This document shows positions 1 through 64,000 of a stretch of DNA of 64,000 nt, piece after piece. The position numbers and the translations under genes are program-made. This DNA is from an uncultured virus (IMG/VR IMGVR_UViG_3300022841_000001) (Duplodnaviria > Heunggongvirae > Uroviricota > Caudoviricetes > Crassvirales): the IMG/VR virus record IMGVR_UViG_3300022841_000001, one strand, 5' to 3'. Every line of letters begins with the position of its first letter. Within the stretch, counting starts at the first letter, position 1. Under the pieces are notes generated by a model. It saw only the letters and a program-made list of their open reading frames with translations, did not search any database and was not told the origin of the DNA.

Positions 1-3000
1 GCAGTGTTGCTTAACAAGTTAAAAATGAACAATAAGGCAGCAATTGCTGCTACTAAGAAAATGGTTCAAGCCTTGTCTAGGTCAAAAACTTTAGACAAGA
101 ATACTAGAATAGCTTTAAAGAATTTTGCATCAAACTATGATACGGAGGTTCAGAACGAAGAAACTCTTGCTGAGATTATAGGAATGATTTCTGATAACTA
201 CTTAAAGTTAGAGCCTTCATCAAAAACAATTGTACGTAAGTGGATCGAAAAGATTGCTGATAAACTTGGTTTAGAAATAGGTCAATCTGAGAATGATGTA
301 GTGGATTTGCTTAATGTAATTGCCAGTAAAGTAATGACAGGTACTGTTATTAGTGATGGTGACTTATCTTTTTTAGATAATTTCGAAGGAGGTAAAGATG
401 TTAAAAATCCAATTAACGCATTAAAGAAAAGTATTGTTGGTAATTTTGAAATATCTTATACTGAAGACTCAAAAATTACAGACTACTTAAAGAATAAAAA
501 AAGTACAGAGAAAAGAATTACTCAACCTGTGGATTTGGAATTTATGAGAGGATTAAGTTCCGCTCTTCAGTCTCCGGACGATATGATGGTTGGTCAACTT
601 AAATACAAGGGTAAAGTTATTTTTGAAGGACAAGGCGGTATATTTTTTGTAACAAAGTTTGGTGCAGTATGGGCGTCTGGTGACGTAAAAACAGCAAAAA
701 CTTTGGCAGACATGATAAATAGAAGTGTCAAAGAGAATGGAGGAAAAAGAGGTTTTTTAACTTTAACAAAAGGAACTGATGCAAAATTAGTTAGTAGTGC
801 TTCTGGTGTCAACTCTACTTTAGCTATACTTGAAACAATGCTTGACGAAGGGTTGATTACACCAAGCGCTTTTAGGTCTGCTATTTCCACTACTGTCAGT
901 AAGGCTGGAGGTAAAATAAACTTAAGACAAAGTGCGAAGGATTTAAAAACAGACGTTGATAAGTATTTTTCTGATTCAACTACAAGTACTTTTGCAAAGA
1001 GAGGAGTTGTTGTAAATAATATAGTTACTGAATTAGCTAAATCATTAAAAGCAGATAAGGCAGCTAAGGTAAAAATAATTGAGTTCTTAGGTGGAGATAC
1101 TTCTAAAGGTCTTGGTGCTGGTGTTACAGCTAAATCACAATCATTAGTGGATTTAATAGCAAAGGTTGTTGGCGAAAAGCTCGTGAAAGGACTTAATACT
1201 GGAGATGTTTATGCTGTTATAGAAGTTGAAGGTGAGGTCGAAGCTGTCAAGGGAGACCATAAATCATACAAGGGGTTTATAAAACAAAAGAACGGAAATC
1301 CACCAATACTACATCTTATTCAAAAGAGAGAACATGGTCGTGAATACATTACAAGAGATTCAGGAAAAGTTTATACCGGCCCTGCTGTAGCAACAAATGA
1401 ATTTGTAACATATAATCTTTCAAAAAATATTAACTCAAAAAACGAGTTAACTCTTAGAAAGCAAAAAACAATAAAAGACAATGGAAAACCAACAACAAAA
1501 GAAGGAAACAGAAAATTCAATGAGCCACTACAGGACGCAACAACAATTGCGAATAGAGTTGCAGAGAGAACGGGCATTAATTATGAAGAAGCTACAAGAA
1601 TCGAAAAACTAGATATTGACAGGGCTAGGGAGATTGCTCAAATTTTTGAACAAACAGAACCAAACCCAAACGATAAAGATGTTAAAGAATCTTACGAAGC
1701 TTTAATTGATGAGACTATAGTTCAGTATGAAGAAATACTAGACGGTGGTTACTTGATTGAAATAAATAATGATGAGCCTTACCTGAACTCTAATAAGATG
1801 ATTGATGACTTACGTCAAAAGAAAAATATGAGAATATTTTCTACTGAGGCAGGTTTTGGTGATGGGAAAATAACTGATGCGGAGAGAGCAGCAAATCCAT
1901 TATTAGCAAAGACAAAATTCAAAGATAAAAACGGAGTGCCATTATTAGCTAATGACATCTTTAGGTTTGTTCACGACTTTTTTGGACATGCGAAGATGGG
2001 TAATGGTTTTGGGCCTATTGGTGAAGAAAATGCCTGGAACGTACACTCTAGAATGTACACTGAATTAGCAAGGGGTGCAATGACAACTGAAACTAGGGGT
2101 CAAAACTCTTGGGTTAATTTTTCAGGAGCAAATAAAGATGCATTTATATTAAGAGATGCCGCTAGAAAACTTAGAAAAGAAGGAAGGTTTGAAGAAGCTT
2201 TAGCAAAAGTAGATGAGGCTTATGATTTAATGCGCTTTGCTGATCAAAAAGTGATGTTAATGCCTAAAGTTTATACACTTACTGATTCAGAAATTTCTAA
2301 TACACCTGAAATAAGAAAGCAAAAAGAAGCTGCTGAGAAGCTTGGTATTCTTTATAAGATGAATACAAAAGGATTTATGCCGTCAACTATTCCACTGGGG
2401 CCTCTACAACAATCGGCTAAAAAACTTGGATTAAGAGTTGAGCGAGCATTGTTTAGAGAGGGTTATAATAAAGGTAAGGTTGCAGGTTACTATTTTTCTA
2501 ATGGAATTACTAGCAACGGTAAACCTAGATTCTATAATCCTCGTGTACCAGGAGCAAGAAAGCAAAAGTCTATGAGCGATATTGGCTTAGTAAATAAAGA
2601 CCTTGTTTCAGTTATAAGAATTGGTAGAGAAAATAATATTAAAGACAACACAATAGTAGATTACTTAAAACGTAAAGCTGGGTTTTTAATGAGTGAAATT
2701 AAACCATTAATGAGTTTAAGTGATTACACTCTTGAGAACTTCCCATCTAGCTTCGGTAATATTGAAGGTGGTTTACAGAAGGGTATGATTCTTTTTGATA
2801 GGTTATATAATTTAAAGACTAATCTATATGAAAACAATCTCACAAAGGTTGGTCAAAAAATTACTGAAATAAATGACAAAATAGAATTATTAACTATTCA
2901 GGATGAAAATTCTACTGAGTTAAAAAATACTGAGAAAATAGCAAAACTAAAATCTTCTTTGAAAAAAGTTGAAAAAGAAGCTAGAAAATCAGGGGATAAA

Positions 3001-6000
3001 TTCTACAAGTTTACAACTCAAGAAATAAATAATAAAATTATTGAAGCTTTAGAAAACTCTAAGGAATATAAAGATGCTTCAAATAAAGGAGCCTACAGCA
3101 CTCAGCAAGCAAAAATGATGTCTCAGATGATGAATGCATTTGAAGGCCCTGTGATGCGAGGAGATGCCGCAGCTAAGATAAAAATGGCAAGGCAAATACT
3201 TAGGGAAAGAACTAGAGGTACGAAAGAATTACAAAAAGTAAAAAGAGATTTAAGAAACTTTATTAGAGTAGCACTTCCGAAATTTGTATTTGCTAAGCCT
3301 GAAGTAATTGAATTAATTAATACCATAACAAATGCTAACCTAGATAATATTGAAAATTTAAAGGTTGAGGTTTTAGAGTTTGTAAATAAGAGAACCAATA
3401 TAGAGCTAACAAAACAGATATCTAAAATTTTAGATGGAAAATATGATGACGTTCAATCAGGTCGTAGAAAAGGTTATAAGGTTGATGAGATTACTAGAAA
3501 AAGATTGACGTTTATAAAAGATCTTATTAAAGGTATCAATACTAAAAGCGGTTTTGAAGAGATTACAAATCTTGGTCAAGAGTTTCAGGATAGAATCGAT
3601 AAGTTAGAAAAATCTACATTACAGACTCCTGCAAATCGATCTGAGATAGCGGATTTAAACATAGCTTTAAACTTTATAAATGCACAGCTTTCAGAAGAGA
3701 ACTCTATTGAAAAAACAAGTGAACTTCAGGATGTTGCTGCAAACTTAATTGACCTAGTGAATATAGGTAAATCAACACTAGAGGCTTCTCTAAGAGCTAA
3801 GCATATGGAGTATATTGATTCGTTTCAAAAAGCTTTCTATGAGATTACTGGTAAAAAAGTAAAGGTGTATGTGCCTAATCCTGAATACAATGAGCTACAA
3901 CCAGAGAGTAATAAGAATACAAGGCTTATAAAAAATCCTGAACACGAGGATAATATGAGGGACTTTAAAATGATATCTGATGCCAAGAAAAGTAGGGTAA
4001 CCAATAGAGCGAAAGCATTCTTTTCAAGTATGACAGAAGGGGCTGTTGCTTTTGTTATTGGCCATAATGATTTAGTTGGTTTGATGTCTAAGATTGGTAA
4101 AATGCCTGGCGAAATATTCGGAGGAGACCTACAAGATATGGTGTCCAATAAAATAGACGACTCTACAAATGATTATAAGTCTAGAAAAATGGCCACTACC
4201 CTTGTTATAAATAATAAATTAGAAGAAGTTTACGGTAAGAAATGGAGGGCTAAAGGTCAAAAAGATAGTAAATCTTATCCAACTGGTATACTATTACATA
4301 CAGGTGTGGCGATTGCTGATTTAAGTCAGAATCAAATGGGTTACTTAGTTAACCAGTACAAAGACCCAGCAAACAAACCTTCATTTAAAAATAAATATGG
4401 AGAAGACTACGTTCGTATAATGGCTGAAATGGAATCTAAATTAAATGATGAAGTTGCAGAAATTGGTAGATGGCAGATTGAAGAATTTTTTCCATCTCTA
4501 TATGAGGGATACAATGATGTGTATAAAAAAGTATACAGAACATCGATGCCTTGGAATGAGCATTATGCTGGTAGAATTTACAGAGAAGGTCGACAAGACA
4601 AGGAAGTTCCAAGCATACTATCTCAAACAGAGGGAGCATACAAAGGTTTTGCTAGTCCTGCATCCACAAAAGAAAGAGTATCTAATAAGCTTGCCATTAA
4701 AGACATGGATCAAATGGCGGCAATGATGACGTATGTTAATGATATGAATTATTTTGCTGGTTATGGCGAGAACTTAAATGACATAGCTAAAATTTTTAGT
4801 AACGATGATATCGTAAATGCTATTACTAGTCAGTACGGAAAAGGCCCGATGAAGAGTATTGATACGATGATTCAGAAACTTTCAAACAGAGGTGTTCAAA
4901 AGGAATACGGTATGGAGTGGATTAATAATGTGACGTCCGCTTTTGTTATTGGTAGACTTGCTATTAACCCGACTATTTTTATAAAACAGTTAACTTCCGC
5001 ACCAGCATACGCTGTAAATATTGGTTTCAGAAACTGGATGAAGCAGGCCGCTATGGGTATACCTGAAGTACGGTCTAACTGGAAAGAAATATCTGAAAAT
5101 TCTATATACATACAAGATAGATATGGCTCTTCTATATTAAGAACTCTTGAAACTTATGCTCCAGCAAAAGTAGAAAATTTAATTCCTACTCAAACTATGG
5201 GTAGTATTATAGATACCCTTATGTACTTAGTAAAACAAGGTGATAAAGGAGCAATTGTTGTTGGAGGTATACCTAATTACGCACACTACAAGGCTGAATA
5301 TAAAAAATCAAATCCAGTAGCAACTGAGCAAGAGGTTATTGATTATGCAATTAAGAAGTTTGAGAGAGACACTAAAAGATCTCAGCAGTCAAGTGACCTG
5401 CAGGATAAGGATCAATTTCAAACTGGTAACCCATTATCTAGAACCTTTAATATGTTCCAGACATCTGTTAAGCAGTACTTAAGAAAAGAGATGACCACGA
5501 CTAGGAATCTTTACAGAAAACTAAAAAGTGGAGGTAAAGAAGGTAAGGGAACTTACTGGGAAAACCTTAAGACATTGACAATGTATCACTCTGTTTTGCC
5601 TGTAATTTTTCAATATATTTCTGCTGGTCTTCCGGGAGTCTTAGCACCTTGGGAAGATGAGGATGAGAACGACTTAATTAGAGCTGCAACTTTGGGTAAT
5701 ATAAATGGTTTGTTTATTATAGGTGAAATGTTTAGTGCTTTTGGAGATTTTATGACCGACAAGCCTTGGACTGGAGACGAGACTACTATTCCAGTACTAA
5801 GTATTGGTCTTAAGTTTTTTGCTGAGTTAAATAAAGGAAACCAATACAATGTAACTCAGTTTGACAAGAATGGTGACCAGAGAACACCGGAGTCAGTAGC
5901 TGAAAGTATAGCTGGACAGCAAGCAGTATACAAGAAAGCTTTCTTTAATCTTGCAAATGCAGGACTACCGGTTGCTCAACTTGATAGACTGGTTAAAAAT

Positions 6001-6297
6001 GCTGATAAGATTATGGAAGGTAATATGACTGCAGAGGAGACTATATTAAGAGCTTTACAATTTTCTGACTATGCAATAACTACTGAAGAGTCAAGACAAA
6101 AGGCTAAAGAGAAGCCTAAAAAAGCTAGAGTATTAACATTAAAGCAGTTAGAGAAATACAACCCTGAAGCTTTTGAAAGAAAGATGGAAATTAAGGATAA
6201 GATTAAAAATTCAGATATGTATCTTAAAAAACAAGAGTTAAAGAGGATGCAAAAAGAGCGAAGGGAAGCTCAACTTGAAAAGTATTATAATAGATAA
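1..6297 (+). CDS. C-terminal part of a giant virion/ejection (polyvalent-type) protein; 5' end outside the window
   Basis: Frame open from base 1 for >2090 aa. EETLAE segment near the start resembles the end of a zincin-like domain. An internal FRFVHDFFGH...GEENAW...TETRGQNSWVNF domain is present, RKQK recurs three times, and the C-terminal half is long and helical. Confidence 0.75.
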   Translation, partial: AVLLNKLKMNNKAAIAATKKMVQALSRSKTLDKNTRIALKNFASNYDTEVQNEETLAEIIGMISDNYLKLEPSSKTIVRKWIEKIADKLGLEIGQSENDVVDLLNVIASKVMTGTVISDGDLSFLDNFEGGKDVKNPINALKKSIVGNFEISYTEDSKITDYLKNKKSTEKRITQPVDLEFMRGLSSALQSPDDMMVGQLKYKGKVIFEGQGGIFFVTKFGAVWASGDVKTAKTLADMINRSVKENGGKRGFLTLTKGTDAKLVSSASGVNSTLAILETMLDEGLITPSAFRSAISTTVSKAGGKINLRQSAKDLKTDVDKYFSDSTTSTFAKRGVVVNNIVTELAKSLKADKAAKVKIIEFLGGDTSKGLGAGVTAKSQSLVDLIAKVVGEKLVKGLNTGDVYAVIEVEGEVEAVKGDHKSYKGFIKQKNGNPPILHLIQKREHGREYITRDSGKVYTGPAVATNEFVTYNLSKNINSKNELTLRKQKTIKDNGKPTTKEGNRKFNEPLQDATTIANRVAERTGINYEEATRIEKLDIDRAREIAQIFEQTEPNPNDKDVKESYEALIDETIVQYEEILDGGYLIEINNDEPYLNSNKMIDDLRQKKNMRIFSTEAGFGDGKITDAERAANPLLAKTKFKDKNGVPLLANDIFRFVHDFFGHAKMGNGFGPIGEENAWNVHSRMYTELARGAMTTETRGQNSWVNFSGANKDAFILRDAARKLRKEGRFEEALAKVDEAYDLMRFADQKVMLMPKVYTLTDSEISNTPEIRKQKEAAEKLGILYKMNTKGFMPSTIPLGPLQQSAKKLGLRVERALFREGYNKGKVAGYYFSNGITSNGKPRFYNPRVPGARKQKSMSDIGLVNKDLVSVIRIGRENNIKDNTIVDYLKRKAGFLMSEIKPLMSLSDYTLENFPSSFGNIEGGLQKGMILFDRLYNLKTNLYENNLTKVGQKITEINDKIELLTIQDENSTELKNTEKIAKLKSSLKKVEKEARKSGDKFYKFTTQEINNKIIEALENSKEYKDASNKGAYSTQQAKMMSQMMNAFEGPVMRGDAAAKIKMARQILRERTRGTKELQKVKRDLRNFIRVALPKFVFAKPEVIELINTITNANLDNIENLKVEVLEFVNKRTNIELTKQISKILDGKYDDVQSGRRKGYKVDEITRKRLTFIKDLIKGINTKSGFEEITNLGQEFQDRIDKLEKSTLQTPANRSEIADLNIALNFINAQLSEENSIEKTSELQDVAANLIDLVNIGKSTLEASLRAKHMEYIDSFQKAFYEITGKKVKVYVPNPEYNELQPESNKNTRLIKNPEHEDNMRDFKMISDAKKSRVTNRAKAFFSSMTEGAVAFVIGHNDLVGLMSKIGKMPGEIFGGDLQDMVSNKIDDSTNDYKSRKMATTLVINNKLEEVYGKKWRAKGQKDSKSYPTGILLHTGVAIADLSQNQMGYLVNQYKDPANKPSFKNKYGEDYVRIMAEMESKLNDEVAEIGRWQIEEFFPSLYEGYNDVYKKVYRTSMPWNEHYAGRIYREGRQDKEVPSILSQTEGAYKGFASPASTKERVSNKLAIKDMDQMAAMMTYVNDMNYFAGYGENLNDIAKIFSNDDIVNAITSQYGKGPMKSIDTMIQKLSNRGVQKEYGMEWINNVTSAFVIGRLAINPTIFIKQLTSAPAYAVNIGFRNWMKQAAMGIPEVRSNWKEISENSIYIQDRYGSSILRTLETYAPAKVENLIPTQTMGSIIDTLMYLVKQGDKGAIVVGGIPNYAHYKAEYKKSNPVATEQEVIDYAIKKFERDTKRSQQSSDLQDKDQFQTGNPLSRTFNMFQTSVKQYLRKEMTTTRNLYRKLKSGGKEGKGTYWENLKTLTMYHSVLPVIFQYISAGLPGVLAPWEDEDENDLIRAATLGNINGLFIIGEMFSAFGDFMTDKPWTGDETTIPVLSIGLKFFAELNKGNQYNVTQFDKNGDQRTPESVAESIAGQQAVYKKAFFNLANAGLPVAQLDRLVKNADKIMEGNMTAEETILRALQFSDYAITTEESRQKAKEKPKKARVLTLKQLEKYNPEAFERKMEIKDKIKNSDMYLKKQELKRMQKERREAQLEKYYNR

Positions 6298-6301
6298 AAA
6301 C

Positions 6302-6340
6302 AAAAAAACACTGAGGGCTAAAATCTCTCAGTGTTTATTT
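6302..6340. terminator. Bidirectional intrinsic terminator between the convergent arms
   Basis: AAACACTGAG...CTCAGTGTTT stem flanked by an A-tract and a T-rich tract, between convergent stops at 6297 and 6340. Confidence 0.8.
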
Positions 6341-6534
6341 TATATTTCGTCAGATAAAGATTTTATCAGCTCATTCATTACTAAGATTATATTCCTGGCT
6401 TTGTTTTTAGCCATTTCATGGTCTCTGTCCATAAGGTCTTCATATAATTCATTAGATAAATTGTGCATCTCGTTTGTAACGTGGTTTATATGGCTTATTG
6501 CCGTCACGTCATCATGTGATATTGGGTTTGGCAT
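6340..6534 (-). CDS. Hypothetical protein
   Basis: ATG ORF, last gene of the minus-strand arm. Confidence 0.65.
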   Translation of the reverse strand: MPNPISHDDVTAISHINHVTNEMHNLSNELYEDLMDRDHEMAKNKARNIILVMNELIKSLSDEI

Positions 6535-6580
6535 TTACGTATTTTTAATGAAACCAGTAAGATACATATTTTATATGTTT

Positions 6581-6952
6581 TTAATTTGACAAAGCTGAAG
6601 TAAGTTTTACATCACATCCCAAATTTATCTTAATGTACAGTGCTTCAAGTGGAGTGATATGCTCAGTTGATTGTACATAGTTTCCCTTTTTTATGAGAGA
6701 TTTTTCTGCTCCATTGTCAGAAAATAGGAAGAATGTATTTTCTAATCCTGTGCTGGGAGCTAGGCCAAAATCAAAGTAAGAAACCATATCCACCTCTAAC
6801 TCTTTTATAAACTTAATAGCAGACTCAGTGTTGGTGCCTGCCCTGTAAGCTATTGATGACATTTCTAGTTTTGGGTTTTGTGCGTATATTTTTAACACTT
6901 CTTTTTTTACTAATAATAATTTTGCAGCATCTGCATTTCTAATCTTCGCCAT
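6581..6952 (-). CDS. Hypothetical protein, possible N-terminal HTH
   Basis: Overlaps the upstream gene; NPKLEMSSIAYRAGTNTESAIKFIKEL resembles an HTH. Confidence 0.55.
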   Translation of the reverse strand: MAKIRNADAAKLLLVKKEVLKIYAQNPKLEMSSIAYRAGTNTESAIKFIKELEVDMVSYFDFGLAPSTGLENTFFLFSDNGAEKSLIKKGNYVQSTEHITPLEALYIKINLGCDVKLTSALSN

Positions 6953-7184
6953 TGTATATTTCTGTTTTAAATCCGTGAGACTCTAATTCTTTTAATCTAT
7001 ATTTTTGCAACTCTGAGACTACCCCTTTCGGGGTTTTTACCTCAGAAAATAATACTTCACAACCCTTTGGAAGAGCTATTAAATCAGGGATACCATTCTT
7101 ATTAGTAAGTTTTAACTTAATAACATAGTAACCTTGTGCTTCTAATTGTTTAATCCTTTTCTTTTGTATCTGTTGCTCAGTCAT
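6939..7184 (-). CDS. VRR-NUC family nuclease
   Basis: E-x-x-IQ start, GIPDL, EVK and SELQ motifs; close to an SF2 helicase gene. Confidence 0.9.
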   Translation of the reverse strand: MTEQQIQKKRIKQLEAQGYYVIKLKLTNKNGIPDLIALPKGCEVLFSEVKTPKGVVSELQKYRLKELESHGFKTEIYNGED

Positions 7185-7185
7185 G

Positions 7186-7275
7186 CTATTTGAAAGGATC
7201 GTTATTTTTGTTGAGGTTTATAAAAATTACCACAATAAAAGAAACTATACTTGCTAGTAAAAATAATTCATTCAT
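7186..7275 (-). CDS. 29-aa single-TM peptide (not in ORF track)
   Basis: MNELFLLASIVSFIVVIFINLNKNNDPFK fills the intergenic gap. Confidence 0.5.
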   Translation of the reverse strand: MNELFLLASIVSFIVVIFINLNKNNDPFK

Positions 7276-7285
7276 ATCTATTGTT

Positions 7286-7495
7286 TTAGTTATCAATCCA
7301 TTCCCATCCCAAGCACTTCTTACAGAACCATCTGTTTATATAATTTGGTTTGAGTTCTAATGAGAATGATATACTCATACCTGTACTTCCACCAATCTGA
7401 TACCTACCAACATATTCTGGTGCATTAACCGCATAAGCCTTTGATTCTACATCACTTAATTTAAATACGCCATCGTTACTATCTTTTTTTTTCAT
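7286..7495 (-). CDS. Hypothetical protein
   Basis: Packed minus-strand ORF. Confidence 0.6.
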   Translation of the reverse strand: MKKKDSNDGVFKLSDVESKAYAVNAPEYVGRYQIGGSTGMSISFSLELKPNYINRWFCKKCLGWEWIDN

Positions 7496-7853
7496 CTTTT
7501 AAAATTTTATTTACGACCCCTTCTAGTCTTTTAGGGTCTTTGTTAAACGCTGTTATTACATTACTTAAAATTAAATGAGAGTCAAATCCATCACGAATAA
7601 TTAAATCCATAAAATCAATTAACTTACCTGAAACATTATGTGTGGTGTTTTCATCTGCAGCAAGCACTAAGTCAAACTCTTTTTCTTCGTGAAAGATAAG
7701 CTCTTTGTTTGAGACATTTAACTTTCTTTTTAATTCTTGCTTATAGAATCGTGTGTACTTTAACTTCTCATTGTAGTGGAGTGCTATATAATTTGACAGT
7801 ATTGCTCCGGTTAGATTCTCTAATTCAAATTTAGCTTCTATTGTTTTTGTCAT
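7479..7853 (-). CDS. Hypothetical protein
   Basis: Packed minus-strand ORF. Confidence 0.65.
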   Translation of the reverse strand: MTKTIEAKFELENLTGAILSNYIALHYNEKLKYTRFYKQELKRKLNVSNKELIFHEEKEFDLVLAADENTTHNVSGKLIDFMDLIIRDGFDSHLILSNVITAFNKDPKRLEGVVNKILKDEKKR

Positions 7854-7855
7854 AT

Positions 7856-9088
7856 TTATATCTTGTGCTTTTGGTTAAAATGTCTTAACGTATAATCTTT
7901 CTTTTTTATTACTGATTGATAGATATCGTGTTCAATACCGCCTTTAGAGAATATCCAATACACATCATTCTCAAGCCGTTCTTTTGTTGTCATCCTATCT
8001 CTTGACTGCCAGTAACTGGTCGCACTGAAATCAATATTGTAATAAACAAGTATGTTCGCTTCCTTTAAACTAATCCCTTCCCTTCCACTTACAATCTGTA
8101 GCGCAATACTTTTGTCTGTGGTGTTAAAAACATCTAAGTCCGTACATAGACCGTCTCCATAAGTTTTTTTAAGAGCATTTAATTCTTCTTTAAATTTATA
8201 GAATATACCTATCTTCATATCAGAAAAGTTGTCGTGTATAAATTCAGCTTTGCTATAGTCCAGTACCATAGATTTTCCTGACTCAAATTTTACAGTACCT
8301 GAGTAGATTTGATGCAACTTCATCATTAATTTTACAGGCGTATCTGCGAGTATGACATCATCCTTACCCTCGACCACTAAATTCTTTTTAAGTTTACTAG
8401 CCAGCGAGTAGGTCATATCCGACATCTCTACTTCGATGAGGTGTTCTGTTGTTTGTACCTTAAATCCTGCCTCTTTTTGTGTGTAGGCTAAAGTGTGTGG
8501 CTCCATCGCTTCTATTATTGATTCACGTCCACCTGAGTAATCTTTTATAAGTTGCCCATTGATTTTTCTCTCCTTGACATCCACGTAGTCGTCACAAAAT
8601 CTGTAGAAGTTTTTGTACGCAGAGAATGGGTTGTTCTTTATTCCATAAACTTGGTGATACATCTGACTGTAGTTCTCTGGAGTTGGCGTTCCTGAAAGTA
8701 GTATAGTATACGTGTTTGGATTCTCTAGGAGTAGAAGTTTTATTTGCTTTGCTCGTTTTGTTGGTTTCCTTAACCCACCCATTCCATGTGCCTCGTCACA
8801 CACGATCATATCCCACTTTATTGTTTGGTCTATTTTATGTAGCGACTCGTAGTTTATTACAACAATGTTGTATGATGGTGATAGCATTTTGTAGTCACTT
8901 TCTATGCTACTTATCGCCTTCTTCTTAGTGATGAAAAGCAGGTTCTTTACATTTAAAAGGTCGCTAACTCCAAGGCTTGTAAGTGTCTTTCCTGTTCTAA
9001 CTTCCATAGCTAAGTACACAAATCCATCCTTCTCAAGGAGTGTTTTTGCCTTCTGAATAATCTCTAACTGATAGTCTCTAAATTCCAT
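7856..9088 (-). CDS. SF2 (SNF2-like) DNA helicase
   Basis: FRDYQ Q-motif, MEVRTGKT Walker A, DEAH, SGTP, REGISL and QSRDR motifs. Confidence 0.92.
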   Translation of the reverse strand: MEFRDYQLEIIQKAKTLLEKDGFVYLAMEVRTGKTLTSLGVSDLLNVKNLLFITKKKAISSIESDYKMLSPSYNIVVINYESLHKIDQTIKWDMIVCDEAHGMGGLRKPTKRAKQIKLLLLENPNTYTILLSGTPTPENYSQMYHQVYGIKNNPFSAYKNFYRFCDDYVDVKERKINGQLIKDYSGGRESIIEAMEPHTLAYTQKEAGFKVQTTEHLIEVEMSDMTYSLASKLKKNLVVEGKDDVILADTPVKLMMKLHQIYSGTVKFESGKSMVLDYSKAEFIHDNFSDMKIGIFYKFKEELNALKKTYGDGLCTDLDVFNTTDKSIALQIVSGREGISLKEANILVYYNIDFSATSYWQSRDRMTTKERLENDVYWIFSKGGIEHDIYQSVIKKKDYTLRHFNQKHKI

Positions 9089-9106
9089 TTGATTTTATTT
9101 ATAGGT

Positions 9107-9412
9107 TCAATTCATTTCACTATGTACCCAATTAGCGAGAGTCTCTAAAAAGTCTTTCTTTTTTTTATCATCTAATTTAAAATACTCGTGGCTTACTTTA
9201 CATATTTCTTTATTATCATTTTCAGTTATAATTAAAGGGGTTAATTCTGCTTCTTTACTGATGCCTAAATTACTGCCAACACCAGATAAAATTAATTGCT
9301 CGGCTCTGTCTTTTTTAATCAAGTCCTCTACAAATAATTGTATTTCATAATTGCCTTTTTCACTAAAACCATACTTGTAGTGTATTTCTTGAATTTTGTC
9401 CTGTATACTCAT
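9107..9412 (-). CDS. Hypothetical protein
   Basis: ORF in the operon. Confidence 0.6.
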   Translation of the reverse strand: MSIQDKIQEIHYKYGFSEKGNYEIQLFVEDLIKKDRAEQLILSGVGSNLGISKEAELTPLIITENDNKEICKVSHEYFKLDDKKKKDFLETLANWVHSEMN

Positions 9413-9429
9413 TGTCTATTTATTAAGGT

Positions 9430-9645
9430 TTATAATTTAGGTCTCTCTTTGTATTCTTTAATGAAGTTTAGGCCCCACTCGTATGCATCTTCAGGGTTAT
9501 CGAAGTGTCCCTTAACGTCCTCGGTAACCCAAGATGCTACACCTTTTCTAAGTACGCCAACTATAAATTGGTCTTGGTACCTAGCCATAACCGTCACATT
9601 TAGCCACCATCCTTCAGGAGTAATTCTCCACGGTATACTACCCAT
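9430..9645 (-). CDS. Hypothetical protein
   Basis: TAATG stop/start coupling with the upstream gene. Confidence 0.65.
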   Translation of the reverse strand: MGSIPWRITPEGWWLNVTVMARYQDQFIVGVLRKGVASWVTEDVKGHFDNPEDAYEWGLNFIKEYKERPKL

Positions 9646-10040
9646 TACTTTACAAAGAATTCAATAAGAAACAATCTAGGCGCTACGCTTATGTATACTA
9701 TGTTGTATATATTAGTAAATAAGAAAGCTACGCCTGCTACTGAAAAAATAAGAAACGGAATAATCATCAGAACAAAATGTCCCTTCCTACCAAAAAGAAG
9801 AATCTCATCGTAATCTAAACCCTCTCCGTCATACTTCTCAGACCCTAAGTGGCAAGTAAACCTAGCTAGTAAAAGGAAAATAATAGCCAATAATATGCCA
9901 AGACAAAACCTCAATGTATGCCACATATAAAACTCTTGTAGTAATTGTGGTGCCTGCTCCATAACAAACTCACCTGTCTTCTCGGCTACATTTAAAGCCT
10001 TCTCTAAAATAATTCCTAACTGCTCTTCTAATTTATTCAT
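9645..10040 (-). CDS. Membrane protein (2 TM)
   Basis: Two long hydrophobic segments; F(V)MEQAPQLLQE segment. Confidence 0.7.
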   Translation of the reverse strand: MNKLEEQLGIILEKALNVAEKTGEFVMEQAPQLLQEFYMWHTLRFCLGILLAIIFLLLARFTCHLGSEKYDGEGLDYDEILLFGRKGHFVLMIIPFLIFSVAGVAFLFTNIYNIVYISVAPRLFLIEFFVK

Positions 10041-10061
10041 AATTTATCTATTTAATTTAAT

Positions 10062-10301
10062 TTAAAACACATCAACACACCATATTGGTGTCTTCTCCCC
10101 TACATAAGCACCGCTTACGTTGTATGAGAAATACTCCAAAGCATCCTCCTGAGACATATCCTCCATAAGTATTGCTATACATAAAGCAACCGAGTATATG
10201 AGCCTCATACTATGCTCGTCAATTCCAATTACTGCGGAGTCAAATCCGTCAGCCTTTAATAGCTCCTCTTCACTAAAAATCTCTACTATATCTTCTAACA
10301 T
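10062..10301 (-). CDS. Conserved phage hypothetical protein (start MLEDIVE)
   Basis: LLKADGFDSAVIG...LIYS...EDALEYFSYNVSGAYVGEKTPIW pattern recognised from phage proteins; ATG at 10301 avoids overlap with the upstream gene. Confidence 0.75.
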   Translation of the reverse strand: MLEDIVEIFSEEELLKADGFDSAVIGIDEHSMRLIYSVALCIAILMEDMSQEDALEYFSYNVSGAYVGEKTPIWCVDVF

Positions 10302-10321
10302 TCTATTTATTTTACACTTTA

Positions 10322-10615
10322 TTAATAACCACGTAACTCCACAAACTCCGTCCAACTTGCTTTACCTGCGTGCCTAACCCTCATAAAACCAGCCTTTCTT
10401 ATGTCTTCAATAAAAACCTTATCTACATCATCAGCATAGCGATTAAGTGTAATTAGATTATTATATAGCCTAGTAGAACAAATAGTTAGTTTATCCCATT
10501 TTAATATATTTGTTTTGTCAGAATTATCAATAAGTTTTTTATGGTTATCAAATATCTGTGCTTGGTACTCCTCTATGACGTCTAACGCATCATTGTATTC
10601 CTCTCTTGTTCTCAT
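10322..10615 (-). CDS. RNA polymerase alpha-CTD-like protein
   Basis: CSTRLYNNL...IEDI...FMRVRHAGKASWTEF parallels the alpha-CTD pattern LSVRxxNxL...xxxxNxGxKSLxE. Confidence 0.7.
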   Translation of the reverse strand: MRTREEYNDALDVIEEYQAQIFDNHKKLIDNSDKTNILKWDKLTICSTRLYNNLITLNRYADDVDKVFIEDIRKAGFMRVRHAGKASWTEFVELRGY

Positions 10616-10625
10616 ATATATTATT

Positions 10626-13046
10626 TTAAAAATCCATATCTAGTTCTCCGTTAGTCTCCAATTCGTGCTTGCTTCTGAACTGTATCCAGTTTCCAGGAGC
10701 ATCCCTTCCAATTTCAGGTTTGCATCCGTATTTGAATTTAGCATAAGCATCTAGAAACTTTCCGAACTTTGTATTTGAAATTGGTCTTGAACCGAAACGT
10801 TTCGCATCAGGACACGCCTCTAGAAAATCAAGAAATAGATAGTTTATGTAAATCTTTCTGCCTTTTCCAAGCATACTATTTTCATCCCTACCTTCTCCAA
10901 GGCCACACCAGTAAGCAAAATCATTATTAGTCCCCACCATAAACGCTTTTAGTTTTTGGTTTTTAAAATTTGCCTTAATTAATCCGTGCTTCATATAAAT
11001 TTGTAGACACGTAATCATATAATTATCAAATGCACACCACTCTTCATCATCCCACTCACCAAACATCAATCGACCTAAATCTATTAACGGAGTCATACCA
11101 TTCGTATAGAACTGTGATAATTCTAATTCCCATTTCCTTCTCTCAAACGATGACCCTTCTCCAGTAATTGCGTAATTTGTAGTTATTGCAACTTTTGGAG
11201 ACTTATCAAAAGGAATCTTTATGGCATCTTTATTTTTTTTCTCAAGGGTCAATCCTTCGGTAACCAATGAAAATAATCTCTCAAAATCAAAGAACTTTTT
11301 TACATCATCAAAGCATAATATTTGCGTGTCTGCTGAAACTAACTGGTAAGCAAAGCTCTTCTCAAAATTAAACGACTTACCATCAATAACAACAAGTTTC
11401 TTCATATGACCTAATGCACTCATAAATAATCCTTTACCAGTACCTCCTTCAGGATTGTCTGATATAACCTCATCATTTAATATCACTGCTGGTGAATAGG
11501 ATAGATTTTTCCAAGCGTGTAACATATAACCTATTGTACTTCTAAATGAATCTACAATAAGCTCATCCTTGTTAGATATGTTGAAGATAAATTTACCGTA
11601 ATCACACCCTTTAGTATCACAAACATTAAACTCCCTATCAATTACGTGGTCTTTCCAAACATACCCACCGAGATCTAAATAGTCAATTATTTTAACCTCT
11701 CCACGTTTTACTTGAACTGCTCCGTTTCTGTAGTATAGGTAAGCATTATCTTTGTCGTCTTCAATGAAGTGAACATCAGCAGAAGAAAGAAGTGTTAGAA
11801 ATTCATCTCTAAAAAACCTAGTGCTTTCAGCAAAGTAATTATAAATACTGTAGTCATCTAGCTTCAGCAGGTACTGTAAAACGAAGTCTTTTATTTCCTT
11901 GTCAGATGTGTGGTCTATCAAGTTATCTGTTACTTTTACAAACACAAAACTTTTACTTCCAGTTGGATTAAATTTGTGAAATCCATTAGTCTCTAGAAAC
12001 TCTTTGAAGAATATTGGTACTATTTTAACTACCCCTTTATCGCTTTTTGTCCAAAACTGGTATACTTTATTCGCCTGGTCTAATTGCTCAATCACTTTTT
12101 TAGCAGTCGAAGGGTCGACCTCTTCATCTTCCAGTTCTGATTGAATCTCTTTTTTTGACACTCCACGCTTTAATTTCATTCTAACATTCTGTACCTTCTC
12201 CTCATCCTCGTAGTACTTTGTTCCGAAATTTGCAGTTTTAGAGTAAGCGCTTTTTATTGTTCGCTTTATTTCTTCTGCAGTAAATGTTGAGTCTTGATAA
12301 TTGGTTAAAAATATGTTTTCAGCAAGCGAACTAGCTATACCAAAATCATTAAAAGCAGAGGCCAATACATATGTCTTAGTGTTTCTACTTCCTTCAACCC
12401 AAGGATACTTTTTAGTCCACCATTTTACCAGTATTTCAACAATCTTGTTTTCATCAGTAACTGGTATTGTTATTGTATCTATACTTTTCGTAATCTCTAC
12501 ATATTCTTCCTCCTCTATCTTGTCCCATAAACTTGACACTTCATTGATGTGTATTAATGGGTCGTAGGATTCATAGCAGACTCGTGAGACGTTTTTACAA
12601 GATTTATCAAAGTTGTCACTGTTGAAATGATTTTGAAGGCTTAGGAAGTAGTTTTTATGGTTATCTACGTCTTTAGGAATCTTGACCAGCGCTTTTAATC
12701 CATTCCCACTAGGTGAAACAAATACAGAGTATACAAATTTGTCCTTAGACAATCTCTGCTTCTCTTGCAACATCTCCTTGTTAGTCTTGTATTCATCAAA
12801 GTCTAAACAAATTAATCCACTGTGGTCTACTAGAGCATTGTCCGCTCTTTTACTAAATGTTCCACTGAAACAAATTGCTGGTAATTTTGCTTTTAATATA
12901 TTCCTAGATTCTTTATCCTTTTCTGTTCTGATTTTTTTTACAATATCTTTTGAGGCACCTTCTCTAATTCTTCCTAGTATTAATTTTACATCTCTATAGA
13001 AAGGTTGAGAGGTTTGTTTTATATCTTTAAAAATAGTGATATCCAT
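10626..13046 (-). CDS. Primase-helicase (BT4734/VirE-N-like primase domain, PriCT-like region, SF3-type helicase)
   Basis: KAKLPAICFSG, HSGLICLDFD, SPSGNGLK, RVCYESYDP; EGSRN; GGTGKG Walker A, FDD Walker B, ITTN. Confidence 0.9.
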   Translation of the reverse strand: MDITIFKDIKQTSQPFYRDVKLILGRIREGASKDIVKKIRTEKDKESRNILKAKLPAICFSGTFSKRADNALVDHSGLICLDFDEYKTNKEMLQEKQRLSKDKFVYSVFVSPSGNGLKALVKIPKDVDNHKNYFLSLQNHFNSDNFDKSCKNVSRVCYESYDPLIHINEVSSLWDKIEEEEYVEITKSIDTITIPVTDENKIVEILVKWWTKKYPWVEGSRNTKTYVLASAFNDFGIASSLAENIFLTNYQDSTFTAEEIKRTIKSAYSKTANFGTKYYEDEEKVQNVRMKLKRGVSKKEIQSELEDEEVDPSTAKKVIEQLDQANKVYQFWTKSDKGVVKIVPIFFKEFLETNGFHKFNPTGSKSFVFVKVTDNLIDHTSDKEIKDFVLQYLLKLDDYSIYNYFAESTRFFRDEFLTLLSSADVHFIEDDKDNAYLYYRNGAVQVKRGEVKIIDYLDLGGYVWKDHVIDREFNVCDTKGCDYGKFIFNISNKDELIVDSFRSTIGYMLHAWKNLSYSPAVILNDEVISDNPEGGTGKGLFMSALGHMKKLVVIDGKSFNFEKSFAYQLVSADTQILCFDDVKKFFDFERLFSLVTEGLTLEKKNKDAIKIPFDKSPKVAITTNYAITGEGSSFERRKWELELSQFYTNGMTPLIDLGRLMFGEWDDEEWCAFDNYMITCLQIYMKHGLIKANFKNQKLKAFMVGTNNDFAYWCGLGEGRDENSMLGKGRKIYINYLFLDFLEACPDAKRFGSRPISNTKFGKFLDAYAKFKYGCKPEIGRDAPGNWIQFRSKHELETNGELDMDF

Positions 13047-13069
13047 TGTATGTTGGTTATTTATTAATT

Positions 13070-13236
13070 TGTGTTGATTTTAAAATGCTAATTACCTATA
13101 GTATAACCACTTAATGTATTCTATGTTAATAATGTTGATTTTTTGTCAAAATAATGCAGTTGATTTTAACTATTAAGCTTACTATATATGGTAAATACTT
13201 TTTTTAAAAAACTGAAAAAACGAACATAATCAACAT
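13070..13236. other. Putative replication origin element A
   Basis: ATGTTAATAATGTTGATTTTT arm, AT-rich spacer, inverted AACATAATCAACAT arm; directly upstream of the primase gene; paralogue at 24229-24343. Confidence 0.5.
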
Positions 13237-13263
13237 AATCGCTCTTTTTAGCACAGTTTTTAG

Positions 13264-13288
13264 AAAAAGAAAGGGGCGTAAGCCCCTT
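13264..13288 (-). terminator. Intrinsic terminator after the SSB gene
   Basis: AAGGGGC-N4-GCCCCTT hairpin followed by TCTTTTT on the minus strand. Confidence 0.75.
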
Positions 13289-13310
13289 GTCTTCATTTTT
13301 TTAGTTCAGC

Positions 13311-13538
13311 CTAGAAGTCATCGTCCTTCTTTTCTTTAGCTTCCCAAGTATCTAATTCTAAATATGGTTTCCCATTCTTAGACATTAATACATTCATATT
13401 GACCCAGCCATTTTTGGCATTGTCATTTAAAAATTTTGTTGCCTCTTCTACTTTACAACTTAAGTTACCAATTACGAATTCAGGTGCATCGTCTCTTCTT
13501 TTCCAAGAGAATCCGTCTGCAAAAATTTTGTCTGCCAT
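13311..13538 (-). CDS. Small single-stranded DNA-binding protein (probable)
   Basis: Short beta-rich protein with acidic DDDF tail, downstream of the Sak3 and exonuclease genes. Confidence 0.6.
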   Translation of the reverse strand: MADKIFADGFSWKRRDDAPEFVIGNLSCKVEEATKFLNDNAKNGWVNMNVLMSKNGKPYLELDTWEAKEKKDDDF

Positions 13539-13539
13539 T

Positions 13540-13722
13540 TTACTTATTTTTAATTATTATTTTTTGTTCCAATAGATTAATTGTAGAGTATATTATTTGA
13601 TTCCTTTCCTCTACGGATTTACAAGATAGTGGAAACTCTATACTTATAGTCCTTTCCTTCTTTGATAGACTCTTTTTAAAGAGTTTGCCTATGTATGTAA
13701 TTAAAGATGTCTTCTGTTGCAT
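13540..13722 (-). CDS. Hypothetical protein (start uncertain)
   Basis: Fills the gap in the operon. Confidence 0.45.
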   Translation of the reverse strand: MQQKTSLITYIGKLFKKSLSKKERTISIEFPLSCKSVEERNQIIYSTINLLEQKIIIKNK

Positions 13723-14413
13723 TGTCGCTAAAAAATTTATGATAAATCTCCATTGCTTTCTCTACTTTGTTTTGCCCACTCTCTAAGAAACTTGGTGAGC
13801 ATTCAAATATTCCTAACTTACCAGTAGCTTTGTCTATAACAAAGAATACAAGGGGTTTTCCGAATAATCTTTGGTAGATGTATGCTTGGCTATCATAGTT
13901 GTAAGTTTTAGCGCTATACATAAACTTGTCGATATCTGAGGTGGTTTTGATGTCAATTATAAGGTTATGCTTATGGTTTATGATATCACTCTTACCTTTC
14001 CAGTCCAGTCCCATTATGTTTTGGACGGCAGGAACTTCAAACTCATTACCTTCAGCGTAGATGTATTCACACATCTCCATATTAGAAGACATAATATCAC
14101 ACAAGTGGTCTAAGTTCTGTTTTTCCTTCAGTAGTAAAACTATCTCCCCTTCAGGGCAGGCATCTTTATACTTTTTAGTAGCACGAGTTGATGCATCGAT
14201 TACATCATACTGGTCTAGCTTGTGTGGCTCCAGCATTTTAGTATGGAAGTAACCACCTTCTAACATAGGTTTCGTTTTCTCTTGAGGAATCCTAAACTGG
14301 GTAGGATTCTTTAGTAGATTATAAAGGTCTGAGTTTGATAGATACTGTCTACCAAACTGTCCATAGTAATCTTTGTCATCTCTTAGTCTTTCAAGGACTT
14401 CAGCATTATTCAT
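13676..14413 (-). CDS. PD-(D/E)XK exonuclease (RecE/DUF3799-like)
   Basis: LSNSD, G-x-x-FH-x-x-x-LEP, KGKSD, DIKTT and YDSQAYIY motifs. Confidence 0.88.
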   Translation of the reverse strand: MNNAEVLERLRDDKDYYGQFGRQYLSNSDLYNLLKNPTQFRIPQEKTKPMLEGGYFHTKMLEPHKLDQYDVIDASTRATKKYKDACPEGEIVLLLKEKQNLDHLCDIMSSNMEMCEYIYAEGNEFEVPAVQNIMGLDWKGKSDIINHKHNLIIDIKTTSDIDKFMYSAKTYNYDSQAYIYQRLFGKPLVFFVIDKATGKLGIFECSPSFLESGQNKVEKAMEIYHKFFSDNATEDIFNYIHRQTL

Positions 14414-15092
14414 TTGGCGTATCTTTTAAGTCAACTGCCTTCTGAAGTTCAGTCTTAATCGTCTCCTTTATATCGTACTTTGTGCCAAGAGTTTTAAGGA
14501 TTGTAGGCAAGCCTTTCTCTTTATGTCTAGCAACATAGCTAAGTACTGTCACCCAGTTTGCGTCACCGATATCTAAGGTTAAGAACTTTGGTTCTTTCTT
14601 ATCCACCTTTGCAATAGAGGTAGCCTCAGCCTTCTCATTCACTTTAGACTCTGTCTCATTCTCAGGTAAATCTTCACCTGCGTAGATGTAGATACCTAAT
14701 CCAAACATAGCTAAGTTTTTCACCATACATCTCATTAAGGTTTTGTTTATGTCAATCGTTGTAGCCGACTCAACATCCTTCTCACCGTACTTTGTCTTGT
14801 ACTTGTAAGGAGCTTTCTTCATAGACTTGTTTGCTCCGTTCATTACTGGAAGCCACATTTCTAAGGTCTCACCCTCGATAGTTACGGCACTGTGGCACAT
14901 AAATCCTAAAGCCTCATCATAGGTTGTTTCACCCATCTTGTATGTAGCATCAGGACACGCCTTTTTTACTTCAGACCAAGCCCAAGCCCAAGATAGGTAG
15001 GTAAGTCCTGATTTCTTCTCCGTTTTAGCGTTGACATTAATCGCTGACAATTTTTCGAAGGTCGTCAGTTCCTTTTCTTTAGTGTTTCCCAT
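14406..15092 (-). CDS. Sak3/DUF1071-type ssDNA-annealing recombinase
   Basis: LTYLSWAWAW, MWLPVM, INKTLMRCMVKNLAMFGLGIYIYAGEDLP. Confidence 0.9.
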   Translation of the reverse strand: MGNTKEKELTTFEKLSAINVNAKTEKKSGLTYLSWAWAWSEVKKACPDATYKMGETTYDEALGFMCHSAVTIEGETLEMWLPVMNGANKSMKKAPYKYKTKYGEKDVESATTIDINKTLMRCMVKNLAMFGLGIYIYAGEDLPENETESKVNEKAEATSIAKVDKKEPKFLTLDIGDANWVTVLSYVARHKEKGLPTILKTLGTKYDIKETIKTELQKAVDLKDTPNE

Positions 15093-15119
15093 TTGATTTA
15101 ATTTAACTTGATTACTAAT

Positions 15120-15503
15120 TTATTTTAATTTCAATTTATAAGATGCATACTTCAAAAGTACCTCATCCCTTTTCTTTTTTAGATTCTTAATATGCTTATC
15201 ATTTTTTCTAGTATTGACTTCAGTCTTAATACTATCCTCGATAAGATTTAGCTTGTGCAGGCAGTTTTCTATAGAAATAAACAAACAACCTTTTCGCCAT
15301 CCGTTCCTGCAGAATATATTATACTCCTCATCACTACACTCTTTGTAATACATACCTCCTTTGTTGGTATTTAAGATCTCAATACGGTCTCTGAATTTTT
15401 GAATTTTAATACCCATACCTATAACGCTATGCGATTTATCATCCTTCGAGTGTGTTTTATTTAAAGCTATTGCCTCATTAAAAACATCATCTAAAGTACG
15501 CAT
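15120..15503 (-). CDS. Hypothetical protein
   Basis: ORF in the operon. Confidence 0.7.
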   Translation of the reverse strand: MRTLDDVFNEAIALNKTHSKDDKSHSVIGMGIKIQKFRDRIEILNTNKGGMYYKECSDEEYNIFCRNGWRKGCLFISIENCLHKLNLIEDSIKTEVNTRKNDKHIKNLKKKRDEVLLKYASYKLKLK

Positions 15504-15504
15504 A

Positions 15505-15798
15505 TTATTCGTTGGTTATTTCTTGAACCAACCTCTTGTAGTCCGAATCAGAATCAATCATTTTCTTTGCTTTGTTATACCCATACTTTATAGTAGTACG
15601 GTAAACTTTTAATCCATTGTCCAGCATAAATTGTGATATGTGGCTTATTTTAATTGGTCTTTCTACACATAAGTAGTATAAGAAATATCTTGCATCCACT
15701 ACATTTTCGTGATTGTCTTTGGTGTACATCTCTTCAAGTGTAATTGAGAATTTTATCGATACGGCTTTTGCGTATTTTTCGAATATGCTTCTTTTCAT
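15505..15798 (-). CDS. DnaA C-terminal (domain IV)-like HTH protein
   Basis: VSIKFSITLEEM...VVDARYFLYYL...ISHISQF...RTTIKYGYNK matches the DnaA_C pattern. Confidence 0.75.
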   Translation of the reverse strand: MKRSIFEKYAKAVSIKFSITLEEMYTKDNHENVVDARYFLYYLCVERPIKISHISQFMLDNGLKVYRTTIKYGYNKAKKMIDSDSDYKRLVQEITNE

Positions 15799-15914
15799 TA
15801 TGTTATATATTTAGTCTTATTTGTATCCAGTGTACTACTCATTGTCCATTCAGGTATGCCTCCACTGGGAGTTGTTACCCATTGATTTTGCCAGTCCTCT
15901 CTTGAAATTGTCAT
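15798..15914 (-). CDS. 38-aa hypothetical protein (start MTISRED)
   Basis: ATG at 15914 with an A-rich leader, downstream of the terminator; TAATG coupling to the next gene. Confidence 0.5.
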   Translation of the reverse strand: MTISREDWQNQWVTTPSGGIPEWTMSSTLDTNKTKYIT

Positions 15915-15935
15915 TGTATTATTGATTTGTATCAC

Positions 15936-15962
15936 AAAAACCCCCACACTTTCGTATGGAGG
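15936..15962 (-). terminator. Intrinsic terminator or attenuator
   Basis: CCTCCATAC-GAAA-GTGTGGGGG-TTTTT: 9-bp stem with two G-U pairs, GNRA loop and U tract. Confidence 0.8.
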
Positions 15963-15969
15963 CGGTTGC

Positions 15970-15992
15970 TTGAGAATCAACTACAATTCAAC
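15970..15992 (-). ncRNA. Candidate antisense seed hairpin in a 3' UTR, complementary to the early-gene initiation motif
   Basis: GAAUU-GUAGUU-GAUUC hairpin; AAUUGUAGUUGAUU is complementary to AAUYAACUACAAU upstream of several early start codons. Confidence 0.45.
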
Positions 15993-16154
15993 TTATATTC
16001 CTAGTGGATATTCATCCTCGTCCTCTTCTTCACTGGTAGTTGTATCCTGAGTTGAGTTACTATTACTTTGCTCATTCAGGTCTATGCTCATTGCTTGAAG
16101 AGCCTTGTTTGCTGGGTTGAGTCCTATGAAAAACTCCTTTAAATTGTCGTGCAT
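15993..16154 (-). CDS. 53-aa acidic protein (not in ORF track)
   Basis: MHDNLKEFFIGLNPANKALQAMSIDLNEQSNSNSTQDTTTSEEEDEDEYPLGI directly downstream of a promoter. Confidence 0.6.
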   Translation of the reverse strand: MHDNLKEFFIGLNPANKALQAMSIDLNEQSNSNSTQDTTTSEEEDEDEYPLGI

Positions 16155-16186
16155 AATTTAGTTAAAATTTGATTATATTTCGTTCA

Positions 16187-16216
16187 CAAATATAGTATAA
16201 AATATACATAATACAA
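16187..16216 (-). promoter_or_regulatory. Bacteroidota sigma70-type promoter (middle/replication genes)
   Basis: TTG-N19-TATATTTG, matching the -33/-7 consensus TTG...TAnnTTTG. Confidence 0.8.
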
Positions 16217-16224
16217 GTATAACT

Positions 16225-16812
16225 CTATGAATTTATTTTATTAATAGCATCAACTAGCTCTTGAAGATGTCCTTTGGATGCATACTTATGCTCCTCTCGA
16301 ATCTGCTCAAGCTCTTCTTTTTCACACCCTTCATAGTTATATGATAGGTTTTCCATCCAGTTACTCACATCGCTTTCGTAGTAGTATTCGTGTGCCGTCA
16401 TTTCTCTATGTAAAACAATGCCTTTGTGACCAATAGAAACAAATCCTGCAAAATCCATACCTGATTCTTCATACTCCATTTCTGCAGTCAGTTTGTATTT
16501 CTTACAAATTGCCTCTATTAGTTTTATTGGTGGCGACCAAGCCGAATCTCCTGAGACAATCATATCCTCGTCCCTGAAATAATCTCTTTCGTGAATCTCA
16601 AAATCCCACCACTTCGTGCCATAGTCGTATGGCTCAGCCAACCTGACTGAAGCAAGCCAAGCCTTATTATCAATCTCTGACAAGTCCAGAACAAAATCTC
16701 CAAACTCTGTAAAATAATTGACGTCATCATACTTGTCAAATTTATCTTGTAACTTTCTTAGCGATTCGTTGCTCCCATCGAAGCACACGTAATTATAACA
16801 ATTGTTTGCCAT
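16225..16812 (-). CDS. DUF1281/YubB ferredoxin-like protein
   Basis: MANxCYN, YGTKW, DSAWSPP and YEESGMDFAG motifs. Confidence 0.75.
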   Translation of the reverse strand: MANNCYNYVCFDGSNESLRKLQDKFDKYDDVNYFTEFGDFVLDLSEIDNKAWLASVRLAEPYDYGTKWWDFEIHERDYFRDEDMIVSGDSAWSPPIKLIEAICKKYKLTAEMEYEESGMDFAGFVSIGHKGIVLHREMTAHEYYYESDVSNWMENLSYNYEGCEKEELEQIREEHKYASKGHLQELVDAINKINS

Positions 16813-16813
16813 C

Positions 16814-17275
16814 TTATTTGTTTTTAGTAACTATTAATTCAATCTCTTTATCTCTAATAACTAACCTATTTCCCTCCTCTAGCTCGTCTAAGGAATCTTT
16901 TATATCATCATAACTGTGACAGTCTTTAATAAAATAGAAGTCCATCAGGTACTCTATTGTATCGTATATGTCTAAATCTTCTTCAGTGTTCGTGTATGAC
17001 TTGTTTGCTATGTGTTCACCAGTCTGTTTGAATTTGACATCAAACGTTTCCTCGGTGCTTTTAAGTTCCATTAAGTTTTCTGAAATGTCACGTATTGCAA
17101 ACCAAACTGCATCCATTGTGCTTTCGCAGGTTAAAGCAACGTGTAAAATGCTTTCTGCCTGCTCCTTGGTACATTTGTAATTATCCTGCACATCTTTGAG
17201 ATGCCATAAACCCTCAACATAGTACCCTTTGCTTTCTAAAAATTTCTTTGCACTTTCTTCTGTAATTTCACTCAT
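16814..17275 (-). CDS. Hypothetical early protein (acidic)
   Basis: Start preceded by AACTACA. Confidence 0.75.
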   Translation of the reverse strand: MSEITEESAKKFLESKGYYVEGLWHLKDVQDNYKCTKEQAESILHVALTCESTMDAVWFAIRDISENLMELKSTEETFDVKFKQTGEHIANKSYTNTEEDLDIYDTIEYLMDFYFIKDCHSYDDIKDSLDELEEGNRLVIRDKEIELIVTKNK

Positions 17276-17307
17276 TGTAGTTAATTTAAATTATTGACTT
17301 ATTGTCG

Positions 17308-17348
17308 TGGATAGGGAGGAATCGAACCTCCCAAGCACCTTGCTACCC
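17308..17348 (-). ncRNA. Mini tRNA-like element 1 (acceptor stem plus T-arm, no anticodon arm)
   Basis: GGGTAG-CAAGGTGCTTG-GGAGG-TTCGATT-CCTCC-CTATCC-A. Confidence 0.8.
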
Positions 17349-17349
17349 T

Positions 17350-17541
17350 TTACTTTCTAGCTTTTGCTAGTGACCTATTGACTAAAGCAATCAAGTCATA
17401 CAAGTGATGTTTCTCATCACTTCCTATTCGCTGACTCCAAGAGAGCATACCTTTAAGGTCGTGTCTCAATTCATTCAGGTCGCCAACAATCATCTTCATA
17501 GTTCTATTGGTCTTATCTAACTCCGCCTTCACGTCCTGCAT
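17350..17541 (-). CDS. Hypothetical early protein
   Basis: Packed ORF. Confidence 0.65.
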   Translation of the reverse strand: MQDVKAELDKTNRTMKMIVGDLNELRHDLKGMLSWSQRIGSDEKHHLYDLIALVNRSLAKARK

Positions 17542-17544
17542 ACC

Positions 17545-17811
17545 TTAAGAATTTAGGTGGTTATTGTTTACTATGTAAATCTCAGTCTCTACGCTCTGCG
17601 TTGATGAGTTCCATTCCTGAATAATCAGGTCGTAGTTCAGGTGCTTTGCATTGCAGGAAACTAGCAGGTCGTTCAGTTCATCCATTTCAGTTAGACGGAA
17701 ACTTCTATCTGTTGGTATCCTATCTCTTACTCCTCTCCTATCGTCACAACGAAATTCGTAGTAAACCTTGTTACTTGATATTAACTCTAAAATACTTCTT
17801 GGTGTTGCCAT
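17545..17811 (-). CDS. Hypothetical early protein
   Basis: Packed ORF. Confidence 0.7.
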   Translation of the reverse strand: MATPRSILELISSNKVYYEFRCDDRRGVRDRIPTDRSFRLTEMDELNDLLVSCNAKHLNYDLIIQEWNSSTQSVETEIYIVNNNHLNS

Positions 17812-17813
17812 AA

Positions 17814-17930
17814 TTATCTGTTTTTTAACTCTGTTTGTAATTGGTCTACTAGCTCCCTAGCGACATCTAACTCCTTCGGCTCTAAATGAAATCCATTTAG
17901 TAATTGCGTTATTATTTGTAAATCTTTCAT
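17814..17930 (-). CDS. 38-aa hypothetical protein (start MKDLQII)
   Basis: ATG at 17930 follows the upstream stop; the longer track ORF overlaps its neighbour. Confidence 0.55.
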   Translation of the reverse strand: MKDLQIITQLLNGFHLEPKELDVARELVDQLQTELKNR

Positions 17931-17934
17931 AGTT

Positions 17935-18312
17935 TTATCCGTATATAACTTCGCCAAAAATAACACACTGCAATACGCAGTCTGCATCAAAAGCATCGTC
18001 TCGTTCATTAATAATATTAAACAATGTATCCGGGTCGACTTTCGGGACTCCGGTAAGAACACTTTCTAAAACTATTTTAGTGAAATCATCATCACCAGCC
18101 TCCTCGTCCACAAAAGACAATGAATTACCGTCAAGCAGGATTTGCATCAGGACATCTTCATAACACCCATCCATCACTTTATCTTTAGCTGATTTGTAGT
18201 CTTCCATTTCGTACACTAGTCCTATACCGTAATAATGCATCTGAGACAGTCCATTGCATAATGAAGTGTGAAATACTCCTAAAATTTCTTCTCTTGTTAA
18301 TTTGATTTCCAT
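17935..18312 (-). CDS. Hypothetical early protein
   Basis: C-terminal DAFDADCVLQCVIFGEVIYG pattern recognised from phage early proteins. Confidence 0.75.
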   Translation of the reverse strand: MEIKLTREEILGVFHTSLCNGLSQMHYYGIGLVYEMEDYKSAKDKVMDGCYEDVLMQILLDGNSLSFVDEEAGDDDFTKIVLESVLTGVPKVDPDTLFNIINERDDAFDADCVLQCVIFGEVIYG

Positions 18313-18319
18313 AATTTAT

Positions 18320-18727
18320 TTATAAGTGTGTTAAACATTGATTGCAAAACGAAAAATCGTCTTGGTTATGCGTGTTAATACTTCCACATTTGTGGCATTT
18401 GTGACCCTCTTCCATAGAGACATCACAGTAGTAATCTCTGTTGATTATCTCGATAGCTAGATGCTCGATATAAATATCACTCATACTCTGTTCCGTCTCT
18501 AGCCAAATGTCACCATCTCGCTCAAGTAAGAATCTCTGAATAATATTATCCTCGTTTATCTCTGTAGCTATTTCCTCTATAGCTTCAGTAGACTGGATGT
18601 TGTCCAAGGGCATTGTTTGGCTAGGCATTCTTACCCTTGTGCGCTCCCAAGCTCTTGCACTATGTATCAAAATGATGTTGTAAATTTCTCTATCAAAATA
18701 CAACCGTGTTTCTAAATCTATTTCCAT
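18320..18727 (-). CDS. Hypothetical protein with C-terminal Zn ribbon
   Basis: CHKC...CNQC. Confidence 0.7.
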   Translation of the reverse strand: MEIDLETRLYFDREIYNIILIHSARAWERTRVRMPSQTMPLDNIQSTEAIEEIATEINEDNIIQRFLLERDGDIWLETEQSMSDIYIEHLAIEIINRDYYCDVSMEEGHKCHKCGSINTHNQDDFSFCNQCLTHL

Positions 18728-18729
18728 AT

Positions 18730-18960
18730 CTAATTGTGTTTATTTTCCTGAGCATACTCATATAACGCATCCATAAAAGAGTCTTCTAGTAAGTCCATAT
18801 AGAATCTAGTAATATCCATTCCATCCAGCATAACACTGGTCACCTCTAATTCATCTTCAGGAGGTGCAAATCTGTCCTCGTCATTCCATTCGTAATCGTA
18901 TTCAATGATTAACTCGTATCCAAACGGCTCTCCTACTGTGTAAATTCCTTTTGTCTTCAT
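18730..18960 (-). CDS. Small acidic early protein
   Basis: Packed ORF, very acidic. Confidence 0.7.
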   Translation of the reverse strand: MKTKGIYTVGEPFGYELIIEYDYEWNDEDRFAPPEDELEVTSVMLDGMDITRFYMDLLEDSFMDALYEYAQENKHN

Positions 18961-18971
18961 ATCTATCTTTT

Positions 18972-19205
18972 TTAATGGTTAAACATATCTTCCCAGCCAT
19001 CTACTCCTTGTGATACTCCTCCAGCTCTGCTGGGGAATTCTCTTTGAATATAGTCTGTCACATAATACTCTTGGTCTGTAAATGACTCACTTAAATCTGT
19101 GCAGTACTCATCAGCATCTTCTCTTGTTGAAAATCCATCCTGATTCATCTCACCTTGTCCGTGGTTATTGACCCACATTACCTTGTACATTGTTGTTCTC
19201 TTCAT
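18972..19205 (-). CDS. Small acidic early protein
   Basis: Start preceded by AATCAACTACA. Confidence 0.7.
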   Translation of the reverse strand: MKRTTMYKVMWVNNHGQGEMNQDGFSTREDADEYCTDLSESFTDQEYYVTDYIQREFPSRAGGVSQGVDGWEDMFNH

Positions 19206-19242
19206 TGTAGTTGATTTTAATCTCTGCCAAAATCGGCATTGT

Positions 19243-19283
19243 TGCTGGAGGAGGAATCGAACCTCTTTACATCCAATCCAGCA
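19243..19283 (-). ncRNA. Mini tRNA-like element 2
   Basis: (T)GCTGGA-TTGGATGTAA-AGAGG-TTCGATT-CCTCC-TCCAGC-A. Confidence 0.8.
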
Positions 19284-19291
19284 TTGGGTAT

Positions 19292-19789
19292 TTACCCACC
19301 ATAATTACTATCTATCCAGTCACACAATATGTTCCTATTGTTATCGTCCAGCTCCATAAATAACTTGAAGAAGTTAAGTGTTCCACCAAAACTATTACTG
19401 GCGTTTAGACTCGTCCATTTAGAAGTTATGTGACCAGTCATATGCTCATTGTTTGACCAAACTTTCTGTATCCAGTCGTGAGGAAAATTGTTGGCGAAGT
19501 ACATAAATTTAATGATGTTGGAATTGCCTACAAAAACTGGCTCAACAACCTCAATCTCTTCAGACTCCCATTCTGTCCATAGGTATTCTTCGTTATTATA
19601 AGACTCATTTAGTAGGAATTCATCCGACAAAACCTCATCACCTTTTGATGTTATTTGTCTAGACTTAATCCATTGTATCAAGTCTGCTTCATATTTAAAT
19701 ATCTCGCCATCTTCACAAAGATATCCTTCAAAAATTCCTGCTCCAGTTGCGCTACACGTTCTTGGAAATACTACGTTTTGTTTTGTCAT
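19292..19789 (-). CDS. Hypothetical early protein
   Basis: 165-aa ORF, apparently two domains. Confidence 0.75.
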   Translation of the reverse strand: MTKQNVVFPRTCSATGAGIFEGYLCEDGEIFKYEADLIQWIKSRQITSKGDEVLSDEFLLNESYNNEEYLWTEWESEEIEVVEPVFVGNSNIIKFMYFANNFPHDWIQKVWSNNEHMTGHITSKWTSLNASNSFGGTLNFFKLFMELDDNNRNILCDWIDSNYGG

Positions 19790-19794
19790 AATTT

Positions 19795-19908
19795 CTATCT
19801 GTTTACTACGTTATAATTTGATGCTTTTGATGAACACTGGAAGCTTCCACAACTTGAAAACATTACCAATATAATTAACACTACTACTACTTTTAATTGT
19901 CTACTCAT
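19795..19908 (-). CDS. 37-aa lipoprotein (not in ORF track)
   Basis: MSRQLKVVVVLIILVMFSS|CGSFQCSSKASNYNVVNR: basic N-region, hydrophobic core, lipobox FSSC. Confidence 0.65.
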   Translation of the reverse strand: MSRQLKVVVVLIILVMFSSCGSFQCSSKASNYNVVNR

Positions 19909-19924
19909 TTTATCTATTTTTAAA

Positions 19925-20257
19925 TTAATATGCTGATGTTGCTCTTTTTTGAATGTTTTCAAATGTATCGTCCTCGTCTCTGTAATCCCTAGTTAAATTG
20001 TGGTAATACTTCATCAACTCTTTACCTATAGAGTCTAGCTCACCGAATCTGTCCACATACTGTAGTTGTAGCATTACATTAGATTCTTGAGACCTAATGG
20101 TATCATTCACCTGAATAGCTCCCATCATTCCACCACCTAAGTAGTTTTGATATGCCGACATTTTGTGACCCTTGAATCCTATTGATGTTAAACTAATTTC
20201 AACACCTCCACCTCTAGTTGAGGTTTCTTTTCTTACTGTCATTTTCTTAAAGTTCAT
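19925..20257 (-). CDS. Hypothetical early protein
   Basis: Start preceded by AACTACA; immediately downstream of hammerhead 1. Confidence 0.75.
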   Translation of the reverse strand: MNFKKMTVRKETSTRGGGVEISLTSIGFKGHKMSAYQNYLGGGMMGAIQVNDTIRSQESNVMLQLQYVDRFGELDSIGKELMKYYHNLTRDYRDEDDTFENIQKRATSAY

Positions 20258-20273
20258 TGTAGTTATAATTTAA

Positions 20274-20326
20274 GTTAATAACCACCATTGCTGGTGGTTT
20301 TCATCCTTCAGGAATCATCAGTTAAC
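20274..20326 (-). ncRNA. Type I hammerhead ribozyme 1
   Basis: GUUAA-CUGAUGA-UUCC UGAA GGAU-GAAA-ACCACCA GCAA UGGUGGU-UA-UUAAC; predicted cut after UUA, between 20279 and 20278. Confidence 0.9.
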
Positions 20327-20444
20327 CACTTACTGTTATTGTACCATTGGCGTAATGACTACATATTAATCCAGTTGGTAGTACTACCACCTTTACTTGT
20401 TTTGATTTAAAAATCGACTTTACTTTTCTTGCTATTAGTTTCAT
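20322..20444 (-). CDS. 40-aa basic protein (not in ORF track)
   Basis: MKLIARKVKSIFKSKQVKVVVLPTGLICSHYANGTITVSG; its stop codon lies in ribozyme stem I. Confidence 0.55.
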   Translation of the reverse strand: MKLIARKVKSIFKSKQVKVVVLPTGLICSHYANGTITVSG

Positions 20445-20445
20445 A

Positions 20446-21126
20446 TTATTCTAGTGTTTCTAATCTTTCGTTAACTTCTTTTAATGTGTATGTTTTTTCG
20501 CTATCTACGTAGTCTCTAAACTCTTCGATATAGCCTTCACTTATGTCTTGCCTCAGTTCGTAGTCGTCTTTATACTCAGACAGATACTCGTGAATTATTC
20601 CTTCAGAATGGTCGCCATATTTGAACAACTTAGCATCCGTGTATCCTCCTCTAGCATCTGCACCATTGTGTATCTGAATAAGAATATACTCCTCATCATT
20701 TATGGTTAGGTTAGAACCCTGAAGTATCTGAGACAAATCACTGTCACCGTTATAAGTGTTCCAGACTCTCTGCTCAATAACATCATTCTCAAAGGAGTTA
20801 ATGTGGTCAAATGCATTCCTGCTCACTCCGTAAGATTCACAGTCAGAATTCCAATCATCAGACTCTTCCTGAATCTCGTTAAACTCATCGCATAAATCAT
20901 CCAGCTGGAGGTTATTGGTTAGGTAATGAAACACAGATACTGTCCTCATTATATCACCTCTTTCCCAGTCGAATTCATAAACCTCCATTTCTTCATTGTT
21001 AAAATCCTCAATGGTCTTCTTTTGGTTTCTTTGCCAGCCTCTGCCTTCAGAAAATCCACTGTCACCCATCGCTTTACCAGTATTTTCGGTAAGCATTCCG
21101 TAAACTAATTTTTGTACTTGATTCAT
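20446..21126 (-). CDS. Hypothetical early protein (acidic)
   Basis: MLTENTG...DSG...RGWQRNQ, NTYNGDSDLSQILQ and QIHNGADARGGYTD segments. Confidence 0.8.
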   Translation of the reverse strand: MNQVQKLVYGMLTENTGKAMGDSGFSEGRGWQRNQKKTIEDFNNEEMEVYEFDWERGDIMRTVSVFHYLTNNLQLDDLCDEFNEIQEESDDWNSDCESYGVSRNAFDHINSFENDVIEQRVWNTYNGDSDLSQILQGSNLTINDEEYILIQIHNGADARGGYTDAKLFKYGDHSEGIIHEYLSEYKDDYELRQDISEGYIEEFRDYVDSEKTYTLKEVNERLETLE

Positions 21127-21147
21127 AATTGTAGTTAATTTAATTTA

Positions 21148-21200
21148 AGTTAATAGCCATTCGAAAATGGCTTTCATCCTTCAGGAATCGTCAGTTAACT
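21148..21200 (-). ncRNA. Type I hammerhead ribozyme 2
   Basis: AGUUAA-CUGACGA-UUCC UGAA GGAU-GAAA-GCCAUU UUCG AAUGGC-UA-UUAACU; predicted cut after CUA, between 21154 and 21153. Confidence 0.9.
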
Positions 21201-21405
21201 ATATTTTAAAGGTTAATACCTCGTTTATGTCATCAATTTCATTCTGAGTGAACAATATGAAATCAGAACCTATAGCCTGCTGGATGCAGTTTAGGTAAGC
21301 TCTTTTTAATTCATTTTCTGTAGGGTAATACTCATTCAGAACCTCATCTTCCTTCCATCTTTCAAACATCTTAGTGTTTGCATCTAATAATTCTTTAAAA
21401 GTCAT
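21199..21405 (-). CDS. Hypothetical early protein
   Basis: ATG at 21405; stop overlaps hammerhead 2 stem I. Confidence 0.65.
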   Translation of the reverse strand: MTFKELLDANTKMFERWKEDEVLNEYYPTENELKRAYLNCIQQAIGSDFILFTQNEIDDINEVLTFKI

Positions 21406-21426
21406 AATCAATAATTTAAGTTAATA

Positions 21427-21660
21427 TTATATTCTTGGTACAAAGTGTTCGTCTTTAGACATCAGCCCAACAAAATCGTGCATCACGTCATCCTGAGAAA
21501 ATAAAGATTCATCATCAAATAGCCTTTCAGCCCATTCAGGATTGTCCATTATAAGTATTGCACAAACGCCTTCCCTCGTTAATCGCTGGATGTCTGCAAA
21601 GTGGTCTAGTATCCCATCAGGAATAAGATTGTAAAGTAATTCTTCTTTTAATTCATTCAT
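21427..21660 (-). CDS. Small acidic early protein
   Basis: Start preceded by AACTACAATT. Confidence 0.7.
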   Translation of the reverse strand: MNELKEELLYNLIPDGILDHFADIQRLTREGVCAILIMDNPEWAERLFDDESLFSQDDVMHDFVGLMSKDEHFVPRI

Positions 21661-21673
21661 AATTGTAGTTGTT

Positions 21674-21940
21674 TTAGTATAATTCAGAGTTTTCGATTAA
21701 TTTAACTTGGTATGCTGGTAGCTCATTGCAGTAATCTTGATACTTATCAAACGAGTCTTCACATTTCTTGTTTATCCTGCGCCATTCACTGGTCTCATTC
21801 TCCTGCTGACCCTCAATCTCATCACGCAGTATGTTGAACGCATTATACTTCTCCAGCCACTGGATGGCTCTATTTAAATTTACCTGATTCTTCTTTGCTT
21901 TAGCTATCATCTTAGTTGTTTTTATGTGATTCATATGCAA
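21674..21940 (-). CDS. Hypothetical early protein (start uncertain)
   Basis: Packed ORF. Confidence 0.65.
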   Translation of the reverse strand: MHMNHIKTTKMIAKAKKNQVNLNRAIQWLEKYNAFNILRDEIEGQQENETSEWRRINKKCEDSFDKYQDYCNELPAYQVKLIENSELY

Positions 21941-22169
21941 TCATATCGTAAGCTGGTGAGTAATACTTCACGGTGCCATTGATGGAATTAATCTTTTCTA
22001 TTTTTGCCTCCAGCTCTATCTTTTTTCGGTAATCACTGTGCAGTATCTTGCTTGCATCTTCCGTAGTATAGATGATTGCTGACACTAGATTTGATATCAA
22101 ATCACTGCCGTTATAATACGTTAATTTGTCCTCCGTTAATACGTTCATTACTGTTGCTGATGTCTTCAT
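21912..22169 (-). CDS. Hypothetical early protein
   Basis: Packed ORF. Confidence 0.65.
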   Translation of the reverse strand: MKTSATVMNVLTEDKLTYYNGSDLISNLVSAIIYTTEDASKILHSDYRKKIELEAKIEKINSINGTVKYYSPAYDMIAYESHKNN

Positions 22170-22171
22170 AA

Positions 22172-22426
22172 TTATCTTAGTTTATTAATTAATATTCCCT
22201 CTAATCCTATTGCTACTAACGTGAATACAGTTATCATCTGAATTTTCGTCCATACACTGTTGTAAATTTGGTCTACAGTCATATAGCTCTCACTGTGTAT
22301 CTGAATGTCCAGCAACAATAGATTGTCTATCTCTATTATTCTACTGTATAAATCAAATCCTAACACAAATCCTGATACTATAAATACTCCTAACCCAATC
22401 GCAATCACTATTCCTAAAATTCTCAT
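22172..22426 (-). CDS. Early membrane protein (2 TM)
   Basis: Hydrophobic N- and C-terminal segments. Confidence 0.7.
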   Translation of the reverse strand: MRILGIVIAIGLGVFIVSGFVLGFDLYSRIIEIDNLLLLDIQIHSESYMTVDQIYNSVWTKIQMITVFTLVAIGLEGILINKLR

Positions 22427-22458
22427 ATCAATCTATTTTTAATTATTGTTACTATTAG

Positions 22459-22498
22459 TAAGAGTGCAGGAATCGAACCTGCATTAACCATTACTCTT
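22459..22498 (-). ncRNA. Mini tRNA-like element 3
   Basis: AAGAGT-AATGGTTAAT-GCAGG-TTCGATT-CCTGC-ACTCTT-A. Confidence 0.85.
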
Positions 22499-22509
22499 GG
22501 AAATTCATA

Positions 22510-22920
22510 CTACTTGATATAATCCTCCAGCTCCTTCCAGTCAGCTTGTGCATCTACCTTTCTTTCCTGCTCACGTACATCATCAATCAACTTCCCAACA
22601 GCTCGAACAATGTCAGTAGCACAAGATGATGAAGACATAACTGGATTACCAGCTACAGTAGTTACCCTGAGTGACCAAGTCGAGTCACCATATCGCATCA
22701 TATCAAGCGCATTCTTCTCGCTATTCTTTGTGAATTGCATAATGTATTTGTCACTGGTGATTATTACTTTCCACATTGCCTTTGTTCCCTGATTGTCTGT
22801 GGTCTCTATCACTGCTCCATCACATAGCATTCTATATGCTAGCTTTACATAGTCATATTCCATTTGGGTCATCTTTGATGCATTGAATTTCGGCATTACT
22901 ACTTTGATTGTGTTTCTCAT
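22510..22920 (-). CDS. Hypothetical early protein
   Basis: 136-aa ATG ORF. Confidence 0.75.
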   Translation of the reverse strand: MRNTIKVVMPKFNASKMTQMEYDYVKLAYRMLCDGAVIETTDNQGTKAMWKVIITSDKYIMQFTKNSEKNALDMMRYGDSTWSLRVTTVAGNPVMSSSSCATDIVRAVGKLIDDVREQERKVDAQADWKELEDYIK

Positions 22921-22922
22921 AA

Positions 22923-23027
22923 TTATTGGTTTCTTTTGTTATCGGTTAAAGTTATTATTATTAGTACTATTAAGGTGATAAATATCACTGGTATCATAAT
23001 GTTGGTAAACGTGTTAAGCATAATCAT
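22923..23027 (-). CDS. 34-aa single-TM peptide, probable first early gene (not in ORF track)
   Basis: MIMLNTFTNIMIPVIFITLIVLIIITLTDNKRNQ with an A/T-rich leader. Confidence 0.55.
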   Translation of the reverse strand: MIMLNTFTNIMIPVIFITLIVLIIITLTDNKRNQ

Positions 23028-23041
23028 AGTTATTAAATTAG

Positions 23042-23090
23042 TCACCAGTGTAGGTATTGCTCCTATAAAATGCTCACTGCATCACTGGTG
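23042..23090 (-). ncRNA. Three-way-junction, tRNA-like element 4
   Basis: CACCAGTG-[ATGC AGTGA GCAT]-TTTA-[TAGG AGCAATA CCTA]-CACTGGTG-A. Confidence 0.55.
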
Positions 23091-23520
23091 TTCTGTTCTC
23101 GCTATTCGGGGAGTCTTTATACTTTACCCAAGCAAAATTCATACATTACTTCAAAGCCCATTTAATCAAATCCGCTACTAGATGATTAAGATTCATTAAC
23201 CCCATCTACAGATGGTTAAACACTTGGTTATCGTGAAGGAGACCATTAGAAAGGCATTACCGTGACTGGCTTTAATCCTAATGGCTGACAGTGTTTTATG
23301 CTTTGATATCACTGTACTATATGGATTGACTTACTAAAGACGCTTGGTCTACACTACTTCGCTTGATAGATATGGATAGAGATACAATCCCGCATTTAAG
23401 CAGTTGGCTGATTGTGAGCAGGTTAAGAAGATATAGTTAAACCCTTACTTGAAGTAAGGTGATGTAACTGCCTGATTCTCAGTAGTTTAAGTCAATATGT
23501 CAATGAACTGGCGCCTAAGC
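23091..23520 (-). ncRNA. Long structured non-coding leader of the early transcript
   Basis: No credible ORF; nested complementary segments ATTGACTTA/TAAGTCAAT, GCAGTT/AACTGC, CCTTACT/AGTAAGG, AAACACT/AGTGTTT and CCATTAG/CTAATGG. Confidence 0.5.
23493..23508 (-). promoter_or_regulatory. boxA-like antitermination motif
   Basis: GTTCATTGACATATTG about 17 nt downstream of the putative early promoter; resembles rrn boxA. Confidence 0.55.
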
Positions 23521-23525
23521 GAGTA

Positions 23526-23533
23526 CAATTATA
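23526..23533 (-). promoter_or_regulatory. Putative early promoter -7 element
   Basis: cgTATAATTG (one mismatch to TAnnTTTG) just upstream of the boxA-like motif; no clear -33 element. Confidence 0.4.
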
Positions 23534-23910
23534 CGAAATATAAATCATTAATGAGCATAAAATGTGTATAATTATTGCATAATAATTGTATAATCACTGC
23601 TGGCAAGCAAATATTCCAAGCTACATAGTAATTTAATACACAGAACATACTCTAAGACTCCACCAGTTAACAAAGCAATATTGTCTAATTACGGGGTTAA
23701 TGCCTATGATACATTACGATACAAAGCTTTCGATGGGGTTTTAGGCAGAACCTCTGTTCTTGCCATTTATTAGACTTTCTTTCCTTTTGCCTTGGAATAG
23801 CCCAGTTATGATGACTCAGCCCAGCACAATCGCAGGTATTGCCTTCTTTATAATTGATACACCAGCATATCGGCTGGACAATATAGTATTAATGATAAAA
23901 CCAGCATATA

Positions 23911-24023
23911 ATCAACATAACCAACATAACCAACATGGAATCCTGCAGCAATCGACATGCATAACCAACATAAAGTCAACACAAATCCCGAAAAAATCAA
24001 CACAAAATGTCGAAAATCAACAC
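23911..24023. repeat. Cluster of CAACA(T/C) iteron-like repeats
   Basis: CAACATAAC tandem units with a 9-bp period, plus several TCAACAC copies. Confidence 0.7.
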
Positions 24024-24228
24024 AAAACAGACTAAAAACATCGGTTTTCTTTCGAGCAAGGTCGATCGTATAACCCCCTATAGCCCTCAACTTCTTTGTA
24101 TATTGACTTAAAAAAATTTTTTTTGCCTAAAAATGTTAATAATCAACACAACTATGGTGATTTCTAAAAATAATCAACACAACTTATCTATTTGATTATC
24201 AGTACTTTAGAGATACTATTTACTATTA

Positions 24229-24343
24229 ATGTTAATTATGTTGATTTTTCCTCGTAAAAAAAATAAAAAAAATAATATATTACACTATTCCTATACAGTA
24301 AAAACTATTTAAAAAAAGTGAAAAAAACCAACATTTTCAACAT
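24229..24343. other. Putative replication origin element B
   Basis: Same inverted-arm architecture and span as 13123-13236; preceded by an IHF-consensus site at 24197-24209. Confidence 0.5.
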
Positions 24344-24367
24344 TACTACTTTTCAATAATAAATTCT

Positions 24368-24375
24368 TATCTTTG
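24368..24375 (+). promoter_or_regulatory. Promoter -7 element for groEL
   Basis: TATCTTTG 25 nt before the ATG. Confidence 0.7.
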
Positions 24376-24400
24376 TTTAAATTAAATTAAATAGAATAAT

Positions 24401-25987
24401 ATGAGTAATTACATTCCAAAGAACCTTGATTTTGACAGTGCTGGAAGGGACAAATTAATTCAGGGTATTACAAAGATTTCCAAGGCTGTAAAAAGCACGC
24501 TTGGGCCGAGAGGAAAAACTGTATTAATTGAGTCCACGGATCATCTTGGTGGGATTGTTATTACTAAGGATGGTGTTACTGTGGCCAACTCTATTTTTTT
24601 GAATGACCCTATTGAAAATTTAGCTGTTCAGATGCTGAAGGATGCTGCTCGCAAGACGGCTAATACTGCAGGTGATGGAACGACTACTGCTATTGTTTTG
24701 ACTGAGGCTATTGTTTTGGCTGGTCAGGAATTTTTAGATTCTGGGAGTAATGTTTCGGAGGTTGTTAAGTTCATAAATGATTATAGTGAGTTTGTGGTTG
24801 ATGTTTTGACTGAGAATTCAAAAGCAATTAGTGACTCTATGTTACATGACGTTGCTACTATTTCATCAAACAATGACCATGAGCTGGGTGGTATCATTTC
24901 TGATGCTTACAAGAAAGTTGGAAAGAATGGTATTGTAACTATTGAGCGATCTCAAAACCATGAGACATATGCAACGGTAACTGAGGGTATAAAAATAGAC
25001 AGGGGTTACACTTCTAATTTATTTATTACCAACCAGAAAAACGATGAATGTGTTCTGGAGGATGTTCATATTTTAGTGTGTGACCAGGAGATAAGTAACC
25101 TACTACAATTGGAGCCTTTATTAAAACCATTGATGGCGAAAAACAAGAAGCTTTTGATAATCGGGCCTTGCTCGGTAAATGTTGTACAGACTTTGGCTTT
25201 AAATGTTGTTCGTCAAGGATTCAAGATGTGTAATATAATGCCACCTCAGTTTGGTTACAAGCAGCATGAATTAATGCAAGACATTGCTATGTCTGTTGGC
25301 GCCAAGTATTTCTCTGAAAAGACCGGTGATGATTTGAGTCACATATCTATTGATGACTTAGGGCATGCTGACAAGATCATTTGTGGAAAAAGTCAAACGG
25401 TTGTTGTGAAAGGAAAAGAGGTTACACCTGAAATATCTACAAGGATTGAAGAGTTGAAGGAGCAGCAAAGAAATACGACTATCACTGCTGACCGTGAATT
25501 TATAAACGAGCGTATCGCAAGTCTATCTGGATCAATTGGATCTATATTTGTTGGGGCTAATTCTGACATTGAGCAGAAAGAAAAGTACGACAGAGTCGAG
25601 GATGCTGTTTGTGCGGTAAGATCTGCATTGGAAGAAGGAATTGTAAAAGGTGGAGGAGTTGCTCTTATGGAGTCATCGATTAAACTTGATGGAATTCCAG
25701 TCCCAGAAAACCAAGACCAGATGGTCGCATTGAATATTTTAAAGAATGCTTGCTTAGAGCCTATTGCTCAGATAATTAAAAACGCAGGTAAGGATTTTGT
25801 TGAGGTTTACTCTACTGCTAACGGAAAAGGTTATGATGTAAAGGCAGAGGTTTACGGAGATATGTTTGAGATGGGAATTATTGATCCCTTGAAGGTAACA
25901 AAAAATGCATTTAAAAATGCGGTGAGTGTTGCAACGACTATCCTAACCACAAACGCGATTATTACACACGCGCGCGCGAGAGATTAA
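24401..25987 (+). CDS. groEL: Phage-encoded chaperonin GroEL (Cpn60)
   Basis: STLGPRG, ITKDGVTVA, AGDGTTTA, DRGY, EEGIVxGGG and GIIDPLKVT motifs. Confidence 0.97.
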   Translation: MSNYIPKNLDFDSAGRDKLIQGITKISKAVKSTLGPRGKTVLIESTDHLGGIVITKDGVTVANSIFLNDPIENLAVQMLKDAARKTANTAGDGTTTAIVLTEAIVLAGQEFLDSGSNVSEVVKFINDYSEFVVDVLTENSKAISDSMLHDVATISSNNDHELGGIISDAYKKVGKNGIVTIERSQNHETYATVTEGIKIDRGYTSNLFITNQKNDECVLEDVHILVCDQEISNLLQLEPLLKPLMAKNKKLLIIGPCSVNVVQTLALNVVRQGFKMCNIMPPQFGYKQHELMQDIAMSVGAKYFSEKTGDDLSHISIDDLGHADKIICGKSQTVVVKGKEVTPEISTRIEELKEQQRNTTITADREFINERIASLSGSIGSIFVGANSDIEQKEKYDRVEDAVCAVRSALEEGIVKGGGVALMESSIKLDGIPVPENQDQMVALNILKNACLEPIAQIIKNAGKDFVEVYSTANGKGYDVKAEVYGDMFEMGIIDPLKVTKNAFKNAVSVATTILTTNAIITHARARD

Positions 25988-25998
25988 AACTAAAAGAG

Positions 25999-26205
25999 AT
26001 GGCTAAAGCAGCATACCTTGGTACTGAACTTAACGATGAGGCTAAAAAGCGCATACTAAACACAGAGTTTTTTGTAGATCTAGAGATTCACTCTATTGAT
26101 TTATGGGATGCTTTATTGTCAAATGGTTTAGATGTGGAGCAATGGTCTGAGAAAAACAATGGAAATCAAATTTATTTAAAAAATACAGAGTATGACACCA
26201 ATTAA
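25999..26205 (+). CDS. Hypothetical protein between groEL and groES
   Basis: ATG ORF overlapping the groES start. Confidence 0.6.
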   Translation: MAKAAYLGTELNDEAKKRILNTEFFVDLEIHSIDLWDALLSNGLDVEQWSEKNNGNQIYLKNTEYDTN

Positions 26206-26449
26206 CAAATACATAGTTATCAAAACAATTGACGAGGAGATGAAAACTCAGTCCGGATTTCTTTTGTCTTCCACAGATGTGGATGGATTTAGGTACAAAA
26301 AGGGCATCATAGTAAAACCTGGAACCGAAGTTAGTGTTATTGAGGTTGGTGATACAATATACTATGATAAAAACTCAGGTTGTACGCTTATGATCAACGA
26401 TGAAACATTTACCATAATTCAAGAAAGAGATGTGGTTATTGTTTTATAA
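26192..26449 (+). CDS. groES: Co-chaperonin GroES (Cpn10)
   Basis: MTPINKYIVI, KTQSGFLL mobile loop, VGDTIYY, IIQERDVVIVL. Confidence 0.9.
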   Translation: MTPINKYIVIKTIDEEMKTQSGFLLSSTDVDGFRYKKGIIVKPGTEVSVIEVGDTIYYDKNSGCTLMINDETFTIIQERDVVIVL

Positions 26450-26519
26450 GAAATAAAACCGTACATTTGGAACTATGTCGATTCCATTTGACACAATTTT
26501 CTTTTTTATAGCAACTTTT

Positions 26520-26547
26520 CCCACCTCTCTACGATGTGGGTTTTTTT
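26520..26547 (+). terminator. Probable terminator of the groEL operon
   Basis: CCCAC...GTGGG followed by a T7 tract. Confidence 0.5.
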
Positions 26548-26999
26548 ATTTCAGCATTCATCTTAACTATCATAGATCGGTTTGCTTCTTCCATGTAGGT
26601 TAGATTTTTTTTGAACAGTGGATTTGTTGCAGGAAGTTCAGAAATCTCCTCACCATTTAATTTTTTGTAAACGGTATTTATTATTCTTTTTGATCTGTAC
26701 GTCAATTCGTAAAGTGTTGCTTCGGATCCGGTTCGTTTTCTCCAGACATGAATATAGTCATCGGTAAGAAGTTGCTTAAATCTTTTTACATCCCAAGCCA
26801 TAACATATTCAAATTCTTTAAATTTTTCTTTGTTGAATATCTGTTCGCTGTATAGAAATAATAGCATTTCTAAATCAGGGGTTCCTAGTCCATATTTTTT
26901 CTTGACCCAAAATCTAACGACTCTCCAATATTTTAAAAAATCGTGTTCAGGCTGGGTTCTCCAAGTATTCTTGTGCTGCTGTACTCCTTTAACTTTCAT
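26529..26999 (-). CDS. Winged-HTH (MarR-like) regulator, probable
   Basis: LGTPDLEMLLFLY...RFKQLLTDDYI...LYELTYRSKRII; lone minus-strand gene in the late arm. Confidence 0.6.
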   Translation of the reverse strand: MKVKGVQQHKNTWRTQPEHDFLKYWRVVRFWVKKKYGLGTPDLEMLLFLYSEQIFNKEKFKEFEYVMAWDVKRFKQLLTDDYIHVWRKRTGSEATLYELTYRSKRIINTVYKKLNGEEISELPATNPLFKKNLTYMEEANRSMIVKMNAEIKKPTS

Positions 27000-27012
27000 T
27001 AGATTAAATTCT

Positions 27013-27030
27013 TTATCTTTGTAAAGATAA
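27013..27030. promoter_or_regulatory. Palindromic overlapping divergent promoters
   Basis: TTATCTTT-GT-AAAGATAA gives TATCTTTG on + and TATCTTTA on -. Confidence 0.6.
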
Positions 27031-27047
27031 TTATAAATAAATAAATC

Positions 27048-27155
27048 ATGCCAAAAGTAGGAAACAAGAAGTTCGCTTATACTGAAAAAGGAAAAAAAGC
27101 CGCAAAAGCGGCAGCAAAAAAAACAGGAAAGAAGGTAGTTAAAAAGAAATACTAA
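27048..27155 (+). CDS. 35-aa Lys/Ala-rich basic peptide (not in ORF track)
   Basis: MPKVGNKKFAYTEKGKKAAKAAAKKTGKKVVKKKY; TAATG coupling to the next gene. Confidence 0.7.
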   Translation: MPKVGNKKFAYTEKGKKAAKAAAKKTGKKVVKKKY

Positions 27156-27409
27156 TGGCTACTCCAAGAAAGGGTAAAGCAAAAGTTAAGGTAACCTCTT
27201 CAGGTAAAAAGGTCAGTTATGGTCAGGCAGGTAATGCAAAAGGAGGAGGGCCAAGAGTAAAGCCTGGAACAAGTAAGGGTGATAGTTATTGCGCTAGAAG
27301 TCTTGGTATAAAAAAAGGTCTTTCTATGAGTAAGCAAAACGACCCGAATACTCCAAACAATTTATCTCGTAAGAGGTGGAAATGTTCAGGGGCTAAGTCA
27401 AAAAAGTAA
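27155..27409 (+). CDS. Small basic phage protein
   Basis: VSYGQ...SYCARS...PNNLSRKRWKC pattern. Confidence 0.75.
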   Translation: MATPRKGKAKVKVTSSGKKVSYGQAGNAKGGGPRVKPGTSKGDSYCARSLGIKKGLSMSKQNDPNTPNNLSRKRWKCSGAKSKK

Positions 27410-27459
27410 ATTAAGGTATTAGGTTTTTATTCAACCCAAAAGATTGAGATAAATATTTG

Positions 27460-27467
27460 TATATTTG
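27460..27467 (+). promoter_or_regulatory. Promoter -7 element
   Basis: TATATTTG in an intergenic region. Confidence 0.6.
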
Positions 27468-27500
27468 TGTTAGTTGGATTAATAATTAAAATTTTATACT

Positions 27501-27623
27501 ATGGCAAAAAAACCTGTTACAAAAAAAAAGGAGGTGAAGAAAAAACCTGTTGAAATCACAATGTCAAGCAAGGTGCAGCATATTAAGATTTACAGAAAAT
27601 ATAACCCCTTAAGAAATGACTAG
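27501..27623 (+). CDS. 40-aa basic peptide (not in ORF track)
   Basis: MAKKPVTKKKEVKKKPVEITMSSKVQHIKIYRKYNPLRND. Confidence 0.55.
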   Translation: MAKKPVTKKKEVKKKPVEITMSSKVQHIKIYRKYNPLRND

Positions 27624-27801
27624 GAAAGCCATAACAGTAGTAACTAAAACTTCAAGAGGTTTTGGGGATAGTGTAGAAAAGTTCACCCAAGCTACGGGTA
27701 TAAAAAAAGTAGTAGATAAAATATCAGAAGCAACAGGTAAGGATTGTGGATGTAAAGGCAGAAAAGACGCTCTTAATCGTGCGTTTCCTTATAAAAGATA
27801 A
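27616..27801 (+). CDS. Small conserved phage protein
   Basis: GFGDSVEKFTQATGIKK...DCGCKGRKDALN. Confidence 0.75.
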   Translation: MTRKAITVVTKTSRGFGDSVEKFTQATGIKKVVDKISEATGKDCGCKGRKDALNRAFPYKR

Positions 27802-27832
27802 AAGAGATTTTTAACCCTCTAAATAAAAAATA

Positions 27833-28393
27833 ATGGCATACCCAAAGATTACTGTAAATACAGGACTGGCTTTAGAGATTATAGCTAGTGATTCATTACC
27901 AATACCATCTTCGGATCTACCGAAGAAAAGCGGTCAATCAACCGGAACTTCCGCAGGGAAGTTAACAGATACAAATGCAAATTTTTCCAGCGTAAGTGTT
28001 AATGATATCATTTACAACACAACAGACAAAACATCAGCAATAGTAACTGCTATTGATAGTAATACTGTTATATCAGTATCAGAAGACATCTTTGTTTCTG
28101 GTGATAATTATACAGCATTTTTAGGAGGGCCAAATGGTTCTTCAAGAATAAATTCTTCAGAGGGTTGTCTTCTTTATGTTGGAAGCAATTCTGAAATTAA
28201 GCAAAACATTAGTGGATCAGCAGGAGGAACTGCAGACCCTAGGTATGTGGACATTTCAGTTAAAACAACATCAGGAGCAGATGTTATTTTCAAAAACTTT
28301 AAAGTTGGTAGCTATCTGCCAATACAGATAACAAATCTTTATACGACAAATACAACAGCGTCTGCACAGAATTTCTGCGTAGCTGTTTGGTAA
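27833..28393 (+). CDS. Probable structural protein
   Basis: Beta-rich and Ser/Thr/Gly-rich; LYVG...GSYLPIQI. Confidence 0.6.
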   Translation: MAYPKITVNTGLALEIIASDSLPIPSSDLPKKSGQSTGTSAGKLTDTNANFSSVSVNDIIYNTTDKTSAIVTAIDSNTVISVSEDIFVSGDNYTAFLGGPNGSSRINSSEGCLLYVGSNSEIKQNISGSAGGTADPRYVDISVKTTSGADVIFKNFKVGSYLPIQITNLYTTNTTASAQNFCVAVW

Positions 28394-28403
28394 TAATATT
28401 CAA

Positions 28404-28568
28404 ATGAAAATGACAGACGTGAAAATATATATGTTAAATGGGGTCGCAATAGCCCTCAATTTTACTGCAATCGAAATAGGTCTAAAAATAATACTAACTG
28501 CTGTTGTAATAGGATACACGGTAAATAAATGGTGGATAATGTACCGCGATAATAAAAAAAATGAGTAG
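28404..28568 (+). CDS. Putative holin (not in ORF track)
   Basis: MKMTDVKIYMLNGVAIALNFTAIEIGLKIILTAVVIGYTVNKWWIMYRDNKKNE; hydrophobic helices, MKM dual-start pattern, overlaps the lysin start. Confidence 0.6.
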   Translation: MKMTDVKIYMLNGVAIALNFTAIEIGLKIILTAVVIGYTVNKWWIMYRDNKKNE

Positions 28569-28995
28569 AAAAGTTATTCTTCAAAGAGTTTGGTCAGATG
28601 AAAATCAGTCTACAGGATCTTTAATTGTTTTAGAGGAAACTGGTCAGCCAGTATACTTAAGTCCCTGTATTGAAAGAGGTGACAGAAACAATCAAAAGAA
28701 CGTGTCAAATATTCCTGCAGGAACATATCCATTAGTTTTCGAGCATTCTCCAAAGTTTGGAATGTGTTGGGAAATAAAGGAAGTTCCGAATAGATCGGAA
28801 TGTAAGATACATGCAGCTAATTTTTGGGATCAGATAAATGGTTGCATTGCTCCTGCTTCTTTTTTAGGTAAACTTAATTCTGACGGATACTATGACGCGT
28901 TGTCAAGTGGTGACGCACTCGATAGGTTCAACAAGGCACTGGAAGGTATGGAGAACGAGGTTATTACAATAACTGTTTACAATTCTTATATTTAA
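28561..28995 (+). CDS. DUF5675-type putative endolysin
   Basis: IPAGTY, SPKF, VPNRSECKIHAAN...GCI with a His/Cys pair. Confidence 0.75.
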   Translation: MSRKVILQRVWSDENQSTGSLIVLEETGQPVYLSPCIERGDRNNQKNVSNIPAGTYPLVFEHSPKFGMCWEIKEVPNRSECKIHAANFWDQINGCIAPASFLGKLNSDGYYDALSSGDALDRFNKALEGMENEVITITVYNSYI

Positions 28996-28998
28996 AAT

Positions 28999-29124
28999 AT
29001 GGCATACAAGCAAAAGTGTTGGAAAGGCTACGAAGCTAAAGGAATGAAAAAATCACCAAGTGGTAAAAAGACTGCTGGTGGTAAAACAAAAATGGTAAAC
29101 AACTGCGTTAAGAAAAAGGCTTAA
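28999..29124 (+). CDS. 41-aa basic peptide with CWKGY...NCV motif (not in ORF track)
   Basis: MAYKQKCWKGYEAKGMKKSPSGKKTAGGKTKMVNNCVKKKA. Confidence 0.65.
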   Translation: MAYKQKCWKGYEAKGMKKSPSGKKTAGGKTKMVNNCVKKKA

Positions 29125-29164
29125 ATGCTTATGGAAAAACCTGGTTGAAAAAAATTACAAAACA

Positions 29165-29620
29165 ATGAGTAAAAAGAAACCATTCAAAGAAACTAAGTTA
29201 GGTAAATTTCTTGGTAAAATTGCACCTTCAATATTAGATGTTGCAAGTGATATACTTCCTGATGCTGGTTTATTAGGTATGGTGAGTAAGCTTATAAAAG
29301 GGGATCCAAGTATTTCACCTGAAGATAAGGAAGTAGCAAATAAGTATATACAGGAAATGTATGCCCTTGAAGTTGCTGATAGAGATTCGGCAAGAAGCAG
29401 AGAGGTTGAAATTGCAAAAACTCAAAAACAAGACTGGATGATGCTAGCTACTGGACTTACCGGATTGTTTTCTTTTATTTTTATGATCTATGCTGTTGTT
29501 TACATACCTGCTGTTTTAGATAACGATTTATTTGTTCATTTAATGGGTATGATTGAGGGAGTTGTAATTAGTAATATTTTTGCTTATTACTATGGCACAA
29601 GTGCTGAGAATAGAAAATAA
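29165..29620 (+). CDS. Holin-like membrane protein
   Basis: DRDSARSRE, two TM helices, YYYGTS C-terminus. Confidence 0.7.
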   Translation: MSKKKPFKETKLGKFLGKIAPSILDVASDILPDAGLLGMVSKLIKGDPSISPEDKEVANKYIQEMYALEVADRDSARSREVEIAKTQKQDWMMLATGLTGLFSFIFMIYAVVYIPAVLDNDLFVHLMGMIEGVVISNIFAYYYGTSAENRK

Positions 29621-29629
29621 AAAAATTAA

Positions 29630-30343
29630 ATGGCAAGAATTAGTTCATATGTAAATAATACACCTGTTGTTGCCGCGGATAAGTGGATCGGTTCAGATTC
29701 TGTCAATAAGCAACAGACAAAAAATTTCACAGCACAATTGGTTGCTGATTTTATTAATAGTTTTGGGGCAGATGCTCAGAACTTACGTTATAAGTATAAT
29801 CGATCAGAAGATTATCAAACTGGATGTATTTCCTTCGAAGACGGTGGAAATGAAACAGTTCCTTTAAATGGAATTACCTCTATGAATTTAGGAGTATTTC
29901 AATTAAGAAGTACTTATGTAGGTGTTAGTAATTTTATAACTGGCGCTCTTGTTGGTTCTGATATTTTACTTACAGAGTGTAATGATGTAAAAAATTGGGC
30001 TATATATACTTTGGAGTCTGCTGTATTAAGGGACAATGAATTAGAGTATGAGGTTTCGCTTAAATTTAAAACTGGTGGAGGTGTACTAAAAGAGGATGAT
30101 GAATATTTTATTTCTTTATTAAGGTTTGATTCCGCAAGAGAAGGTGATGCAAATAAGGTAGCAAATTTAAATGGCGAGTCTTTAGTTTATGTGATAAATC
30201 ATGACTTAAATAAATTTCCATCGGTATCAATAATTCAGTCTTCAACTGGTAATCAAATTTTTGGAGACGTAAAATATAACACAGAAAATCAATGTACACT
30301 AACTTTTACGAGTTTAGTTACTGGAACTGTAACATTCAATTAA
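29630..30343 (+). CDS. Tail/structural protein
   Basis: MARISSY...DKWIGSD start; HDLNKFPSV fibre-type repeat. Confidence 0.7.
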   Translation: MARISSYVNNTPVVAADKWIGSDSVNKQQTKNFTAQLVADFINSFGADAQNLRYKYNRSEDYQTGCISFEDGGNETVPLNGITSMNLGVFQLRSTYVGVSNFITGALVGSDILLTECNDVKNWAIYTLESAVLRDNELEYEVSLKFKTGGGVLKEDDEYFISLLRFDSAREGDANKVANLNGESLVYVINHDLNKFPSVSIIQSSTGNQIFGDVKYNTENQCTLTFTSLVTGTVTFN

Positions 30344-30355
30344 AATAATAGTATT

Positions 30356-32017
30356 ATGGCAATAGCTTATTTAGTGGGAATTGATCTTAATAATAATCAA
30401 TTACTAGACTTTAAAGTAGATAACAGAACTTCAGACCAAACTGATTTATCAGGTGTTGGTCAGTTAATTTATAGAACGGATATAAACGTTTTAAAGTATC
30501 ACACAGGTTCAAACAATTGGGTTACAATTGGTAAAAGCACGGACTCTTGGATTTTATCTGGAGATAGTGGTACAAATCAAACTATTAGTAACGACAATGT
30601 TGTTCTTATATCTGGAGGTTCTTATTTATCAAGTGTTGTTTCAGCTACTGATACTTTAACTATAAGTCATAATGATACAGCAAGGACAGATACTTCATCT
30701 TCAGATAGTCCTACGCACGGAACGGCTTTTACTGTTATCGATAGTGTTTCAACGAATGCTACTGGACACGTTACTGGTGCTAATGTAAAAACAATTACAC
30801 TACCAAACGACAACGATACTTCTCTTCCTATTAAAAATAGTGCAGGAACATTAGAGTTTACTGCAGAAGATACAGAAGGTATTAGGTTTGGAGCTACTGG
30901 GGGGTCAAGTGTTACTTTTAATAGTGCCACTAAACTTGTAACTTATAACTCTGCTGACAATAATGAAACATATACATTACCAGTTTCTGCCGGAGGCACT
31001 AATAATGCTGTATTAAGTTTAACTGCCGGAGGCACTGGTTCAGGTGTTAAATCTACTGTGTCATTTATTGGTGGTTCTGTAGATAGAATACTTGTAACTG
31101 AAAACGCAGTAAATAATGGTTCAATTACTATTGACTTACCTGATACAGTTGTACTTGTTGAGGATTTAGAAGTTGGTCGAGATCTTAAAGCTACTCGTAA
31201 CTTATCGGTAACTGGACTTGGGTCTTTTATTGGTGAGGTAACTGTTCCAACTGCAACTGCTGATGGAAATGCACCAAATTTAGGGCAAGTAAAATTACTT
31301 ATTGCTGGGGTTGGAGTGTTTCAAGGATCTTATGATGCTGATGCAAATTCACCTGCTTTAGAAGGAGGTAGTAATATTGCTTTAGAACAAGGTGATTATT
31401 TTGTTGTGTCCGTTGCTGGTGAGTTTTTGGGTGAATCTTTAGAGCCAGGAAATTTTATATTTGCAAACAATGCGATTGCAGCTAATTCAAGTCCTGATAT
31501 TTCTAACTATACTACTGTTAAGGCTGATGACAATGTCGCTGGCGCAGGAGCTACGGATGGAGATACTCAGAAAGGTGTAGCTGGTTTTGATAGTGAAAAC
31601 TTTACAGTTTCAGCAAATGGATGGGTTAAGTTAATTGATAGATCTGTTGCAGGAACTAAAGGCTCAGCAAGCAAATCAAATGTCATTACCACTAGTAAAG
31701 AAGGTATTATAACTGCAGCATCTGATGTAGATATTAATATTACTGCTTCTCAAGTAAGTGATTTTTGCACAGCAGTTCAAACTTGTGTTGCTGACAATAG
31801 TGATACCGTATTAATAGGTGATGGTACTGCAACGAGCTATACTATAACTCATAATTATAATACAAGAAAAATAGCCGTACAGACGGTAAGGGCTGGAACT
31901 CCTTATGACACAGTGTATATGGATGTTGAAAGAACTACTGTAAATACAATTACTTTAACAACGACAACAGCTTTGGCTGCAAACGCTGTAGAAGTTTATT
32001 TACAGATAATTAAATAA
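30356..32017 (+). CDS. Tail fibre/structural protein
   Basis: Gly/Thr/Ser-rich; C-terminal IGDGTATSYTITHNYNTR module. Confidence 0.75.
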   Translation: MAIAYLVGIDLNNNQLLDFKVDNRTSDQTDLSGVGQLIYRTDINVLKYHTGSNNWVTIGKSTDSWILSGDSGTNQTISNDNVVLISGGSYLSSVVSATDTLTISHNDTARTDTSSSDSPTHGTAFTVIDSVSTNATGHVTGANVKTITLPNDNDTSLPIKNSAGTLEFTAEDTEGIRFGATGGSSVTFNSATKLVTYNSADNNETYTLPVSAGGTNNAVLSLTAGGTGSGVKSTVSFIGGSVDRILVTENAVNNGSITIDLPDTVVLVEDLEVGRDLKATRNLSVTGLGSFIGEVTVPTATADGNAPNLGQVKLLIAGVGVFQGSYDADANSPALEGGSNIALEQGDYFVVSVAGEFLGESLEPGNFIFANNAIAANSSPDISNYTTVKADDNVAGAGATDGDTQKGVAGFDSENFTVSANGWVKLIDRSVAGTKGSASKSNVITTSKEGIITAASDVDINITASQVSDFCTAVQTCVADNSDTVLIGDGTATSYTITHNYNTRKIAVQTVRAGTPYDTVYMDVERTTVNTITLTTTTALAANAVEVYLQIIK

Positions 32018-32030
32018 TTAAAAATATTTT

Positions 32031-33434
32031 ATGGCTTTTACGTGGTTATCAGGATTTTCAGTAGATGGTAATGTGGGAATTGGTACTCTCAGTTCTGGCG
32101 CTGCTTTAACTTTACAAACAGCACCAGACGCTCAAGCTTTAAATATAATTGGTAGGTCTGATGGGTTAGGGTTTTTGCAATTTTTTGGTTCAGACGGTTC
32201 TACCTTGTATGGTTCAATTGGAGGGAGTTCAAGCGGTCTGTCTTTTGCAGGAAACGTAACTTTAGGAGGATTAATGAGTGTAGCAAATAACGCTACTTTT
32301 GGGGGTAATATAATCTTTTCTAAAAACAATCCAAGTATTGGGCTTAGTACTTCTGATGGAAATGATAATCAGGTATTTAAACTTTACGGTGGTGGTTCTG
32401 CTTCTGGATCAAGGGGTGCGGTTATTCAATTATTTGGAAACGAACATGCTACAAATTCTGGTGAATTATATTTAGCTGCTGGAAGTGGTTATAAAGTTAA
32501 GATTGCTAGTGAAGCTGAATTCTCTACTAACGCTACGTTTAAAGGTAGTGTCTTTATTGAAGGAGCAGATAAATCTATTAGAATAAATAACGGAACACAA
32601 CCTGTCGTGTATTTAGGTGATGGCGGAGCTAATACTGACGGTCAGTTGTTGCTTTATAGTAGCGCTGGAGCTGTTAATGTTGTGTTTAATGGAGATAACC
32701 AAAACCACTACATAGTAAATGGTAATCTAGGTATTGGAACTAGTGGCCCTACTAAAAAATTACACGTATTAAACTCTGAAAATGAAGCTCAAATACGTTT
32801 GGGTCAATCGGGGTCAGGGTCATATGATTTAGGGGTCTATGCTGATGATACATTTTCAATAGGTAGAGATGCCGATACCCAGGAATTTAATATAAAAAAC
32901 GGTAACGTAGGTATTGGGACTACTAGTCCTGGCGCAAAGCTAGATGTAGACGGTGCAGGTAAATTCTCTGGACAGGTTACAATTCCTGAAACTCCAGTTG
33001 CAGATACAGATGCGGCAAGTAAGGCTTATGTTGATAGTAAAACTTTACCTGGTACTTTTGTTGTTCGTTCAAAGAATGTTACTATAAGTCAAAACTTTGC
33101 CACAGTTTGCACTGTAAACTTATCTAACCATACTGGGTGTTACGTAACAGTAACTTGTTTTGGTGATTGGCCAAGTCATAGTACGGCTGCTTACAGGGGC
33201 GAATTTTTTCTTCAAAATGGTGCTGGGGGTCATGCTGAGCCTGGGATGATTATTAGGCAAGACGACAACACTTCGGATTCAACTGATCAGATAATAGCTC
33301 AGATAGTAGATCCACCATCAAGTAATCCAGCAAATTTTATAATTCAATTAAGGCACACAGATACATCGGCACCTGTTGGTTTTACAGGTGTAATAACATT
33401 TACTGTTCAAGGACAATTTAATTCAGTATCATAA
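32031..33434 (+). CDS. Tail fibre protein
   Basis: GNVGIGT repeats; DAASKAYVD. Confidence 0.8.
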   Translation: MAFTWLSGFSVDGNVGIGTLSSGAALTLQTAPDAQALNIIGRSDGLGFLQFFGSDGSTLYGSIGGSSSGLSFAGNVTLGGLMSVANNATFGGNIIFSKNNPSIGLSTSDGNDNQVFKLYGGGSASGSRGAVIQLFGNEHATNSGELYLAAGSGYKVKIASEAEFSTNATFKGSVFIEGADKSIRINNGTQPVVYLGDGGANTDGQLLLYSSAGAVNVVFNGDNQNHYIVNGNLGIGTSGPTKKLHVLNSENEAQIRLGQSGSGSYDLGVYADDTFSIGRDADTQEFNIKNGNVGIGTTSPGAKLDVDGAGKFSGQVTIPETPVADTDAASKAYVDSKTLPGTFVVRSKNVTISQNFATVCTVNLSNHTGCYVTVTCFGDWPSHSTAAYRGEFFLQNGAGGHAEPGMIIRQDDNTSDSTDQIIAQIVDPPSSNPANFIIQLRHTDTSAPVGFTGVITFTVQGQFNSVS

Positions 33435-33437
33435 ATT

Positions 33438-36400
33438 ATGGCAAACGTAACAACTCCAGTAATACAAATAAACGAAGGTAATGTAGGAATTGGTGTTACA
33501 ACACCTTCTGTAACTTTAGAGTTAAATAGCTCTGAGTCGAATCTAGCTACATTAAGAATAGGTAGGTCAACATCTCATACAAATTACTTAGAGCTAGGAA
33601 CCAGTGGTGGGTCTTCTGTTATTAATGCAATTGGTATTGCAGGGGTAAGGGCTAGTACAATATTTAGACAGTCAAACACGTCTGATTTTATTGAGTCAAT
33701 GCGTATTACTGAATCTGGAAGAGTTGGTATTGGAACTTCCAGCCCTAGTCACGAGCTACAGGTACAAAATAGCGTTAATAATAGTGATGTTGCTATTTCA
33801 GTAAATAATAGTTTTGATGACAATCTTCCTGATAGTAATCCTAATTCTGCTATTCTTTTATCTGCAACTAGTAATAACGCGCATCTTAGAGTTCACGGTG
33901 CCCCTAATGATGAGCAGGCTAAACATAGAGTTGATCTAGGTTCAACTGCTGGTGGTAGTTATTTAACTTTTTCTCCTAACGGTTCTGAAAAAGTAAGAAT
34001 TAGCGAAGGTGGTAGACTTGGTGTTGGTACTACTACTCCTGATGGAATCCTTGATGTTGTTCAGGGTAATTCTCAAATGCTTTTTTCTGGTGCTTCTAGT
34101 GATAGAAGTTATTTTAGGATTAAACATAATGCTATTCCTGTTGCAGGAGAGGAGCTTTCTATTTTTGATTTTGCTGGATTTAATTCTGCTAGTCAAGATA
34201 CTAGGTATGTTATATTAACAGCAAAAGCAGAAGTCGCAACTGATGGGTCAGAAGAAGGTTCGTTAAATTTTTCAACAATGAAAGCCGGAACGGCTACTCA
34301 AACTTTGACATTAAGATCTGCTAAAGTTGGTATTGGAACTGCGGATCCGGTGGGTGATTTGGAAATATTTTCTACTGACACTTCTGTTTTATCTCTTAGT
34401 TATAATGGAGGTGGAGGTACTGGTTCTAAAATAAATTTTAATCTTAAAGCATCAACTGTTGCTCAGCCTATAACAACCCAAATTGCTGCTATTGATGATG
34501 GAGCTTATAGACAAAATCTTATATTTTCAACTAAAACTGCAGCTAGTCATGATTCTGGAATAAGTGAAAGAATGCGTCTTACTCCTGACGGAAATTTAGG
34601 TATTGGGGTTACTACTCCTGGTGCTAAACTAGGTGTTGATGGTGGTGTCCGAGCAAGTCAAGGATTTTCTAATGATACTGATGGTCTTAAATTATCATAC
34701 CCAGGTGGAGGTTCTAATATTGCTCTAGGAAACGCAGGCGCAATTGGAGCTATAAAAATTACTTTACCCGTTTCTTGGACTAATACAATGATGCGAATGA
34801 CTATCAAAGTGTATGAGTACACGACAAATGAGTCATTTACTTTGGTATGTGGTGGTTATAATTATAGCGGCGGAAGTGCTTGGTTAGCACAGTTTGCGTA
34901 TATAGAGTCTCAAGCTAACCTTGATAGAAACTTTACGGTTAGGATGGGTCACGATGGCACTAAATGTTGTATATATATAGGAGAATTAACTTCATCTTGG
35001 CAATATCCTAAAGTATATGTTACAGACTTTGAAGCTGGTTTTAATAACGTTGGAGCATCAACTTGGCAAGATGGATGGGATATAAGTATGGAAACCACTG
35101 CTTTTGGAACTCTAACGTATACTAACACAAATACTCAGGTTAACAACTGGCAGAGAAGCGGTCAAGATGTTTACTATGGCTCTGGTTCAGGTAATGTAGC
35201 GATTGGAAATTCAAATCCTTCAGACTACAGTGCAGATGCTAATAACTTAGTAGTAGGTTCTTTATCTGGTAACAACGGTATAACTATATTATCAACGGCT
35301 TCTAGTGGATATGGCAGTATATACTTTGCTGATGGCGCCACTGAAAATAAAGTTTATTCAGGATTTATAAGGTATCAACATAATATATCTGATATGACTT
35401 TTGGCACTAATGAGGTTGAAAGAATGCGACTTACATTAGAAGGTTACCTTGGAATAGGTACAACAAATCCTGCCACGATTTTAGATATAGAAAGTGGAGA
35501 GAACTCAACAGACCCAGCTGTAGCAGATCCTCCTATATTAAGATTAACTAATAGAACAGCTGTTGCTTCCTGGGTGAACGGAGCTATAAACGGAGAGATT
35601 CAGTTCTACACAAAGGATACTAGTGGGAACGCTCCTTATATTACAGGATTTATAAAGTCTATCAATGAAAATGGAGGGTCATTACCTTCTGGTGGATTAG
35701 CTTTTGGTACAACTAAATATAATGAATCTGGTGGTGCAAGCGAAAGAATGCGTATTGACACTAATGGCAACGTAGGGATCGGGGCGACTAGTCCTGGGGC
35801 TAAATTGGATGTTAATGGAGATATACTTATAGGAACTACTGATAAAATAGGTTGGAGATATTCATCTGGAAACACTTCATACCAGTATATCACAGGTGTT
35901 GATCAAATATTAACTCTTACTGGAGGAACGTGGACAAGTAGCGCTACTCAAGCTGCGGTTAGAATGAACACTCAGCAAGGCCAGAAAATTACTTTATTAA
36001 ATAATGGTAATTTAGGGATCGGAACGACTAGTCCTAATACGAAGCTGGAGTTATCAATTGATTCTCCAAATTATGGGGATATGTTAACGTTAACAAATAC
36101 AAATATAGGTGGTGGATCTAAGAGGTCTGCTATGATTTATAGGCTTACTGATTCAGTAGGAACTATAAAAGATGCTGCTTATGTTCAAGTACAGGGAACT
36201 AATAATAATATAACAGGAGGAGCTGCTTATTCAATACACACTAGAAAAGGAGATGCGAATCCAACTGAATCTATGCGTATTGATTCATCAGGTAACGTCG
36301 GGATTGGGACTTCGAGTCCGGATGCTTTATTGGAAATAAGTGGGAATGCGGGCGCTGACCCCAGTCCAATAACAAAACCTACTACTTTCCGTATTACTGA

Positions 36401-36977
36401 TTCTGGGAATGCGGCAACTGGAAGTGGCGACACTACAAATCCTTGGGGAAAAATTGAATTTTATAGCGAAGATGTATCTTCAAGTGGCCCCGCTGTCCAA
36501 GCTCAGATATCAACAGTATATAGTAGTATTTATTCAAACGCATCTAGCTTAGATTTTAGCACCAGAACAACTCCGGCAGCAACGCTGACTACCAGAATGC
36601 GCATCACCTCCGCGGGCAACGTATCTATAGGAAACACCAATAACACCTACAAACTAGATGTTTCTGGAACAATAAGAGCAACAGGAGATGTAATTGCATA
36701 CTCTGATGCTAGAGTAAAAGACAATGTTGAAACAATTGAGAATGCTTTAGATAAAGTTACTCAACTGAGAGGTGTCTCGTACACTAGGAACGATGTAGAG
36801 GAAAAAACTACTAAAATTGGTGTAATTGCTCAAGAAGTATTAGAAGTGCTTCCAGAAGTCGTGCAACAGGACGATGAAGGTAAGTACTCTGTAGCGTATG
36901 GAAATATGGTAGGATTACTTATTGAATCTATTAAAGAATTGAAAGCAGAAGTTGATGAATTAAAATCTAGACTATAA
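33438..36977 (+). CDS. Long tail fibre with C-terminal intramolecular chaperone (peptidase S74)
   Basis: About 10 G(N/R)(V/L)GIG repeats; YSDARVKDNV...GVIAQEV...LLIESIKEL. Confidence 0.9.
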   Translation: MANVTTPVIQINEGNVGIGVTTPSVTLELNSSESNLATLRIGRSTSHTNYLELGTSGGSSVINAIGIAGVRASTIFRQSNTSDFIESMRITESGRVGIGTSSPSHELQVQNSVNNSDVAISVNNSFDDNLPDSNPNSAILLSATSNNAHLRVHGAPNDEQAKHRVDLGSTAGGSYLTFSPNGSEKVRISEGGRLGVGTTTPDGILDVVQGNSQMLFSGASSDRSYFRIKHNAIPVAGEELSIFDFAGFNSASQDTRYVILTAKAEVATDGSEEGSLNFSTMKAGTATQTLTLRSAKVGIGTADPVGDLEIFSTDTSVLSLSYNGGGGTGSKINFNLKASTVAQPITTQIAAIDDGAYRQNLIFSTKTAASHDSGISERMRLTPDGNLGIGVTTPGAKLGVDGGVRASQGFSNDTDGLKLSYPGGGSNIALGNAGAIGAIKITLPVSWTNTMMRMTIKVYEYTTNESFTLVCGGYNYSGGSAWLAQFAYIESQANLDRNFTVRMGHDGTKCCIYIGELTSSWQYPKVYVTDFEAGFNNVGASTWQDGWDISMETTAFGTLTYTNTNTQVNNWQRSGQDVYYGSGSGNVAIGNSNPSDYSADANNLVVGSLSGNNGITILSTASSGYGSIYFADGATENKVYSGFIRYQHNISDMTFGTNEVERMRLTLEGYLGIGTTNPATILDIESGENSTDPAVADPPILRLTNRTAVASWVNGAINGEIQFYTKDTSGNAPYITGFIKSINENGGSLPSGGLAFGTTKYNESGGASERMRIDTNGNVGIGATSPGAKLDVNGDILIGTTDKIGWRYSSGNTSYQYITGVDQILTLTGGTWTSSATQAAVRMNTQQGQKITLLNNGNLGIGTTSPNTKLELSIDSPNYGDMLTLTNTNIGGGSKRSAMIYRLTDSVGTIKDAAYVQVQGTNNNITGGAAYSIHTRKGDANPTESMRIDSSGNVGIGTSSPDALLEISGNAGADPSPITKPTTFRITDSGNAATGSGDTTNPWGKIEFYSEDVSSSGPAVQAQISTVYSSIYSNASSLDFSTRTTPAATLTTRMRITSAGNVSIGNTNNTYKLDVSGTIRATGDVIAYSDARVKDNVETIENALDKVTQLRGVSYTRNDVEEKTTKIGVIAQEVLEVLPEVVQQDDEGKYSVAYGNMVGLLIESIKELKAEVDELKSRL

Positions 36978-38494
36978 TGGCAGTACCTACTACAGGAACA
37001 CTTACATTGCTAAAAATGGCAAGAGAAGCTAAGTATGCTGATTACAATGGTACTCAGAGTATGGGTACCATTGCTATGTATGATATAGTGAATGGCGGTA
37101 ATACGCACGGATCAACAGTAAGTTACCCTGCGTTAAATAGAAACTGTTTACCAAACCCTTCTGGTAGTTTATATAATAGTGCTGTTGAACCTTGTTCACA
37201 AGGATTAGATGTGTCATTTATAATTGACTACACGGGTAGTATGGGGCCTCAGATCGAGACAGTAAAAAGCGGACTCTCTTCTGTAATAGCACATATAAAT
37301 ACAGAGTCAAGCAGCAACTATAGATTATCAATGATTACCGTTGATGAGAATACAAGTGGAACTCCAACTTATTCAGGATGTACTCAGTATACTAGTTTAC
37401 CGACAGCACAAAAATATAACATTGAAGGAAGTACAAATTTATTTCAAATCATAACGGCTTGGGAAATGTTCCCAGTAGGATCAACAAATAACAGTTCTAG
37501 TTTTACAACAGCGGTAGATAACTTAAATGGAGGAGTGTCAGGTGGTTCTTGTATTCAATTAGGACAAGGTAATGGAGTACCAGAACCTATGGATATAGGT
37601 CTTAACCTAGTTATTAACTCTACAAATTTTGTAAATAATTTTAGAGAATCTGCGGCTAAATATATTATAATGCTTACTGACGCTCCTCCTGGTGGAGGAG
37701 ATGATGCTTTTACGTCAGCAGATTACGATGCTCTTCAGATAACAACTGCTACCTGTGTATTTAGAGGTATTAAAGTATTTGTATTAGGGGCGGGTGTTAA
37801 CTCTAGTATAACAATAGATAGCACTACAAGATACCCTTGGAGGGAGTTAGCGGATCAAACAGGAGGAACTTGGGATACAACATATGACACGACAGATGTT
37901 GAAGATGATATAACTGTTGCTTGTCAATCTGATGGAGTATATCCTCCATATAATTTTTCAGATTGGTATGGATATGATCAAGACTGTACTACGGGAATAA
38001 CACCTTTTAATTCTTCAACTGTTCAACCTAGTGAAGCAAATGCATGTTCAGCTAAAATTAGTCAAACGTATTACCATAACGGATCAGCATCTGCTCCAGC
38101 TATAGGGGATGAATGTTATATCAATCAAAATCAAACAACAGTTTTAGCGGCAGGTTATTATTTAACATCCTCTAGTGGAGGCTTTAGAATAACAGGAACA
38201 GCAGGAACTATTGCATCTACTTTTACTTGTACTACTTTGACTAAGATTTATGGAACATTAATGACAAGTAAATTTTCATCTTCTGTCTGTGGAGAACCAG
38301 TTGCTCAGGAGTTATGGCACGATGGGGCATTTGGATTCCCAGGGAATGGAGATCACGTTTATACAGATGCTGCAGGAACAACAGCAGCTGCCTGGGCTGG
38401 ATATAAAGGATACTATAGCGTTAATGCAGGTAATGCGATGGCTGCTAGTAGAATAACAAGCGGGGTAGTTTCATCAGCGATTCTGTGTCCATAA
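36977..38494 (+). CDS. Fibre-associated protein with vWA domain and Cys-rich repeats
   Basis: MIDAS-type IIDYTGSM, MLTDAPP, LADQTGG. Confidence 0.8.
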   Translation: MAVPTTGTLTLLKMAREAKYADYNGTQSMGTIAMYDIVNGGNTHGSTVSYPALNRNCLPNPSGSLYNSAVEPCSQGLDVSFIIDYTGSMGPQIETVKSGLSSVIAHINTESSSNYRLSMITVDENTSGTPTYSGCTQYTSLPTAQKYNIEGSTNLFQIITAWEMFPVGSTNNSSSFTTAVDNLNGGVSGGSCIQLGQGNGVPEPMDIGLNLVINSTNFVNNFRESAAKYIIMLTDAPPGGGDDAFTSADYDALQITTATCVFRGIKVFVLGAGVNSSITIDSTTRYPWRELADQTGGTWDTTYDTTDVEDDITVACQSDGVYPPYNFSDWYGYDQDCTTGITPFNSSTVQPSEANACSAKISQTYYHNGSASAPAIGDECYINQNQTTVLAAGYYLTSSSGGFRITGTAGTIASTFTCTTLTKIYGTLMTSKFSSSVCGEPVAQELWHDGAFGFPGNGDHVYTDAAGTTAAAWAGYKGYYSVNAGNAMAASRITSGVVSSAILCP

Positions 38495-38504
38495 AAAATA
38501 TAAT

Positions 38505-39047
38505 ATGAAATTTATAGATAGTGATTTACAAGATTATATAGGCACTAACTTTAGTGTCTATAAGAGTCATAAAGGAGTTACTCAAATGGTATTCCCTAAC
38601 GGCATGGCATTGAAAAACGATATTAATTATACCCAAATAATATTAGGAAAATGCTCGGATTGTGATTATTTATATAAAGGCTTTTTTAAAGACTTTACAC
38701 ATGACAAAGTTTTAATTGCGGGATTAGGTTTCGGTTTAATCCCTCAGACTTTATCTGAAGTAAATAAGTGTAGTAAAATAGATGTTGTAGAAATCGATCA
38801 AGAAATTATAGATTATAATATTTCTTCAGGTCACTTGAATAGCGATATAGCTATTATAAAAAGTGATATATTTGATTACACAACAATAGAAAAATATGAT
38901 TTAATAATTATAGATACAATTTGGGATGAAGATGAAATGAGTGATGAACAGGTTCAAGCTTTAACTTCTAAATTTCTTACAACAAATTTAAACGATGGAG
39001 GAGTTTTATATATACCTCTAAAAAATAAATGGTTAATTAATAAATAA
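38505..39047 (+). CDS. Class I SAM-dependent methyltransferase / spermidine-synthase-like protein
   Basis: VLIAGLGFG, VVEIDQEII, YDLIIID, LNDGG. Confidence 0.8.
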   Translation: MKFIDSDLQDYIGTNFSVYKSHKGVTQMVFPNGMALKNDINYTQIILGKCSDCDYLYKGFFKDFTHDKVLIAGLGFGLIPQTLSEVNKCSKIDVVEIDQEIIDYNISSGHLNSDIAIIKSDIFDYTTIEKYDLIIIDTIWDEDEMSDEQVQALTSKFLTTNLNDGGVLYIPLKNKWLINK

Positions 39048-39052
39048 AAATT

Positions 39053-39421
39053 ATGATAAATTACGATTGGAATTGTAGGACTGTAGATGCTTACGTAGAA
39101 AAAGATAAAGATTCGGATGTAGTTTACAATGTACATTGGATAGTAACAGGTGTTTTAGATAACGAAGACCCAGAAGGTAACGCTTACTCTATTACAACTA
39201 TTGGAACACAGGTGTTAAATACAAGTACTATTGTAGATTTTATACCGTTTTCTGATATAACAAATGAAGAGGTTGTATCTTGGACAAAAGCAGCTATGGG
39301 TGAAGATCAAGTTAATAGTATAGAGTCTAGTATTGCTTCTCAGATAGATTCTTTGATTAATCCGGTAACAGTTACGTTAACTATTGGTGAACCGGTGCCT
39401 CCGGTTACTGAAGGTGAGTAA
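39053..39421 (+). CDS. Tail-fibre-associated protein
   Basis: DVVYNVHW...FIPFSDITNEEVVSW pattern; position after the fibre genes. Confidence 0.7.
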   Translation: MINYDWNCRTVDAYVEKDKDSDVVYNVHWIVTGVLDNEDPEGNAYSITTIGTQVLNTSTIVDFIPFSDITNEEVVSWTKAAMGEDQVNSIESSIASQIDSLINPVTVTLTIGEPVPPVTEGE

Positions 39422-39451
39422 TTGTTAGTATAGAAAATAAGTGTATATTTG
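39422..39451 (+). promoter_or_regulatory. Promoter for the packaging module
   Basis: TTG-N19-TATATTTG. Confidence 0.75.
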
Positions 39452-39483
39452 TTGTTAAATATTCATAATTTAAATCAAATCAA

Positions 39484-39756
39484 ATGTCAAAAAATTTAAG
39501 CAAGGAACAATTAGAGTTATTACAAGGTTTACAAAAAGATTTTAATCAATCAAAAATTGATATTGCTGATTGTGAAATTAAGAAGATTTCAGTAATTAAA
39601 GCATTGGAGGAAGTTCAGAGAAAATTTGCTGAACAAGAACAAATTTTAATGAAGGAGTTTGGTGAAAATGCAGTAATTAATTTAGAAACTGGAGAGGTAA
39701 AAGATCCTGAGTCAGAAACGACAGATGATGCTATTGACTTTGAGGAAGTAAAATAA
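39484..39756 (+). CDS. Coiled-coil protein
   Basis: Heptad pattern, INLETGEV. Confidence 0.7.
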   Translation: MSKNLSKEQLELLQGLQKDFNQSKIDIADCEIKKISVIKALEEVQRKFAEQEQILMKEFGENAVINLETGEVKDPESETTDDAIDFEEVK

Positions 39757-39776
39757 ATCTTGTAATTGTAATTATA

Positions 39777-39995
39777 ATGGATATAAGAAAAATTTCTATT
39801 GGAGCAGATTACAAGTCGGGGGCAATGCATTACATTGTTGGTCAGAATGTTCTTGGTGGTTCATATCTTATACGTCACATTATTTACGATATTGATTCAT
39901 ATAAAATTTGGATTATTAAGGGAGATGAGGTTTTGCTTTGGAAGGAGTTTAAAGCCACTCTTCCTATTTCTTTAGAATATAATATAAATTTTTAA
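39777..39995 (+). CDS. Conserved hypothetical protein
   Basis: IRKISIGADYK...AMHYIVGQ...WKEF. Confidence 0.75.
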   Translation: MDIRKISIGADYKSGAMHYIVGQNVLGGSYLIRHIIYDIDSYKIWIIKGDEVLLWKEFKATLPISLEYNINF

Positions 39996-40121
39996 AAATG
40001 ATTAGAGACTGGAAAGATATTTTGTATGATTCGTATAAGGATAAATATGATAATATCTCTGATAGCAATACTTCTGAAGAAGAGTCTGAAGATGCTTTAG
40101 TTAAAAATTAAATAAAATACA

Positions 40122-40685
40122 ATGCAATCACCATATAGTTTTATTGTCCAACCATACAATGGTAGGAGGTATGATAATATAAAACAATACGGAGACGTTG
40201 AATTTATTATGAGTTCTTCTGAGGAAGACCATAAATCCTCTAACCGTTTTGCCACAGTTGTTTCCACACCTTTGAAATATAATGGGCCAATTAAAAAAGG
40301 AGACACACTACTTGTTCATCATAACGTATTTAAGTTTTATAACGATATGTATGGAAATAGAAAAAGTGGAAAAAGTTTTTTTAAAGATGATTTATTTTTT
40401 GTAGATATGGATCAATTTTATATGTACAAGAATGATGAGGGCTGGAAGGGGTATAGTAAGTACTGTTTTGTAAAACCTTTAAAAGTAAAAGAATCTTATT
40501 TAAAAAAGACTTGTAAATATGAGCCTCTTACAGGGGTTGTAAAGTACATAAACCAAGAACTAATAGATAAGGGAGTAAAGGTAGGAGATACTGTCTTATA
40601 CCAGCCTGATTCGGAGTATGAGTTTAGGGTAGACGATGAGTTGCTTTACAGGATGTTTACAGATAACATTACTGTAGTTTTGTAG
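40122..40685 (+). CDS. Tandem GroES-like-fold protein
   Basis: Two repeats of FxVxP...GDT(L/V) resembling Cpn10 folds. Confidence 0.6.
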   Translation: MQSPYSFIVQPYNGRRYDNIKQYGDVEFIMSSSEEDHKSSNRFATVVSTPLKYNGPIKKGDTLLVHHNVFKFYNDMYGNRKSGKSFFKDDLFFVDMDQFYMYKNDEGWKGYSKYCFVKPLKVKESYLKKTCKYEPLTGVVKYINQELIDKGVKVGDTVLYQPDSEYEFRVDDELLYRMFTDNITVVL

Positions 40686-40691
40686 TAAGAT

Positions 40692-40967
40692 ATGGATGTA
40701 AATAAAATAAAGTTACAGATTATTGAGGCAGGTGAGCAAGCTGTTCAACAGTTGATTCAGGTTGCTAAAGAAAAAATAATAAAGTACGGGGAGGATGACG
40801 AGCTTGCTGCAGATAAATTAAAGAATGCTGCCGCTACAAAAAAGCTTGCTATATTCGATGCTTTCGAAATACTAAAAAGAATAGAACAGGAAAAGGACTC
40901 CTTAGAGGGAGTGGATAGAAAAAAAGATAATATACCAAAAGGATTTGCAGAATCAAGATCAACCTAA
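40692..40967 (+). CDS. Putative small terminase subunit
   Basis: Short helical protein overlapping the terL start. Confidence 0.5.
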   Translation: MDVNKIKLQIIEAGEQAVQQLIQVAKEKIIKYGEDDELAADKLKNAAATKKLAIFDAFEILKRIEQEKDSLEGVDRKKDNIPKGFAESRST

Positions 40968-43194
40968 CGAAATATATAGAGAGCTTGTAAACGTTGTTCC
41001 AAAAAATGTATTAGCTACTAAGAATAAAGCTAAGACTTGGACTTACGGATATAACGAAAAATATAACTTTGTGGTTATATCAAAGACTGGTCAGATTGGC
41101 CAGGTTCTCAGTATACAGGGATTGAATGTTGCACTACCTAAGTTATCAGGTGAAGTCTTTAAAAGGTCTGATAAAAAAGAAGATCAATACTGGGAACCTA
41201 AAGAGTTGCCAAAAGAATTATCTAAAATAAAATCTATTTTTCAATGGCACGGTTCTCCATCATCCTTCAAGGATAAATGGGTTGACTATATTGAAGAGCA
41301 ATTTGATTATAGGGAGAATGGCTTTTGGTTCATGAATAATGGAGAGCCTACTTATATAACTGGATCTCATTGGATGTATATTCAGCACACTAAAATTGAT
41401 GTAGGTCTTCCTGATTTTCGGGAAGCAAATAGAATATTTTATATACATTGGCAAGCGTGTAAAGCTGATAAAAGAAGTTTTGGTAATTGTTATTTAAAAA
41501 TTAGACGTTCAGGATTTTCCTACATGGGAAGTGAGGAGTGTGCTAATATTGGAACAATAACAAAAGATGCTAGAATTGGTATACTTTCAAAAAGTGGTGC
41601 GGATGCAAAAAAAATGTTTACAGATAAGGTTGTACCTATTTCGAATAACTATCCATTCTTTTTTAAGCCGATACAGGATGGTATGGATAAGCCTAAAACT
41701 GAATTAGCATATAGGGTTCCTGCTTCTAAAATTACTAAAAAAAATATGTATCTAATTGAAGAGCAAGAGCTTGAAGGCTTGGATACAACTATTGACTGGA
41801 GAAATACAGGAGATAACAGTTACGATGGTGAAAAATTAAAACTACTTGTACATGATGAGTCAGGGAAATGGGAACGTCCAGATAATATATTAAACAACTG
41901 GAGGGTAACAAAGACATGTTTACGTTTAGGTAGTAAGGTTATCGGAAAGTGTATGATGGGTTCTACATCTAATGCTTTGAATAAAGGTGGCGCAAACTTC
42001 AAGAAACTTTACGGAGATTCAGATTCAAAAAACCGAAATTCAAATGGTCAAACAAAAAGCGGTTTGTCTAATTTGTTTATTCCAATGGAGTGGAATATGG
42101 AAGGTTTTATTGACCTCTATGGTATGCCTGTGTTTAGAACTCCTAAAAAACCTGTAAAAGGTATTGATGGTGAGATGATCCACCAAGGAGCAATTAATTA
42201 TTGGCAAAACGAAGTGGACTCTTTGGCTAACGATCCGGATGCTTTAAATGAATTTTATAGACAATTTCCTAGAACAGAATCTCACGCTTTTAGAGATGAA
42301 AGCAAACAATCTCTTTTTAATCTTACTAAAATATATCAGCAAATTGACTATAATGATTCATTGATAATGGGTCAGAATATGACTCAGGGTTCATTTTCCT
42401 GGCATAATGGAATACAAGATAGTAGGGTAATATGGTCGCCTGATAAAAGAGGTAGATTTTTCGTAACTTGGTTACCTGAAAGTAGATTACAGAATAATGT
42501 TATTATAAAAAACGGAAAGAAGTATCCTGGCAATGAGCATATTGGGTCTTTTGGATGTGATTCATATGATATTTCTGGGGTTGTTGTCGGTACTGGGTCA
42601 AATGGTGCGTTGCATGGATTGACTAAGTTTAATATGGATAACGCACCAAGTAATGAATTCTTTCTAGAGTACATAGCGAGACCACAGACTGCTGAGATAT
42701 TTTTCGAAGAAGTACTTATGGCTTGCGTGTTTTTTGGAATGCCAATATTGGTTGAGAATAATAAACCTCGACTTTTATATCATTTTAAAAACAGAGGTTA
42801 TAGAGGGTTTAGTATAAATAGACCTGATAAAACATTTAATAAATTATCTAAAACAGAAAAAGAATTAGGAGGAATACCTAACTCAAGTGAAGATGTAAAA
42901 CAATCTCACGCTTCTGCAATAGAGTCGTATATAGAGAAGCATGTAGGTCTTGATATAGCTGGTAATTATAGAGATAGTGAAGATATGGGAATAATGTATT
43001 TTCAAAAAACTTTAGAAGATTGGGCTAAATTTGATATAAATAATAGAACAAAATTTGACGCTTCTATAAGTTCGGGGTTAGCTATTATGGCAAATCAAAA
43101 GCACCTGTATACTCCTACTCAAGAAAAAACAAAAATAAGCGTTAGCTTTGCTACATATAATAACAAGAATTCAGTTAGTCAATTACTTAAATAA
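40945..43194 (+). CDS. terL: Terminase large subunit (TTG start)
   Basis: LKIRRSGFS Walker A variant, VHDESGKW Walker B, GSTSN; nuclease motifs GCDSYD, VENN and FDASISSGLA. Confidence 0.92.
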   Translation: MQNQDQPNEIYRELVNVVPKNVLATKNKAKTWTYGYNEKYNFVVISKTGQIGQVLSIQGLNVALPKLSGEVFKRSDKKEDQYWEPKELPKELSKIKSIFQWHGSPSSFKDKWVDYIEEQFDYRENGFWFMNNGEPTYITGSHWMYIQHTKIDVGLPDFREANRIFYIHWQACKADKRSFGNCYLKIRRSGFSYMGSEECANIGTITKDARIGILSKSGADAKKMFTDKVVPISNNYPFFFKPIQDGMDKPKTELAYRVPASKITKKNMYLIEEQELEGLDTTIDWRNTGDNSYDGEKLKLLVHDESGKWERPDNILNNWRVTKTCLRLGSKVIGKCMMGSTSNALNKGGANFKKLYGDSDSKNRNSNGQTKSGLSNLFIPMEWNMEGFIDLYGMPVFRTPKKPVKGIDGEMIHQGAINYWQNEVDSLANDPDALNEFYRQFPRTESHAFRDESKQSLFNLTKIYQQIDYNDSLIMGQNMTQGSFSWHNGIQDSRVIWSPDKRGRFFVTWLPESRLQNNVIIKNGKKYPGNEHIGSFGCDSYDISGVVVGTGSNGALHGLTKFNMDNAPSNEFFLEYIARPQTAEIFFEEVLMACVFFGMPILVENNKPRLLYHFKNRGYRGFSINRPDKTFNKLSKTEKELGGIPNSSEDVKQSHASAIESYIEKHVGLDIAGNYRDSEDMGIMYFQKTLEDWAKFDINNRTKFDASISSGLAIMANQKHLYTPTQEKTKISVSFATYNNKNSVSQLLK

Positions 43195-45630
43195 ATGAAA
43201 GACATAAAGATACAAGTTAACTCAGCTGCTTTCCCAGATCAGTTTGCTTCAGATTCCGTAAAAGATTCAATGGAGTATGGGCTATCAATAGGAAAGGCTA
43301 TACAATATGAATGGTTTAGACAGGACTCTGGTTCTTGTAGGTTTTATTCTCAAAAAGCAGAGTTTAATAGATTAAGATTATATGCAAGAGGTGAACAGCC
43401 TATTGGTAAATACAAAAATGAATTTGCTATTAATGGTGATTTAAGTCATTTAAATTTAGACTGGACTCCAGTTCCTATCATACCAAAATTTGTTGACGTT
43501 GTTGTTAACGGAATGAACGACAGATTATTTAAAGTAAAAGCTGTTGCTCAGGATGCTCTTTCGGCTGAAAAAAGAAATCAGTTTCAAGAAATTGTAGAAG
43601 GTGATATGATTGCTAGGCCTTTGCTGAAGCAAATTGAAAAAGATTTTGGTGTTGATGTGTTTCAAACTGAAGAGTCTGAACTTCCTGACAACGATCAAGA
43701 GTTAGAGCTTTTTATGCAAATGAAGTACAAGCCAGCAATTGAGATAGCGGAGGAGGAAGCTATAGATACTCAGTTTTCTGCAAACCATTATAATGATATT
43801 AGAAGAAGAGTTGACTATGATATTACAACATTAGGTATTGGTATTAGTAAGCATATGTTCTTACCTGGTTCAGGTGTTAAGCTTGATTATGTGGATCCGT
43901 CAAACGTAGTTTACAGTTATACTGAAGACCCTTGTTTTAAGGATTGTTTCTATTGGGGAGAAGTTAAAACTGTGCCAATCAATGAGTTACTAAAGATAGA
44001 TCCAGACCTTACAAACGATGATCTTGGTGAAATTTCTAAATATAATCAGTCATGGTATGATGAGTATAATTCTGCTCAAGGTCATGAAAATAGTATATTT
44101 TCTAACGAAACTGCTACGTTGTTATATTTCAATTACAAAACAACACATACTTTTGTGTATAAAAAGAAGCAAATGTCTGACGGAACATTTAAGATGTCTG
44201 AAAGAGATGAGAACTTTAATCCTCCACCAGAAATGATGGAAGAGCAAGGTTTTGAAAGAGTTACAAAAACAATAGATGTTTGGTATGATGGTATTATGGT
44301 TATGGGAACTAATATTATGCTTCAGTGGAAACTGGGTGAAAATATGGTTAGACCAAAATCGGCAAGTCAATATGCTCATCCTAATTATGTAGCTTGTGCG
44401 CCAAAAATGTACAAGGGTTCTTTGGAGTCTTTAGTTAGAAGGATGATTCCTTTTGCTGACTTGATTCAGATTACTCACTTAAAAATACAACAAGTAGTTT
44501 CTCGTGTTGTTCCTGACGGTGTCTTTATTGATGCTGATGGTTTGAATGAGGTAGACCTTGGTAATGGTCAAGCCTACAATCCTGAAGACGCGCTTCGATT
44601 ATATTTTCAAACGGGTAGTGTTATTGGTAGGAGTTACACGCAGGATGGTGAATACAATAATGCAAAAGTTCCTATTACACAATTAACATCAAGTAGTGGA
44701 GCTAGTAAAATGCAAATGCTAATTACTAATTATAATCATTATTTAGATATGATTAGATCTGTAACTGGATTAAATGAGGCTAGGGATGGATCAAGTCCTG
44801 ACCCTAATTCTTTAGTTGGTGTTCAGAAATTAGCAGCATTAAATTCTAATGTAGCTACTAGACATATTCTAAATGCAAGTCTATACATTACAAGAACAAT
44901 GGCAGAATGCTTGGCCATTAGAACTTCTGATATTTTAGAGTATGCTGATTTTAAAGATGAGTTTGCTATGCAAATTGGAAAATATAATCTAGGCATACTA
45001 GAAGACATTAAGGATTTGTACCTTCATGACTTTGGTATATTTATAGAAATGGCTCCTGACGAAGAGGAAAAAGCTATGCTTGAACAGAATATACAGATGG
45101 CTTTATCTAGGCAGGATATAAATCTTGAAGATGCTATTGATATTCGTGAGATTGCAAACTTAAAAATGGCTAACCAATTATTAAAGGTTAAACGTAAGGC
45201 TAAGATGGTTGCGGAGCAGCAACAACAAATTCAGCAGCAACAGCAACAAGCTCAGATGCAGATGCAAGCGCAACAAGCTACAGCTCAGTTAGCTATGCAA
45301 ACAAATCAATCTGACACTCAATCTAAAATAGCTGTGAAGGAAGCAGAGATTGCTTTTGATATACAGAAATTGCAGATGGAGGCTCAGTTAAAACAAGACT
45401 TGATGCAGGTTGAATTTCAGATGCAAATGTCTTTAAAGGGTGTGGAGCAAGAAAGCTTACAATCAAGGGAAGATAATCGTGAAGAAGCAAAATCGGGAAG
45501 AATAAATCAGCAATCAACTCAGACCTCAAAAATGATTGAACAAAAAAAGAGGGATTTACCTTCTATCAATTTTGAATCAAATGAGGATAGTTTGGATGGT
45601 TTTGACTTGGCTGAATTTGACCCTAGATAA
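43195..45630 (+). CDS. Portal protein
   Basis: 811 aa directly after terL; IIPKFVDVVVNG, TGLNEARDG, Q-rich barrel. Confidence 0.85.
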   Translation: MKDIKIQVNSAAFPDQFASDSVKDSMEYGLSIGKAIQYEWFRQDSGSCRFYSQKAEFNRLRLYARGEQPIGKYKNEFAINGDLSHLNLDWTPVPIIPKFVDVVVNGMNDRLFKVKAVAQDALSAEKRNQFQEIVEGDMIARPLLKQIEKDFGVDVFQTEESELPDNDQELELFMQMKYKPAIEIAEEEAIDTQFSANHYNDIRRRVDYDITTLGIGISKHMFLPGSGVKLDYVDPSNVVYSYTEDPCFKDCFYWGEVKTVPINELLKIDPDLTNDDLGEISKYNQSWYDEYNSAQGHENSIFSNETATLLYFNYKTTHTFVYKKKQMSDGTFKMSERDENFNPPPEMMEEQGFERVTKTIDVWYDGIMVMGTNIMLQWKLGENMVRPKSASQYAHPNYVACAPKMYKGSLESLVRRMIPFADLIQITHLKIQQVVSRVVPDGVFIDADGLNEVDLGNGQAYNPEDALRLYFQTGSVIGRSYTQDGEYNNAKVPITQLTSSSGASKMQMLITNYNHYLDMIRSVTGLNEARDGSSPDPNSLVGVQKLAALNSNVATRHILNASLYITRTMAECLAIRTSDILEYADFKDEFAMQIGKYNLGILEDIKDLYLHDFGIFIEMAPDEEEKAMLEQNIQMALSRQDINLEDAIDIREIANLKMANQLLKVKRKAKMVAEQQQQIQQQQQQAQMQMQAQQATAQLAMQTNQSDTQSKIAVKEAEIAFDIQKLQMEAQLKQDLMQVEFQMQMSLKGVEQESLQSREDNREEAKSGRINQQSTQTSKMIEQKKRDLPSINFESNEDSLDGFDLAEFDPR

Positions 45631-45646
45631 ATAGTAAAATAAGTAT

Positions 45647-45654
45647 TAACTTTG
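45647..45654 (+). promoter_or_regulatory. Promoter -7 element for scaffold/capsid genes
   Basis: TAACTTTG 15 nt before the ATG. Confidence 0.65.
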
Positions 45655-45669
45655 TAAAAATCAAATCAA

Positions 45670-46866
45670 ATGAAAGTAAAAGCAGTAGAGGCAAACGCTG
45701 AAGAAAAATCAAGAGCAGAAGTTGAAGAGGGTTTATTAAAAAAACACGAAGATCAATACGAACCTACGGAAGAAAAAGATGATGGTATTGATAGGGTAAG
45801 TTTTGTTGATGGAGGGAATCAAACCACATCTAGTAACACTGGAGAAGCTACAAGTGACACGACCGTCACTAGTGATCCTGAAGGTGGAAACGATTTAGTA
45901 GATACAGAGGTTTCGACTACTAAAAAAGAATTAGAAGAAAAAGATATTCTTTCATATATAAAGAATAGATATAACAAGGATATACTTTCTGTTGATGAAT
46001 TGTTTGCGGAAAAAGAGGCAAACGCTGAGTTACCGGAAGATGTATCTAAGTATTTAAAGTACAAGCAGGAAACTGGGCGTGGTATTAATGACTTTTATGA
46101 ATTACAAAAAGACATTGAGACTATGGACGACAGCGCTGTACTTGCTAGTTATTATGGATCAACTGAAGAAGGTTTAGACGCTCAGGATATTCAAGACATT
46201 ATTGAAGATAAGTTTTCATATGATGAAGATTTAGATGATGAAAAGGATATTAGAAAAATAAAACTAGCGAAGAAACGAGAACTTTCGAAAGCGAAAAAGT
46301 TTTTAAATGAACAGAAAGATATGTACGGTGTTCCTCTTGAGTCAAGTGGGAGTGGGTTATCTGGAAATCAGGAACAAGACTTAGCAGCTTACAAAAAGTC
46401 AATCGAGGATTCAAAAAGTGTAACGGAGCAAAACAGTAAAAGGTATGATTATTTCTTAAATAAAACCGAGTCGGTTTTTAACAATGAGTTCAAAGGTTTT
46501 GAATTCGAAGTTGGTGAAAAAAATATTACCTTTAAGTCAGGCGACACAAGTGAACTTAAAAATGTTCAATCTGATGTTAATAATTTCATTAACAAATTTA
46601 TGGACAAGGATGGTTTAATTATGGATGCAAAAGGATATCATAAGGCTTTATCAGTCGCTATGAATCCTGATAAGTTTGCTAAACACTTTTACGAACAGGG
46701 AGCAGCTTCTGCTTTAGACAGCTCTAATAGGAAGTCTAAAAACATCAATATGGATGTTAGGCAGCAGTCTCAAGTGTCATCCAAGAATGGGATAACAATT
46801 AGACCTGTAAGTAAAGGTAACGACAGCGGAAGGGGTCTGAAGATTAGAAGTACAAGGAAAAATTAA
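45670..46866 (+). CDS. Probable capsid scaffolding protein
   Basis: Acidic and helical; lies between portal and capsid genes; FAKHFYEQG. Confidence 0.7.
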   Translation: MKVKAVEANAEEKSRAEVEEGLLKKHEDQYEPTEEKDDGIDRVSFVDGGNQTTSSNTGEATSDTTVTSDPEGGNDLVDTEVSTTKKELEEKDILSYIKNRYNKDILSVDELFAEKEANAELPEDVSKYLKYKQETGRGINDFYELQKDIETMDDSAVLASYYGSTEEGLDAQDIQDIIEDKFSYDEDLDDEKDIRKIKLAKKRELSKAKKFLNEQKDMYGVPLESSGSGLSGNQEQDLAAYKKSIEDSKSVTEQNSKRYDYFLNKTESVFNNEFKGFEFEVGEKNITFKSGDTSELKNVQSDVNNFINKFMDKDGLIMDAKGYHKALSVAMNPDKFAKHFYEQGAASALDSSNRKSKNINMDVRQQSQVSSKNGITIRPVSKGNDSGRGLKIRSTRKN

Positions 46867-46887
46867 TAATTAAAAAAAATCAAAATT

Positions 46888-48345
46888 ATGCCAGTAAATG
46901 CAACACCGGGATTTGATTTGCAGCCAAGTGCGCAACAAACTCCATTAGCAACAAACTACATAAGCAACTTTGATTTCTTAAATCAGTATCTTCCTGATAC
47001 TTATGAAAAGGAATTTGAGCGTTATGGAAACAGATCAGTAGCATCATTCTTAAGAATGGTTGGTGCTGAATTACCTTCAACTTCTGACCTTATTAAATGG
47101 ACAGAACAAGGAAGGTTACACACGAAGTACCAGGCGGTAACTTCTTCAGGATCGATTGGTGCTGATTCGGCAGTTTGGACTATTCCAAACACGTCAACAA
47201 ACTTTAACCCAGCATTAGGTGGGACATCTAGCCAAGCAGCTTTAAGAGCTGGTCAAACGGTTATGATTTCTGATAATAGCTCAAATTCTTCTGCACAGAA
47301 CAAGGGTATTATTACTGTTGCTCCAACGGCTTCAAACCCGAATGTAGTAACAATTGCTTACTATGAGTCTGCTGGTCAGACGATGGATGCAGGAATATCT
47401 TGTGATATTTTTGTATATGGTTCTGAATTCGCTAAAGGCGTAGAAGGAATGAAGGGTTCTTTAGAAGCTAACAACTATTTCTTCCAAAACAAACCAATCA
47501 TAATCAAGGACAAGTATTCTGTTTCGGGTTCTGATATGGCTCAAATTGGATGGGTAGAAGTTGAAGGCGACAATGGAGTTGGGTACTTATGGTACTTAAA
47601 ATCTGAGCATGAAACAAGATTACGTTTTGAGGATTATTTAGAAACAGCGATGATTGAAGCAGTTCCTGCTGAAGCAGCGTCTGGAGCTGGAGATTACTTA
47701 CAAGGCGTAGGTGCAGGACTTAGTGCTGTAAACGAGTCTGGTTCAGAAGGAATTTTCTACGTTGTAGGAAATAGAGGAAATGTTTTTGGTGGTGGTAACC
47801 CTACTACTTTGGCACAATTTGATAACATTATTCAGAGACTTGATAAGCAGGGATCTATTGAGGAGAATGTTATTTTTGTGGACAGACAGTTCTCATTTGA
47901 TATTGACGATATGTTAGCTTCTCAAAACTCTTATGGAGATGGAGGAACTTCTTATGGTTTATTTGACAATGACAAGGACATGGCATTGAATTTAGGTTTT
48001 ACAGGTTTCCGTAGAGGTTATGACTTTTACAAGTCTGACTGGAAATACTTAAACGATCCTACAATGAGAGGTGGTATAAATGCAGGAGCAGTTAATGGAC
48101 TTTTAGTTCCAGCTGGTTCTACAACTGTTTATGACCAAGTCTTAGGAAAGAACGCTAAGAGACCATTCTTACACGTTCGTTATAGAGCTTCAGAAACTGA
48201 AGACAGACGTTACAAGTCTTGGATTACTGGTTCTGCTGGTGGTGTTTCGACAAGTGATTTGGATGCAATGGAGGTAAACTTCTTGTCTGAAAGAGCAGTA
48301 TGTACTTTAGGTGCAAACAACTTTTTCTTATTCCAACAAGCATAA
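46888..48345 (+). CDS. Major capsid protein
   Basis: 485 aa after the scaffold gene; WTEQGRLH, VSGSDMAQIGW; followed by a terminator. Confidence 0.85.
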   Translation: MPVNATPGFDLQPSAQQTPLATNYISNFDFLNQYLPDTYEKEFERYGNRSVASFLRMVGAELPSTSDLIKWTEQGRLHTKYQAVTSSGSIGADSAVWTIPNTSTNFNPALGGTSSQAALRAGQTVMISDNSSNSSAQNKGIITVAPTASNPNVVTIAYYESAGQTMDAGISCDIFVYGSEFAKGVEGMKGSLEANNYFFQNKPIIIKDKYSVSGSDMAQIGWVEVEGDNGVGYLWYLKSEHETRLRFEDYLETAMIEAVPAEAASGAGDYLQGVGAGLSAVNESGSEGIFYVVGNRGNVFGGGNPTTLAQFDNIIQRLDKQGSIEENVIFVDRQFSFDIDDMLASQNSYGDGGTSYGLFDNDKDMALNLGFTGFRRGYDFYKSDWKYLNDPTMRGGINAGAVNGLLVPAGSTTVYDQVLGKNAKRPFLHVRYRASETEDRRYKSWITGSAGGVSTSDLDAMEVNFLSERAVCTLGANNFFLFQQA

Positions 48346-48361
48346 GTAAATAAGTAGTATT

Positions 48362-48393
48362 AAATGGGGATTGATTTATCTTTCCCCATTTTT
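48362..48393 (+). terminator. Terminator after the major capsid gene
   Basis: AAATGGGGA...TCCCCATTTTT. Confidence 0.75.
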
Positions 48394-48418
48394 ATAAATC
48401 AAATTTAATCATATCATA

Positions 48419-49171
48419 ATGAAAGAAAAACAACAGTACAAAGCAAAAGCTTATCGTTTAAAAGGGAGTAAAGCTCCTTTATCATACATGTTATCTTCTA
48501 GGCACTCACAGAGGTCTCCTCTATTGTACTTTGACGAAACTAAAGGAACAAATAGACCATTGCGTTATGCGCGTAATCAGAAGTCCGCTTTTGAGGATGA
48601 ACAGGATGGTAATGCTATTATAGAGCCTATTGTTTTCGAAGACGGTTTATTAACCGTTTCAAAGGAAAACCAAATATTACAAAAGTTTTTACACTTGCAC
48701 CCAAGTAATGGAAACGTATTTGAAGAAATAAATAAAGAGCGTGATGCTTCTCAGGAACTAGAAAATGTTGAAACGGCACTAGATGCTCAGATTTCAGCAA
48801 AAGAAATAACAAAAGATACACTTAAGCTTACTCAGATTTGTCGTGTATTAATGGGTAATTCTATTGAGAACATGACTATTCCTGAATTAAAAAGAGATTT
48901 ACTAGTTTATGCTAGAAACAATCCTGAAGAATTCTTGGATACTATTAATGATCCGATGCTTGAACTGATGGATGATGTTCATCAATTTTTCAACTCTACT
49001 TTACTAGGTTTTAGAAACAACAATAAAGATGTTTACTATAATTTAAGTAATAATAAAAAGAAGATGCTAACTGTTCCGTTTGGAGAAGATCCTTACTTTA
49101 TTGTTTCATCTTTCATGCAGAGTGATGAAGGTGTAGAGGTTTACAAGCTTCTTAAAGGTAAGATTAAATAA
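48419..49171 (+). CDS. Conserved hypothetical protein in the head module
   Basis: RPLRYARNQKS, IVFEDG, LQKFLHLHP. Confidence 0.75.
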   Translation: MKEKQQYKAKAYRLKGSKAPLSYMLSSRHSQRSPLLYFDETKGTNRPLRYARNQKSAFEDEQDGNAIIEPIVFEDGLLTVSKENQILQKFLHLHPSNGNVFEEINKERDASQELENVETALDAQISAKEITKDTLKLTQICRVLMGNSIENMTIPELKRDLLVYARNNPEEFLDTINDPMLELMDDVHQFFNSTLLGFRNNNKDVYYNLSNNKKKMLTVPFGEDPYFIVSSFMQSDEGVEVYKLLKGKIK

Positions 49172-49192
49172 GATTTTACAAAATATACTAAG

Positions 49193-49235
49193 AACACTCT
49201 AAATAATTTAGGGTGTTTTTTTTTTGCTATATTTG
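49193..49235 (+). terminator. Terminator followed immediately by a TATATTTG promoter element (49228-49235)
   Basis: AACACTCTAAA-TAA-TTTAGGGTGTT plus T tract, then TATATTTG. Confidence 0.75.
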
Positions 49236-49250
49236 TAGAAAGAAATTATT

Positions 49251-50225
49251 ATGCCAATAAACGAAGTACGAAACACCGTATTAGCTATAGTTAATAAAAA
49301 TAACTACGGATATATATCGCCACAAGACTTTAACTTATACTGTCAGCAGGCTCAGATGTCTATATTTGAAGATTATTTTTATGCTTATAACAATCAAATT
49401 GTTAAGGAGAATCAGAGAACATCTGGTACAGGATATGCGGATATTACAAAAGGACTAGTTGAGGTAATTGACGGATTTTCAGCTACACAAACATTAATAA
49501 ATAATGGAGCAAATTTATTTTCGCTTCCTAGTAACTATTACTTAATCAACAAACTAAACTACTACCCTATAATTGTGGCTTCAGGGAATATAACCCTGAA
49601 TGCTGCTTTTACAATCAATGACACTGGAGCAACTTTTGTAACAAGCGGAGTTGTAGCAGGTCAATTAGTATCATCTACTTCTAAAGATGGTGTTACGGCT
49701 GGTCAGAGCGCATATATAACAAGCGTAAATAGCGAGACCTCACTATCAATAACAGTTGACTTATTTTCAAAAGTATCTACTATTGGTGGTTCGTATACTA
49801 TCGTTCTAGGTAACGGAATAGTTGAAGTTGAAAGAGTTAATCAGCATAAAATATTTTACCTAAAGTCATCACCATTAACTTCTCCATCTACTGGTTATCC
49901 AGCTTATGTATTAGGTAATGCCACGACTACAGGTTATGGGAATATAATTAATGTTTATCCAGAAACTTTAACAACACCGGGAACTATATTTGCACAGTAC
50001 GTGAGGTACCCTATTGATCCAAAATGGACATACGTTGAGATTGTTTCAGGCGAGCCTGTATTCTCAGCCTCTCAAGATGACTACCAAGACTTCGAGTTAC
50101 CCTTATCAGACGAACCTGCTTTAATAGCAAAAATATGTAAGTACGTAGGTATTGAAATTAGAGAGCAAGATGTTTTTCAATTTGGTGCAAATGAGTTACA
50201 ATCAGAACAACAAACACAACGATAA
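49251..50225 (+). CDS. Head-tail adaptor / tail ring protein
   Basis: NKNNYGYISPQDFNLYCQQAQ...YVRYPIDPKW...DFELP; position. Confidence 0.7.
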   Translation: MPINEVRNTVLAIVNKNNYGYISPQDFNLYCQQAQMSIFEDYFYAYNNQIVKENQRTSGTGYADITKGLVEVIDGFSATQTLINNGANLFSLPSNYYLINKLNYYPIIVASGNITLNAAFTINDTGATFVTSGVVAGQLVSSTSKDGVTAGQSAYITSVNSETSLSITVDLFSKVSTIGGSYTIVLGNGIVEVERVNQHKIFYLKSSPLTSPSTGYPAYVLGNATTTGYGNIINVYPETLTTPGTIFAQYVRYPIDPKWTYVEIVSGEPVFSASQDDYQDFELPLSDEPALIAKICKYVGIEIREQDVFQFGANELQSEQQTQR

Positions 50226-51149
50226 ATGGCATATATAAATGATTACGCATATTACCAAAATTCAGGTAACGAACCAAAAGATGCAAACTGGGGTTCATAT
50301 CAGTATGTTTCTCTAGCGGATATCGTTAACAATTTTATGTTAATGTACCAAGGAAATCACGAGCTGGTAAATAATGTTGACCGTTATCAAGTTTTGTTTC
50401 ACGCAAAGAGAGGGATTCAGGAGTTGAATTATGATGCAATGAAGGAAATTAAAATACTTCAATTAGATGTTACACTTCAACTTAGGTTTATACTTCCTCA
50501 AGATTATGTGAATTGGGTTAGGATTTCAGTTCATGCTGATGGTGTTTTAAAACCTCTTACAGAAAATATTCAAACTAACTGGTCAGGGGCTTATCTTCAA
50601 GATCACGATGCAAACATATTATTTGATGAAGACGGAAATGTGTTAAAGCCTGAGAATTCAGAGCTTGATTTAGAAAGAATAACAGGTGGTGAAAAAAGTA
50701 TTTACCTGAATGATGGGAGTAGGTTTAATGGTTCTGAGGGTTACTGTTGTGATGGTGACTGGTATTTTGACTATGCAATTGGCGCACGTTTTGGTTTAAA
50801 TACTGAAACAGCTAATTCAAACCCTACGTTTACAATAGATAAGCAATCAGGTGTAATTAATTTTAGCAACATCTCAAAAGCAGCATCTGTTGTTTTAGAG
50901 TATGTTTCTGATGGCATGGCTGGTGGTGTAGATTCTGAAGTTCAGTTAAATAAGTTATTTGAAGAATACATTTATGCTTATGTAAAATACTCAATCCTAA
51001 ATGGGAAATTAGCTGTTCAGGAATATGTGGTTAATAGAGCAAGAAAAGATAAGTCTTCTTTACTTAGAAATGCTAAAATTAGATTAAGTAACATTCACCC
51101 TGGAAGACTCTTGCAGAATATGAGAGGCCAGAATAAATGGATAAAATAA
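50226..51149 (+). CDS. Tail ring / tubular protein
   Basis: HAKRGIQELNYD, LPQDYVNWVR, LEYVSDG. Confidence 0.7.
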   Translation: MAYINDYAYYQNSGNEPKDANWGSYQYVSLADIVNNFMLMYQGNHELVNNVDRYQVLFHAKRGIQELNYDAMKEIKILQLDVTLQLRFILPQDYVNWVRISVHADGVLKPLTENIQTNWSGAYLQDHDANILFDEDGNVLKPENSELDLERITGGEKSIYLNDGSRFNGSEGYCCDGDWYFDYAIGARFGLNTETANSNPTFTIDKQSGVINFSNISKAASVVLEYVSDGMAGGVDSEVQLNKLFEEYIYAYVKYSILNGKLAVQEYVVNRARKDKSSLLRNAKIRLSNIHPGRLLQNMRGQNKWIK

Positions 51150-51150
51150 T

Positions 51151-54100
51151 ATGCCAATAATTAATACAAACTTTGTTGCAGGTAGAATGAATAAGTCTGT
51201 TGACGAGAGACTTTTACCTCCAGGAGAATATATTGACGCACTTAATGTGAGGTTAGGTTCTACGGAAACTACTGAGATTGGAGCTGTTGAAAATGCAAAG
51301 GGTAACTCTAGACTTACAACGCTTAGTTATAAGGGGCAAGATTTAAGTCCTGCTGCTGTATGTATTGGCGCGTTTCAAGACGGTGTAAGAGAAACTTTGT
51401 ATTGGTGGGTACACGATGATGAAAACCAAGCTGCCTCTGACGGAGTAGTAGATATGTTAGTGTCATACAACACGACTAGTCAGGTTATAAATTATCACGT
51501 TATTACTGAAGCTTTATTAAATTTTAATACAGATTATTTAATTACAGGAATAAGTTTAATTGATGGTTTATTGTTTTGGACAGATGATTTAAATCCACCT
51601 AGATATATAAATATTCTTAGAAACTACGACTCTCCAGAGGACGATGTAGACAAAATAAAAGAAGAAGACATTAGTGTAATTGTAAAAATCCCTGGTTTTG
51701 AAGATGCAGTAGATAACGTAACGCCATTACCCGTGCCTAAAATAACATTGTTAAATGTTCCGGGTGGAGAAAACTACATTAAAAATAGATTTCTTTGTTT
51801 TGCTTATAGGTATAGGTATTCTGATGGGCAGTATAGTGCTACATCATTATTTAGTTTACCAGCGTTTTCAGCAAAACCTTTTGATTTTGATACTAAAAAC
51901 TTTAATAATGCAGGTATGGAAAACCTGTATAATGGAGTCACTGTAGAGTATTCTACAGGTAGTAAGAATGTGGTGGAAATTGATTTACTTTTTAAGGACA
52001 CTAACGCAAATACAATTAATGTAATTGAACGATTTATAAAAGAAGATTATGGTTGGGCAGATAATACTATACAATCATACGTTTTTACTAACAGTAAAAT
52101 ATACACTGTTTTAGGTGGAGATGAATTACTTCGACAGTACGATAATGTTCCTCGTCTAGCTAAGGCTCAGATAATACAAGGAAATCGATTAATGTATGGG
52201 AATTATGTTGATGGATATAACTTTACAACAGGTAGTTCTGAGGGTACTAGAGTGGCTTTAGATTATAACACAAAAATAGTTAACACACCAATACAGTCTC
52301 AGGAGTTGCCATTTGCAAGTTTTGGTACAGGACTTACTTACAGTATAGATCCTTCAGATAGTAAAAGCTATATAAATAATATCCTTACTTTTGATTTGTC
52401 TTTAACAAACGGAAAGTTAATAAAAGGAGCTTTCATTGGTTTCATATTTAATATTGAAAGTGAAGGAACTGCAGTAGGTTCCGGTCAGAGTGATAATCCT
52501 GCATGGTTAGCAAATGATCAGTTTAAAAATGCTAATTTTACTTTAGAGGTAAACATTACTTTAGATGATGATTACTCTTCAACGTATGATTTTCTTACTA
52601 GCGCTTTATTTCAAAATGCTATAGGAACAATTCTTAATACTAATTTTAACCCATTGTCTACATCGGATCAAGGTTCTTCTTTGACTGATTTTTTTAACAA
52701 TGAATTATCATCACCGTCAACTTCTTTTCAATTTTCTAAAACAAACAGTGGTGTTACTAGTTCTGTAATACAGCAGGGTTTTTTACTATCTGGTATATCT
52801 CCTGGGTCTGATACTTTTAATATACAGATTATAGGTATGCAGTATCAAAACACAGATACAACACCCACAACTACAGATATTTACGAATATTTTAGATTTG
52901 TTAGTGGTGAAGCTGGTTTTAGTAATACGGTAAATACTGGTAGCTTACATAGTAACAGAGATTATGAAACAGGTATTGTTTATAGTGATGGTTTCGGTAG
53001 GTCTTCTACGGTTTTAGTTTCGGAAAGAAATACAGTTTATGTAGAGCCAGGAAATAGTGATACCCAAAATACAATACAAGTAGCATTAAGTTCTCTTGCT
53101 CCATACTGGGCTGAGAGATACAAGTTTGTTGTTAAACCAAGTTTAGCAAATTATGAAGTTATATACACTAATCTTTATTACGTAAGGCCTAGTGATAATA
53201 TGGTTTTCTTTAAACTGGAGGGAGATAATGTAAATAAAGTAACAAAGGGTCAAACCCTAATAATAAAAGCAGATGTTTCAGGGCCTCTATCAAGACTTGA
53301 AAAAGCTGAAGTATTAGAAGTTCAGGCTGAGGCTAGGGACTTCTTGGCGCTAAGTAGTGAGTTAGGTGAAGATTCTAATCAACTAGCAGGTTTATACATG
53401 CAAATGAAAAACCAAAATTTCGACATTGTTATACCTGAAGATTCTGTAATAGAATATGGAGAAATGGTTGTTAGGTCATCAAGTAACGGATGTACTTCTG
53501 GTAGAAAAATAGCTTATCCTTGCTACACTCAAGATGTGGTAGGTGATAGTTCTGCTACAACTAATTACACTGTTCCTGCTGGTTCATCTGTAAAAGTAAA
53601 AGTAAGAGCTTTTCGTAACGATACTTTTAATGGTAGAAGTTGCCAGGAAATATTATGGGAATGGGATCAGCAATATATTTCAAGCGATGACTATTTAGAT
53701 TTAAGAAAATGGTGGGTTGGAGATAATATAAATCCTGTAATTGCAGACCCAGGAAACTTGTCGGATGAAACAACTATAAATTACATTCAGTCTTTAGCGA
53801 ATCCAAGTGGTACTCCTGGAAATGATATACTTGATACTAAGGGTGTTGCGGACAATGTTGAATGTGAAAGTTTTGAAGTAACATTTCAGTGGATACAAGG
53901 TGATTCTCAATCGGCTGATGACCCATTGTATTTAGGTGTAAGTTCAGGAATGCACGGATGCTATAGACCTACACAGTCAAATAGAACTGCAGATCTTCAT
54001 GTTGAGTTAATTGTTCAAAGAGCAAATACTTTAATGGTTTTTGAAAGCGAGCCTTTAGATGCGGATGCTGAACTATACTATGATGCTTCTGAATCTTTTC

Positions 54101-55959
54101 CTATTACACAGCCTGAAGGATTTCATTTGTCAGGAAATAATATTGGTTTAGGAGACCAAGACCAAACATCAAGTGTTGATGCTGTAGTTAATTTAAATTT
54201 CCAAGACTGTTTTACTTTTGGTAATGGGGTTGAGAGTTTTAAAATAAAAGATTCATTAGCTGGTAGAGCTATGGTTTTAGGCCAAAGAGTATTAGCTGTA
54301 TCTAATCAAGATTACAAAGAAGCTGATAGGTTTGAGGGTATTACTTATAGTGGAGTTTACAGTAGTAATAGTGGTGTCAATAATCTTAATGAATTTAATT
54401 TAGGATTGGCAAACTTTAAAGACTGCGAAACTATATTTGGCCCAATACAAAAAATGCATGCTCGTGAAACTGATATACTTGTTCTTCAAGAAGATAGAAT
54501 AACTTACGTATTATCAAGTAAAAATTTAATTAGCGACAGTACTGGTGGAGGAGTTATCGCATCTGTTCCTCAAGTACTTGGAACTCAGATAGCTAGAATA
54601 GAAGAATATGGTATTAGTTATAATCCTGAAAGTTTTGCTTCTTGGGGTTCTGATATGTTTTTCACTGATGTAAAAAGAGGTGCTGTTCTAAAGCTTAGAG
54701 GTACTAGTAGAAATAATGATTCGTTAGAAGTTATATCTTCTAATGGAATGAGGTCATATTTTAGAGATCAGTTTCACGAATCAATACAGACTCAGAAGTT
54801 AGGAGGATACGATCCTTATATGAATGAATATGTATTAGGAATGAACTGTACTGAGATACCTTTACCTCCAGAGGTTTCAGCTTGTGGATATACTCTTCAG
54901 AAAAACAATTTATTAAAAGACTCTGTAATAGTATCAACTATAGATTATGGCGCTGTAATTGGTGAGTCTAATATTTCTTATACTATTGCATCAGGTGGAA
55001 GTATAACTATTTCTTCTTTATGGAATGGTATTACTACTACTAGTGGCTTGCTAACAGGTAATGGTGTATTCTCTTTTGATAAAACATTAAACACTCCTAG
55101 AAACGCTGTGGTAACGATTACTGCAATAACAGATTCTTCTTTTAATATAACAGCTGATTGCCCTACGGAAGTTCCTATAGAAGTTATAAAGGTGGTAATG
55201 AATTCTTCAGTAGATGCAAATGATTTTATACACACTGAATATAAATGGAATAATTTAGTTGTAGTTAGTCCTATTGATTCGAGTCTTTCAACTCTTGGAA
55301 GTAATAATAAAATTGCATCTAATTATGTTTCTCAAATAGGAATTAGGTCTTTAGGTGTTTTTCCTTATAGTGGTACAGATATTACTATCAGGTCTAATAA
55401 GATTAATTTTGATGATTATGATTGGGTTGTTAATAGTGATAACTTTAAATACCTATCTAGTGATGTTTTGTTTTCGAATAACGAAGCAGATATAAATACT
55501 TTATTATCAACATCGGTAACAATACCAAACAATGAAGTATCAAATCCTTCAATTGGATTGTATGAGGCTATTGTTCCTGGATTAGATCTACCAATAAATA
55601 ATAAATATTTATATTTGATTTATGATTACAGAGAAACTAGTTGTCAGGAATTTTGTTATGACCCAGTTTCAGCTTCAGCAGCTTGTTGTGAATGTACTAT
55701 TTCGTATACAGCATACCAAAGTAGCTCAATACAACAGAACAATAAAGTTGTTTGTGGTCAGCCTTTAATACAGACTTTCTATCATACAGGAACCGGTTCA
55801 TTACCAGTTATAGGTGACTTTGTTTACTCATCATCAATTGGCCAACCTGGAACAACATTAGCTCTTGGGCTATACCAGATTAGTGGAACGGATTATATAA
55901 CAGTAAATAAATTTGGACTAGTTACAAAGGTAACTACTTGTCCAGTAAATCAAGTTTAA
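51151..55959 (+). CDS. Tail nozzle/stabilisation (muzzle-like) protein with large insertions
   Basis: GRMNKSVDERLLPPGEYIDALN, LFWTDDLNPPRYIN, FAYRYRY, NRLMYGNY, YGISYNPESF, LGGYDPY. Confidence 0.8.
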   Translation: MPIINTNFVAGRMNKSVDERLLPPGEYIDALNVRLGSTETTEIGAVENAKGNSRLTTLSYKGQDLSPAAVCIGAFQDGVRETLYWWVHDDENQAASDGVVDMLVSYNTTSQVINYHVITEALLNFNTDYLITGISLIDGLLFWTDDLNPPRYINILRNYDSPEDDVDKIKEEDISVIVKIPGFEDAVDNVTPLPVPKITLLNVPGGENYIKNRFLCFAYRYRYSDGQYSATSLFSLPAFSAKPFDFDTKNFNNAGMENLYNGVTVEYSTGSKNVVEIDLLFKDTNANTINVIERFIKEDYGWADNTIQSYVFTNSKIYTVLGGDELLRQYDNVPRLAKAQIIQGNRLMYGNYVDGYNFTTGSSEGTRVALDYNTKIVNTPIQSQELPFASFGTGLTYSIDPSDSKSYINNILTFDLSLTNGKLIKGAFIGFIFNIESEGTAVGSGQSDNPAWLANDQFKNANFTLEVNITLDDDYSSTYDFLTSALFQNAIGTILNTNFNPLSTSDQGSSLTDFFNNELSSPSTSFQFSKTNSGVTSSVIQQGFLLSGISPGSDTFNIQIIGMQYQNTDTTPTTTDIYEYFRFVSGEAGFSNTVNTGSLHSNRDYETGIVYSDGFGRSSTVLVSERNTVYVEPGNSDTQNTIQVALSSLAPYWAERYKFVVKPSLANYEVIYTNLYYVRPSDNMVFFKLEGDNVNKVTKGQTLIIKADVSGPLSRLEKAEVLEVQAEARDFLALSSELGEDSNQLAGLYMQMKNQNFDIVIPEDSVIEYGEMVVRSSSNGCTSGRKIAYPCYTQDVVGDSSATTNYTVPAGSSVKVKVRAFRNDTFNGRSCQEILWEWDQQYISSDDYLDLRKWWVGDNINPVIADPGNLSDETTINYIQSLANPSGTPGNDILDTKGVADNVECESFEVTFQWIQGDSQSADDPLYLGVSSGMHGCYRPTQSNRTADLHVELIVQRANTLMVFESEPLDADAELYYDASESFPITQPEGFHLSGNNIGLGDQDQTSSVDAVVNLNFQDCFTFGNGVESFKIKDSLAGRAMVLGQRVLAVSNQDYKEADRFEGITYSGVYSSNSGVNNLNEFNLGLANFKDCETIFGPIQKMHARETDILVLQEDRITYVLSSKNLISDSTGGGVIASVPQVLGTQIARIEEYGISYNPESFASWGSDMFFTDVKRGAVLKLRGTSRNNDSLEVISSNGMRSYFRDQFHESIQTQKLGGYDPYMNEYVLGMNCTEIPLPPEVSACGYTLQKNNLLKDSVIVSTIDYGAVIGESNISYTIASGGSITISSLWNGITTTSGLLTGNGVFSFDKTLNTPRNAVVTITAITDSSFNITADCPTEVPIEVIKVVMNSSVDANDFIHTEYKWNNLVVVSPIDSSLSTLGSNNKIASNYVSQIGIRSLGVFPYSGTDITIRSNKINFDDYDWVVNSDNFKYLSSDVLFSNNEADINTLLSTSVTIPNNEVSNPSIGLYEAIVPGLDLPINNKYLYLIYDYRETSCQEFCYDPVSASAACCECTISYTAYQSSSIQQNNKVVCGQPLIQTFYHTGTGSLPVIGDFVYSSSIGQPGTTLALGLYQISGTDYITVNKFGLVTKVTTCPVNQV

Positions 55960-57456
55960 ATGGGAGTATTAGGAACATATTGTTTTGATGGATTAAATTT
56001 TTCTCAAGCCTCTGCGCTTTTTAGTGACGCATCATTATCGGTTTTAGCTGATGATGGTTATTATTCTCAAGGAGGTATAGTTAGACAGCAATTAAATGGA
56101 GTTTTATTAAAAGCTAACGCTTGTGGATCGTGTTCTATTTCTTGTGGAAATGGAGTTTCTGTAAGTATTAGTCAGAATGGATTCTTTGATATAAATTTTG
56201 ATGTTGGTAATAGTATTGGGGCAGTAGTTGCTTATTTTTATATGGGTACCTCTATTGCTGATGGTGTCATTGCTAACTATGATTCGAATAATTATAATAG
56301 GTTAACCGCAAAAGGAAACGATGGTACTATTTTAATAGACGGATCTGGTGCTAATGTTGATTATGCTGGTATTGGAAATCAAAACACTGGGGATCCTACT
56401 TATGTAGGTAGTAATTCTTCTAATATTATTAGATCTTACACCAACACGAATACTACTCCTGGACAATGTTCTCCTGGAGATGCTCCTGAAAATTACAGTT
56501 ATTCAGGGTCTTCGTATGTTGCTCAGGGAACTTTAAATCCATTAACGGTAACCAACGAAATGTGTGGAAGAGCTTCTAGTGGTAGCCCTGTGTTTACAAT
56601 AGTAATACCTAAGACAAACTTAACTATTAATTCTTTAAACTTAAAAATTTCTGCTCCTGCGTGTGGAACTTTCTTTTCATATGAATTAGATTGTCCTATT
56701 TCTTTACCGTCTTTTAGTTCTTCAAATGCCTCTCTAACAACGGATTGTGATACTACTCAAAACCAGACTTTTTATTTTGTAAGAAATGCTGTAGGAACAG
56801 GTACACCTTTTACCTTAGATACAAATACAATACCTGAAGTTGGTAATTTTGTTTTTATTGATGAAAATGGTGGTACTTATTTAAATGACAACTCTGATAT
56901 ATTGTACTACGTAACTGGAACTACTTCTATTGGTGTTAGAAATGGTGTTGTAATATCTTCACAGCAATGTGAAAACAATTCATCAGACCCAAAAACAATG
57001 GGGCCAACTTCTACTTCTAGAAATGAAGCATGTTCTACTACTACTACACCTAATACAGCTTATTTTTTAAACAATATAGTAGCAGAAGGTGTTACGGTTT
57101 TCTCTGATTCTAATTTGAATACTCCTTTTGTTGGTGATAGTGGATTTTACAAACTGGAGGACGGTAAAGATAAAGCGATACAGATTGATTCATCAGGTGA
57201 AATTATATCTCCAGTGTTTCTTTGTGGTTCATCTCTTTATAAACTAAGTGATTGTAGTTCTAATTTATTTTACACTGTAGCTAATGACTATCCTGCTCAA
57301 TTAGGAGATGTTATGCAATATCAAATTGGAACTCCAGGTTCCGGAGCTGTATACTGTGGTGAAGTTGTAGACTTAAATCAAGGAGGACAAGCAGATGCTA
57401 CTTTAGTAAACGGCCTTAAGTATGATTGTAATGATAGTGTACACTGTGCGCAATAA
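55960..57456 (+). CDS. Cys-rich virion-associated protein
   Basis: Many Cys; repeats shared with the vWA and nozzle proteins. Confidence 0.7.
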   Translation: MGVLGTYCFDGLNFSQASALFSDASLSVLADDGYYSQGGIVRQQLNGVLLKANACGSCSISCGNGVSVSISQNGFFDINFDVGNSIGAVVAYFYMGTSIADGVIANYDSNNYNRLTAKGNDGTILIDGSGANVDYAGIGNQNTGDPTYVGSNSSNIIRSYTNTNTTPGQCSPGDAPENYSYSGSSYVAQGTLNPLTVTNEMCGRASSGSPVFTIVIPKTNLTINSLNLKISAPACGTFFSYELDCPISLPSFSSSNASLTTDCDTTQNQTFYFVRNAVGTGTPFTLDTNTIPEVGNFVFIDENGGTYLNDNSDILYYVTGTTSIGVRNGVVISSQQCENNSSDPKTMGPTSTSRNEACSTTTTPNTAYFLNNIVAEGVTVFSDSNLNTPFVGDSGFYKLEDGKDKAIQIDSSGEIISPVFLCGSSLYKLSDCSSNLFYTVANDYPAQLGDVMQYQIGTPGSGAVYCGEVVDLNQGGQADATLVNGLKYDCNDSVHCAQ

Positions 57457-57476
57457 TAATAATAAATTATAAAAAA

Positions 57477-58295
57477 ATGTCTTTAAATTGTAGTAATAGT
57501 ACAGTAACGTACAGTGAAAGTGCAAAAGGATTTCCTTCTTTTTACAGCTTTATACCAGAGTATATGATTGGTATGAATAGTTTTTTCTATAGCTTTAAAG
57601 AAGGTAACCTGTGGAGACACAATACAAATCCAGTGCGTAACAATTTTTATGGAGAGCAACATAAATCTACAATAACAAGTGTATTTAATCCTCAGCCCAC
57701 ACAAGCAATAAAATTATTTAAAACGTTATCGTATGAATCAACAACAACTGTAGATAATCAGGCAAATGCTGCCTGGAGTTGTACTTATTTAAAAACTGAT
57801 TTAACGGATGGTAATCCTGGATCTATGTTATCAACTTATTTTCAACAAAAAGAAGGGGAGTGGTTTAGCTACATAAGAACAAATGAATCAACGATAAACT
57901 TTAAAGCTAGGTCAGCAAATGGTATAGGAAACTGTACTGCTATTAGTGGTTTATCTGATGATATATTATTAGAATTCAACGTTTCAGTTGGCTCTATTCT
58001 TAGTATTGGTGATTTAGTTTATGCTGCAAATATAGAGAACGGTTCTGTAGTTGGAATTCCTATAGCTGCTGGTATTGTAATTTCAAAAAACTCCAGCAGT
58101 ATTTCTATAAATGCAACTCCTACACAGAACTATACAGTTCCTACTGTTGGTCAGTACATAATGTATATAAAAAATGCTGTTGCAGAGTCTACTGGAGCTA
58201 GAGGTTACTACTTAGAATTTAAGTTAGAAAATAATTCCTCAAATCCAGTTGAATTGTTTTCTGTGGGCAGTAGCGTCATGAAAAGTAATCCATAG
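57477..58295 (+). CDS. Probable C-terminal part of the nozzle/stabilisation protein, encoded separately
   Basis: TVTYSE...GFPSFYSFIPE, NNFYG, KLFKTLSYES, KEGEWF, GARGYY, ELFSV. Confidence 0.7.
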   Translation: MSLNCSNSTVTYSESAKGFPSFYSFIPEYMIGMNSFFYSFKEGNLWRHNTNPVRNNFYGEQHKSTITSVFNPQPTQAIKLFKTLSYESTTTVDNQANAAWSCTYLKTDLTDGNPGSMLSTYFQQKEGEWFSYIRTNESTINFKARSANGIGNCTAISGLSDDILLEFNVSVGSILSIGDLVYAANIENGSVVGIPIAAGIVISKNSSSISINATPTQNYTVPTVGQYIMYIKNAVAESTGARGYYLEFKLENNSSNPVELFSVGSSVMKSNP

Positions 58296-58303
58296 AATTT
58301 CTG

Positions 58304-58311
58304 TATATTTG
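58304..58311 (+). promoter_or_regulatory. Promoter -7 element, probably giving a leaderless mRNA
   Basis: TATATTTG only 4 nt before the ATG at 58316. Confidence 0.55.
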
Positions 58312-58315
58312 TGAT

Positions 58316-58726
58316 ATGGAATTACATATAAGAAGATTAGTTGAATCGGATTACGATAATATTTTGTGTAAATGGTGGAAAGATTGGAGATGGACACCAC
58401 CTTCTAGAGACTTTTTACCTAACGATGGAGTAGGCGGTATTATAGTTTACGATGGAAATACTCCTGTTTGTGCAGGGTATGTTTATATTACCAATTCAAA
58501 AGTAGGTTGGTGTGATTGGATTATATCTAACTTTGAATATAAAGACAAGAGTAATAGAAAAGAAGCTTTAAATGAGCTGATACGTGCTTTAACTGACACA
58601 TTAAAAAAAGGTGGTTGTAAGTATTCTTACGCTCTTATAAAATCCAAATCTCTAATTGGAAATTATGTAAATAACGGCTATGTTGAGGGAGATAGTTACA
58701 ATAAAGAAATGATAAAAATATTATAA
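58316..58726 (+). CDS. GNAT-fold acetyltransferase-like protein
   Basis: IRRLVESDY...PVCAGYVY...WIISN...; position before the ejection genes. Confidence 0.6.
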   Translation: MELHIRRLVESDYDNILCKWWKDWRWTPPSRDFLPNDGVGGIIVYDGNTPVCAGYVYITNSKVGWCDWIISNFEYKDKSNRKEALNELIRALTDTLKKGGCKYSYALIKSKSLIGNYVNNGYVEGDSYNKEMIKIL

Positions 58727-58727
58727 T

Positions 58728-59573
58728 ATGGCGGCAGTAACAGCATCAGTAGTAGGTATAGCAACAGGTCTTGCATCAGCAGGTATGAGTTTTAGTCAAG
58801 CAGCTAAAGCGTCTGATGCTGAATCTAAAGCATTAAAGGCTTCTGAAGAATTAATGGAGGAGGCTAAAAAAGAAGCAGAAGTTAGATACCTAGAAGGATT
58901 AAATGTTCCTTTAGATGGATACGATGAAGAAGCTCGTGCAAACTTACAAGCTCAACAACAAGGGTTACAAGCTCTTCAAGAGGGTGACCCTAGAAATTTA
59001 GCTGCTGGTGTAGGTAGAGTTGGAGCAGCTGCAACTTTAACGAATGAAGGTATTCGTAACGACAAGAATAGAGAGCTATATGATTTAGAAAAAGCTCAAG
59101 TATTAGAACAACAAGCAATAGGGCAAGATTTAAAAGATATGGCTGTTGGTGCTGCTGCTGATCAGCAAATGATTTCTCGTGATGCTGCTGAAAATAAAGC
59201 TGCTGCTCAACAAAGTGCATTTGCAGGTATAGGTCAAGCGGCTAGTTCTGCGGCCAGCTTAGTTCCATTATACGCGAAGTCAAAAACAGATAGAGATATT
59301 AGTGATATTTTAGGAAATACAGATACTGCTAATATGAGAATAATGGGAGATAATCCTAATAGTAATAGTAATTTATTTGAAAAATACACATTAGCAGGTA
59401 ACAATTCAGAGGCGTCTAAATATGCTCCTCAGATTAGTGGCTCTGCAGCTATGAGTAATTCTCAGATTATGCAGGAAATTACAGCAATGGGTTATACTGC
59501 GGAGGAACTACGTGCATTGAAAAAAGCTAAGAGTGGTTTTAATATTAACACGTCAGGAAGATTCTCTAGATAA
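58728..59573 (+). CDS. Internal virion/ejection protein
   Basis: Hydrophobic Ala/Gly N-terminus, Ala/Gln-rich coiled coil. Confidence 0.7.
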   Translation: MAAVTASVVGIATGLASAGMSFSQAAKASDAESKALKASEELMEEAKKEAEVRYLEGLNVPLDGYDEEARANLQAQQQGLQALQEGDPRNLAAGVGRVGAAATLTNEGIRNDKNRELYDLEKAQVLEQQAIGQDLKDMAVGAAADQQMISRDAAENKAAAQQSAFAGIGQAASSAASLVPLYAKSKTDRDISDILGNTDTANMRIMGDNPNSNSNLFEKYTLAGNNSEASKYAPQISGSAAMSNSQIMQEITAMGYTAEELRALKKAKSGFNINTSGRFSR

Positions 59574-59579
59574 AAAATT

Positions 59580-61637
59580 ATGGCAGAAAATAAAAGTACA
59601 CCACAGGCATCAAATAAATATTCTATTTACGCTCAGAGAAATGTAGAAAGCACTCAAGTTGACTGGTCTAAAATAGCCAGTACTTTAACTAAAGGAGCTG
59701 AATCAATCAGAGATGAGAGGCAAGGTCGTAAAGACGCTATAGACGTAGCTACTCAGGATTCAATGGAGCAGCTTAGTAAGGTTGAAGATGTAAATAATCA
59801 AGATGCTGCTAGTTTACTTATTGATGGCTCAAGTATGTCTACTGAGTCTCTCAGAGTTCAATCAAATATGCTGAAACGTGGTTTAATAAAGCCAAAAGAT
59901 TTTAAGCTTTTTATGCAACAACAAAAAAATGGGTATTCAAATTTAAACACAGCTGTAAAGGGCTGGGATAAATGGGCTACACAAGCAACTGAAAGGTTGG
60001 CTATTGCAAAAGCTACAAGTTCACCTATAGCAAGTGAGTTAGAGATTGAATTAAACAAACAGCTAGAAGGTTTAGGTAACTTAAAGAATAAAAAACTATG
60101 GACTAATCCTGTAAATGGCCAAATGCAGTTGGTTACTATGGGTAAGAATAAGGATGGCATCTATAATGTTATGCCTGATTACAATACTGAAAAAGAAAAG
60201 TTTCAGAATCCAAACACTATGAATAACTTGATGAAGTTTAAGTTAGATAGGTTTGATATGAAGTCTGCGACAAAAAGAATTACAGACCAAACTGCTACAA
60301 TTATAACTGCATACGAAGGTAATTATAATGTTTTATCAGGTGGTGGAGCGATATATTCAAAAGAAAGTTTTAGACAGTTAGGTAAATTTGGAAAAGATTC
60401 AAATGGCAAAAAGCTAACATTTAAAGACTGGAAAGAAAACGAGATTGATGCTGTTGTTGGTAGCTCTTCAGAGACTAATAATTCTAATGCCGGTCAAGTG
60501 CTTGCTGGTAGAGGTTACAAATATGCTAGAACTAAAAAACAATTTAAGTCTCAGTATCCAAATCTTGATGAAAAATTCTTTATTCCTTACGAAACAATTT
60601 CAGGAAGACCAGAAATTACATTAACTTCTGCTCAACAAAAAGAGGCTAGAAATTTTGTAAACAATCAAATTGAAGCTGGTATCGATGATAAATTAACAAT
60701 ATCTTCTGCTAAGGCTGGTCAACAAAAAAGACAAGACACAACAAACACCACTGATATAAATGATGCGAAAAACAGAAGGGTTGCATATGCTGGTGATTTA
60801 AATAACCTTATGTCTGGGGACTCAGGAAAAGCTTCTGCTGTTGGTGAGGATAGAATAGTAGACATGAACAAAAGATTCAAAGAGTCTAAAAGTCAGTCAA
60901 CTAAAGAGATACAAAAAATATCAAGAAACGCTGACGAGTTTGTTATCAAACAAAAAGAGAAAGGAAAAGATATATCTGTTAAAATACAGAGGTATGAAAA
61001 GGATGGTAAAGGTGGGTATGATTCTTCTAGACCAAGACCAGCAAAAGAAATAGCGAGAGAGCTTTACAGGCAAATACTTCCTGCTGATGCTACTGATATG
61101 TCATTTGATCAATTTTATCAAGATGCCATAGATGATGGGTTTAGTTTTACTCCAAGAATGATTGATAATGGTAGTGGTACTATGGTTCCTAACCCTGATT
61201 ACAAAGGTGATGAAACTACTTCTACTACTGAAAACATAAGACCAATTGAATTATATTCTTCAGGGAGTGATTATACTGATTTAAACTTCACGAAAACATT
61301 AGCTGATGAGTACGCTTTAATACCTAAAGGTAGAGATAATTTTGAAGCGGCTACTCCTGTTGTAATGAAATCAGTTGAAAGAGGTTTATCTGCAATACCT
61401 GGAGCTAGAGGTATCACAGTGACCAGTAACGATGTAAGATTTGATAGTACTAACGAGATTATTGTAAACTTCAATAACCCAGTTACTGGGAAGCCTGATA
61501 AAAAAGTTTTTAAATTTAATGAAGACACAACTAAACTTCAAGGAGATGTTGATGTTTTTATTAATGAGCAAATACAATTGTACAACGATTCAATAGGAAG
61601 TGATATAAAAGGAAACGCATCAAGATTTAATAAATAA
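59580..61637 (+). CDS. Internal virion/ejection protein
   Basis: 685 aa, helical, between the small and giant ejection genes. Confidence 0.65.
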   Translation: MAENKSTPQASNKYSIYAQRNVESTQVDWSKIASTLTKGAESIRDERQGRKDAIDVATQDSMEQLSKVEDVNNQDAASLLIDGSSMSTESLRVQSNMLKRGLIKPKDFKLFMQQQKNGYSNLNTAVKGWDKWATQATERLAIAKATSSPIASELEIELNKQLEGLGNLKNKKLWTNPVNGQMQLVTMGKNKDGIYNVMPDYNTEKEKFQNPNTMNNLMKFKLDRFDMKSATKRITDQTATIITAYEGNYNVLSGGGAIYSKESFRQLGKFGKDSNGKKLTFKDWKENEIDAVVGSSSETNNSNAGQVLAGRGYKYARTKKQFKSQYPNLDEKFFIPYETISGRPEITLTSAQQKEARNFVNNQIEAGIDDKLTISSAKAGQQKRQDTTNTTDINDAKNRRVAYAGDLNNLMSGDSGKASAVGEDRIVDMNKRFKESKSQSTKEIQKISRNADEFVIKQKEKGKDISVKIQRYEKDGKGGYDSSRPRPAKEIARELYRQILPADATDMSFDQFYQDAIDDGFSFTPRMIDNGSGTMVPNPDYKGDETTSTTENIRPIELYSSGSDYTDLNFTKTLADEYALIPKGRDNFEAATPVVMKSVERGLSAIPGARGITVTSNDVRFDSTNEIIVNFNNPVTGKPDKKVFKFNEDTTKLQGDVDVFINEQIQLYNDSIGSDIKGNASRFNK

Positions 61638-61642
61638 GAACA

Positions 61643-64000
61643 ATGAACGAAGAAGCTTTTGAATATGCTTACAGTCTTTTTACTCAAGATGGATATACAG
61701 GAACAATAGATGATTACAGGTCTTTAGTATCTAGCGATACTGATGCTGTATCTCATTCTTATGAGTTATTTAAAAAAGATAAATACTCAGGTTCAAGAGA
61801 GGATTTTGAGCAATTGTTAAAACCTGAAAAAAAAAATCAAGTCGACACCGTGGAGGAAACTTCAGATGGGGTGGAGGAAGTTACGGAATCGTTACAAAAA
61901 AATGGATCTTCGGATTCTTTAGGTCAAGAAGATAATGTACCTAAAATAAAAGTAGAGCAAGATGTAATTACTGATAGTTCTATAAATGGTATTGATGTAG
62001 AAAAACAAGACTTTGATAAATTTGTAAGTGATGAAGAGGAGATAAAGAAACAAACTGAAGACCCATTTTCTTATTCTATGAATATTGTAGATGAGGCTTT
62101 AATAAATGGTAGCGAGGAGAATGCTGTTCCTTTAATGAATTATCACTTTAATCAATATGGTTTTAAATTTAAAGAGTCAGATATACTTGGTGATGGTATG
62201 GTTGTTAGTTCAGCATCACTTGATGAGAATGGAAAAAGAAAAGAACTTAGAGTAAACCTTGACCCATTTTCTGGATTTGGAGACAAGGAAGAGAAGGAAG
62301 CATTACAGAATTTTTTAAACGAGAACAAAGAAAACAGCAGGAAACTTCAGTCTGCTGAGAAAGGATACGCTAATTTAGAAAGAAAAATTACTGACCAAAA
62401 AGGAATAGACTCCTCATTAAATTCACTTAATACCAAAGCAAATGTTTTTCGGCAAGAAGTGCAAGGATGGTTAAAAGGTAACGCTGAGTTAAAAAAAAGA
62501 ACAGAGTTTTTCGATGGATTATCTCAAGACGAAATAAATGACCCTAAAATAAGAGATGCTTTTAACTTATACATATCAGATACCAATAAGTCAGAAGCAT
62601 TAAAGAAAAAAATATTAGCTACTGAATCTGAATTAAGGGATTCGGGTAGAGCTTTAGACCAAACAATGGGGCGTTATTCTGAGATGAAATCTGCTTCAGG
62701 AAACATGTCATCAGCTTCTTTGAATGCTATATGGTCTGGAATTGGAAGGATGGGTTCAAGTGCAATGAATTATGTCACTGACTTTATTGTAAACACAGGA
62801 GAGTTTGGAGGCGCAAGTCCTATAGGTTACAAGAAATTGTATATGGATACAGCGAAGAAAATGTTTGCGACAAAGAAATCTGACGATATACACGACTTAG
62901 AAACTCCTAACGAAAACAACGAAACAAGTAAAGGTAAGTGGAATAGTTATCTTGAAAATTTAACTGACGAGCAAAAAGACAAAGTAAGCGCTAAGACTAA
63001 AGATATTTTAGCAAAGGATAGAAAGTTTGACATCTACGACTTTAATGAAGATGGAGGTGCTGATTTAAAAGAGATTCCATCAGGAAGTAGATACTCTGAT
63101 TACGCTAGAAAACAAAATGTAAAAAATCTTAGTAAGGACTCAATGGTAGAGCTTGCTAGAACGGCTCCTGTAAAATCATTTGGTGATGACGATGCCAGTG
63201 TAGAGTACAGCGACTTAGTGAAAGAAGGTTTTTGGGGAGGAGCGTACCTTGGATTAATGGAATCGTTACCAGCTATGGCAGGCCCTTCGGGAAAAGCAGG
63301 TTTAGTAATGAGGACAGCTTCTATGTTTGGTCAAGTTTCTGACCACGTAAACGAAGAGATGTTTAAGAATCCTGAATTTGCAGATATTTCTGAGAACGAA
63401 AAACTAACTGTTGCTATTCCTTTAGGTATAACTGTAGGTGTTCTTGAGACTATTGGTTTTAGGAATGTAGTGCAACAAAAAGGACTTATCAATAAGGTTT
63501 TATTAAAAGCTATAGGAAAGTATACTGGAGCAAAACAAGTGTCTAAGAGAGGGTTTACGGACGTTGTTCGTCAAGAGGTTGACGGAATGTTAGCTCGTGG
63601 TGTCCTTACCTTGGCTGCTGGTGGTGTTGCTGAATTTGAAACAGGTGCTGCACAAGAGATTGCGGATATTGGTATAAAAGCTATATACAATGGTGCTAAA
63701 GAGAAGGATATGTTTCAGACTCCTGAAAGTATCAAGGATGGAATAAACCAAGTTCTTAAAGCAGGTGCGCAAGAGATGGTTGGTGGCTGGATAATGAGTA
63801 CTCCTGGAGCAATGATAAACGCTGCTACTTCTAAGGATTTTACTCGTTTAGATAATGGTGTGTTCGAGGTTTTTGAGGATATGATAGATGATGGTACTTC
63901 TACCAAGTTGATAAACATAAAATTAAAAGAGCAAATAAACGCAGGTGTAATTACTGCCAGTGAAGCAAAAGAGCAAGAAGCTATTTTTAATAAGTTAAAA
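61643..64000 (+). CDS. N-terminal part of a giant virion/ejection protein (runs off the window; not in ORF track)
   Basis: ATG at 61643 (MNEEAFEYAYSLFTQDGY...); no stop found when read by hand, up to 786 codons to the window end. Confidence 0.85.
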   Translation, partial: MNEEAFEYAYSLFTQDGYTGTIDDYRSLVSSDTDAVSHSYELFKKDKYSGSREDFEQLLKPEKKNQVDTVEETSDGVEEVTESLQKNGSSDSLGQEDNVPKIKVEQDVITDSSINGIDVEKQDFDKFVSDEEEIKKQTEDPFSYSMNIVDEALINGSEENAVPLMNYHFNQYGFKFKESDILGDGMVVSSASLDENGKRKELRVNLDPFSGFGDKEEKEALQNFLNENKENSRKLQSAEKGYANLERKITDQKGIDSSLNSLNTKANVFRQEVQGWLKGNAELKKRTEFFDGLSQDEINDPKIRDAFNLYISDTNKSEALKKKILATESELRDSGRALDQTMGRYSEMKSASGNMSSASLNAIWSGIGRMGSSAMNYVTDFIVNTGEFGGASPIGYKKLYMDTAKKMFATKKSDDIHDLETPNENNETSKGKWNSYLENLTDEQKDKVSAKTKDILAKDRKFDIYDFNEDGGADLKEIPSGSRYSDYARKQNVKNLSKDSMVELARTAPVKSFGDDDASVEYSDLVKEGFWGGAYLGLMESLPAMAGPSGKAGLVMRTASMFGQVSDHVNEEMFKNPEFADISENEKLTVAIPLGITVGVLETIGFRNVVQQKGLINKVLLKAIGKYTGAKQVSKRGFTDVVRQEVDGMLARGVLTLAAGGVAEFETGAAQEIADIGIKAIYNGAKEKDMFQTPESIKDGINQVLKAGAQEMVGGWIMSTPGAMINAATSKDFTRLDNGVFEVFEDMIDDGTSTKLINIKLKEQINAGVITASEAKEQEAIFNKLK

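Follow-up and report, generated by a model that had tools for sequence, protein, structure and literature searches.

Genomic context and layout of the unit

The window, i.e. the whole 64-kb stretch of DNA from an uncultured virus (IMGVR_UViG_3300022841_000001) that was analyzed, has a G+C content of 35%. Genes between ~7.3 and 24.1 kb run leftward (minus strand) and comprise many small ORFs followed by replication and recombination genes, while the rightward genes from 24.4 kb on encode GroEL and structural proteins. PHROG matches in the window include a helicase, a primase, a Sak-like annealing protein, an exonuclease, GroEL, tail fibres and a large virion protein. The primase/helicase matches phages of Flavobacterium, Cellulophaga, Nonlabens and Polaribacter, with the uncultured podovirus record MW202828.1 as the best match (60% amino-acid identity); nucleotide searches of phage collections with the window, in near and distant modes, gave no match. 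Instead of Shine-Dalgarno (SD) sequences, which are absent in this host phylum (excerpts of PMC6847099), the window genes carry A/T-rich leaders of the type ...AAATT-ATG. Together with the σA -7 box promoter described below, the SD-less genes mark the predicted host as Bacteroidota-like. PHROG scans of 28 window ORFs and Pfam scans of 13 revealed neither an integrase nor a repressor, and the phage therefore looks virulent.

Within the leftward block, a promoter-to-terminator unit occupies positions 16194-15935 of the minus strand. Its promoter region (16187..16216, minus strand) lies where the first-pass annotation of this DNA had placed a consensus promoter, but is better read as a Bacteroidota σA-type element with the -7 box TATATTTG at 16194-16187, which is conserved in relatives. 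Since the Flavobacterium σA -7 box occupies positions -12 to -5 (excerpts of PMC9723704), transcription is predicted to start near 16182 and to yield an RNA of ~247 nt. Between 6.5 and 24.6 kb, the unit's promoter holds the single intergenic minus-strand copy of the box (TAnnTTTG); the box is also found upstream of the plus-strand genes at 24368, 27014, 27460, 39444, 45647, 49228 and 58304.

As previously proposed, the unit contains a small acidic ORF of 53 codons (16154..15993, minus strand), whose product, MHDNLKEFF...SEEEDEDEYPLGI, ends in ...EYPLGI. The ORF call is backed by a peptide family in relatives: related loci encode 25 distinct small-ORF peptides with the C-terminus [Y/I/V]PLGI, and searches of Pfam, PHROG and Atlas with the 53-aa peptide returned no usable match. 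Because PLGI is kept despite synonymous differences between the window and its relatives at all four codons (4/4), the small ORF is coding and under constraint. A dual function of RNA and peptide is plausible.

Between the ORF stop and the terminator lies a conserved block, GUUGAAUUGUAGUUGAUUC(UC)AAGCAA (15966..15992, minus strand), which is the best-conserved non-coding stretch in two alignments of relatives. It includes the antisense stretch AAUUGUAGUUGAUU (= AATTGTAGTTGATT) at 15988-15975, confirmed on the minus strand at the place first suggested for it, and a seed core, UUGUAGUUGA (15986-15977, minus strand), that is identical in 23 sequence variants. In single-sequence folds, a weak hairpin (15989-15974, minus strand) covers the seed. 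The earlier proposal GAAUU-[GUAGUU]-GAUUC corresponds to the centroid fold of the 3' region, and the MFE fold adds one G-U pair to this hairpin, leaving a 4-nt loop. That the seed sits in a loop holds for window-type lineages, where much of it can lie in the weak hairpin, but not for the L067/L070-type, in which the seed is single-stranded and another hairpin follows it. In the RNAalifold consensus fold of 23 sequences, the seed forms no pairs.

The unit ends in an intrinsic terminator (15935..15963, minus strand), whose stem at 15963..15940 has ten pairs, five of them G-C, closed by the 4-nt loop GAAA and followed by a T-run (U-run in the RNA). It was recovered by terminator detection, as the first-pass annotation had it (15936-15962), and shows compensatory changes at two stem pairs (RNAalifold, 23 sequences). 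The fold of the 3' region reaches z = -4.0. For the full-length 250-nt RNA, the MFE fold pairs the seed with the RNA's own 5' region, and this fold is no better than that of shuffled sequences (z = -0.95, not significant). Judged by its motifs, the short transcript would thus be bounded by its own promoter and an intrinsic terminator, as expected of a small RNA (sRNA), and its invariant seed core, unpaired in the consensus and single-stranded in the L069/L070 types, is predicted to be accessible. Rfam searches of the window returned no family at gathering score; hits at E values up to 10 were limited to weak tRNA-like and spurious snoRNA matches.

Complementarity of the seed to gene starts

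Five start regions in the leftward block, all on the minus strand, can pair with the seed. These comprise CAACUACAAUU directly 5' of ATG 21660 of a 77-aa ORF (target 1; 21661..21671; 11-bp helix), AAUUAACUACAAUU before ATG 21126 of a 226-aa ORF (target 2; 21127..21140; 14 bp with one G-U), UAACUACAAU overlapping ATG 20257 of a 110-aa ORF (target 3; 20256..20265; 10 bp with one G-U), AAUCAACUACAAU overlapping ATG 19205 of a further 77-aa ORF (target 4; 19204..19216; a perfect 13-bp helix with no G-U), and AAUUAACUACAAU overlapping ATG 17275 of a 153-aa ORF (target 5; 17274..17286; 13 bp with one G-U). All five helix lengths predicted earlier (11, 14, 10, 13 and 13 bp) were reproduced, and the five duplexes (5/5) end at or within the ATG. 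The accompanying expectation that these targets would rank top in a scan of start regions stands for helix length, where they are the longest five of 69; in RNAduplex energy they take ranks 1, 3, 5, 7 and 14 of 69.

To gauge how unusual this is, 29-nt control windows from the same transcribed strand (n = 2411) were compared with the seed; 0.58% of them reach at least five start regions with helices of at least 10 bp. The control windows that equal the seed's count are U/G-rich stretches in genes that pair with generic A-rich leaders, and about five other places in 17 kb have similar match counts through such generic pairing. The five-target count by itself is suggestive, short of decisive. On the minus strand of the 64-kb window, AACTACA (AACUACA in the RNA; hereafter the tag, AAYUAYA across relatives) occurs 14 times, five of them directly 5' of ATGs. 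The seed core itself occurs only once on the strand from which the leftward block is transcribed.

A different role for the recurring leader, that of a promoter from which a crAss-like virion RNA polymerase would transcribe early genes, was considered and dropped; the 2097-aa ORF has neither a DFDxD-type motif nor a Pfam match. For the early transcripts of phi14:2, excerpts of a preprint (10.1101/2020.03.07.982082) describe a common upstream motif as absent.

Conservation in related loci

Relatives were gathered as homologues of the adjacent 195-aa protein, which gave 16 viral and 80 metagenomic loci. The promoter-to-terminator unit follows the 195-aa gene in 45 of the 87 loci examined (window included) and is represented by 23 distinct sequences. 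Its layout recurs: a -7 box, a small acidic ORF ending in [Y/I/V]PLGI, the conserved block, the terminator and, ~25 nt further on, the next ATG. Among unit-bearing loci the 195-aa protein shares 48-77% identity, and the small ORF is highly diverged and barely alignable except at its ends; the seed core TGTAGTTGA (= UGUAGUUGA) is invariant across all 23 variants. Four sequence types carry a different, 37-aa hydrophobic ORF directly 5' of the seed, and the L067/L070 types have an extra strong hairpin 3' of it. Because the ORF before the seed or the hairpin after it differs in some lineages, the conserved part of the RNA appears to be a seed-plus-terminator module at its 3' end.

The tag follows the unit closely. 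When the count is limited to loci that extend 2.5 kb or more upstream, at least two AAYUAYA tags abut start codons in 20 of 21 loci with the unit, and none does so in the 14 loci without it; the loci are phylogenetically non-independent and represent roughly nine lineages with the unit. Unit-less, tag-less loci include L007, L102 and L106, whose 195-aa protein resembles that of the window no less (49% identity) than in unit-bearing loci. The best seed complements in the upstream block of relatives lie directly on the ATGs of ORFs of 46-244 codons. As for an sRNA with several targets, complementary sites are thus found at multiple gene starts (the longest five of 69 in the window) and are conserved together with the seed (20/21 vs 0/14). 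Loss of the seed in relatives that keep AACUACA had been named beforehand as an observation that would speak against regulation; the seed is present in every AACUACA-keeping relative, and seed-less loci have no AACUACA leaders.

The single exception in this count, L083, is of the L070-type and has only 3 kb of upstream sequence. Throughout this lineage (L083, L082, L070 and L080) the seed core is kept and no tagged start is found in the 2-3 kb of upstream sequence, which either counts against a regulator or reflects short contigs. A pattern search of viral contigs for the L067/L070-type seed gave no matches. Likewise, no seed-like unit (up to two mismatches) was found beside a terminator in 42 loci with Sak homologues (L017-L058). 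In MW202828.1 (L059), the repeated element before early genes is another one, the palindrome GTGTCGTTAACGACAC (14 copies), and no reverse-complement copy of the leader word was found on its coding strand.

Putative ribozymes and tRNA-like elements in the target leaders

Upstream of targets 2 and 3, descriptor searches and covariation point to hammerhead motifs on the minus strand, one with an open stem I at 21148..21200 and a second at 20273..20327. Both follow the order AGUUAA/UUAACU stem I, CUGAYGA core, stem II, GAA, stem III (A...U) and an A at the cleavage position. Predicted cleavage after A21154 would leave target 2 with a 27-nt leader, and cleavage after A20279 would leave target 3 with one of 21 nt; the predicted product, 5'-UUAACU...AACUACA(AUU)AUG, is exactly the target leader (27 or 21 nt). 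The window and its relatives contain 13 distinct ribozyme sequences (18 ribozyme-plus-leader variants), and the full core, C3 U4 G5 A6 N7 G8 A9 / G12 A13 A14 / A15.1-U16.1 / H17, is present in 13 of 13, including both window copies, which have U-U at 10.1/11.1. At least six different sequences of stem II and seven of stem III, all paired, and six pairings of stem I were counted by eye from the descriptor output, the MAFFT alignment not being structure-consistent. Rfam hammerhead models gave no match at gathering score, nor at E values up to 10 on 15500-24500. The assignment to the hammerhead class, and with it the putative self-cleavage, rests on the descriptor and covariation.

Elements of a second kind lie upstream of targets 4 and 5, again on the minus strand and conserved in relatives. 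A tRNA-like mini-helix at 19242..19283 consists of a 7-bp acceptor stem and the T-arm GAGG-UUCGAUU-CCUC, with neither D nor anticodon arm. The element at 17307..17382 weakly matches the Rfam tRNA-Sec model (21.7 bits, E 1.3, below gathering score). Such top halves, i.e. an acceptor stem with a GGUUCGAUUCC T-arm, are found upstream of ATGs 19205, 17275 and 22426. Rfam tRNA models score these three elements at 18.5-21.7 bits, below gathering score and with D and anticodon arms deleted, and ARAGORN found no tRNA. By sequence they are tRNA-like top halves and not tRNAs, and a role as RNase P and RNase Z sites is plausible. The first-pass annotation had included neither the hammerheads nor the tRNA-like processing sites at the targeted leaders.

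Part of the sequence common to the five start regions (UUAACUUAAAUUA) derives from ribozyme stem I, whereas the AACUACA tag does not. The class-A tRNA-like element has the tag before some genes and never before the 195-aa gene, and tagged hammerhead leaders account for 15 of 16 variants in seed-bearing lineages and 0 of 2 in seed-less ones. Because the same tRNA-like element has the tag before only some genes, and because the tag of hammerhead leaders follows the presence of the seed, the tag is gene-specific and no by-product of the processing element.

Substitution patterns of seed and tag

In several lineages, one or both of the tag Cs that face seed Gs are replaced by U (ACUAUA, AUUACA, AUUAUA), and in L084 one tag C is replaced by A. 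The U and A positions of the tag are invariant across lineages, and the seed is likewise unchanged. Such C-to-U drift in the targets with a fixed seed is the pattern expected of one regulator with many targets.

Changes on both sides are also found. The L068/L069 lineage (97-98% identical where the two overlap) has the spacer AAU in place of AUU and the seed flank AUAUU in place of GAAUU; its targets pair with the cognate seed over 12 bp without G-U, as opposed to 8 bp without G-U for six window-type seeds, and the related L070-type seed ties with the cognate one at 12 bp without G-U. In L063, a target U-to-C change is accompanied by a seed A-to-G change, with a marginal difference in pairing (11 bp vs 10 bp, each with one G-U). 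There is one clear compensatory change (L068/L069) and one weak one (L063). The seed-swap matrix is otherwise weak, as AU-rich flanks let some non-cognate seeds out-pair the cognate ones.

An analogous RNA in a distant relative

One distant locus, L119, encodes a homologue of the 195-aa protein with 39% identity and has neither the unit nor the tag. Downstream of this gene, the σA box TATATTTG (8486-8493) precedes a body of 40 nt that contains no ORF and ends at a strong terminator. The body, UUGUUUUCAUAGUUG, is antisense to CAAUUAUGAAAACAG. The start motif it would target is AUGAAAACA (also CAAUUAUGAAAACA), which, unlike AAYUAYA, covers the start codon and first codons. Helices of at least 10 bp form at nine of the 26 start regions of this locus, the longest with 15 bp (gene 3171) and 14 bp (gene 4235); eight of the nine matched genes begin with ATG-A/G-AA (seven with ATGAAA) and one with ATGAAC. 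None of 971 control windows reaches nine matches or a 15-bp helix (mean 0.44 matches), and the four other pre-terminator regions of L119 have 0-2 matches each. This analogue was noticed post hoc at a single locus, and it is what would be expected if short terminator-ended RNAs read the start regions of their own phage.

Searches for pre-terminator antisense RNAs in 17 other distant loci yielded none that is convincing, and a loose pattern search of all loci for L119-like RNAs returned noise and L119 itself. L016 has one AT-rich pre-terminator region with four matches.

Interpretation and alternative explanations

Taken together, the unit is probably a gene for a trans-acting base-pairing antisense RNA that also carries a small ORF. 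The C-to-U drift in the targets, the one clear compensatory change and the L119 analogue favor RNA-RNA pairing over chance.

The alternative that survives best, which we nevertheless judge unlikely, holds that the pre-terminator hairpin or sequence is a cis-acting RNA element, such as a nut/put-like antiterminator site into the replication genes or a stability element, that AAYUAYA is an unrelated leader motif (an enhancer or a RegA-like repressor site) and that their complementarity is fortuitous. A hairpin does immediately precede the terminator in every lineage, including those in which this hairpin has another sequence, and regulated read-through is plausible given that only 25 nt separate the U-run from ATG 15914, leaving no room for a promoter downstream. 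Such an element would also fit L119, which keeps AUUGUAGUA at the RNA 5' end without AACUACA leaders, and the L070-type lineage, which keeps the seed while no target is visible. It requires, however, that a complement of 9-13 nt to the most start-enriched motif arose by coincidence, and it is at odds with the strict co-occurrence of seed and tag (20/21 vs 0/14) as well as with the wobble-compatible target drift and the compensatory change in the L068/L069 lineage; the L119 RNA, antisense to 9 of 26 starts, would be left unexplained.

It is very improbable that both motifs are double-stranded DNA sites of one phage protein active in either orientation, for instance an early-transcription repressor or a replication factor. 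Related words do occur in both orientations in two non-coding regions of regulatory appearance (TTGTGTTGATT at least five times at 24180-23917, AATCAAC three times at 13165-13079), but these 24-kb and 13-kb repeats differ from the seed by an indel, and the 6-bp inverted arms of the block (TTGAAT/ATTCAA), which would suit a protein-binding site, carry three substitutions (A to G twice, C to U once) that all give G-U pairs and are sensible on one RNA strand only, although this argument is weak (p about 0.2). A DNA site would further leave unaccounted for why the tag is locked 0-4 nt from ATGs, with no fixed distance to promoters or processing sites, and why the targets vary from C to U opposite G.

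Scarcely credible, finally, is a chance origin as a lone reverse-complement copy of a common leader word in a 3' UTR: although, by our estimate, AT-rich DNA of 64 kb should contain many 13-nt inverted repeats, generic U/G-rich windows also match many A-rich leaders and the first proposal drew on a search of the whole window, this reading is disfavored by conservation, the core being invariant in 23 variants amid diverging surroundings, and it has to contend with a seed that has no second copy on the strand from which the leftward block is transcribed, is equaled by just 0.58% of control windows and co-occurs strictly with the tag.

Proposed mechanism

For the antisense RNA we propose the following course. 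Host σA RNA polymerase would start at ~16182, as its promoter motif suggests, and most transcripts would end at the terminator (15963-15935), giving the ~247-nt RNA. The seed UUGUAGUUGA and its flanks could then pair with the tag, (A/U/C)AAYUAYA(AUU)AUG, at the 3' end of short leaders; the complementarity of the two, their conservation and their co-occurrence are direct observations on the sequences. The tagged leaders belong to several leftward and putatively early genes. A duplex of 10-14 bp over about -13 to +2 may block 30S binding, mark the mRNA for cleavage, or both. Host ribosomes, which would use no SD pairing and need an open A-rich start region, would be hindered by this duplex, and the genes would be turned down as the RNA accumulates.

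The targeted mRNAs are presumably cut from a long early transcript by the hammerheads and tRNA-like elements, which would place the tag on defined processed leaders. Hammerhead-cut mRNAs carry 5'-OH ends; one may speculate that such ends prolong the lifetime of the mRNAs, which would then have to be shut off actively. For at least three ORFs that follow (15914-15120), no promoter is seen ahead of a TACTTTTG box at 15160, so that read-through of the terminator is the only visible route to their transcription and may couple synthesis of the RNA to the beginning of the replication module.

A wider reading, to which we lean slightly less than to its contrary, is an all-RNA early-gene circuit in a clade of marine Flavobacteriia podophages, in which ribozymes and tRNA-like elements would dice the early transcript, AAYUAYA would serve as the tag and a σA-driven dual-function RNA would silence the whole set, with a stand-alone sRNA in a distant relative. 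If this circuit is real, seed and tag would have co-evolved as a pair, and the sRNA of the distant relative would read the start codon and first codons (AUGAAAACA).

Comparison with known systems

Excerpts of a 2025 review (PMC12197685) present the known small RNAs of phages chiefly as cis-antisense RNAs from temperate phages or as regulators that act on host genes, and the literature on phage sRNAs, as covered by these excerpts, contained no lytic phage with one trans-acting seed over its own early-gene regulon. If the proposed regulation holds true, it would constitute a compact, sequence-programmable temporal switch and would link ribozyme and tRNA-like mRNA processing to regulation via a common leader tag. 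It would also offer a natural test bed for base-pairing RNAs that block initiation on ribosomes without SD pairing, and a tag and seed that could be transferred as a pair to control genes in Flavobacteriia. With 45 loci found, the family is abundant in marine metagenomes.

The closest phage precedents are small RNAs that act in trans on complementary sites of the phage's own transcripts, namely C4 of P1/P7 (immI) and CI of P4. Like these, the candidate RNA would act on transcripts of its own phage at more than one site and shut down a block of genes. C4 and CI, however, belong to temperate elements, serve immunity control and are cut from the very operon they regulate with RNase P involved, CI acting via premature termination, whereas the candidate RNA has its own host-type promoter and an ORF, would act at the starts of five or more separate genes and is encoded by a virulent-looking phage.

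SgrS/SgrT, RNAIII and CpxQ are dual-function or 3'-end-derived sRNAs, chromosomal and mostly Hfq-dependent, of Proteobacteria or Firmicutes. The candidate RNA shares with them an mRNA with a small ORF, a conserved single-stranded seed beside an intrinsic terminator and multiple start-region targets, and differs from these chromosomal, mostly Hfq-dependent RNAs in being phage-encoded.

In T4, a comparable task falls to two proteins, RegA and RegB, of which RegB cleaves GGAG within SD sites. As in the RegA/RegB system (excerpts of PMC3014915), a lytic phage would here silence many early mRNAs via a short motif in the initiation region, with the difference that an RNA would read the motif and that the host makes no use of SD sequences. 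If correct, the candidate would do with an RNA what T4 does with RegA/RegB, and in a phylum whose initiation is not SD-based.

Base-pairing sRNAs have been reported from this SD-less phylum: Rfp18 of Flavobacterium psychrophilum, of which one stem-loop region is predicted to serve several targets (excerpts of PMC9723704), and GibS of Bacteroides thetaiotaomicron (PMC7366714). Unlike the candidate RNA, both are host-encoded, and they are unrelated to it in sequence.

As for the processing elements, Perreault et al. (2011) described hammerheads that flank genes in polycistronic RNAs of phages and prophages, with those of HF1/HF2 lying 13 nt upstream of a start codon (excerpts of PMC3088659). The putative hammerheads before targets 2 and 3 resemble them in being intergenic, in lying within a phage gene block and in having a position from which a long RNA would be divided into mRNAs of gene length. 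They differ in that a phage RNA has complementarity to a tag in their leaders, in that they alternate with tRNA-like mini-helices and in that the two window copies have U-U at 10.1/11.1.

Hammerhead and tRNA-like elements between leftward genes

Two intergenic regions of the leftward gene block contain a hammerhead ribozyme motif with an open stem I, both on the minus strand (window 21200-21148 and 20327-20273). Together with related viral and metagenomic loci (for example L005:444-493, L008:2535-2583, L079:4457-4506, L132:974-1027 and L135:1758-1814), the window yields 13 distinct hammerhead sequences and 18 ribozyme-plus-leader variants. The core is complete in all 13 sequences, stems II and III covary, and a U-U occurs at 10.1/11.1 in both copies from the window. 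Rfam did not detect these motifs.

Three further minus-strand intergenic elements (window 22499-22458, 19283-19242 and 17382-17307) resemble the top half of a tRNA, being composed of an acceptor stem and a GGUUCGAUUCC T-arm without D or anticodon arms. Across relatives, these elements fall into two conserved classes, and they may serve, in alternation with the hammerheads, as processing signals for RNase P and RNase Z.

Repeated elements in the window and its relatives

The divergent gene blocks of the window are separated by ~1.4 kb of non-coding DNA (24400-22920, minus strand), within which no TAnnTTTG box, the Bacteroidota sigmaA -7 element, was found for the leftward block. This region contains direct repeats of the TTGTGTTGATT type (at 24180, 24149, 24023, 24003 and 23917) as well as ATGTTGGTTATG repeats, and AATCAAC repeats lie upstream of the primase gene (13165-13079); all three could be iterons, an origin or operator sites.

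In the nearest GenBank relative, L059 (MW202828.1), the perfect palindrome GTGTCGTTAACGACAC occurs in 14 copies between 4012 and 15436, most of them 15-35 nt 5' of early-gene start codons, and is another kind of repeated early-leader element. Relatives L001-L015 carry two copies of TTTTTGGGTAYGGYRTCATATCTTTTT as a tandem direct repeat that precedes the small ORF by ~100 nt. This repeat, which is absent from the window, adjoins the upstream side of the promoter of the small-ORF transcription unit in lineages of ~50% identity and may be a regulator-binding site.

A predicted stand-alone antisense RNA in a related locus

In the related locus L119, a promoter-terminator pair predicts a stand-alone RNA of ~65 nt (8486-8562) that is antisense to the AUGAAAACA start regions of many genes there (9 of 26 starts). 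A second such pair (~8999-9075) shows no complementarity to AUGAAAACA-type start regions.

Leader and peptide of the small ORF

The small ORF has its own leader, UUAACUAAAUUAUG (window 16154 start region), which differs from the target tag by a single C-to-A change. When the full-length RNA is folded, the MFE structure, which is not significant, pairs the seed with this 5' region; such pairing could point to weak self-regulation.

The encoded family of small acidic peptides (window 16154-15993 and relatives) has a C-terminal acidic run followed by [Y/I/V]PLGI and is without any database match. This ending resembles the acidic C-terminal tips of single-strand DNA-binding proteins, which, speculatively, the small-ORF peptides might mimic.

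What the first reader, a model, noticed from the sequence alone, without database searches (positions are those of the whole stretch)
17308..22498. Three ~40-nt anticodon-less mini-tRNAs with compensatory stem changes
Elements at 17308-17348, 19243-19283 and 22459-22498 share one fold: a 6-bp acceptor-like stem, a 10-11 nt linker containing GG like a D-loop (CAAGGTGCTTG, TTGGATGTAA, AATGGTTAAT), a 5-bp T-stem (one mismatch in element 2) with the loop TTCGATT, the 3' acceptor strand and a discriminator A. The acceptor stems differ completely (GGGTAG/CTATCC, GCTGGA/TCCAGC, AAGAGT/ACTCTT) yet all pair, so structure rather than sequence is conserved. They have no anticodon arm and no encoded CCA after the discriminator. 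Inference: they keep the acceptor/T-arm half and elbow of tRNA and act as RNase P/RNase Z cut signals. If excised, they could instead be decoys for tRNA-targeting defence toxins or uncharged-tRNA sensors.
Basis: partly seen in the sequence, partly recalled or inferred. Interest (0 to 1): 0.88.

Follow-up and report, generated by a model that had tools for sequence, protein, structure and literature searches.

The report
Mini tRNA look-alikes punctuating phage operon
Three 40-base "half-tRNAs" sit between early genes of a marine flavobacterial phage, in the same kind of slot that self-cutting hammerhead RNAs fill in neighbouring gaps, so they most likely tell the host's tRNA-trimming enzymes where to cut the phage's long messenger RNA.

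Summary
Three ~40-nt elements on the minus strand (17308-17348, 19243-19282, 22459-22498) each have a 6-bp acceptor-like stem, a 10-11-nt GG linker, a 5-bp T-stem with loop TTCGATT and a discriminator A. ARAGORN and Rfam call no tRNA.

They form a conserved family: 27 covariance-model matches in related GroEL-encoding flavobacterial podophages, all on the early-gene strand. 98.6% of cells pair, and 10 of 11 pairs change on both sides. E3 has a metagenomic homologue with two doubly changed acceptor pairs.

Each element starts 1-17 nt after a stop codon and ends 23-37 nt before the next ATG.

New here: the other gaps of the same operon hold type-I hammerhead ribozymes. These pass Rfam's threshold in two relatives but are degenerate in this window. 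In one relative the hammerhead cut site and the mini-tRNA 3' end align within about 2 nt on a shared leader.

Best reading (about 0.6): RNA punctuation signals cut by host RNase Z and RNase P, like plant-mitochondrial t-elements. Cleavage itself is inferred, because no RNA data could be had.

I found nothing in print on this in phages. Earlier notes of this scan report the same theme in other phages.

The parts
17308..17348 (-). Mini tRNA-like element E1: 6-bp acceptor stem (one G.U), 11-nt linker with GG that is itself a 4-bp/3-nt mini-hairpin, 5-bp T-stem, loop TTCGATT, discriminator A
   Evidence: 57.4 bits. Homologues in L009, L011, L012, L059-L062 and L081 have acceptor pairs 2 and 3 and T-stem pairs 3 and 4 changed on both sides.
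19243..19282 (-). Mini tRNA-like element E2: 6-bp acceptor stem (a 7th T-A pair is possible with 19283), 10-nt GG linker, T-stem with one A.C, loop TTCGATT, discriminator A
   Evidence: 42.6 bits. Homologues in L009-L013, L059-L061, L080 and L081 have acceptor pair 1 as G-C, A-U or G.U.
22459..22498 (-). Mini tRNA-like element E3: 6-bp A/U-rich acceptor stem, 10-nt GG linker, T-stem GCAGG/CCTGC, loop TTCGATT, discriminator A
   Evidence: Rfam tRNA 18.5 bits; 32.8 bits. The homologue L088:2925-2964 has 2 acceptor pairs changed on both sides and one G.U.
17276..17307 (-). 32-nt A/U-rich leader between the E1 3' end and the ATG of ORF 16814-17275; starts with a 3-bp GAC/GTC hairpin and ends in the shared motif AATTTAAATTAACTACA
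19206..19242 (-). 37-nt leader between the E2 3' end and the ATG of ORF 18972-19205; contains a small hairpin (about 19225-19238) whose sequence differs but still pairs in relatives
22427..22458 (-). 32-nt leader between the E3 3' end and the ATG of ORF 22172-22426
21148..21200 (-). Hammerhead-like type-I cassette A: stem I, CUGACGA, short stem II with U.U at 10.1/11.1, GAAA, 7-bp stem III, U16.1, A17, stem I; the predicted cut after 21154 lies 27 nt before the ATG of ORF 20446-21126
   Evidence: No Rfam hammerhead match.
20273..20327 (-). Hammerhead-like type-I cassette B: same core, with a stem III of different sequence that still pairs; the predicted cut after 20279 lies 21 nt before the ATG of ORF 19925-20257
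   Evidence: No Rfam hammerhead match.
17350..17541 (-). Upstream ORF (63 aa) whose stop codon ends 1 nt before E1
19292..19789 (-). Upstream ORF (165 aa) whose stop codon ends 9 nt before E2
22510..22920 (-). Upstream ORF (136 aa) whose stop codon ends 11 nt before E3

Best explanation
The three elements are RNA-level punctuation marks in the long early transcript of a flavobacterial podophage. Each folds into the 'top half' of a tRNA: the acceptor stem stacked on the T-arm, with a short GG-containing loop standing in for the D-loop at the elbow. That is the part of a tRNA that the host's tRNA-processing endonucleases recognise. RNase Z (or an equivalent 3' endonuclease) would cut just after the discriminator A. 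This would give the downstream mRNA a short, unstructured A/U-rich leader of 23-37 nt. RNase P would cut at the 5' end of the acceptor stem, 1-17 nt after the upstream stop codon, and so release the upstream mRNA. In the other gaps of the same operon the same job is done by type-I hammerhead ribozymes. Shown: the fold, its conservation with compensatory changes, the tRNA hallmarks, the fixed position, and the equivalence of slot and leader with hammerheads. Inferred: that cleavage occurs, which enzymes do it, and what the phage gains (defined leaders, independent mRNA stability, structured 3' ends on the upstream mRNAs).
For: (1) Structure conserved rather than sequence. 27 matches to model R1 in 1.2 Mb of related phage DNA, all on the strand of the flanking ORFs. 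14 distinct sequences, 98.6% of cells paired, 10 of 11 pairs changed on both sides, slid controls 38-60%. E3's homologue adds 2 more doubly changed pairs. My descriptor gives 30 hits in 20 of 77 sources on the sense strand, 0 on the other strand, and 0-3 in each of 20 shuffles.
(2) tRNA hallmarks. The closing pair G...C and the loop TTCGANT are invariant in all members. GG is present in the linker in 17 of 17. A 7th acceptor pair is possible in 8 of 17, and an encoded A-CCA follows in 3 of 17 (L070, L072 twice). Rfam's tRNA model aligns E3 with the two middle arms deleted.
(3) Sense-strand wobble. There are 4 G.U against 1 A.C among the distinct sequences.
(4) Slot. Elements start 1-17 nt after a stop codon. 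Their 3' end lies 32-37 nt (window clade) or exactly 23 nt (L043, L044, L072) before the next ATG.
(5) Equivalence with ribozymes. 21 type-I hammerheads on the same strand of the same blocks, against 0-1 in shuffles. Two reach Rfam's gathering score. Hammerhead cut-to-ATG distances are mostly 20-35 nt. In L072 the leaders after 2 hammerheads and 3 mini-tRNAs are homologous, and the scissile bond aligns within about 2 nt of the discriminator/CCA.
(6) A real tRNA-Met in L066 ends about 20 nt before an ATG, in the same slot.
(7) A reduction series at one orthologous site: L044 is cloverleaf-like with a tetraloop in place of the anticodon loop, L043 has a 14-nt linker, and L045/L046 are a continuous 11-12-bp minihelix.
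(8) Precedent. Plant-mitochondrial t-elements, found through the same GGTTCRANYCC motif, direct RNase Z and RNase P cuts that make mRNA ends (PMC1920247, passages read). Clustered hammerheads were proposed to cut phage transcripts into gene-length mRNAs (PMC3088659, passages read).
Against: No cleavage product, small RNA or transcript end has been seen. The acceptor stem is 6 bp in E1 and E3, so the coaxial stack is 11 bp rather than the 12 bp of a tRNA. [quoted passage not shown] The base before the acceptor stem is not conserved (A, T, C). Single-sequence folding energies do not stand out (z -1.5 to -2.1), and the minimum-energy folds of E2 and E3 differ from the proposed fold. No downstream-ORF family is preceded by a hammerhead in some phages and a mini-tRNA in others: 0 of 7 multi-member clusters are mixed, so direct swapping at one site is not shown. 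The window's own two hammerhead-like cassettes have U.U at 10.1/11.1 and get no Rfam match, so they may be inactive. The close relative MW202828.1 (30-60.85 kb searched) and Flavobacterium phage elemoA (1-34.5 kb searched) have neither element, so the elements are dispensable. The A-CCA in L072 may simply be inherited from the shared leader. The covariation counts rest on an alignment fitted to the model and include paralogues.
Confidence: 0.6

Rival explanations
1. The excised ~40-nt minihelix is the product that matters: a stable small RNA, CCA-tailed after excision, that acts in trans. It could be a decoy or sponge for host factors that read the acceptor end or elbow of tRNAs (defence toxins acting on tRNA 3' ends, uncharged-tRNA sensors, modification enzymes).
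For: The full elbow (invariant T-loop plus GG in 17 of 17 linkers) is more than a bare minihelix would need. Three relatives encode A-CCA. Window E1 has a G.U at pair 3 with discriminator A. Defence systems that act on tRNA acceptor ends exist (10.1101/2024.07.05.602228 and PMC12851939, search listing and abstracts only). This reading is compatible with processing, since excision needs the same cuts.
Against: Acceptor sequences differ freely between copies and phages, which argues against mimicry of one particular tRNA. The G3.U of E1 is A-U in all 8 homologues. Hammerheads, which release no tRNA-like RNA, fill the same slot. The linker can be 0 to 32 nt long at one orthologous site. No small-RNA data exist.
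Confidence: 0.12
2. The elements are uncleaved cis-acting structures of the mRNA: a translation or stability element for the downstream gene, or a 3' protective structure for the upstream one. They would use tRNA mimicry to bind a ribosomal or other factor rather than to be cut.
For: Fixed distance to the ATG within clades (23, or 32-37 nt). The element and leader are duplicated as one cassette. The ATGs have no Shine-Dalgarno sequence, so initiation depends on leader context.
Against: Hammerheads, whose known activity is cleavage, have the same spacing and leader. A genuine tRNA occupies the slot in L066. The spacing differs between clades (23 to 48 nt).
Confidence: 0.1
3. They are decaying remnants of phage tRNA genes (internal deletions) with no present function.
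For: Cultured relatives carry large tRNA arrays (Panino, phi38:1, Gundel_1). The L044, L043, L045 series looks like progressive reduction. E1 has a weak alternative match as a longer tRNA-Sec-like fold reaching into the upstream ORF (21.7 bits, E=1).
Against: Both helices keep pairing through changes on both sides across phages whose flanking proteins have diverged. The T-loop is invariant. The position relative to stop and start codons is fixed. The family has paralogous copies within genomes, each with its own leader.
Confidence: 0.05
4. They act as DNA or transcription signals: hairpin promoters for a phage or virion RNA polymerase, terminators, or recombination sites.
For: The phage has crAss-like features (muzzle-protein domain, BT4734-type primase) and a giant ORF of at least 2,097 aa of unknown function. 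The crAss-like phage phi14:2 uses a virion RNA polymerase that prefers single-stranded templates, and its early promoters are unknown (bioRxiv 10.1101/2020.03.07.982082, passages read). A fixed distance to the ATG would suit a promoter.
Against: The giant ORF has no DFDxD motif and no Pfam hit. No sigma-70-like promoter or terminator-like site coincides with an element, and no T-run follows them. G.U outnumbers A.C in the sense orientation. The T-loop, the GG linker and the A-CCA have no role in such a model. Hammerheads in the equivalent slot are RNA devices. No integrase was seen among the ORFs scanned.
Confidence: 0.06

Closest known systems
t-elements of plant mitochondria (Forner et al. 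2007, PMC1920247; abstract and passages read)
   Same: tRNA-like structures inside mRNA precursors, recognised by the conserved T-arm motif GGTTCRANYCC. Their ends coincide with mRNA 5' ends (RNase Z) and 3' ends (RNase P). They are excised and given non-encoded C/A residues. Some lie directly after or inside the upstream reading frame.
   Different: t-elements are about 70-nt non-canonical cloverleaves in organelle genomes. The elements here are about 40 nt with no D or anticodon arm, lie in a phage of Flavobacteriia, occur as cassettes with a fixed leader, and alternate with hammerhead ribozymes. Processing has been shown for t-elements but not here.
Clustered hammerhead ribozymes flanking genes in prophages (Perreault et al. 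2011, PMC3088659; passages read)
   Same: Intergenic position in phage polycistronic transcripts, and the proposed role of cutting long transcripts into gene-length mRNAs. The relatives of this phage carry such type-I hammerheads in the same operon as the mini-tRNAs.
   Different: Hammerheads cut themselves; the mini-tRNAs would need host enzymes. I found no description of the two classes sharing one operon and one leader.
Acceptor-stem/T-arm minihelix model substrates of RNase P, and minihelix substrates of CCA-adding enzyme and RNase Z (recalled: McClain, Guerrier-Takada and Altman 1987 and later work; not read here)
   Same: A coaxial acceptor/T helix of 11-12 bp capped by a T-loop. L045/L046 are exactly such a continuous minihelix.
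   Different: Those are laboratory constructs, usually with 3' CCA. These are natural, mostly lack CCA, and carry a GG linker.
tRNA-like domain of tmRNA (recalled)
   Same: Acceptor stem plus T-arm plus a D-loop analogue without a D-stem or anticodon arm.
   Different: There is no mRNA-like domain and no pseudoknots. The G3.U70 alanine identity pair is present only in window E1 and not in its homologues. ARAGORN calls no tmRNA.
mascRNA / MEN-beta tRNA-like modules of MALAT1 and NEAT1 (PMC8457004; search listing and abstract only)
   Same: A tRNA-like fold within a long transcript that recruits RNase P and RNase Z to make the ends of the flanking RNA.
   Different: Those are eukaryotic, full cloverleaf-like structures with a poorly conserved anticodon loop, and occur as single copies.
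YrlA-type bacterial and phage Y RNAs with a tRNA-like domain (PMC4201824; passages read)
   Same: T-arm, D-type contacts and an acceptor-like stem in a non-tRNA. The M. smegmatis YrlA is cut by RNase P and receives CCA.
   Different: Y RNAs are 100 nt or longer, carry a Ro60-binding helix and lie next to rsr. No such gene or module is present here.

Membership tests
tRNA (Rfam RF00005; ARAGORN) | Cloverleaf with D-arm and anticodon arm; score above the curated threshold | tested here: not met
   ARAGORN finds 0 genes in the window. Rfam gathering gives 0. The best match is E3 at 18.5 bits against a cut-off of 29, with both middle arms deleted.
tRNA (T-arm and acceptor half) | 5-bp T-stem closed by G-C, 7-nt loop of the form T-T-C-R-A-N-Y, acceptor stem stacked directly on it, unpaired discriminator (the numbering G53..C61 is recalled) | tested here: met
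   G, TTCGA, T and C are invariant in alignments A2 and A3. There are 0 nt between the T-stem and the acceptor 3' strand in all three window elements. The discriminator is A in all three.
tRNA (acceptor end) | 7-bp acceptor stem and 3' CCA (encoded or added) | tested here: inconclusive
   6 bp in E1 and E3; 7 are possible in E2. 8 of 17 family members can form a 7th pair, and 3 of 17 encode A-CCA. Addition of CCA cannot be tested here.
Plant-mitochondrial t-elements | GGTTCRANYCC T-arm motif inside an mRNA precursor, within a tRNA-like fold | tested here: met
   GGTTCGATTCC in all three, between co-directional ORFs. Motif definition from PMC1920247.
Plant-mitochondrial t-elements | Element ends coincide with mapped mRNA termini; excised RNA carries non-encoded C/A | not testable with these tools
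   No RNA run was listed for this sequence.
Hammerhead ribozyme type I (RF00163): the window's two cassettes | Core CUGANGA ... GAAA, A15.1-U16.1, H17, three stems | tested here: met
   Both cassettes show all core letters, a stem III that differs in sequence but pairs, and a 6-bp stem I.
Hammerhead ribozyme type I (RF00163): the window's two cassettes | Paired 10.1-11.1 next to the core (a rejection criterion in PMC3088659) and a score above Rfam's cut-off | tested here: not met
   U.U at 10.1/11.1. No hammerhead match even at E<=10 on 1 kb. Relatives L009:8064-8113 and L011:7931-7980 do pass (35.9 bits against 34). Of the 11 descriptor hits in the 8 loci scanned, 2 passed.
tmRNA | tRNA-like domain with G3.U70, plus an mRNA-like tag reading frame | tested here: not met
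   ARAGORN finds no tmRNA. The element is 40 nt with no room for a tag. G3.U occurs only in window E1.
Intrinsic terminator | G+C-rich hairpin followed by a run of T | tested here: not met
   None of the 6 terminator-like sites in 15500-24500 overlaps an element. The 3' flanks are CGACAA, ACAATG and CTAATA.
Sigma-70-type promoter | -35 and -10 hexamers with 16-18 nt spacing upstream of the gene | tested here: not met
   None of the 37 promoter-like sites (40.0 expected from shuffles) lies at an element or its leader. Flavobacterial or phage-specific promoter types are not covered by that scan.

The most novel reading that the evidence does not exclude
Flavobacterial podophages build their early operons from interchangeable RNA 'cut here' cassettes: self-cleaving hammerheads and minimal tRNA mimics that borrow host RNase P and RNase Z, each fused to a standard leader. 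In addition, the excised ~40-nt minihelices, once CCA-tailed, accumulate as a second product that soaks up host factors or defence enzymes acting on tRNA acceptor ends. One element would then both process the mRNA and protect the host tRNA pool for the phage.
Probability: 0.1. Interest if true: 0.9.

Novelty: new variant of a known kind. Interest (0 to 1): 0.72.

Why it matters
tRNA-like processing signals inside mRNAs are established for plant mitochondria and for a few eukaryotic long non-coding RNAs. Bacterial RNase P is known to cut a handful of non-tRNA substrates. A conserved, covarying family of minimal (about 40 nt) tRNA mimics, used repeatedly as operon punctuation in phages and sitting side by side with hammerhead ribozymes on the same leader, would show three things. 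First, phages can recruit host tRNA-processing enzymes as a general tool for mRNA maturation. Second, it would define from natural sequences the smallest tRNA fragment these enzymes accept in vivo. Third, it would give the many orphan phage hammerheads a functional context. It is directly testable with in-vitro RNase P and RNase Z assays and with reporter constructs. It also matters for annotation: such elements are invisible to tRNA finders and to Rfam, and a relative of this kind is annotated as a 110-nt 'tRNA-Tyr' in a cultured phage.

Tried and rejected
- Standard detectors: ARAGORN and Rfam at gathering found nothing in the window.
- DNA similarity to 50,697 phage records: no match in near or distant mode.
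- The window's own assembly is not held. The nearest record, G001, covers only the late region.
- Relatives found through the 226-aa ORF 20446-21126 (6 loci) had no elements and almost no synteny of the small ORFs.
- RNA evidence: no RNA holder was listed for window:16000-24000.
- Virion-polymerase promoter idea: no DFDxD motif in the giant ORF and no Pfam family. The phi14:2 paper reports no common motif upstream of early transcripts.
- Sigma-70 promoter and terminator scans: nothing at the elements.
- Orthologous swap test: 0 of 7 multi-member downstream-ORF clusters mix hammerhead and mini-tRNA.
- E3 homologues: none through the upstream ORF or an exact 24-nt pattern in viral contigs; one was found in metagenome contigs. 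L089 is an unrelated high-GC contig and was dropped.
- Model R1 cannot span long linkers: L035, L043, L044 and L068 match only through the T-arm. They were handled with my own descriptor instead. Its hits in L005 and L067 look doubtful (weak T-stem), and I do not count them as members.
- Cultured relatives. Model R1 found no mini-element in elemoA 1-34.5 kb or MW202828.1 30-60.85 kb. In whole-record searches of five phages, phi19:3 had no match and Panino, phi38:1, Calle_1 and Gundel_1 had 17 matches between them. I examined the 8 that were returned as loci plus Panino 27957-27993. In the tRNA-array loci (L095, L098, L099, L100) and tmRNA loci (L096, L097) they lie among the genes ARAGORN calls there; I placed the Panino matches at 25842-25881 and 27957-27993 inside tRNA-His and tRNA-Val, and did not check the others base by base. 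The Gundel_1 match in L101 lies in the 110-nt tRNA-like feature. The match in L102 (Calle_1 49411-49427) has no ARAGORN gene and no descriptor hit, and I did not resolve it. The other 8 matches (3 in phi38:1, 3 in Calle_1, 1 in Panino, 1 in Gundel_1) were not examined.
- Literature: five searches found no description of anticodon-less tRNA mimics as phage operon punctuation. The term 'anticodon-less' in PMC13434031 refers to a nuclease product.
- Structure prediction and complex prediction were not used, because the feature is RNA.

Full report
**What is there**

- Each has a 6-bp acceptor-like stem and a linker of 11, 10 or 10 nt that contains GG.
- Each has a 5-bp T-stem, the loop TTCGATT, the 3' acceptor strand directly abutting the T-stem, and an unpaired A.
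- E1 has one G.U pair in the acceptor stem, and its linker is itself a 4-bp/3-nt mini-hairpin.
- E2 has one A.C in the T-stem and could form a 7th acceptor pair with T19283.
- None is followed by CCA.

The 11-mer GGTTCGATTCC occurs exactly three times in 64 kb, only here. With up to one mismatch there are 5 matches against 0.33 expected, and 0 of 100 shuffles reach 5. A structural scan of both strands finds no further convincing copy. ARAGORN finds no tRNA and Rfam gives nothing at gathering. At E<=10 the tRNA model aligns E3 end to end with the D and anticodon arms deleted (18.5 bits, cut-off 29). E1 gets a weak tRNA-Sec-type match that reaches into the upstream ORF (21.7 bits, E=1). Folding energies of the single sequences are not exceptional (z -1.5 to -2.1), and the minimum-energy folds of E2 and E3 differ from the proposed one. 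Single-sequence thermodynamics therefore does not carry the case.

**Context**

The window is a tailed phage. It encodes a helicase, a BT4734-type primase, Sak and an exonuclease, GroEL/GroES, terminase, portal, tail fibres and a Crassvirus muzzle-protein domain. G+C is about 35%. By terminase and portal, the nearest cultured relatives are Flavobacterium 'elemo' podophages, Maribacter phage Panino, and Cellulophaga and Tenacibaculum phages. The closest complete record is MW202828.1. The host is therefore a member of the Flavobacteriia. The start codons lack Shine-Dalgarno sequences.

The elements lie in a block of about 40 tightly packed minus-strand ORFs (6.3-23 kb). Each starts 1, 9 or 11 nt after a stop codon and ends 32, 37 or 32 nt before the next ATG.

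**Conservation**

- Loci around GroEL homologues (76 loci) carry clear homologues of E1 and E2.
- A covariance model built from six ungapped 41-nt members finds 27 matches at E<=1 in 83 sources (1.2 Mb). All 27 lie on the strand of the flanking ORFs.
- On the 14 distinct sequences, 98.6% of 141 cells pair, against 66.1 +/- 2.6% in shuffles.
- 10 of 11 pairs have changes on both sides (7 of 500 shuffles reach this). The covariation score is 0.79 against 0.22.
- Sliding the 3' partner by 1-3 columns gives 38-60% pairing.
- Caveats: the alignment is fitted to the model, and the set mixes orthologues and paralogues.
- E3 had no homologue in viral contigs. A metagenome contig whose upstream ORF is 81% identical carries one (L088:2925-2964). 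It has two acceptor pairs changed on both sides and one G-C changed to G.U, while the linker and loop are unchanged.
- An independent descriptor (T-loop TTCGANT, at most one T-stem mismatch, a perfect 6-bp acceptor stem, GG in a linker of 8-35 nt) gives 30 hits in 20 of 77 sources on the sense strand and none on the other strand. It gives 0-3 per shuffle over both strands.
- In five whole contigs of 56-63 kb, the model finds only copies in the early block.

**tRNA hallmarks**

The numbering used here is recalled.
- The pair closing the T-loop (G...C) and the loop letters TTCGA-T are invariant.
- All 17 tabulated members have GG in the linker, where a D-loop would contact the T-loop.
- 8 of 17 can form a 7th acceptor pair.
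- In L070 and L072 (twice) a 7-bp stem is followed by an encoded A-CCA.
- Wobble pairs appear in the sense orientation four times, against one A.C. This favours a structure in the transcript rather than in the opposite strand.

**The unexpected neighbour**

I listed every gap of the block and folded the larger ones. The two other gaps of 64-72 nt (upstream of ORFs 20446-21126 and 19925-20257) hold a second repeated cassette with the letters of a type-I hammerhead:
- stem I, whose 5' strand includes or abuts the upstream stop codon;
- CUGAYGA, a short stem II, and GAAA;
- a stem III of quite different sequence in the two copies that still pairs;
- U16.1, A17 and the return strand of stem I.

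After that comes the same A/U-rich leader motif found after the mini-tRNAs.

These two copies are not canonical. Positions 10.1/11.1 are U.U, and Rfam gives no hammerhead match even at E<=10 on 1 kb.

The relatives, however, carry textbook versions. A type-I descriptor finds 21 hits in the window plus loci, all on the same strand, against 0 or 1 in ten shuffles. Many have G10.1-C11.1 and a GUC triplet. L009:8064-8113 and L011:7931-7980 pass Rfam's curated threshold for Hammerhead_1 (35.9 bits against 34). Of the 11 descriptor hits in the eight loci scanned, these 2 passed.

**Positional equivalence**

I mapped 30 hammerheads and 33 mini-tRNA hits on the sense strand. The 33 include doubtful hits in L005 and L067, and L045/L046, which are better read as linker-less.
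- Both kinds begin at or just after the upstream stop codon.
- The hammerhead scissile bond lies mostly 20-35 nt before the next ATG.
- The 3' end of the mini-tRNAs lies 23 nt (L043, L044, L072) or 32-37 nt (window clade) before it. Some larger values in that table come from my ATG-only, 35-aa ORF caller.
- In L072, two hammerheads and three mini-tRNAs are followed by visibly homologous leaders. In the alignment anchored on the invariant leader and ATG, the scissile bond falls between columns 19 and 20, the mini-tRNA discriminator is at column 18, and the CCA is at columns 19-21.
- In L066 a genuine tRNA-Met (77.3 bits) ends about 20 nt before an ATG. A mini-tRNA and a further odd tRNA-like hairpin lie just upstream of it.
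- Upstream of one orthologous ORF there is a reduction series. L044 has a near-cloverleaf whose middle arm ends in a tetraloop (z -3.96). L043 has the same element without that arm. L045/L046 have a continuous 11-12-bp helix capped by the T-loop. The conserved core is therefore the acceptor/T-arm helix and T-loop; the middle is dispensable.

**Against equivalence**

No downstream-ORF family is preceded by a hammerhead in some phages and a mini-tRNA in others: 0 of 7 multi-member clusters are mixed.

**How it most likely works**

The top half of a tRNA is what RNase P, RNase Z and the CCA-adding enzyme recognise (established knowledge, recalled). Plant-mitochondrial t-elements were found through the same GGTTCRANYCC motif. 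They direct RNase Z to make mRNA 5' ends and RNase P to make 3' ends, and the excised element receives non-encoded C/A residues (PMC1920247, passages read). Perreault et al. proposed that clustered hammerheads cut long phage transcripts into gene-length mRNAs (PMC3088659, passages read).

The simplest reading is that this phage family punctuates its early transcript with two kinds of cut-here module, and that the mini-tRNAs are the kind that borrows host enzymes. The alignment with the hammerhead cut site points to the 3' boundary (an RNase Z-type cut after the discriminator) as the functionally important one, because it sets the downstream leader. The lack of CCA in the window's copies is compatible with this, since CCA is an anti-determinant for RNase Z (recalled). 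A 5' cut by RNase P would free the upstream mRNA and release a ~40-nt RNA.

All of this is inference. No RNA run was listed for the sequence.

**Rivals**

- A trans-acting excised minihelix (decoy or sponge) is compatible with processing but has no evidence of its own. The free variation of acceptor sequences and of linker length, and the hammerheads in the same slot, argue against it as the main role.
- An uncleaved translation or stability element would explain the fixed spacing, but not the equivalence with ribozymes and with a real tRNA.
- Dead tRNA remnants are contradicted by covariation and by the fixed position.
- A promoter for a virion polymerase was worth considering, because the phage has crAss-like traits and phi14:2's early promoters are unknown. 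However, the giant ORF has no DFDxD motif, no promoter or terminator consensus coincides with the elements, and the tRNA-specific features would go unexplained.

**Distribution**

- The elements are not universal. MW202828.1 (30-60.85 kb) and elemoA (1-34.5 kb) have neither element type.
- In whole-record searches of five cultured phages, phi19:3 had no match. Panino, phi38:1, Calle_1 and Gundel_1 gave 17 matches in all, of which I examined 9.
- In loci L095-L100 these lie in regions where ARAGORN calls arrays of genuine tRNAs or a tmRNA. The two Panino matches I placed exactly fall inside tRNA-His and tRNA-Val.
- The match in L102 (Calle_1 49411-49427) has no called gene and no descriptor hit, and I left it unresolved. 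The other 8 matches were not examined.
- Gundel_1 has a 110-nt non-canonical tRNA-like feature, annotated tRNA-Tyr. ARAGORN does not call it, and Rfam tRNA-Sec gives 28.7 bits against a cut-off of 47. It starts 9 nt after a stop codon and ends 30 nt before the SSB gene's ATG.

**Novelty**

Five full-text searches found no description of anticodon-less tRNA mimics as phage operon punctuation, nor of their alternation with hammerheads.

Earlier unchecked notes of this scan describe the same theme on other DNA. The closest is e1-6152435, a tRNA-like minihelix in a phage operon whose other genes are separated by hammerheads. I saw that note only after my own. It is not independent evidence.

I class the finding as a new variant of a known kind: tRNA-like processing signals.

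Noticed in passing
window 21148-21200 (-) and 20273-20327 (-): Two hammerhead-like type-I cassettes with a complete catalytic core and covarying stem III, but U.U at 10.1/11.1 and a UUA triplet. Rfam does not match them. They may be weak or dead ribozymes.
   Followed up: yes
L009:8064-8113, L011:7931-7980 and 19 further places: Canonical type-I hammerhead ribozymes in the early operons of related marine phages. Stem I often contains the stop codon of the upstream ORF.
   Followed up: yes
L054 about 4025-4165 (-): A tRNA-like RNA of about 140 nt: a 7-bp acceptor stem enclosing about 105 nt, a T-arm and an encoded A-CCA. It lies about 35 nt before an ATG and just downstream of a mini-tRNA (4173-4214). 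A third T-arm-like match lies at 1708-1726.
   Followed up: no
L066 1521-1815 (-): A tandem of an odd tRNA-like hairpin (about 1763-1815), a mini-tRNA with a 16-nt linker (1664-1709) and a genuine tRNA-Met (1521-1595) ahead of one ORF. The same contig also has a hammerhead at 6126-6177.
   Followed up: partly
NC_062747.1 68787-68896 (L104:488-597): Tenacibaculum phage Gundel_1 has a 110-nt feature annotated tRNA-Tyr. ARAGORN does not call it, and it contains two T-arms inside an 8-bp acceptor-like stem. It fills the stop-to-ATG slot before the SSB gene.
   Followed up: partly
window 13047-13310 (-): A 264-nt gap between the small-ORF block and the primase gene. It holds a strong G+C-rich hairpin followed by a U-run and a very stable fold (z -3.6). 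It is likely a terminator plus the start of a new transcription unit.
   Followed up: no
window 1-6297 (+): An ORF of at least 2,097 aa, open at the window start, with no Pfam family, one weak PHROG hit and no DFDxD motif. Its role (virion protein or polymerase) is unknown.
   Followed up: partly
window 17307-17382 (-): E1 can alternatively be read as the 3' part of a 76-nt tRNA-Sec-like fold that uses the end of ORF 17350-17541 (21.7 bits, E=1). It includes a perfect 5-bp hairpin inside the ORF. This may be a trace of a longer ancestral tRNA.
   Followed up: no
L095, L099, L100 (Panino, phi38:1): Genuine tRNAs in the arrays of cultured relatives lack encoded CCA and are mostly followed by discriminator + ACA or ACT. 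This resembles the 3' flanks of several mini-tRNAs (ACAA, TCAA, ACTA).
   Followed up: no
window 16814-17275 (-) compared with L011, L059 and others: In 8 relatives the E1-type element precedes an ORF of about 200 aa starting MANNCW. In the window an unrelated 153-aa ORF sits directly after E1, and an ORF starting MAN follows it (16225-16812). This suggests gene insertion right behind the element-plus-leader cassette.
   Followed up: no

Follow-up and report, generated by a model that had tools for sequence, protein, structure and literature searches.

Two predicted type I hammerhead ribozymes with a U·U pair at the base of stem II in the early operon of an uncultured Crassvirales phage, and their possible role in RNA processing

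The Early Operon and Its Two Hammerheads

We have studied a pair of hammerhead motifs in an uncultured virus of the Crassvirales. The stretch of DNA analyzed, hereafter the window, is 64,000 nucleotides long, and the genome record of the phage is complete (65,450 bases, with direct terminal repeats). Of the 87 phage records that its terminase matched, 86 are phages of Flavobacterium, Cellulophaga, Tenacibaculum or Maribacter, and the host is likely to belong to the Flavobacteria. The hammerheads sit in a minus-strand run of small genes of unknown function that leads to the genes for Sak, exonuclease, primase, and helicase. The features of this operon that concern us are as follows, in window coordinates.

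22460..22498, minus strand: T-loop minihelix (mimic of the top half of tRNA), candidate processing signal
21199..21405, minus strand: 68 aa ORF; ends in a UAG that overlaps stem I of hammerhead 2
21148..21200, minus strand: hammerhead 2; shares stems I and II, the U·U pair, and A17 with hammerhead 1 but differs in stem III
20446..21126, minus strand: 226 aa ORF, phrog_11344, function not known; between the two hammerheads
20322..20444, minus strand: 40 aa ORF; its UAA stop forms three bases of stem I of hammerhead 1
20273..20327, minus strand: hammerhead 1, type I, from direct reading, a descriptor search, and alignment of close relatives
20278..20279, minus strand: predicted cleavage site between A17 (20279) and U1.1 (20278), from position in the consensus
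20272..20272, minus strand: U1.7, predicted single tertiary partner of the last loop II base A20307, from covariation in the family and a contact known in other hammerheads
20258..20278, minus strand: 21 nt leader of the predicted 3′ product; A-rich, no Shine-Dalgarno sequence
19925..20257, minus strand: 110 aa ORF without an assigned family; in the related locus L674, homologues lie after the orthologous hammerhead
19243..19283, minus strand: T-loop minihelix, second copy, same operon
17309..17348, minus strand: T-loop minihelix, third copy, same operon

C3 of hammerhead 2 is at 21194, i.e., 873 nt upstream of hammerhead 1, and its predicted cleavage at 21154/21153 would leave a 27 nt leader to the ATG at 21126. 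The UAA that ends the 40-codon ORF occupies 20324-20322, within stem I of hammerhead 1, as an earlier note on this DNA had claimed. This ORF is kept, with the same stop, in L661, a relative that is ~77% identical, with dN/dS of 0.32 (Fisher p 0.034), and it is probably a real gene. The position of the hammerhead is retained in both L661 and L674. Six homologues of the 226 aa gene were found without a flanking hammerhead, and thus this gene does not need one. The 110 aa protein has no PHROGs family, its Atlas matches fell below 0.9, and no relatives were confirmed in viral contigs; Pfam gave no family for the six proteins tried. The 21 nt leader that precedes its gene carries A at positions −3, −6, −12, and −13 which, together with the lack of a Shine-Dalgarno sequence, matches initiation determinants described for Flavobacterium johnsoniae (PMC6847099).

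No promoter was identified at the start of the operon in scans that included sigma-70, for which the matches were at chance level. The Bacteroidetes −7 promoter motif, TAnnTTTG, has no minus-strand occurrence between 19968 and 24400, so the hammerhead spacers are not obvious promoters. As regards a virion RNA polymerase, two parts of the giant protein have no solved relatives by sequence. A non-coding block at 23330-23515 (minus strand), which lies upstream of the early operon and begins GTTCATTGACAT, aligns in L650, L651, L657, L661, and L664 and is a candidate early promoter, origin or structured RNA. The phage encodes a GroEL chaperonin (24401-25987, plus strand) divergent from the early operon, and a bidirectional terminator-like hairpin (13271-13288) lies between the recombination genes (Sak and exonuclease) and the primase gene.

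The three T-loop minihelices each comprise a 5 bp T arm with a UUCGAUU loop, an acceptor-like stem of 6-7 bp, and a linker of 10-11 nt, with no D or anticodon arm. They lie between early genes and show compensatory changes in relatives; all three were missed by ARAGORN and by Rfam at the gathering threshold. We take them to resemble substrates of RNase P or Z, making them candidate substrates of these enzymes. Close to hammerheads there are 16 minihelices on the same strand and none on the opposite strand (107 related loci, 355 kb), compared with two in the control (235 loci, 619 kb). This distribution suggests that the operons are punctuated by processing signals.

Structure of Hammerhead 1

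Read directly on the minus strand, the core of hammerhead 1 runs from C3 at 20321 as CUGAUGA through A9 at 20315, with GAAA at 20302-20299. All the core elements of the hammerhead class (C3 U4 G5 A6 N7 G8 A9, G12 A13 A14 A15.1, and U16.1 H17) are present, and the topology is that of type I, with stem I open and stems II and III closed by loops. Stem II is formed by three base pairs, UCC/GGA, with a UGAA loop at 20310-20307. At its base U10.1 (20314) is opposed to U11.1 (20303), confirming the earlier report of a U·U in place of the usual G-C at this position. Stem III comprises 8 bp including A15.1-U16.1 and is capped by GCAA. The cleavage triplet is UUA, with A17 at 20279, and the first base of the predicted 3′ product is 20278, 21 nt from the ATG at 20257. 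The identity of the motif, its stems, its cleavage site, and the length of its leader had all been given correctly in the earlier note. To these we can add a sixth pair in stem I, G20327·U20273 (A-U in the orthologue L661), and U1.7 (20272), which lies outside the six-pair helix and is unpaired by it.

The three stems thus have 6, 3, and 8 bp. Among 11 close relatives, 6 of the 15 pairs have changed on both sides, with compensatory changes in stems II and III, and RNAalifold recovers the hammerhead fold. The types of pair found across 150 relatives agree with the stems, pairing having been part of the filter by which these were chosen. The two window hammerheads are far beyond chance. A type I descriptor has exactly two matches in the window, with 15 and 16 paired positions, while 60 dinucleotide shuffles of the window gave a single match with at least 12 paired positions and none with at least 13. 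A relaxed-core scan of the whole 65,450-base genome in type I and type III layouts found only the same two.

Nearest-neighbor folding places the hammerhead fold of hammerhead 1 at 0.3 kcal/mol above the minimum. The core-proximal pair of stem I has a predicted probability of 0.10, compared with a median of 0.20 in 50 U·U relatives and 0.66 in 97 G-C relatives, and the predicted folding of natural sequences is weaker in the U·U forms than in the G-C forms. The weakness of the predicted fold indicates that folding depends on tertiary contacts. Judged from its sequence, hammerhead 1 is very likely to cleave itself.

Relatives and Their Gene Context

Relatives were obtained by pattern scans of viral, genome, and metagenome contigs, followed by a filter for the three stems. 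The strict filter reduced 650 records to 132 distinct motifs, or 151 with metagenome loci. The window's own loci (L032 and L033) were left out, as were L652 and L653 (100% identical to the window) from the set of 151; the two copies of the window were counted. Most of the scan patterns demanded UAA/UUA beside the core, so the conservation of stem I at that point is not independent evidence, and the scans were enriched for U·U. A first, very specific viral pattern gave no match; loose U·U patterns and a genome pattern returned mostly chance matches, together providing 13 new motifs that passed the structure filter. Stem I has 6 bp in 87 of the first 97 motifs.

Nearly all the relatives share the same layout, comprising a stop codon, the hammerhead, a leader, and an ATG. 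An upstream ORF ends within −16 to +14 of C3 in 143 of 161 cases (71 of 79 where there is homologue support). Of 32 close relatives, 27 have an upstream stop that overlaps stem I, and in the wider family the UAA of stem I is itself the stop in 45 of 161. Stop triplets are present in all three frames in both window hammerheads and in 98 of 151 relatives, such that any ORF entering such a ribozyme ends there. The distance from the cleavage site to the ATG is 18-34 nt in 109 of 149 cases and shorter than 18 nt in two, compared with 249 of 380 ordinary gene junctions of the same loci that are shorter than 18 nt (median gap 8 nt). This floor of 18 nt may simply be the sum of a normal initiation region and the 7 nt that belong to stem I. 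A Shine-Dalgarno-like word is found in 44 of 120 leaders and A at −3 in 104 of them, and thus the leaders resemble the initiation regions of varied hosts. Two or more motifs occur in 38 of 108 motif-bearing loci, some of which overlap.

The searches also revealed further hammerheads. Two of type I (L049:704 and L126:304) combine C17 with C10.1·A11.1 in the basal position of stem II, and related type I hammerheads with a shorter stem II occur in bacterial genome contigs (L420:2004, from Legionella parisiensis, and L496:304). The cultured Agrobacterium phage OLIVR1 (L677:2500-2550) contains an unannotated intergenic type I hammerhead with a 6 bp stem I, a loop II ending in U, and A1.7. In the Pseudomonas phages PaP3 (L675:25-85) and phiPA01_302 (L676:1095-1150), a type III U·U/A17 hammerhead precedes the first early gene. 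Many records of Pseudomonas phages contain the 23-base match to the core, and such phages account for 72 of the 95 records matched by BLAST with the window motif. Lastly, a unit of gene plus hammerhead in L666 and L655 is bounded by a repeated leader of ~24 nt that starts at the 3′ strand of stem I; L657 has one leader and lacks the unit (L666:1380-1425 and L657:2060-2108, in the orientation of the hammerhead).

Covariation of the Last Loop II Base with Position 1.7

The last base of loop II is complementary to position 1.7 in 125 of 132 relatives, of which 96 are U:A, 28 are A:U, and one is G:C. On permutation, the mean was 80.5 and the maximum 96 in 10,000. The rule was obeyed by 27 of 27 held-out motifs, i.e., those that were new after it was noticed, and the hammerhead of OLIVR1, which BLAST revealed later, is of the U:A form. 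Both orientations are found on seven different stem I sequences, and within single loci in six cases.

The covariation does not extend further. Position 1.8 is paired in 79 of 132, where 79.4 would be expected, and 1.9 in 51, where 64 would be. Since only 1.7 covaries, a multi-base loop II pseudoknot was rejected; the pseudoknotted class (the Perreault pseudoknot and RAGATH-1) has at least four pairs between loop II and the flank, which the present motifs lack.

In hammerhead 1, U20272 and A20307 would provide the U1.7 and last loop II A that constitute the minimum for an extended (fast) hammerhead. The A:U1.7 form corresponds to the minimal contact already known, which has been called a Hoogsteen-face or reverse Hoogsteen pair (PMC11875169, PMC6155905), and the swapped U:A1.7 form was not found in the literature searched. 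A pair that can be reversed between A:U and U:A would not be predicted by a fixed reverse-Hoogsteen U·A.

Coupling of the U·U Pair with A17

The U·U pair is present together with an intact core and compensatory stems in 50 of 151 relatives. In scans that left H17 free, A17 accompanied 19 of 21 U·U motifs but 10 of 58 G-C motifs (Fisher 3e-9, the sequences not being independent). At one orthologous site having the same flanks and stem III, L655 is U·U/A17, whereas L666 and L004 are G-C/C17; L659 and L665 differ in the same manner. These switches could reflect gene conversion between paralogues. A tree-based independent-pairs test of both this and the loop II coupling had just two pairs on supported branches, using a 45-column alignment. 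The U·U/A17 coupling, which was not found in the accessible portions of the literature searched, could be explained by misfolding of the weaker stem II; loss of the metal site at G10.1 is the other possible explanation.

Is the U·U pair compatible with activity? Natural U10.1-U11.1 hammerheads were reported by Perreault 2011 (PMC3088659), and PaP3 is listed among the active core variants in Fig. S6 of that paper. The PaP3 genome (NC_004466.2, a BLAST match to the window motif) contains U-UCC-UAAA-GGA-U with A17 in a type III layout, and we infer from this sequence and the garbled text of the figure that its U·U motif is the variant tested. As its stem II is almost the same as that of hammerhead 1, the U·U pair is unlikely to inactivate the latter. 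As a monomer, a U·U type I motif of the axolotl was 22% cleaved after 1 h (PMC7229834). The concern of the earlier note that the U·U might abolish cleavage is therefore largely answered by the 2011 report and PaP3, although the axolotl value leaves room for a lower activity. We conclude that U·U is compatible with activity, perhaps reduced, and that cleavage of the U·U/A17 form probably proceeds more slowly or less completely than that of the G-C/C17 form.

The U·U pair also affects detection. An Rfam scan for a type I hammerhead, suggested in the earlier note as a check, failed to detect either window copy at the gathering score or at E up to 10. The reason is technical, since the same library detects G-C relatives in seven related loci (35.9 bits for L004, against a gathering score of 34); in L664, Rfam lists two G-C copies and not the two U·U copies. 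This subtype being missed, counts of phage ribozymes are too low.

Proposed Function in the Processing of Early RNA

We consider it fairly probable, from the sequence and its context, that hammerhead 1, one of two in the early operon, cleaves itself at 20279/20278 to process a long early transcript into separately translated mRNAs. The operon would be transcribed as a single minus-strand RNA, and the motif would fold during its transcription, its stems I and II being kept together by the one predicted contact between U1.7 and the last base of loop II. The upstream piece would then end in the stem III hairpin with a 2′,3′-cyclic phosphate, and the downstream piece would start with a 5′-OH and an unstructured 21 nt leader of Flavobacterium type. 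Cleavage at both hammerheads would release an 875 nt mRNA for the 226 aa and 40 aa genes, with a new mRNA starting at the 110 aa gene. We propose that each block could thereby have its own stability and rate of initiation.

Hammerheads are known in phage DNA, as the earlier note stated. Clusters flanking phage genes were described in 2011; each of the tandem hammerheads flanking prophage genes cleaved in vitro, and one set did so in vivo (PMC3088659). The hypothesis that such clusters process phage transcripts also dates from 2011 and remains unproven; the function of such hammerheads has been called undefined (PMC6765202), and their role in phages is still regarded as open (PMC6765202, PMC6155905). 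The available text of a paper on the LUZ24 transcriptome (PMC10914365) does not use the word ribozyme, and its passages on processing do not bear on phage hammerheads. Both this arrangement and the U·U pair have been known since 2011, and the present locus is an uncultured example.

The overlap between stop codon and stem I invites another reading, that of the earlier note, in which a ribosome stopping at the UAA unfolds the ribozyme, so that cleavage depends on upstream translation. The 40 aa ORF is conserved in L661, where this UAA is again its stop, while in L650, where the 40 aa gene is absent, it is the 226 aa homologue that ends at this UAA. The frequent overlap in close relatives and the weakness of stem I in the U·U forms would also fit. 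However, the position of the stop varies within single gene families (−7 or −12; −7 or −21) and across the wider family, and UAA was demanded by most of the search patterns, so its conservation is not independent. With stops in all three frames of the ribozyme, the overlap follows from tight packing, and a hammerhead that is fast would in many cases have cleaved by the time the first ribosome reached it. We therefore regard such gating as unlikely.

We are also doubtful that cleavage is a means of shutting off expression, whereby exposure of the ends speeds decay and limits early expression. There is a precedent in glmS, where cleavage is followed by degradation by RNase (PMC6765202), and the motifs are located in an early operon. 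Yet in all the 3′ products the initiation region is of full length, and the 5′ product terminates with a stable hairpin; these features suit products that are used.

The repeats might instead be mainly points of recombination for the gain and loss of a gene plus its hammerhead, with cleavage secondary. Differences of a whole ORF plus hammerhead are seen on comparing L670 with L667 and L668, L666 with L657, and L664 with L659. Nevertheless, early regions shuffle at any junction, and the strictly conserved core, compensatory stems, and tertiary covariation are constraints at the level of RNA, making this quite improbable.

It is more improbable still that the 875 nt piece, through ligation of its matching stem I ends, gives an RNA circle that may be a mobile intermediate. 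The released ends could re-pair, given that stem I is the same in both copies, and the exchange point between L667 and L670 maps to a short block around the cleavage site. However, neighboring copies often differ in stem I sequence (as in L011 and L044), and the available text of the 2011 study (PMC3088659) records that spliced or circular products were sought and none found. Moreover, stem III has stayed with its upstream neighbor in 8 of 12 pairs and with its downstream neighbor in 5 of 9, the pairs not being independent. The exchange points thus fall to either side of stem III, so that exchange does not follow the cleavage site and RNA-mediated mobility is not supported; nor is a mobile unit that corresponds exactly to the cleaved RNA. 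Finally, an inactive relic crippled by U10.1·U11.1 is hardly credible, for while the motif departs from the most conserved pair of stem II, has no Rfam match, and is predicted to fold weakly, the U·U relatives (from scans enriched for U·U) retain intact cores and compensatory stems, and there is the precedent of PaP3.

Processing of the early transcript remains the function that we prefer, although the homologues of the 226 aa gene that lack a flanking hammerhead, the weak predicted fold of hammerhead 1, and the simpler account of the 18 nt floor speak against it. A broader scheme, which we offer tentatively as a possibility, would combine a minimal type I hammerhead having a reversible pair between loop II and 1.7 with a U·U core that needs A17 and is tuned to be slower, cutting being set by ribosomes terminating in stem I; with the mimics of the top half of tRNA, this would constitute an RNA-encoded punctuation of early operons.

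What this analysis adds is the two coupling rules, the blind spot in Rfam, and test systems in cultured phages. The family and its patterns may already lie within the Dataset S1 alignments of Perreault 2011 (PMC3088659); our motif searches gave no match in the supplements of that paper that they covered, to which those alignments did not belong. Both couplings lend themselves to direct tests in vitro, and they concern how the active site and the tertiary contact tolerate change. Close motifs are present in cultured phages, of type I with U:A1.7 in OLIVR1 and with U·U/A17 in PaP3 and other members of Bruynoghevirus, which makes it possible to test the processing hypothesis in vivo.

Comparison with Known Systems

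The clusters described by Perreault 2011 (PMC3088659) resemble the window pair in being intergenic, tandem, and flanking small non-conserved genes, and they too were proposed to process long phage transcripts. The present family differs in having no pseudoknot between loop II and the 3′ tail beyond a single pair, a fixed stem I of 6 bp, and a position abutting the upstream stop. The PaP3 hammerhead shares with the window U10.1·U11.1, stem II of UCC/GGA, a U-N-A-A loop, A17, and a 6 bp stem I followed by U1.7; unlike the window copies, it has type III topology, lies before the first gene, and has its cleavage site upstream of the core.

Comparison with the type I (Schistosoma-type) hammerheads of RF00163 shows the same topology and core, a 6 bp stem I, and U1.7 opposite a loop II ending in A. 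However, the window copies do not score, the internal loop of stem I and the distal helix are not conserved in the present family, and most relatives have the swapped U(loop):A1.7. Given the U·U, which leaves 10.1-11.1 unpaired, and the lack of an Rfam match, we do not file the window hammerhead under RF00163. The axolotl HHR_Amex2 (Cervera and de la Pena 2020, PMC7229834) is also of type I with U·U at the base of helix II, and it self-cleaves; it belongs to an animal retrozyme, has a helix III of 2 bp, and performs better as a dimer, whereas stem III of the window motif has 8 bp. Like PaP3 and HHR_Amex2, the window element carries U·U in an otherwise intact core, and it is to be filed with these natural U·U hammerheads, with type I topology.

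In phage T7, RNase III cuts the early transcript between early genes, leaving mRNAs that end in hairpins; this is a protein enzyme of the host and gives different end chemistry, and the likeness to the window hammerheads is an analogy of function only. In that sense, the two hammerheads would work in the manner of RNase III on T7 early RNA, dispensing with the host enzyme.
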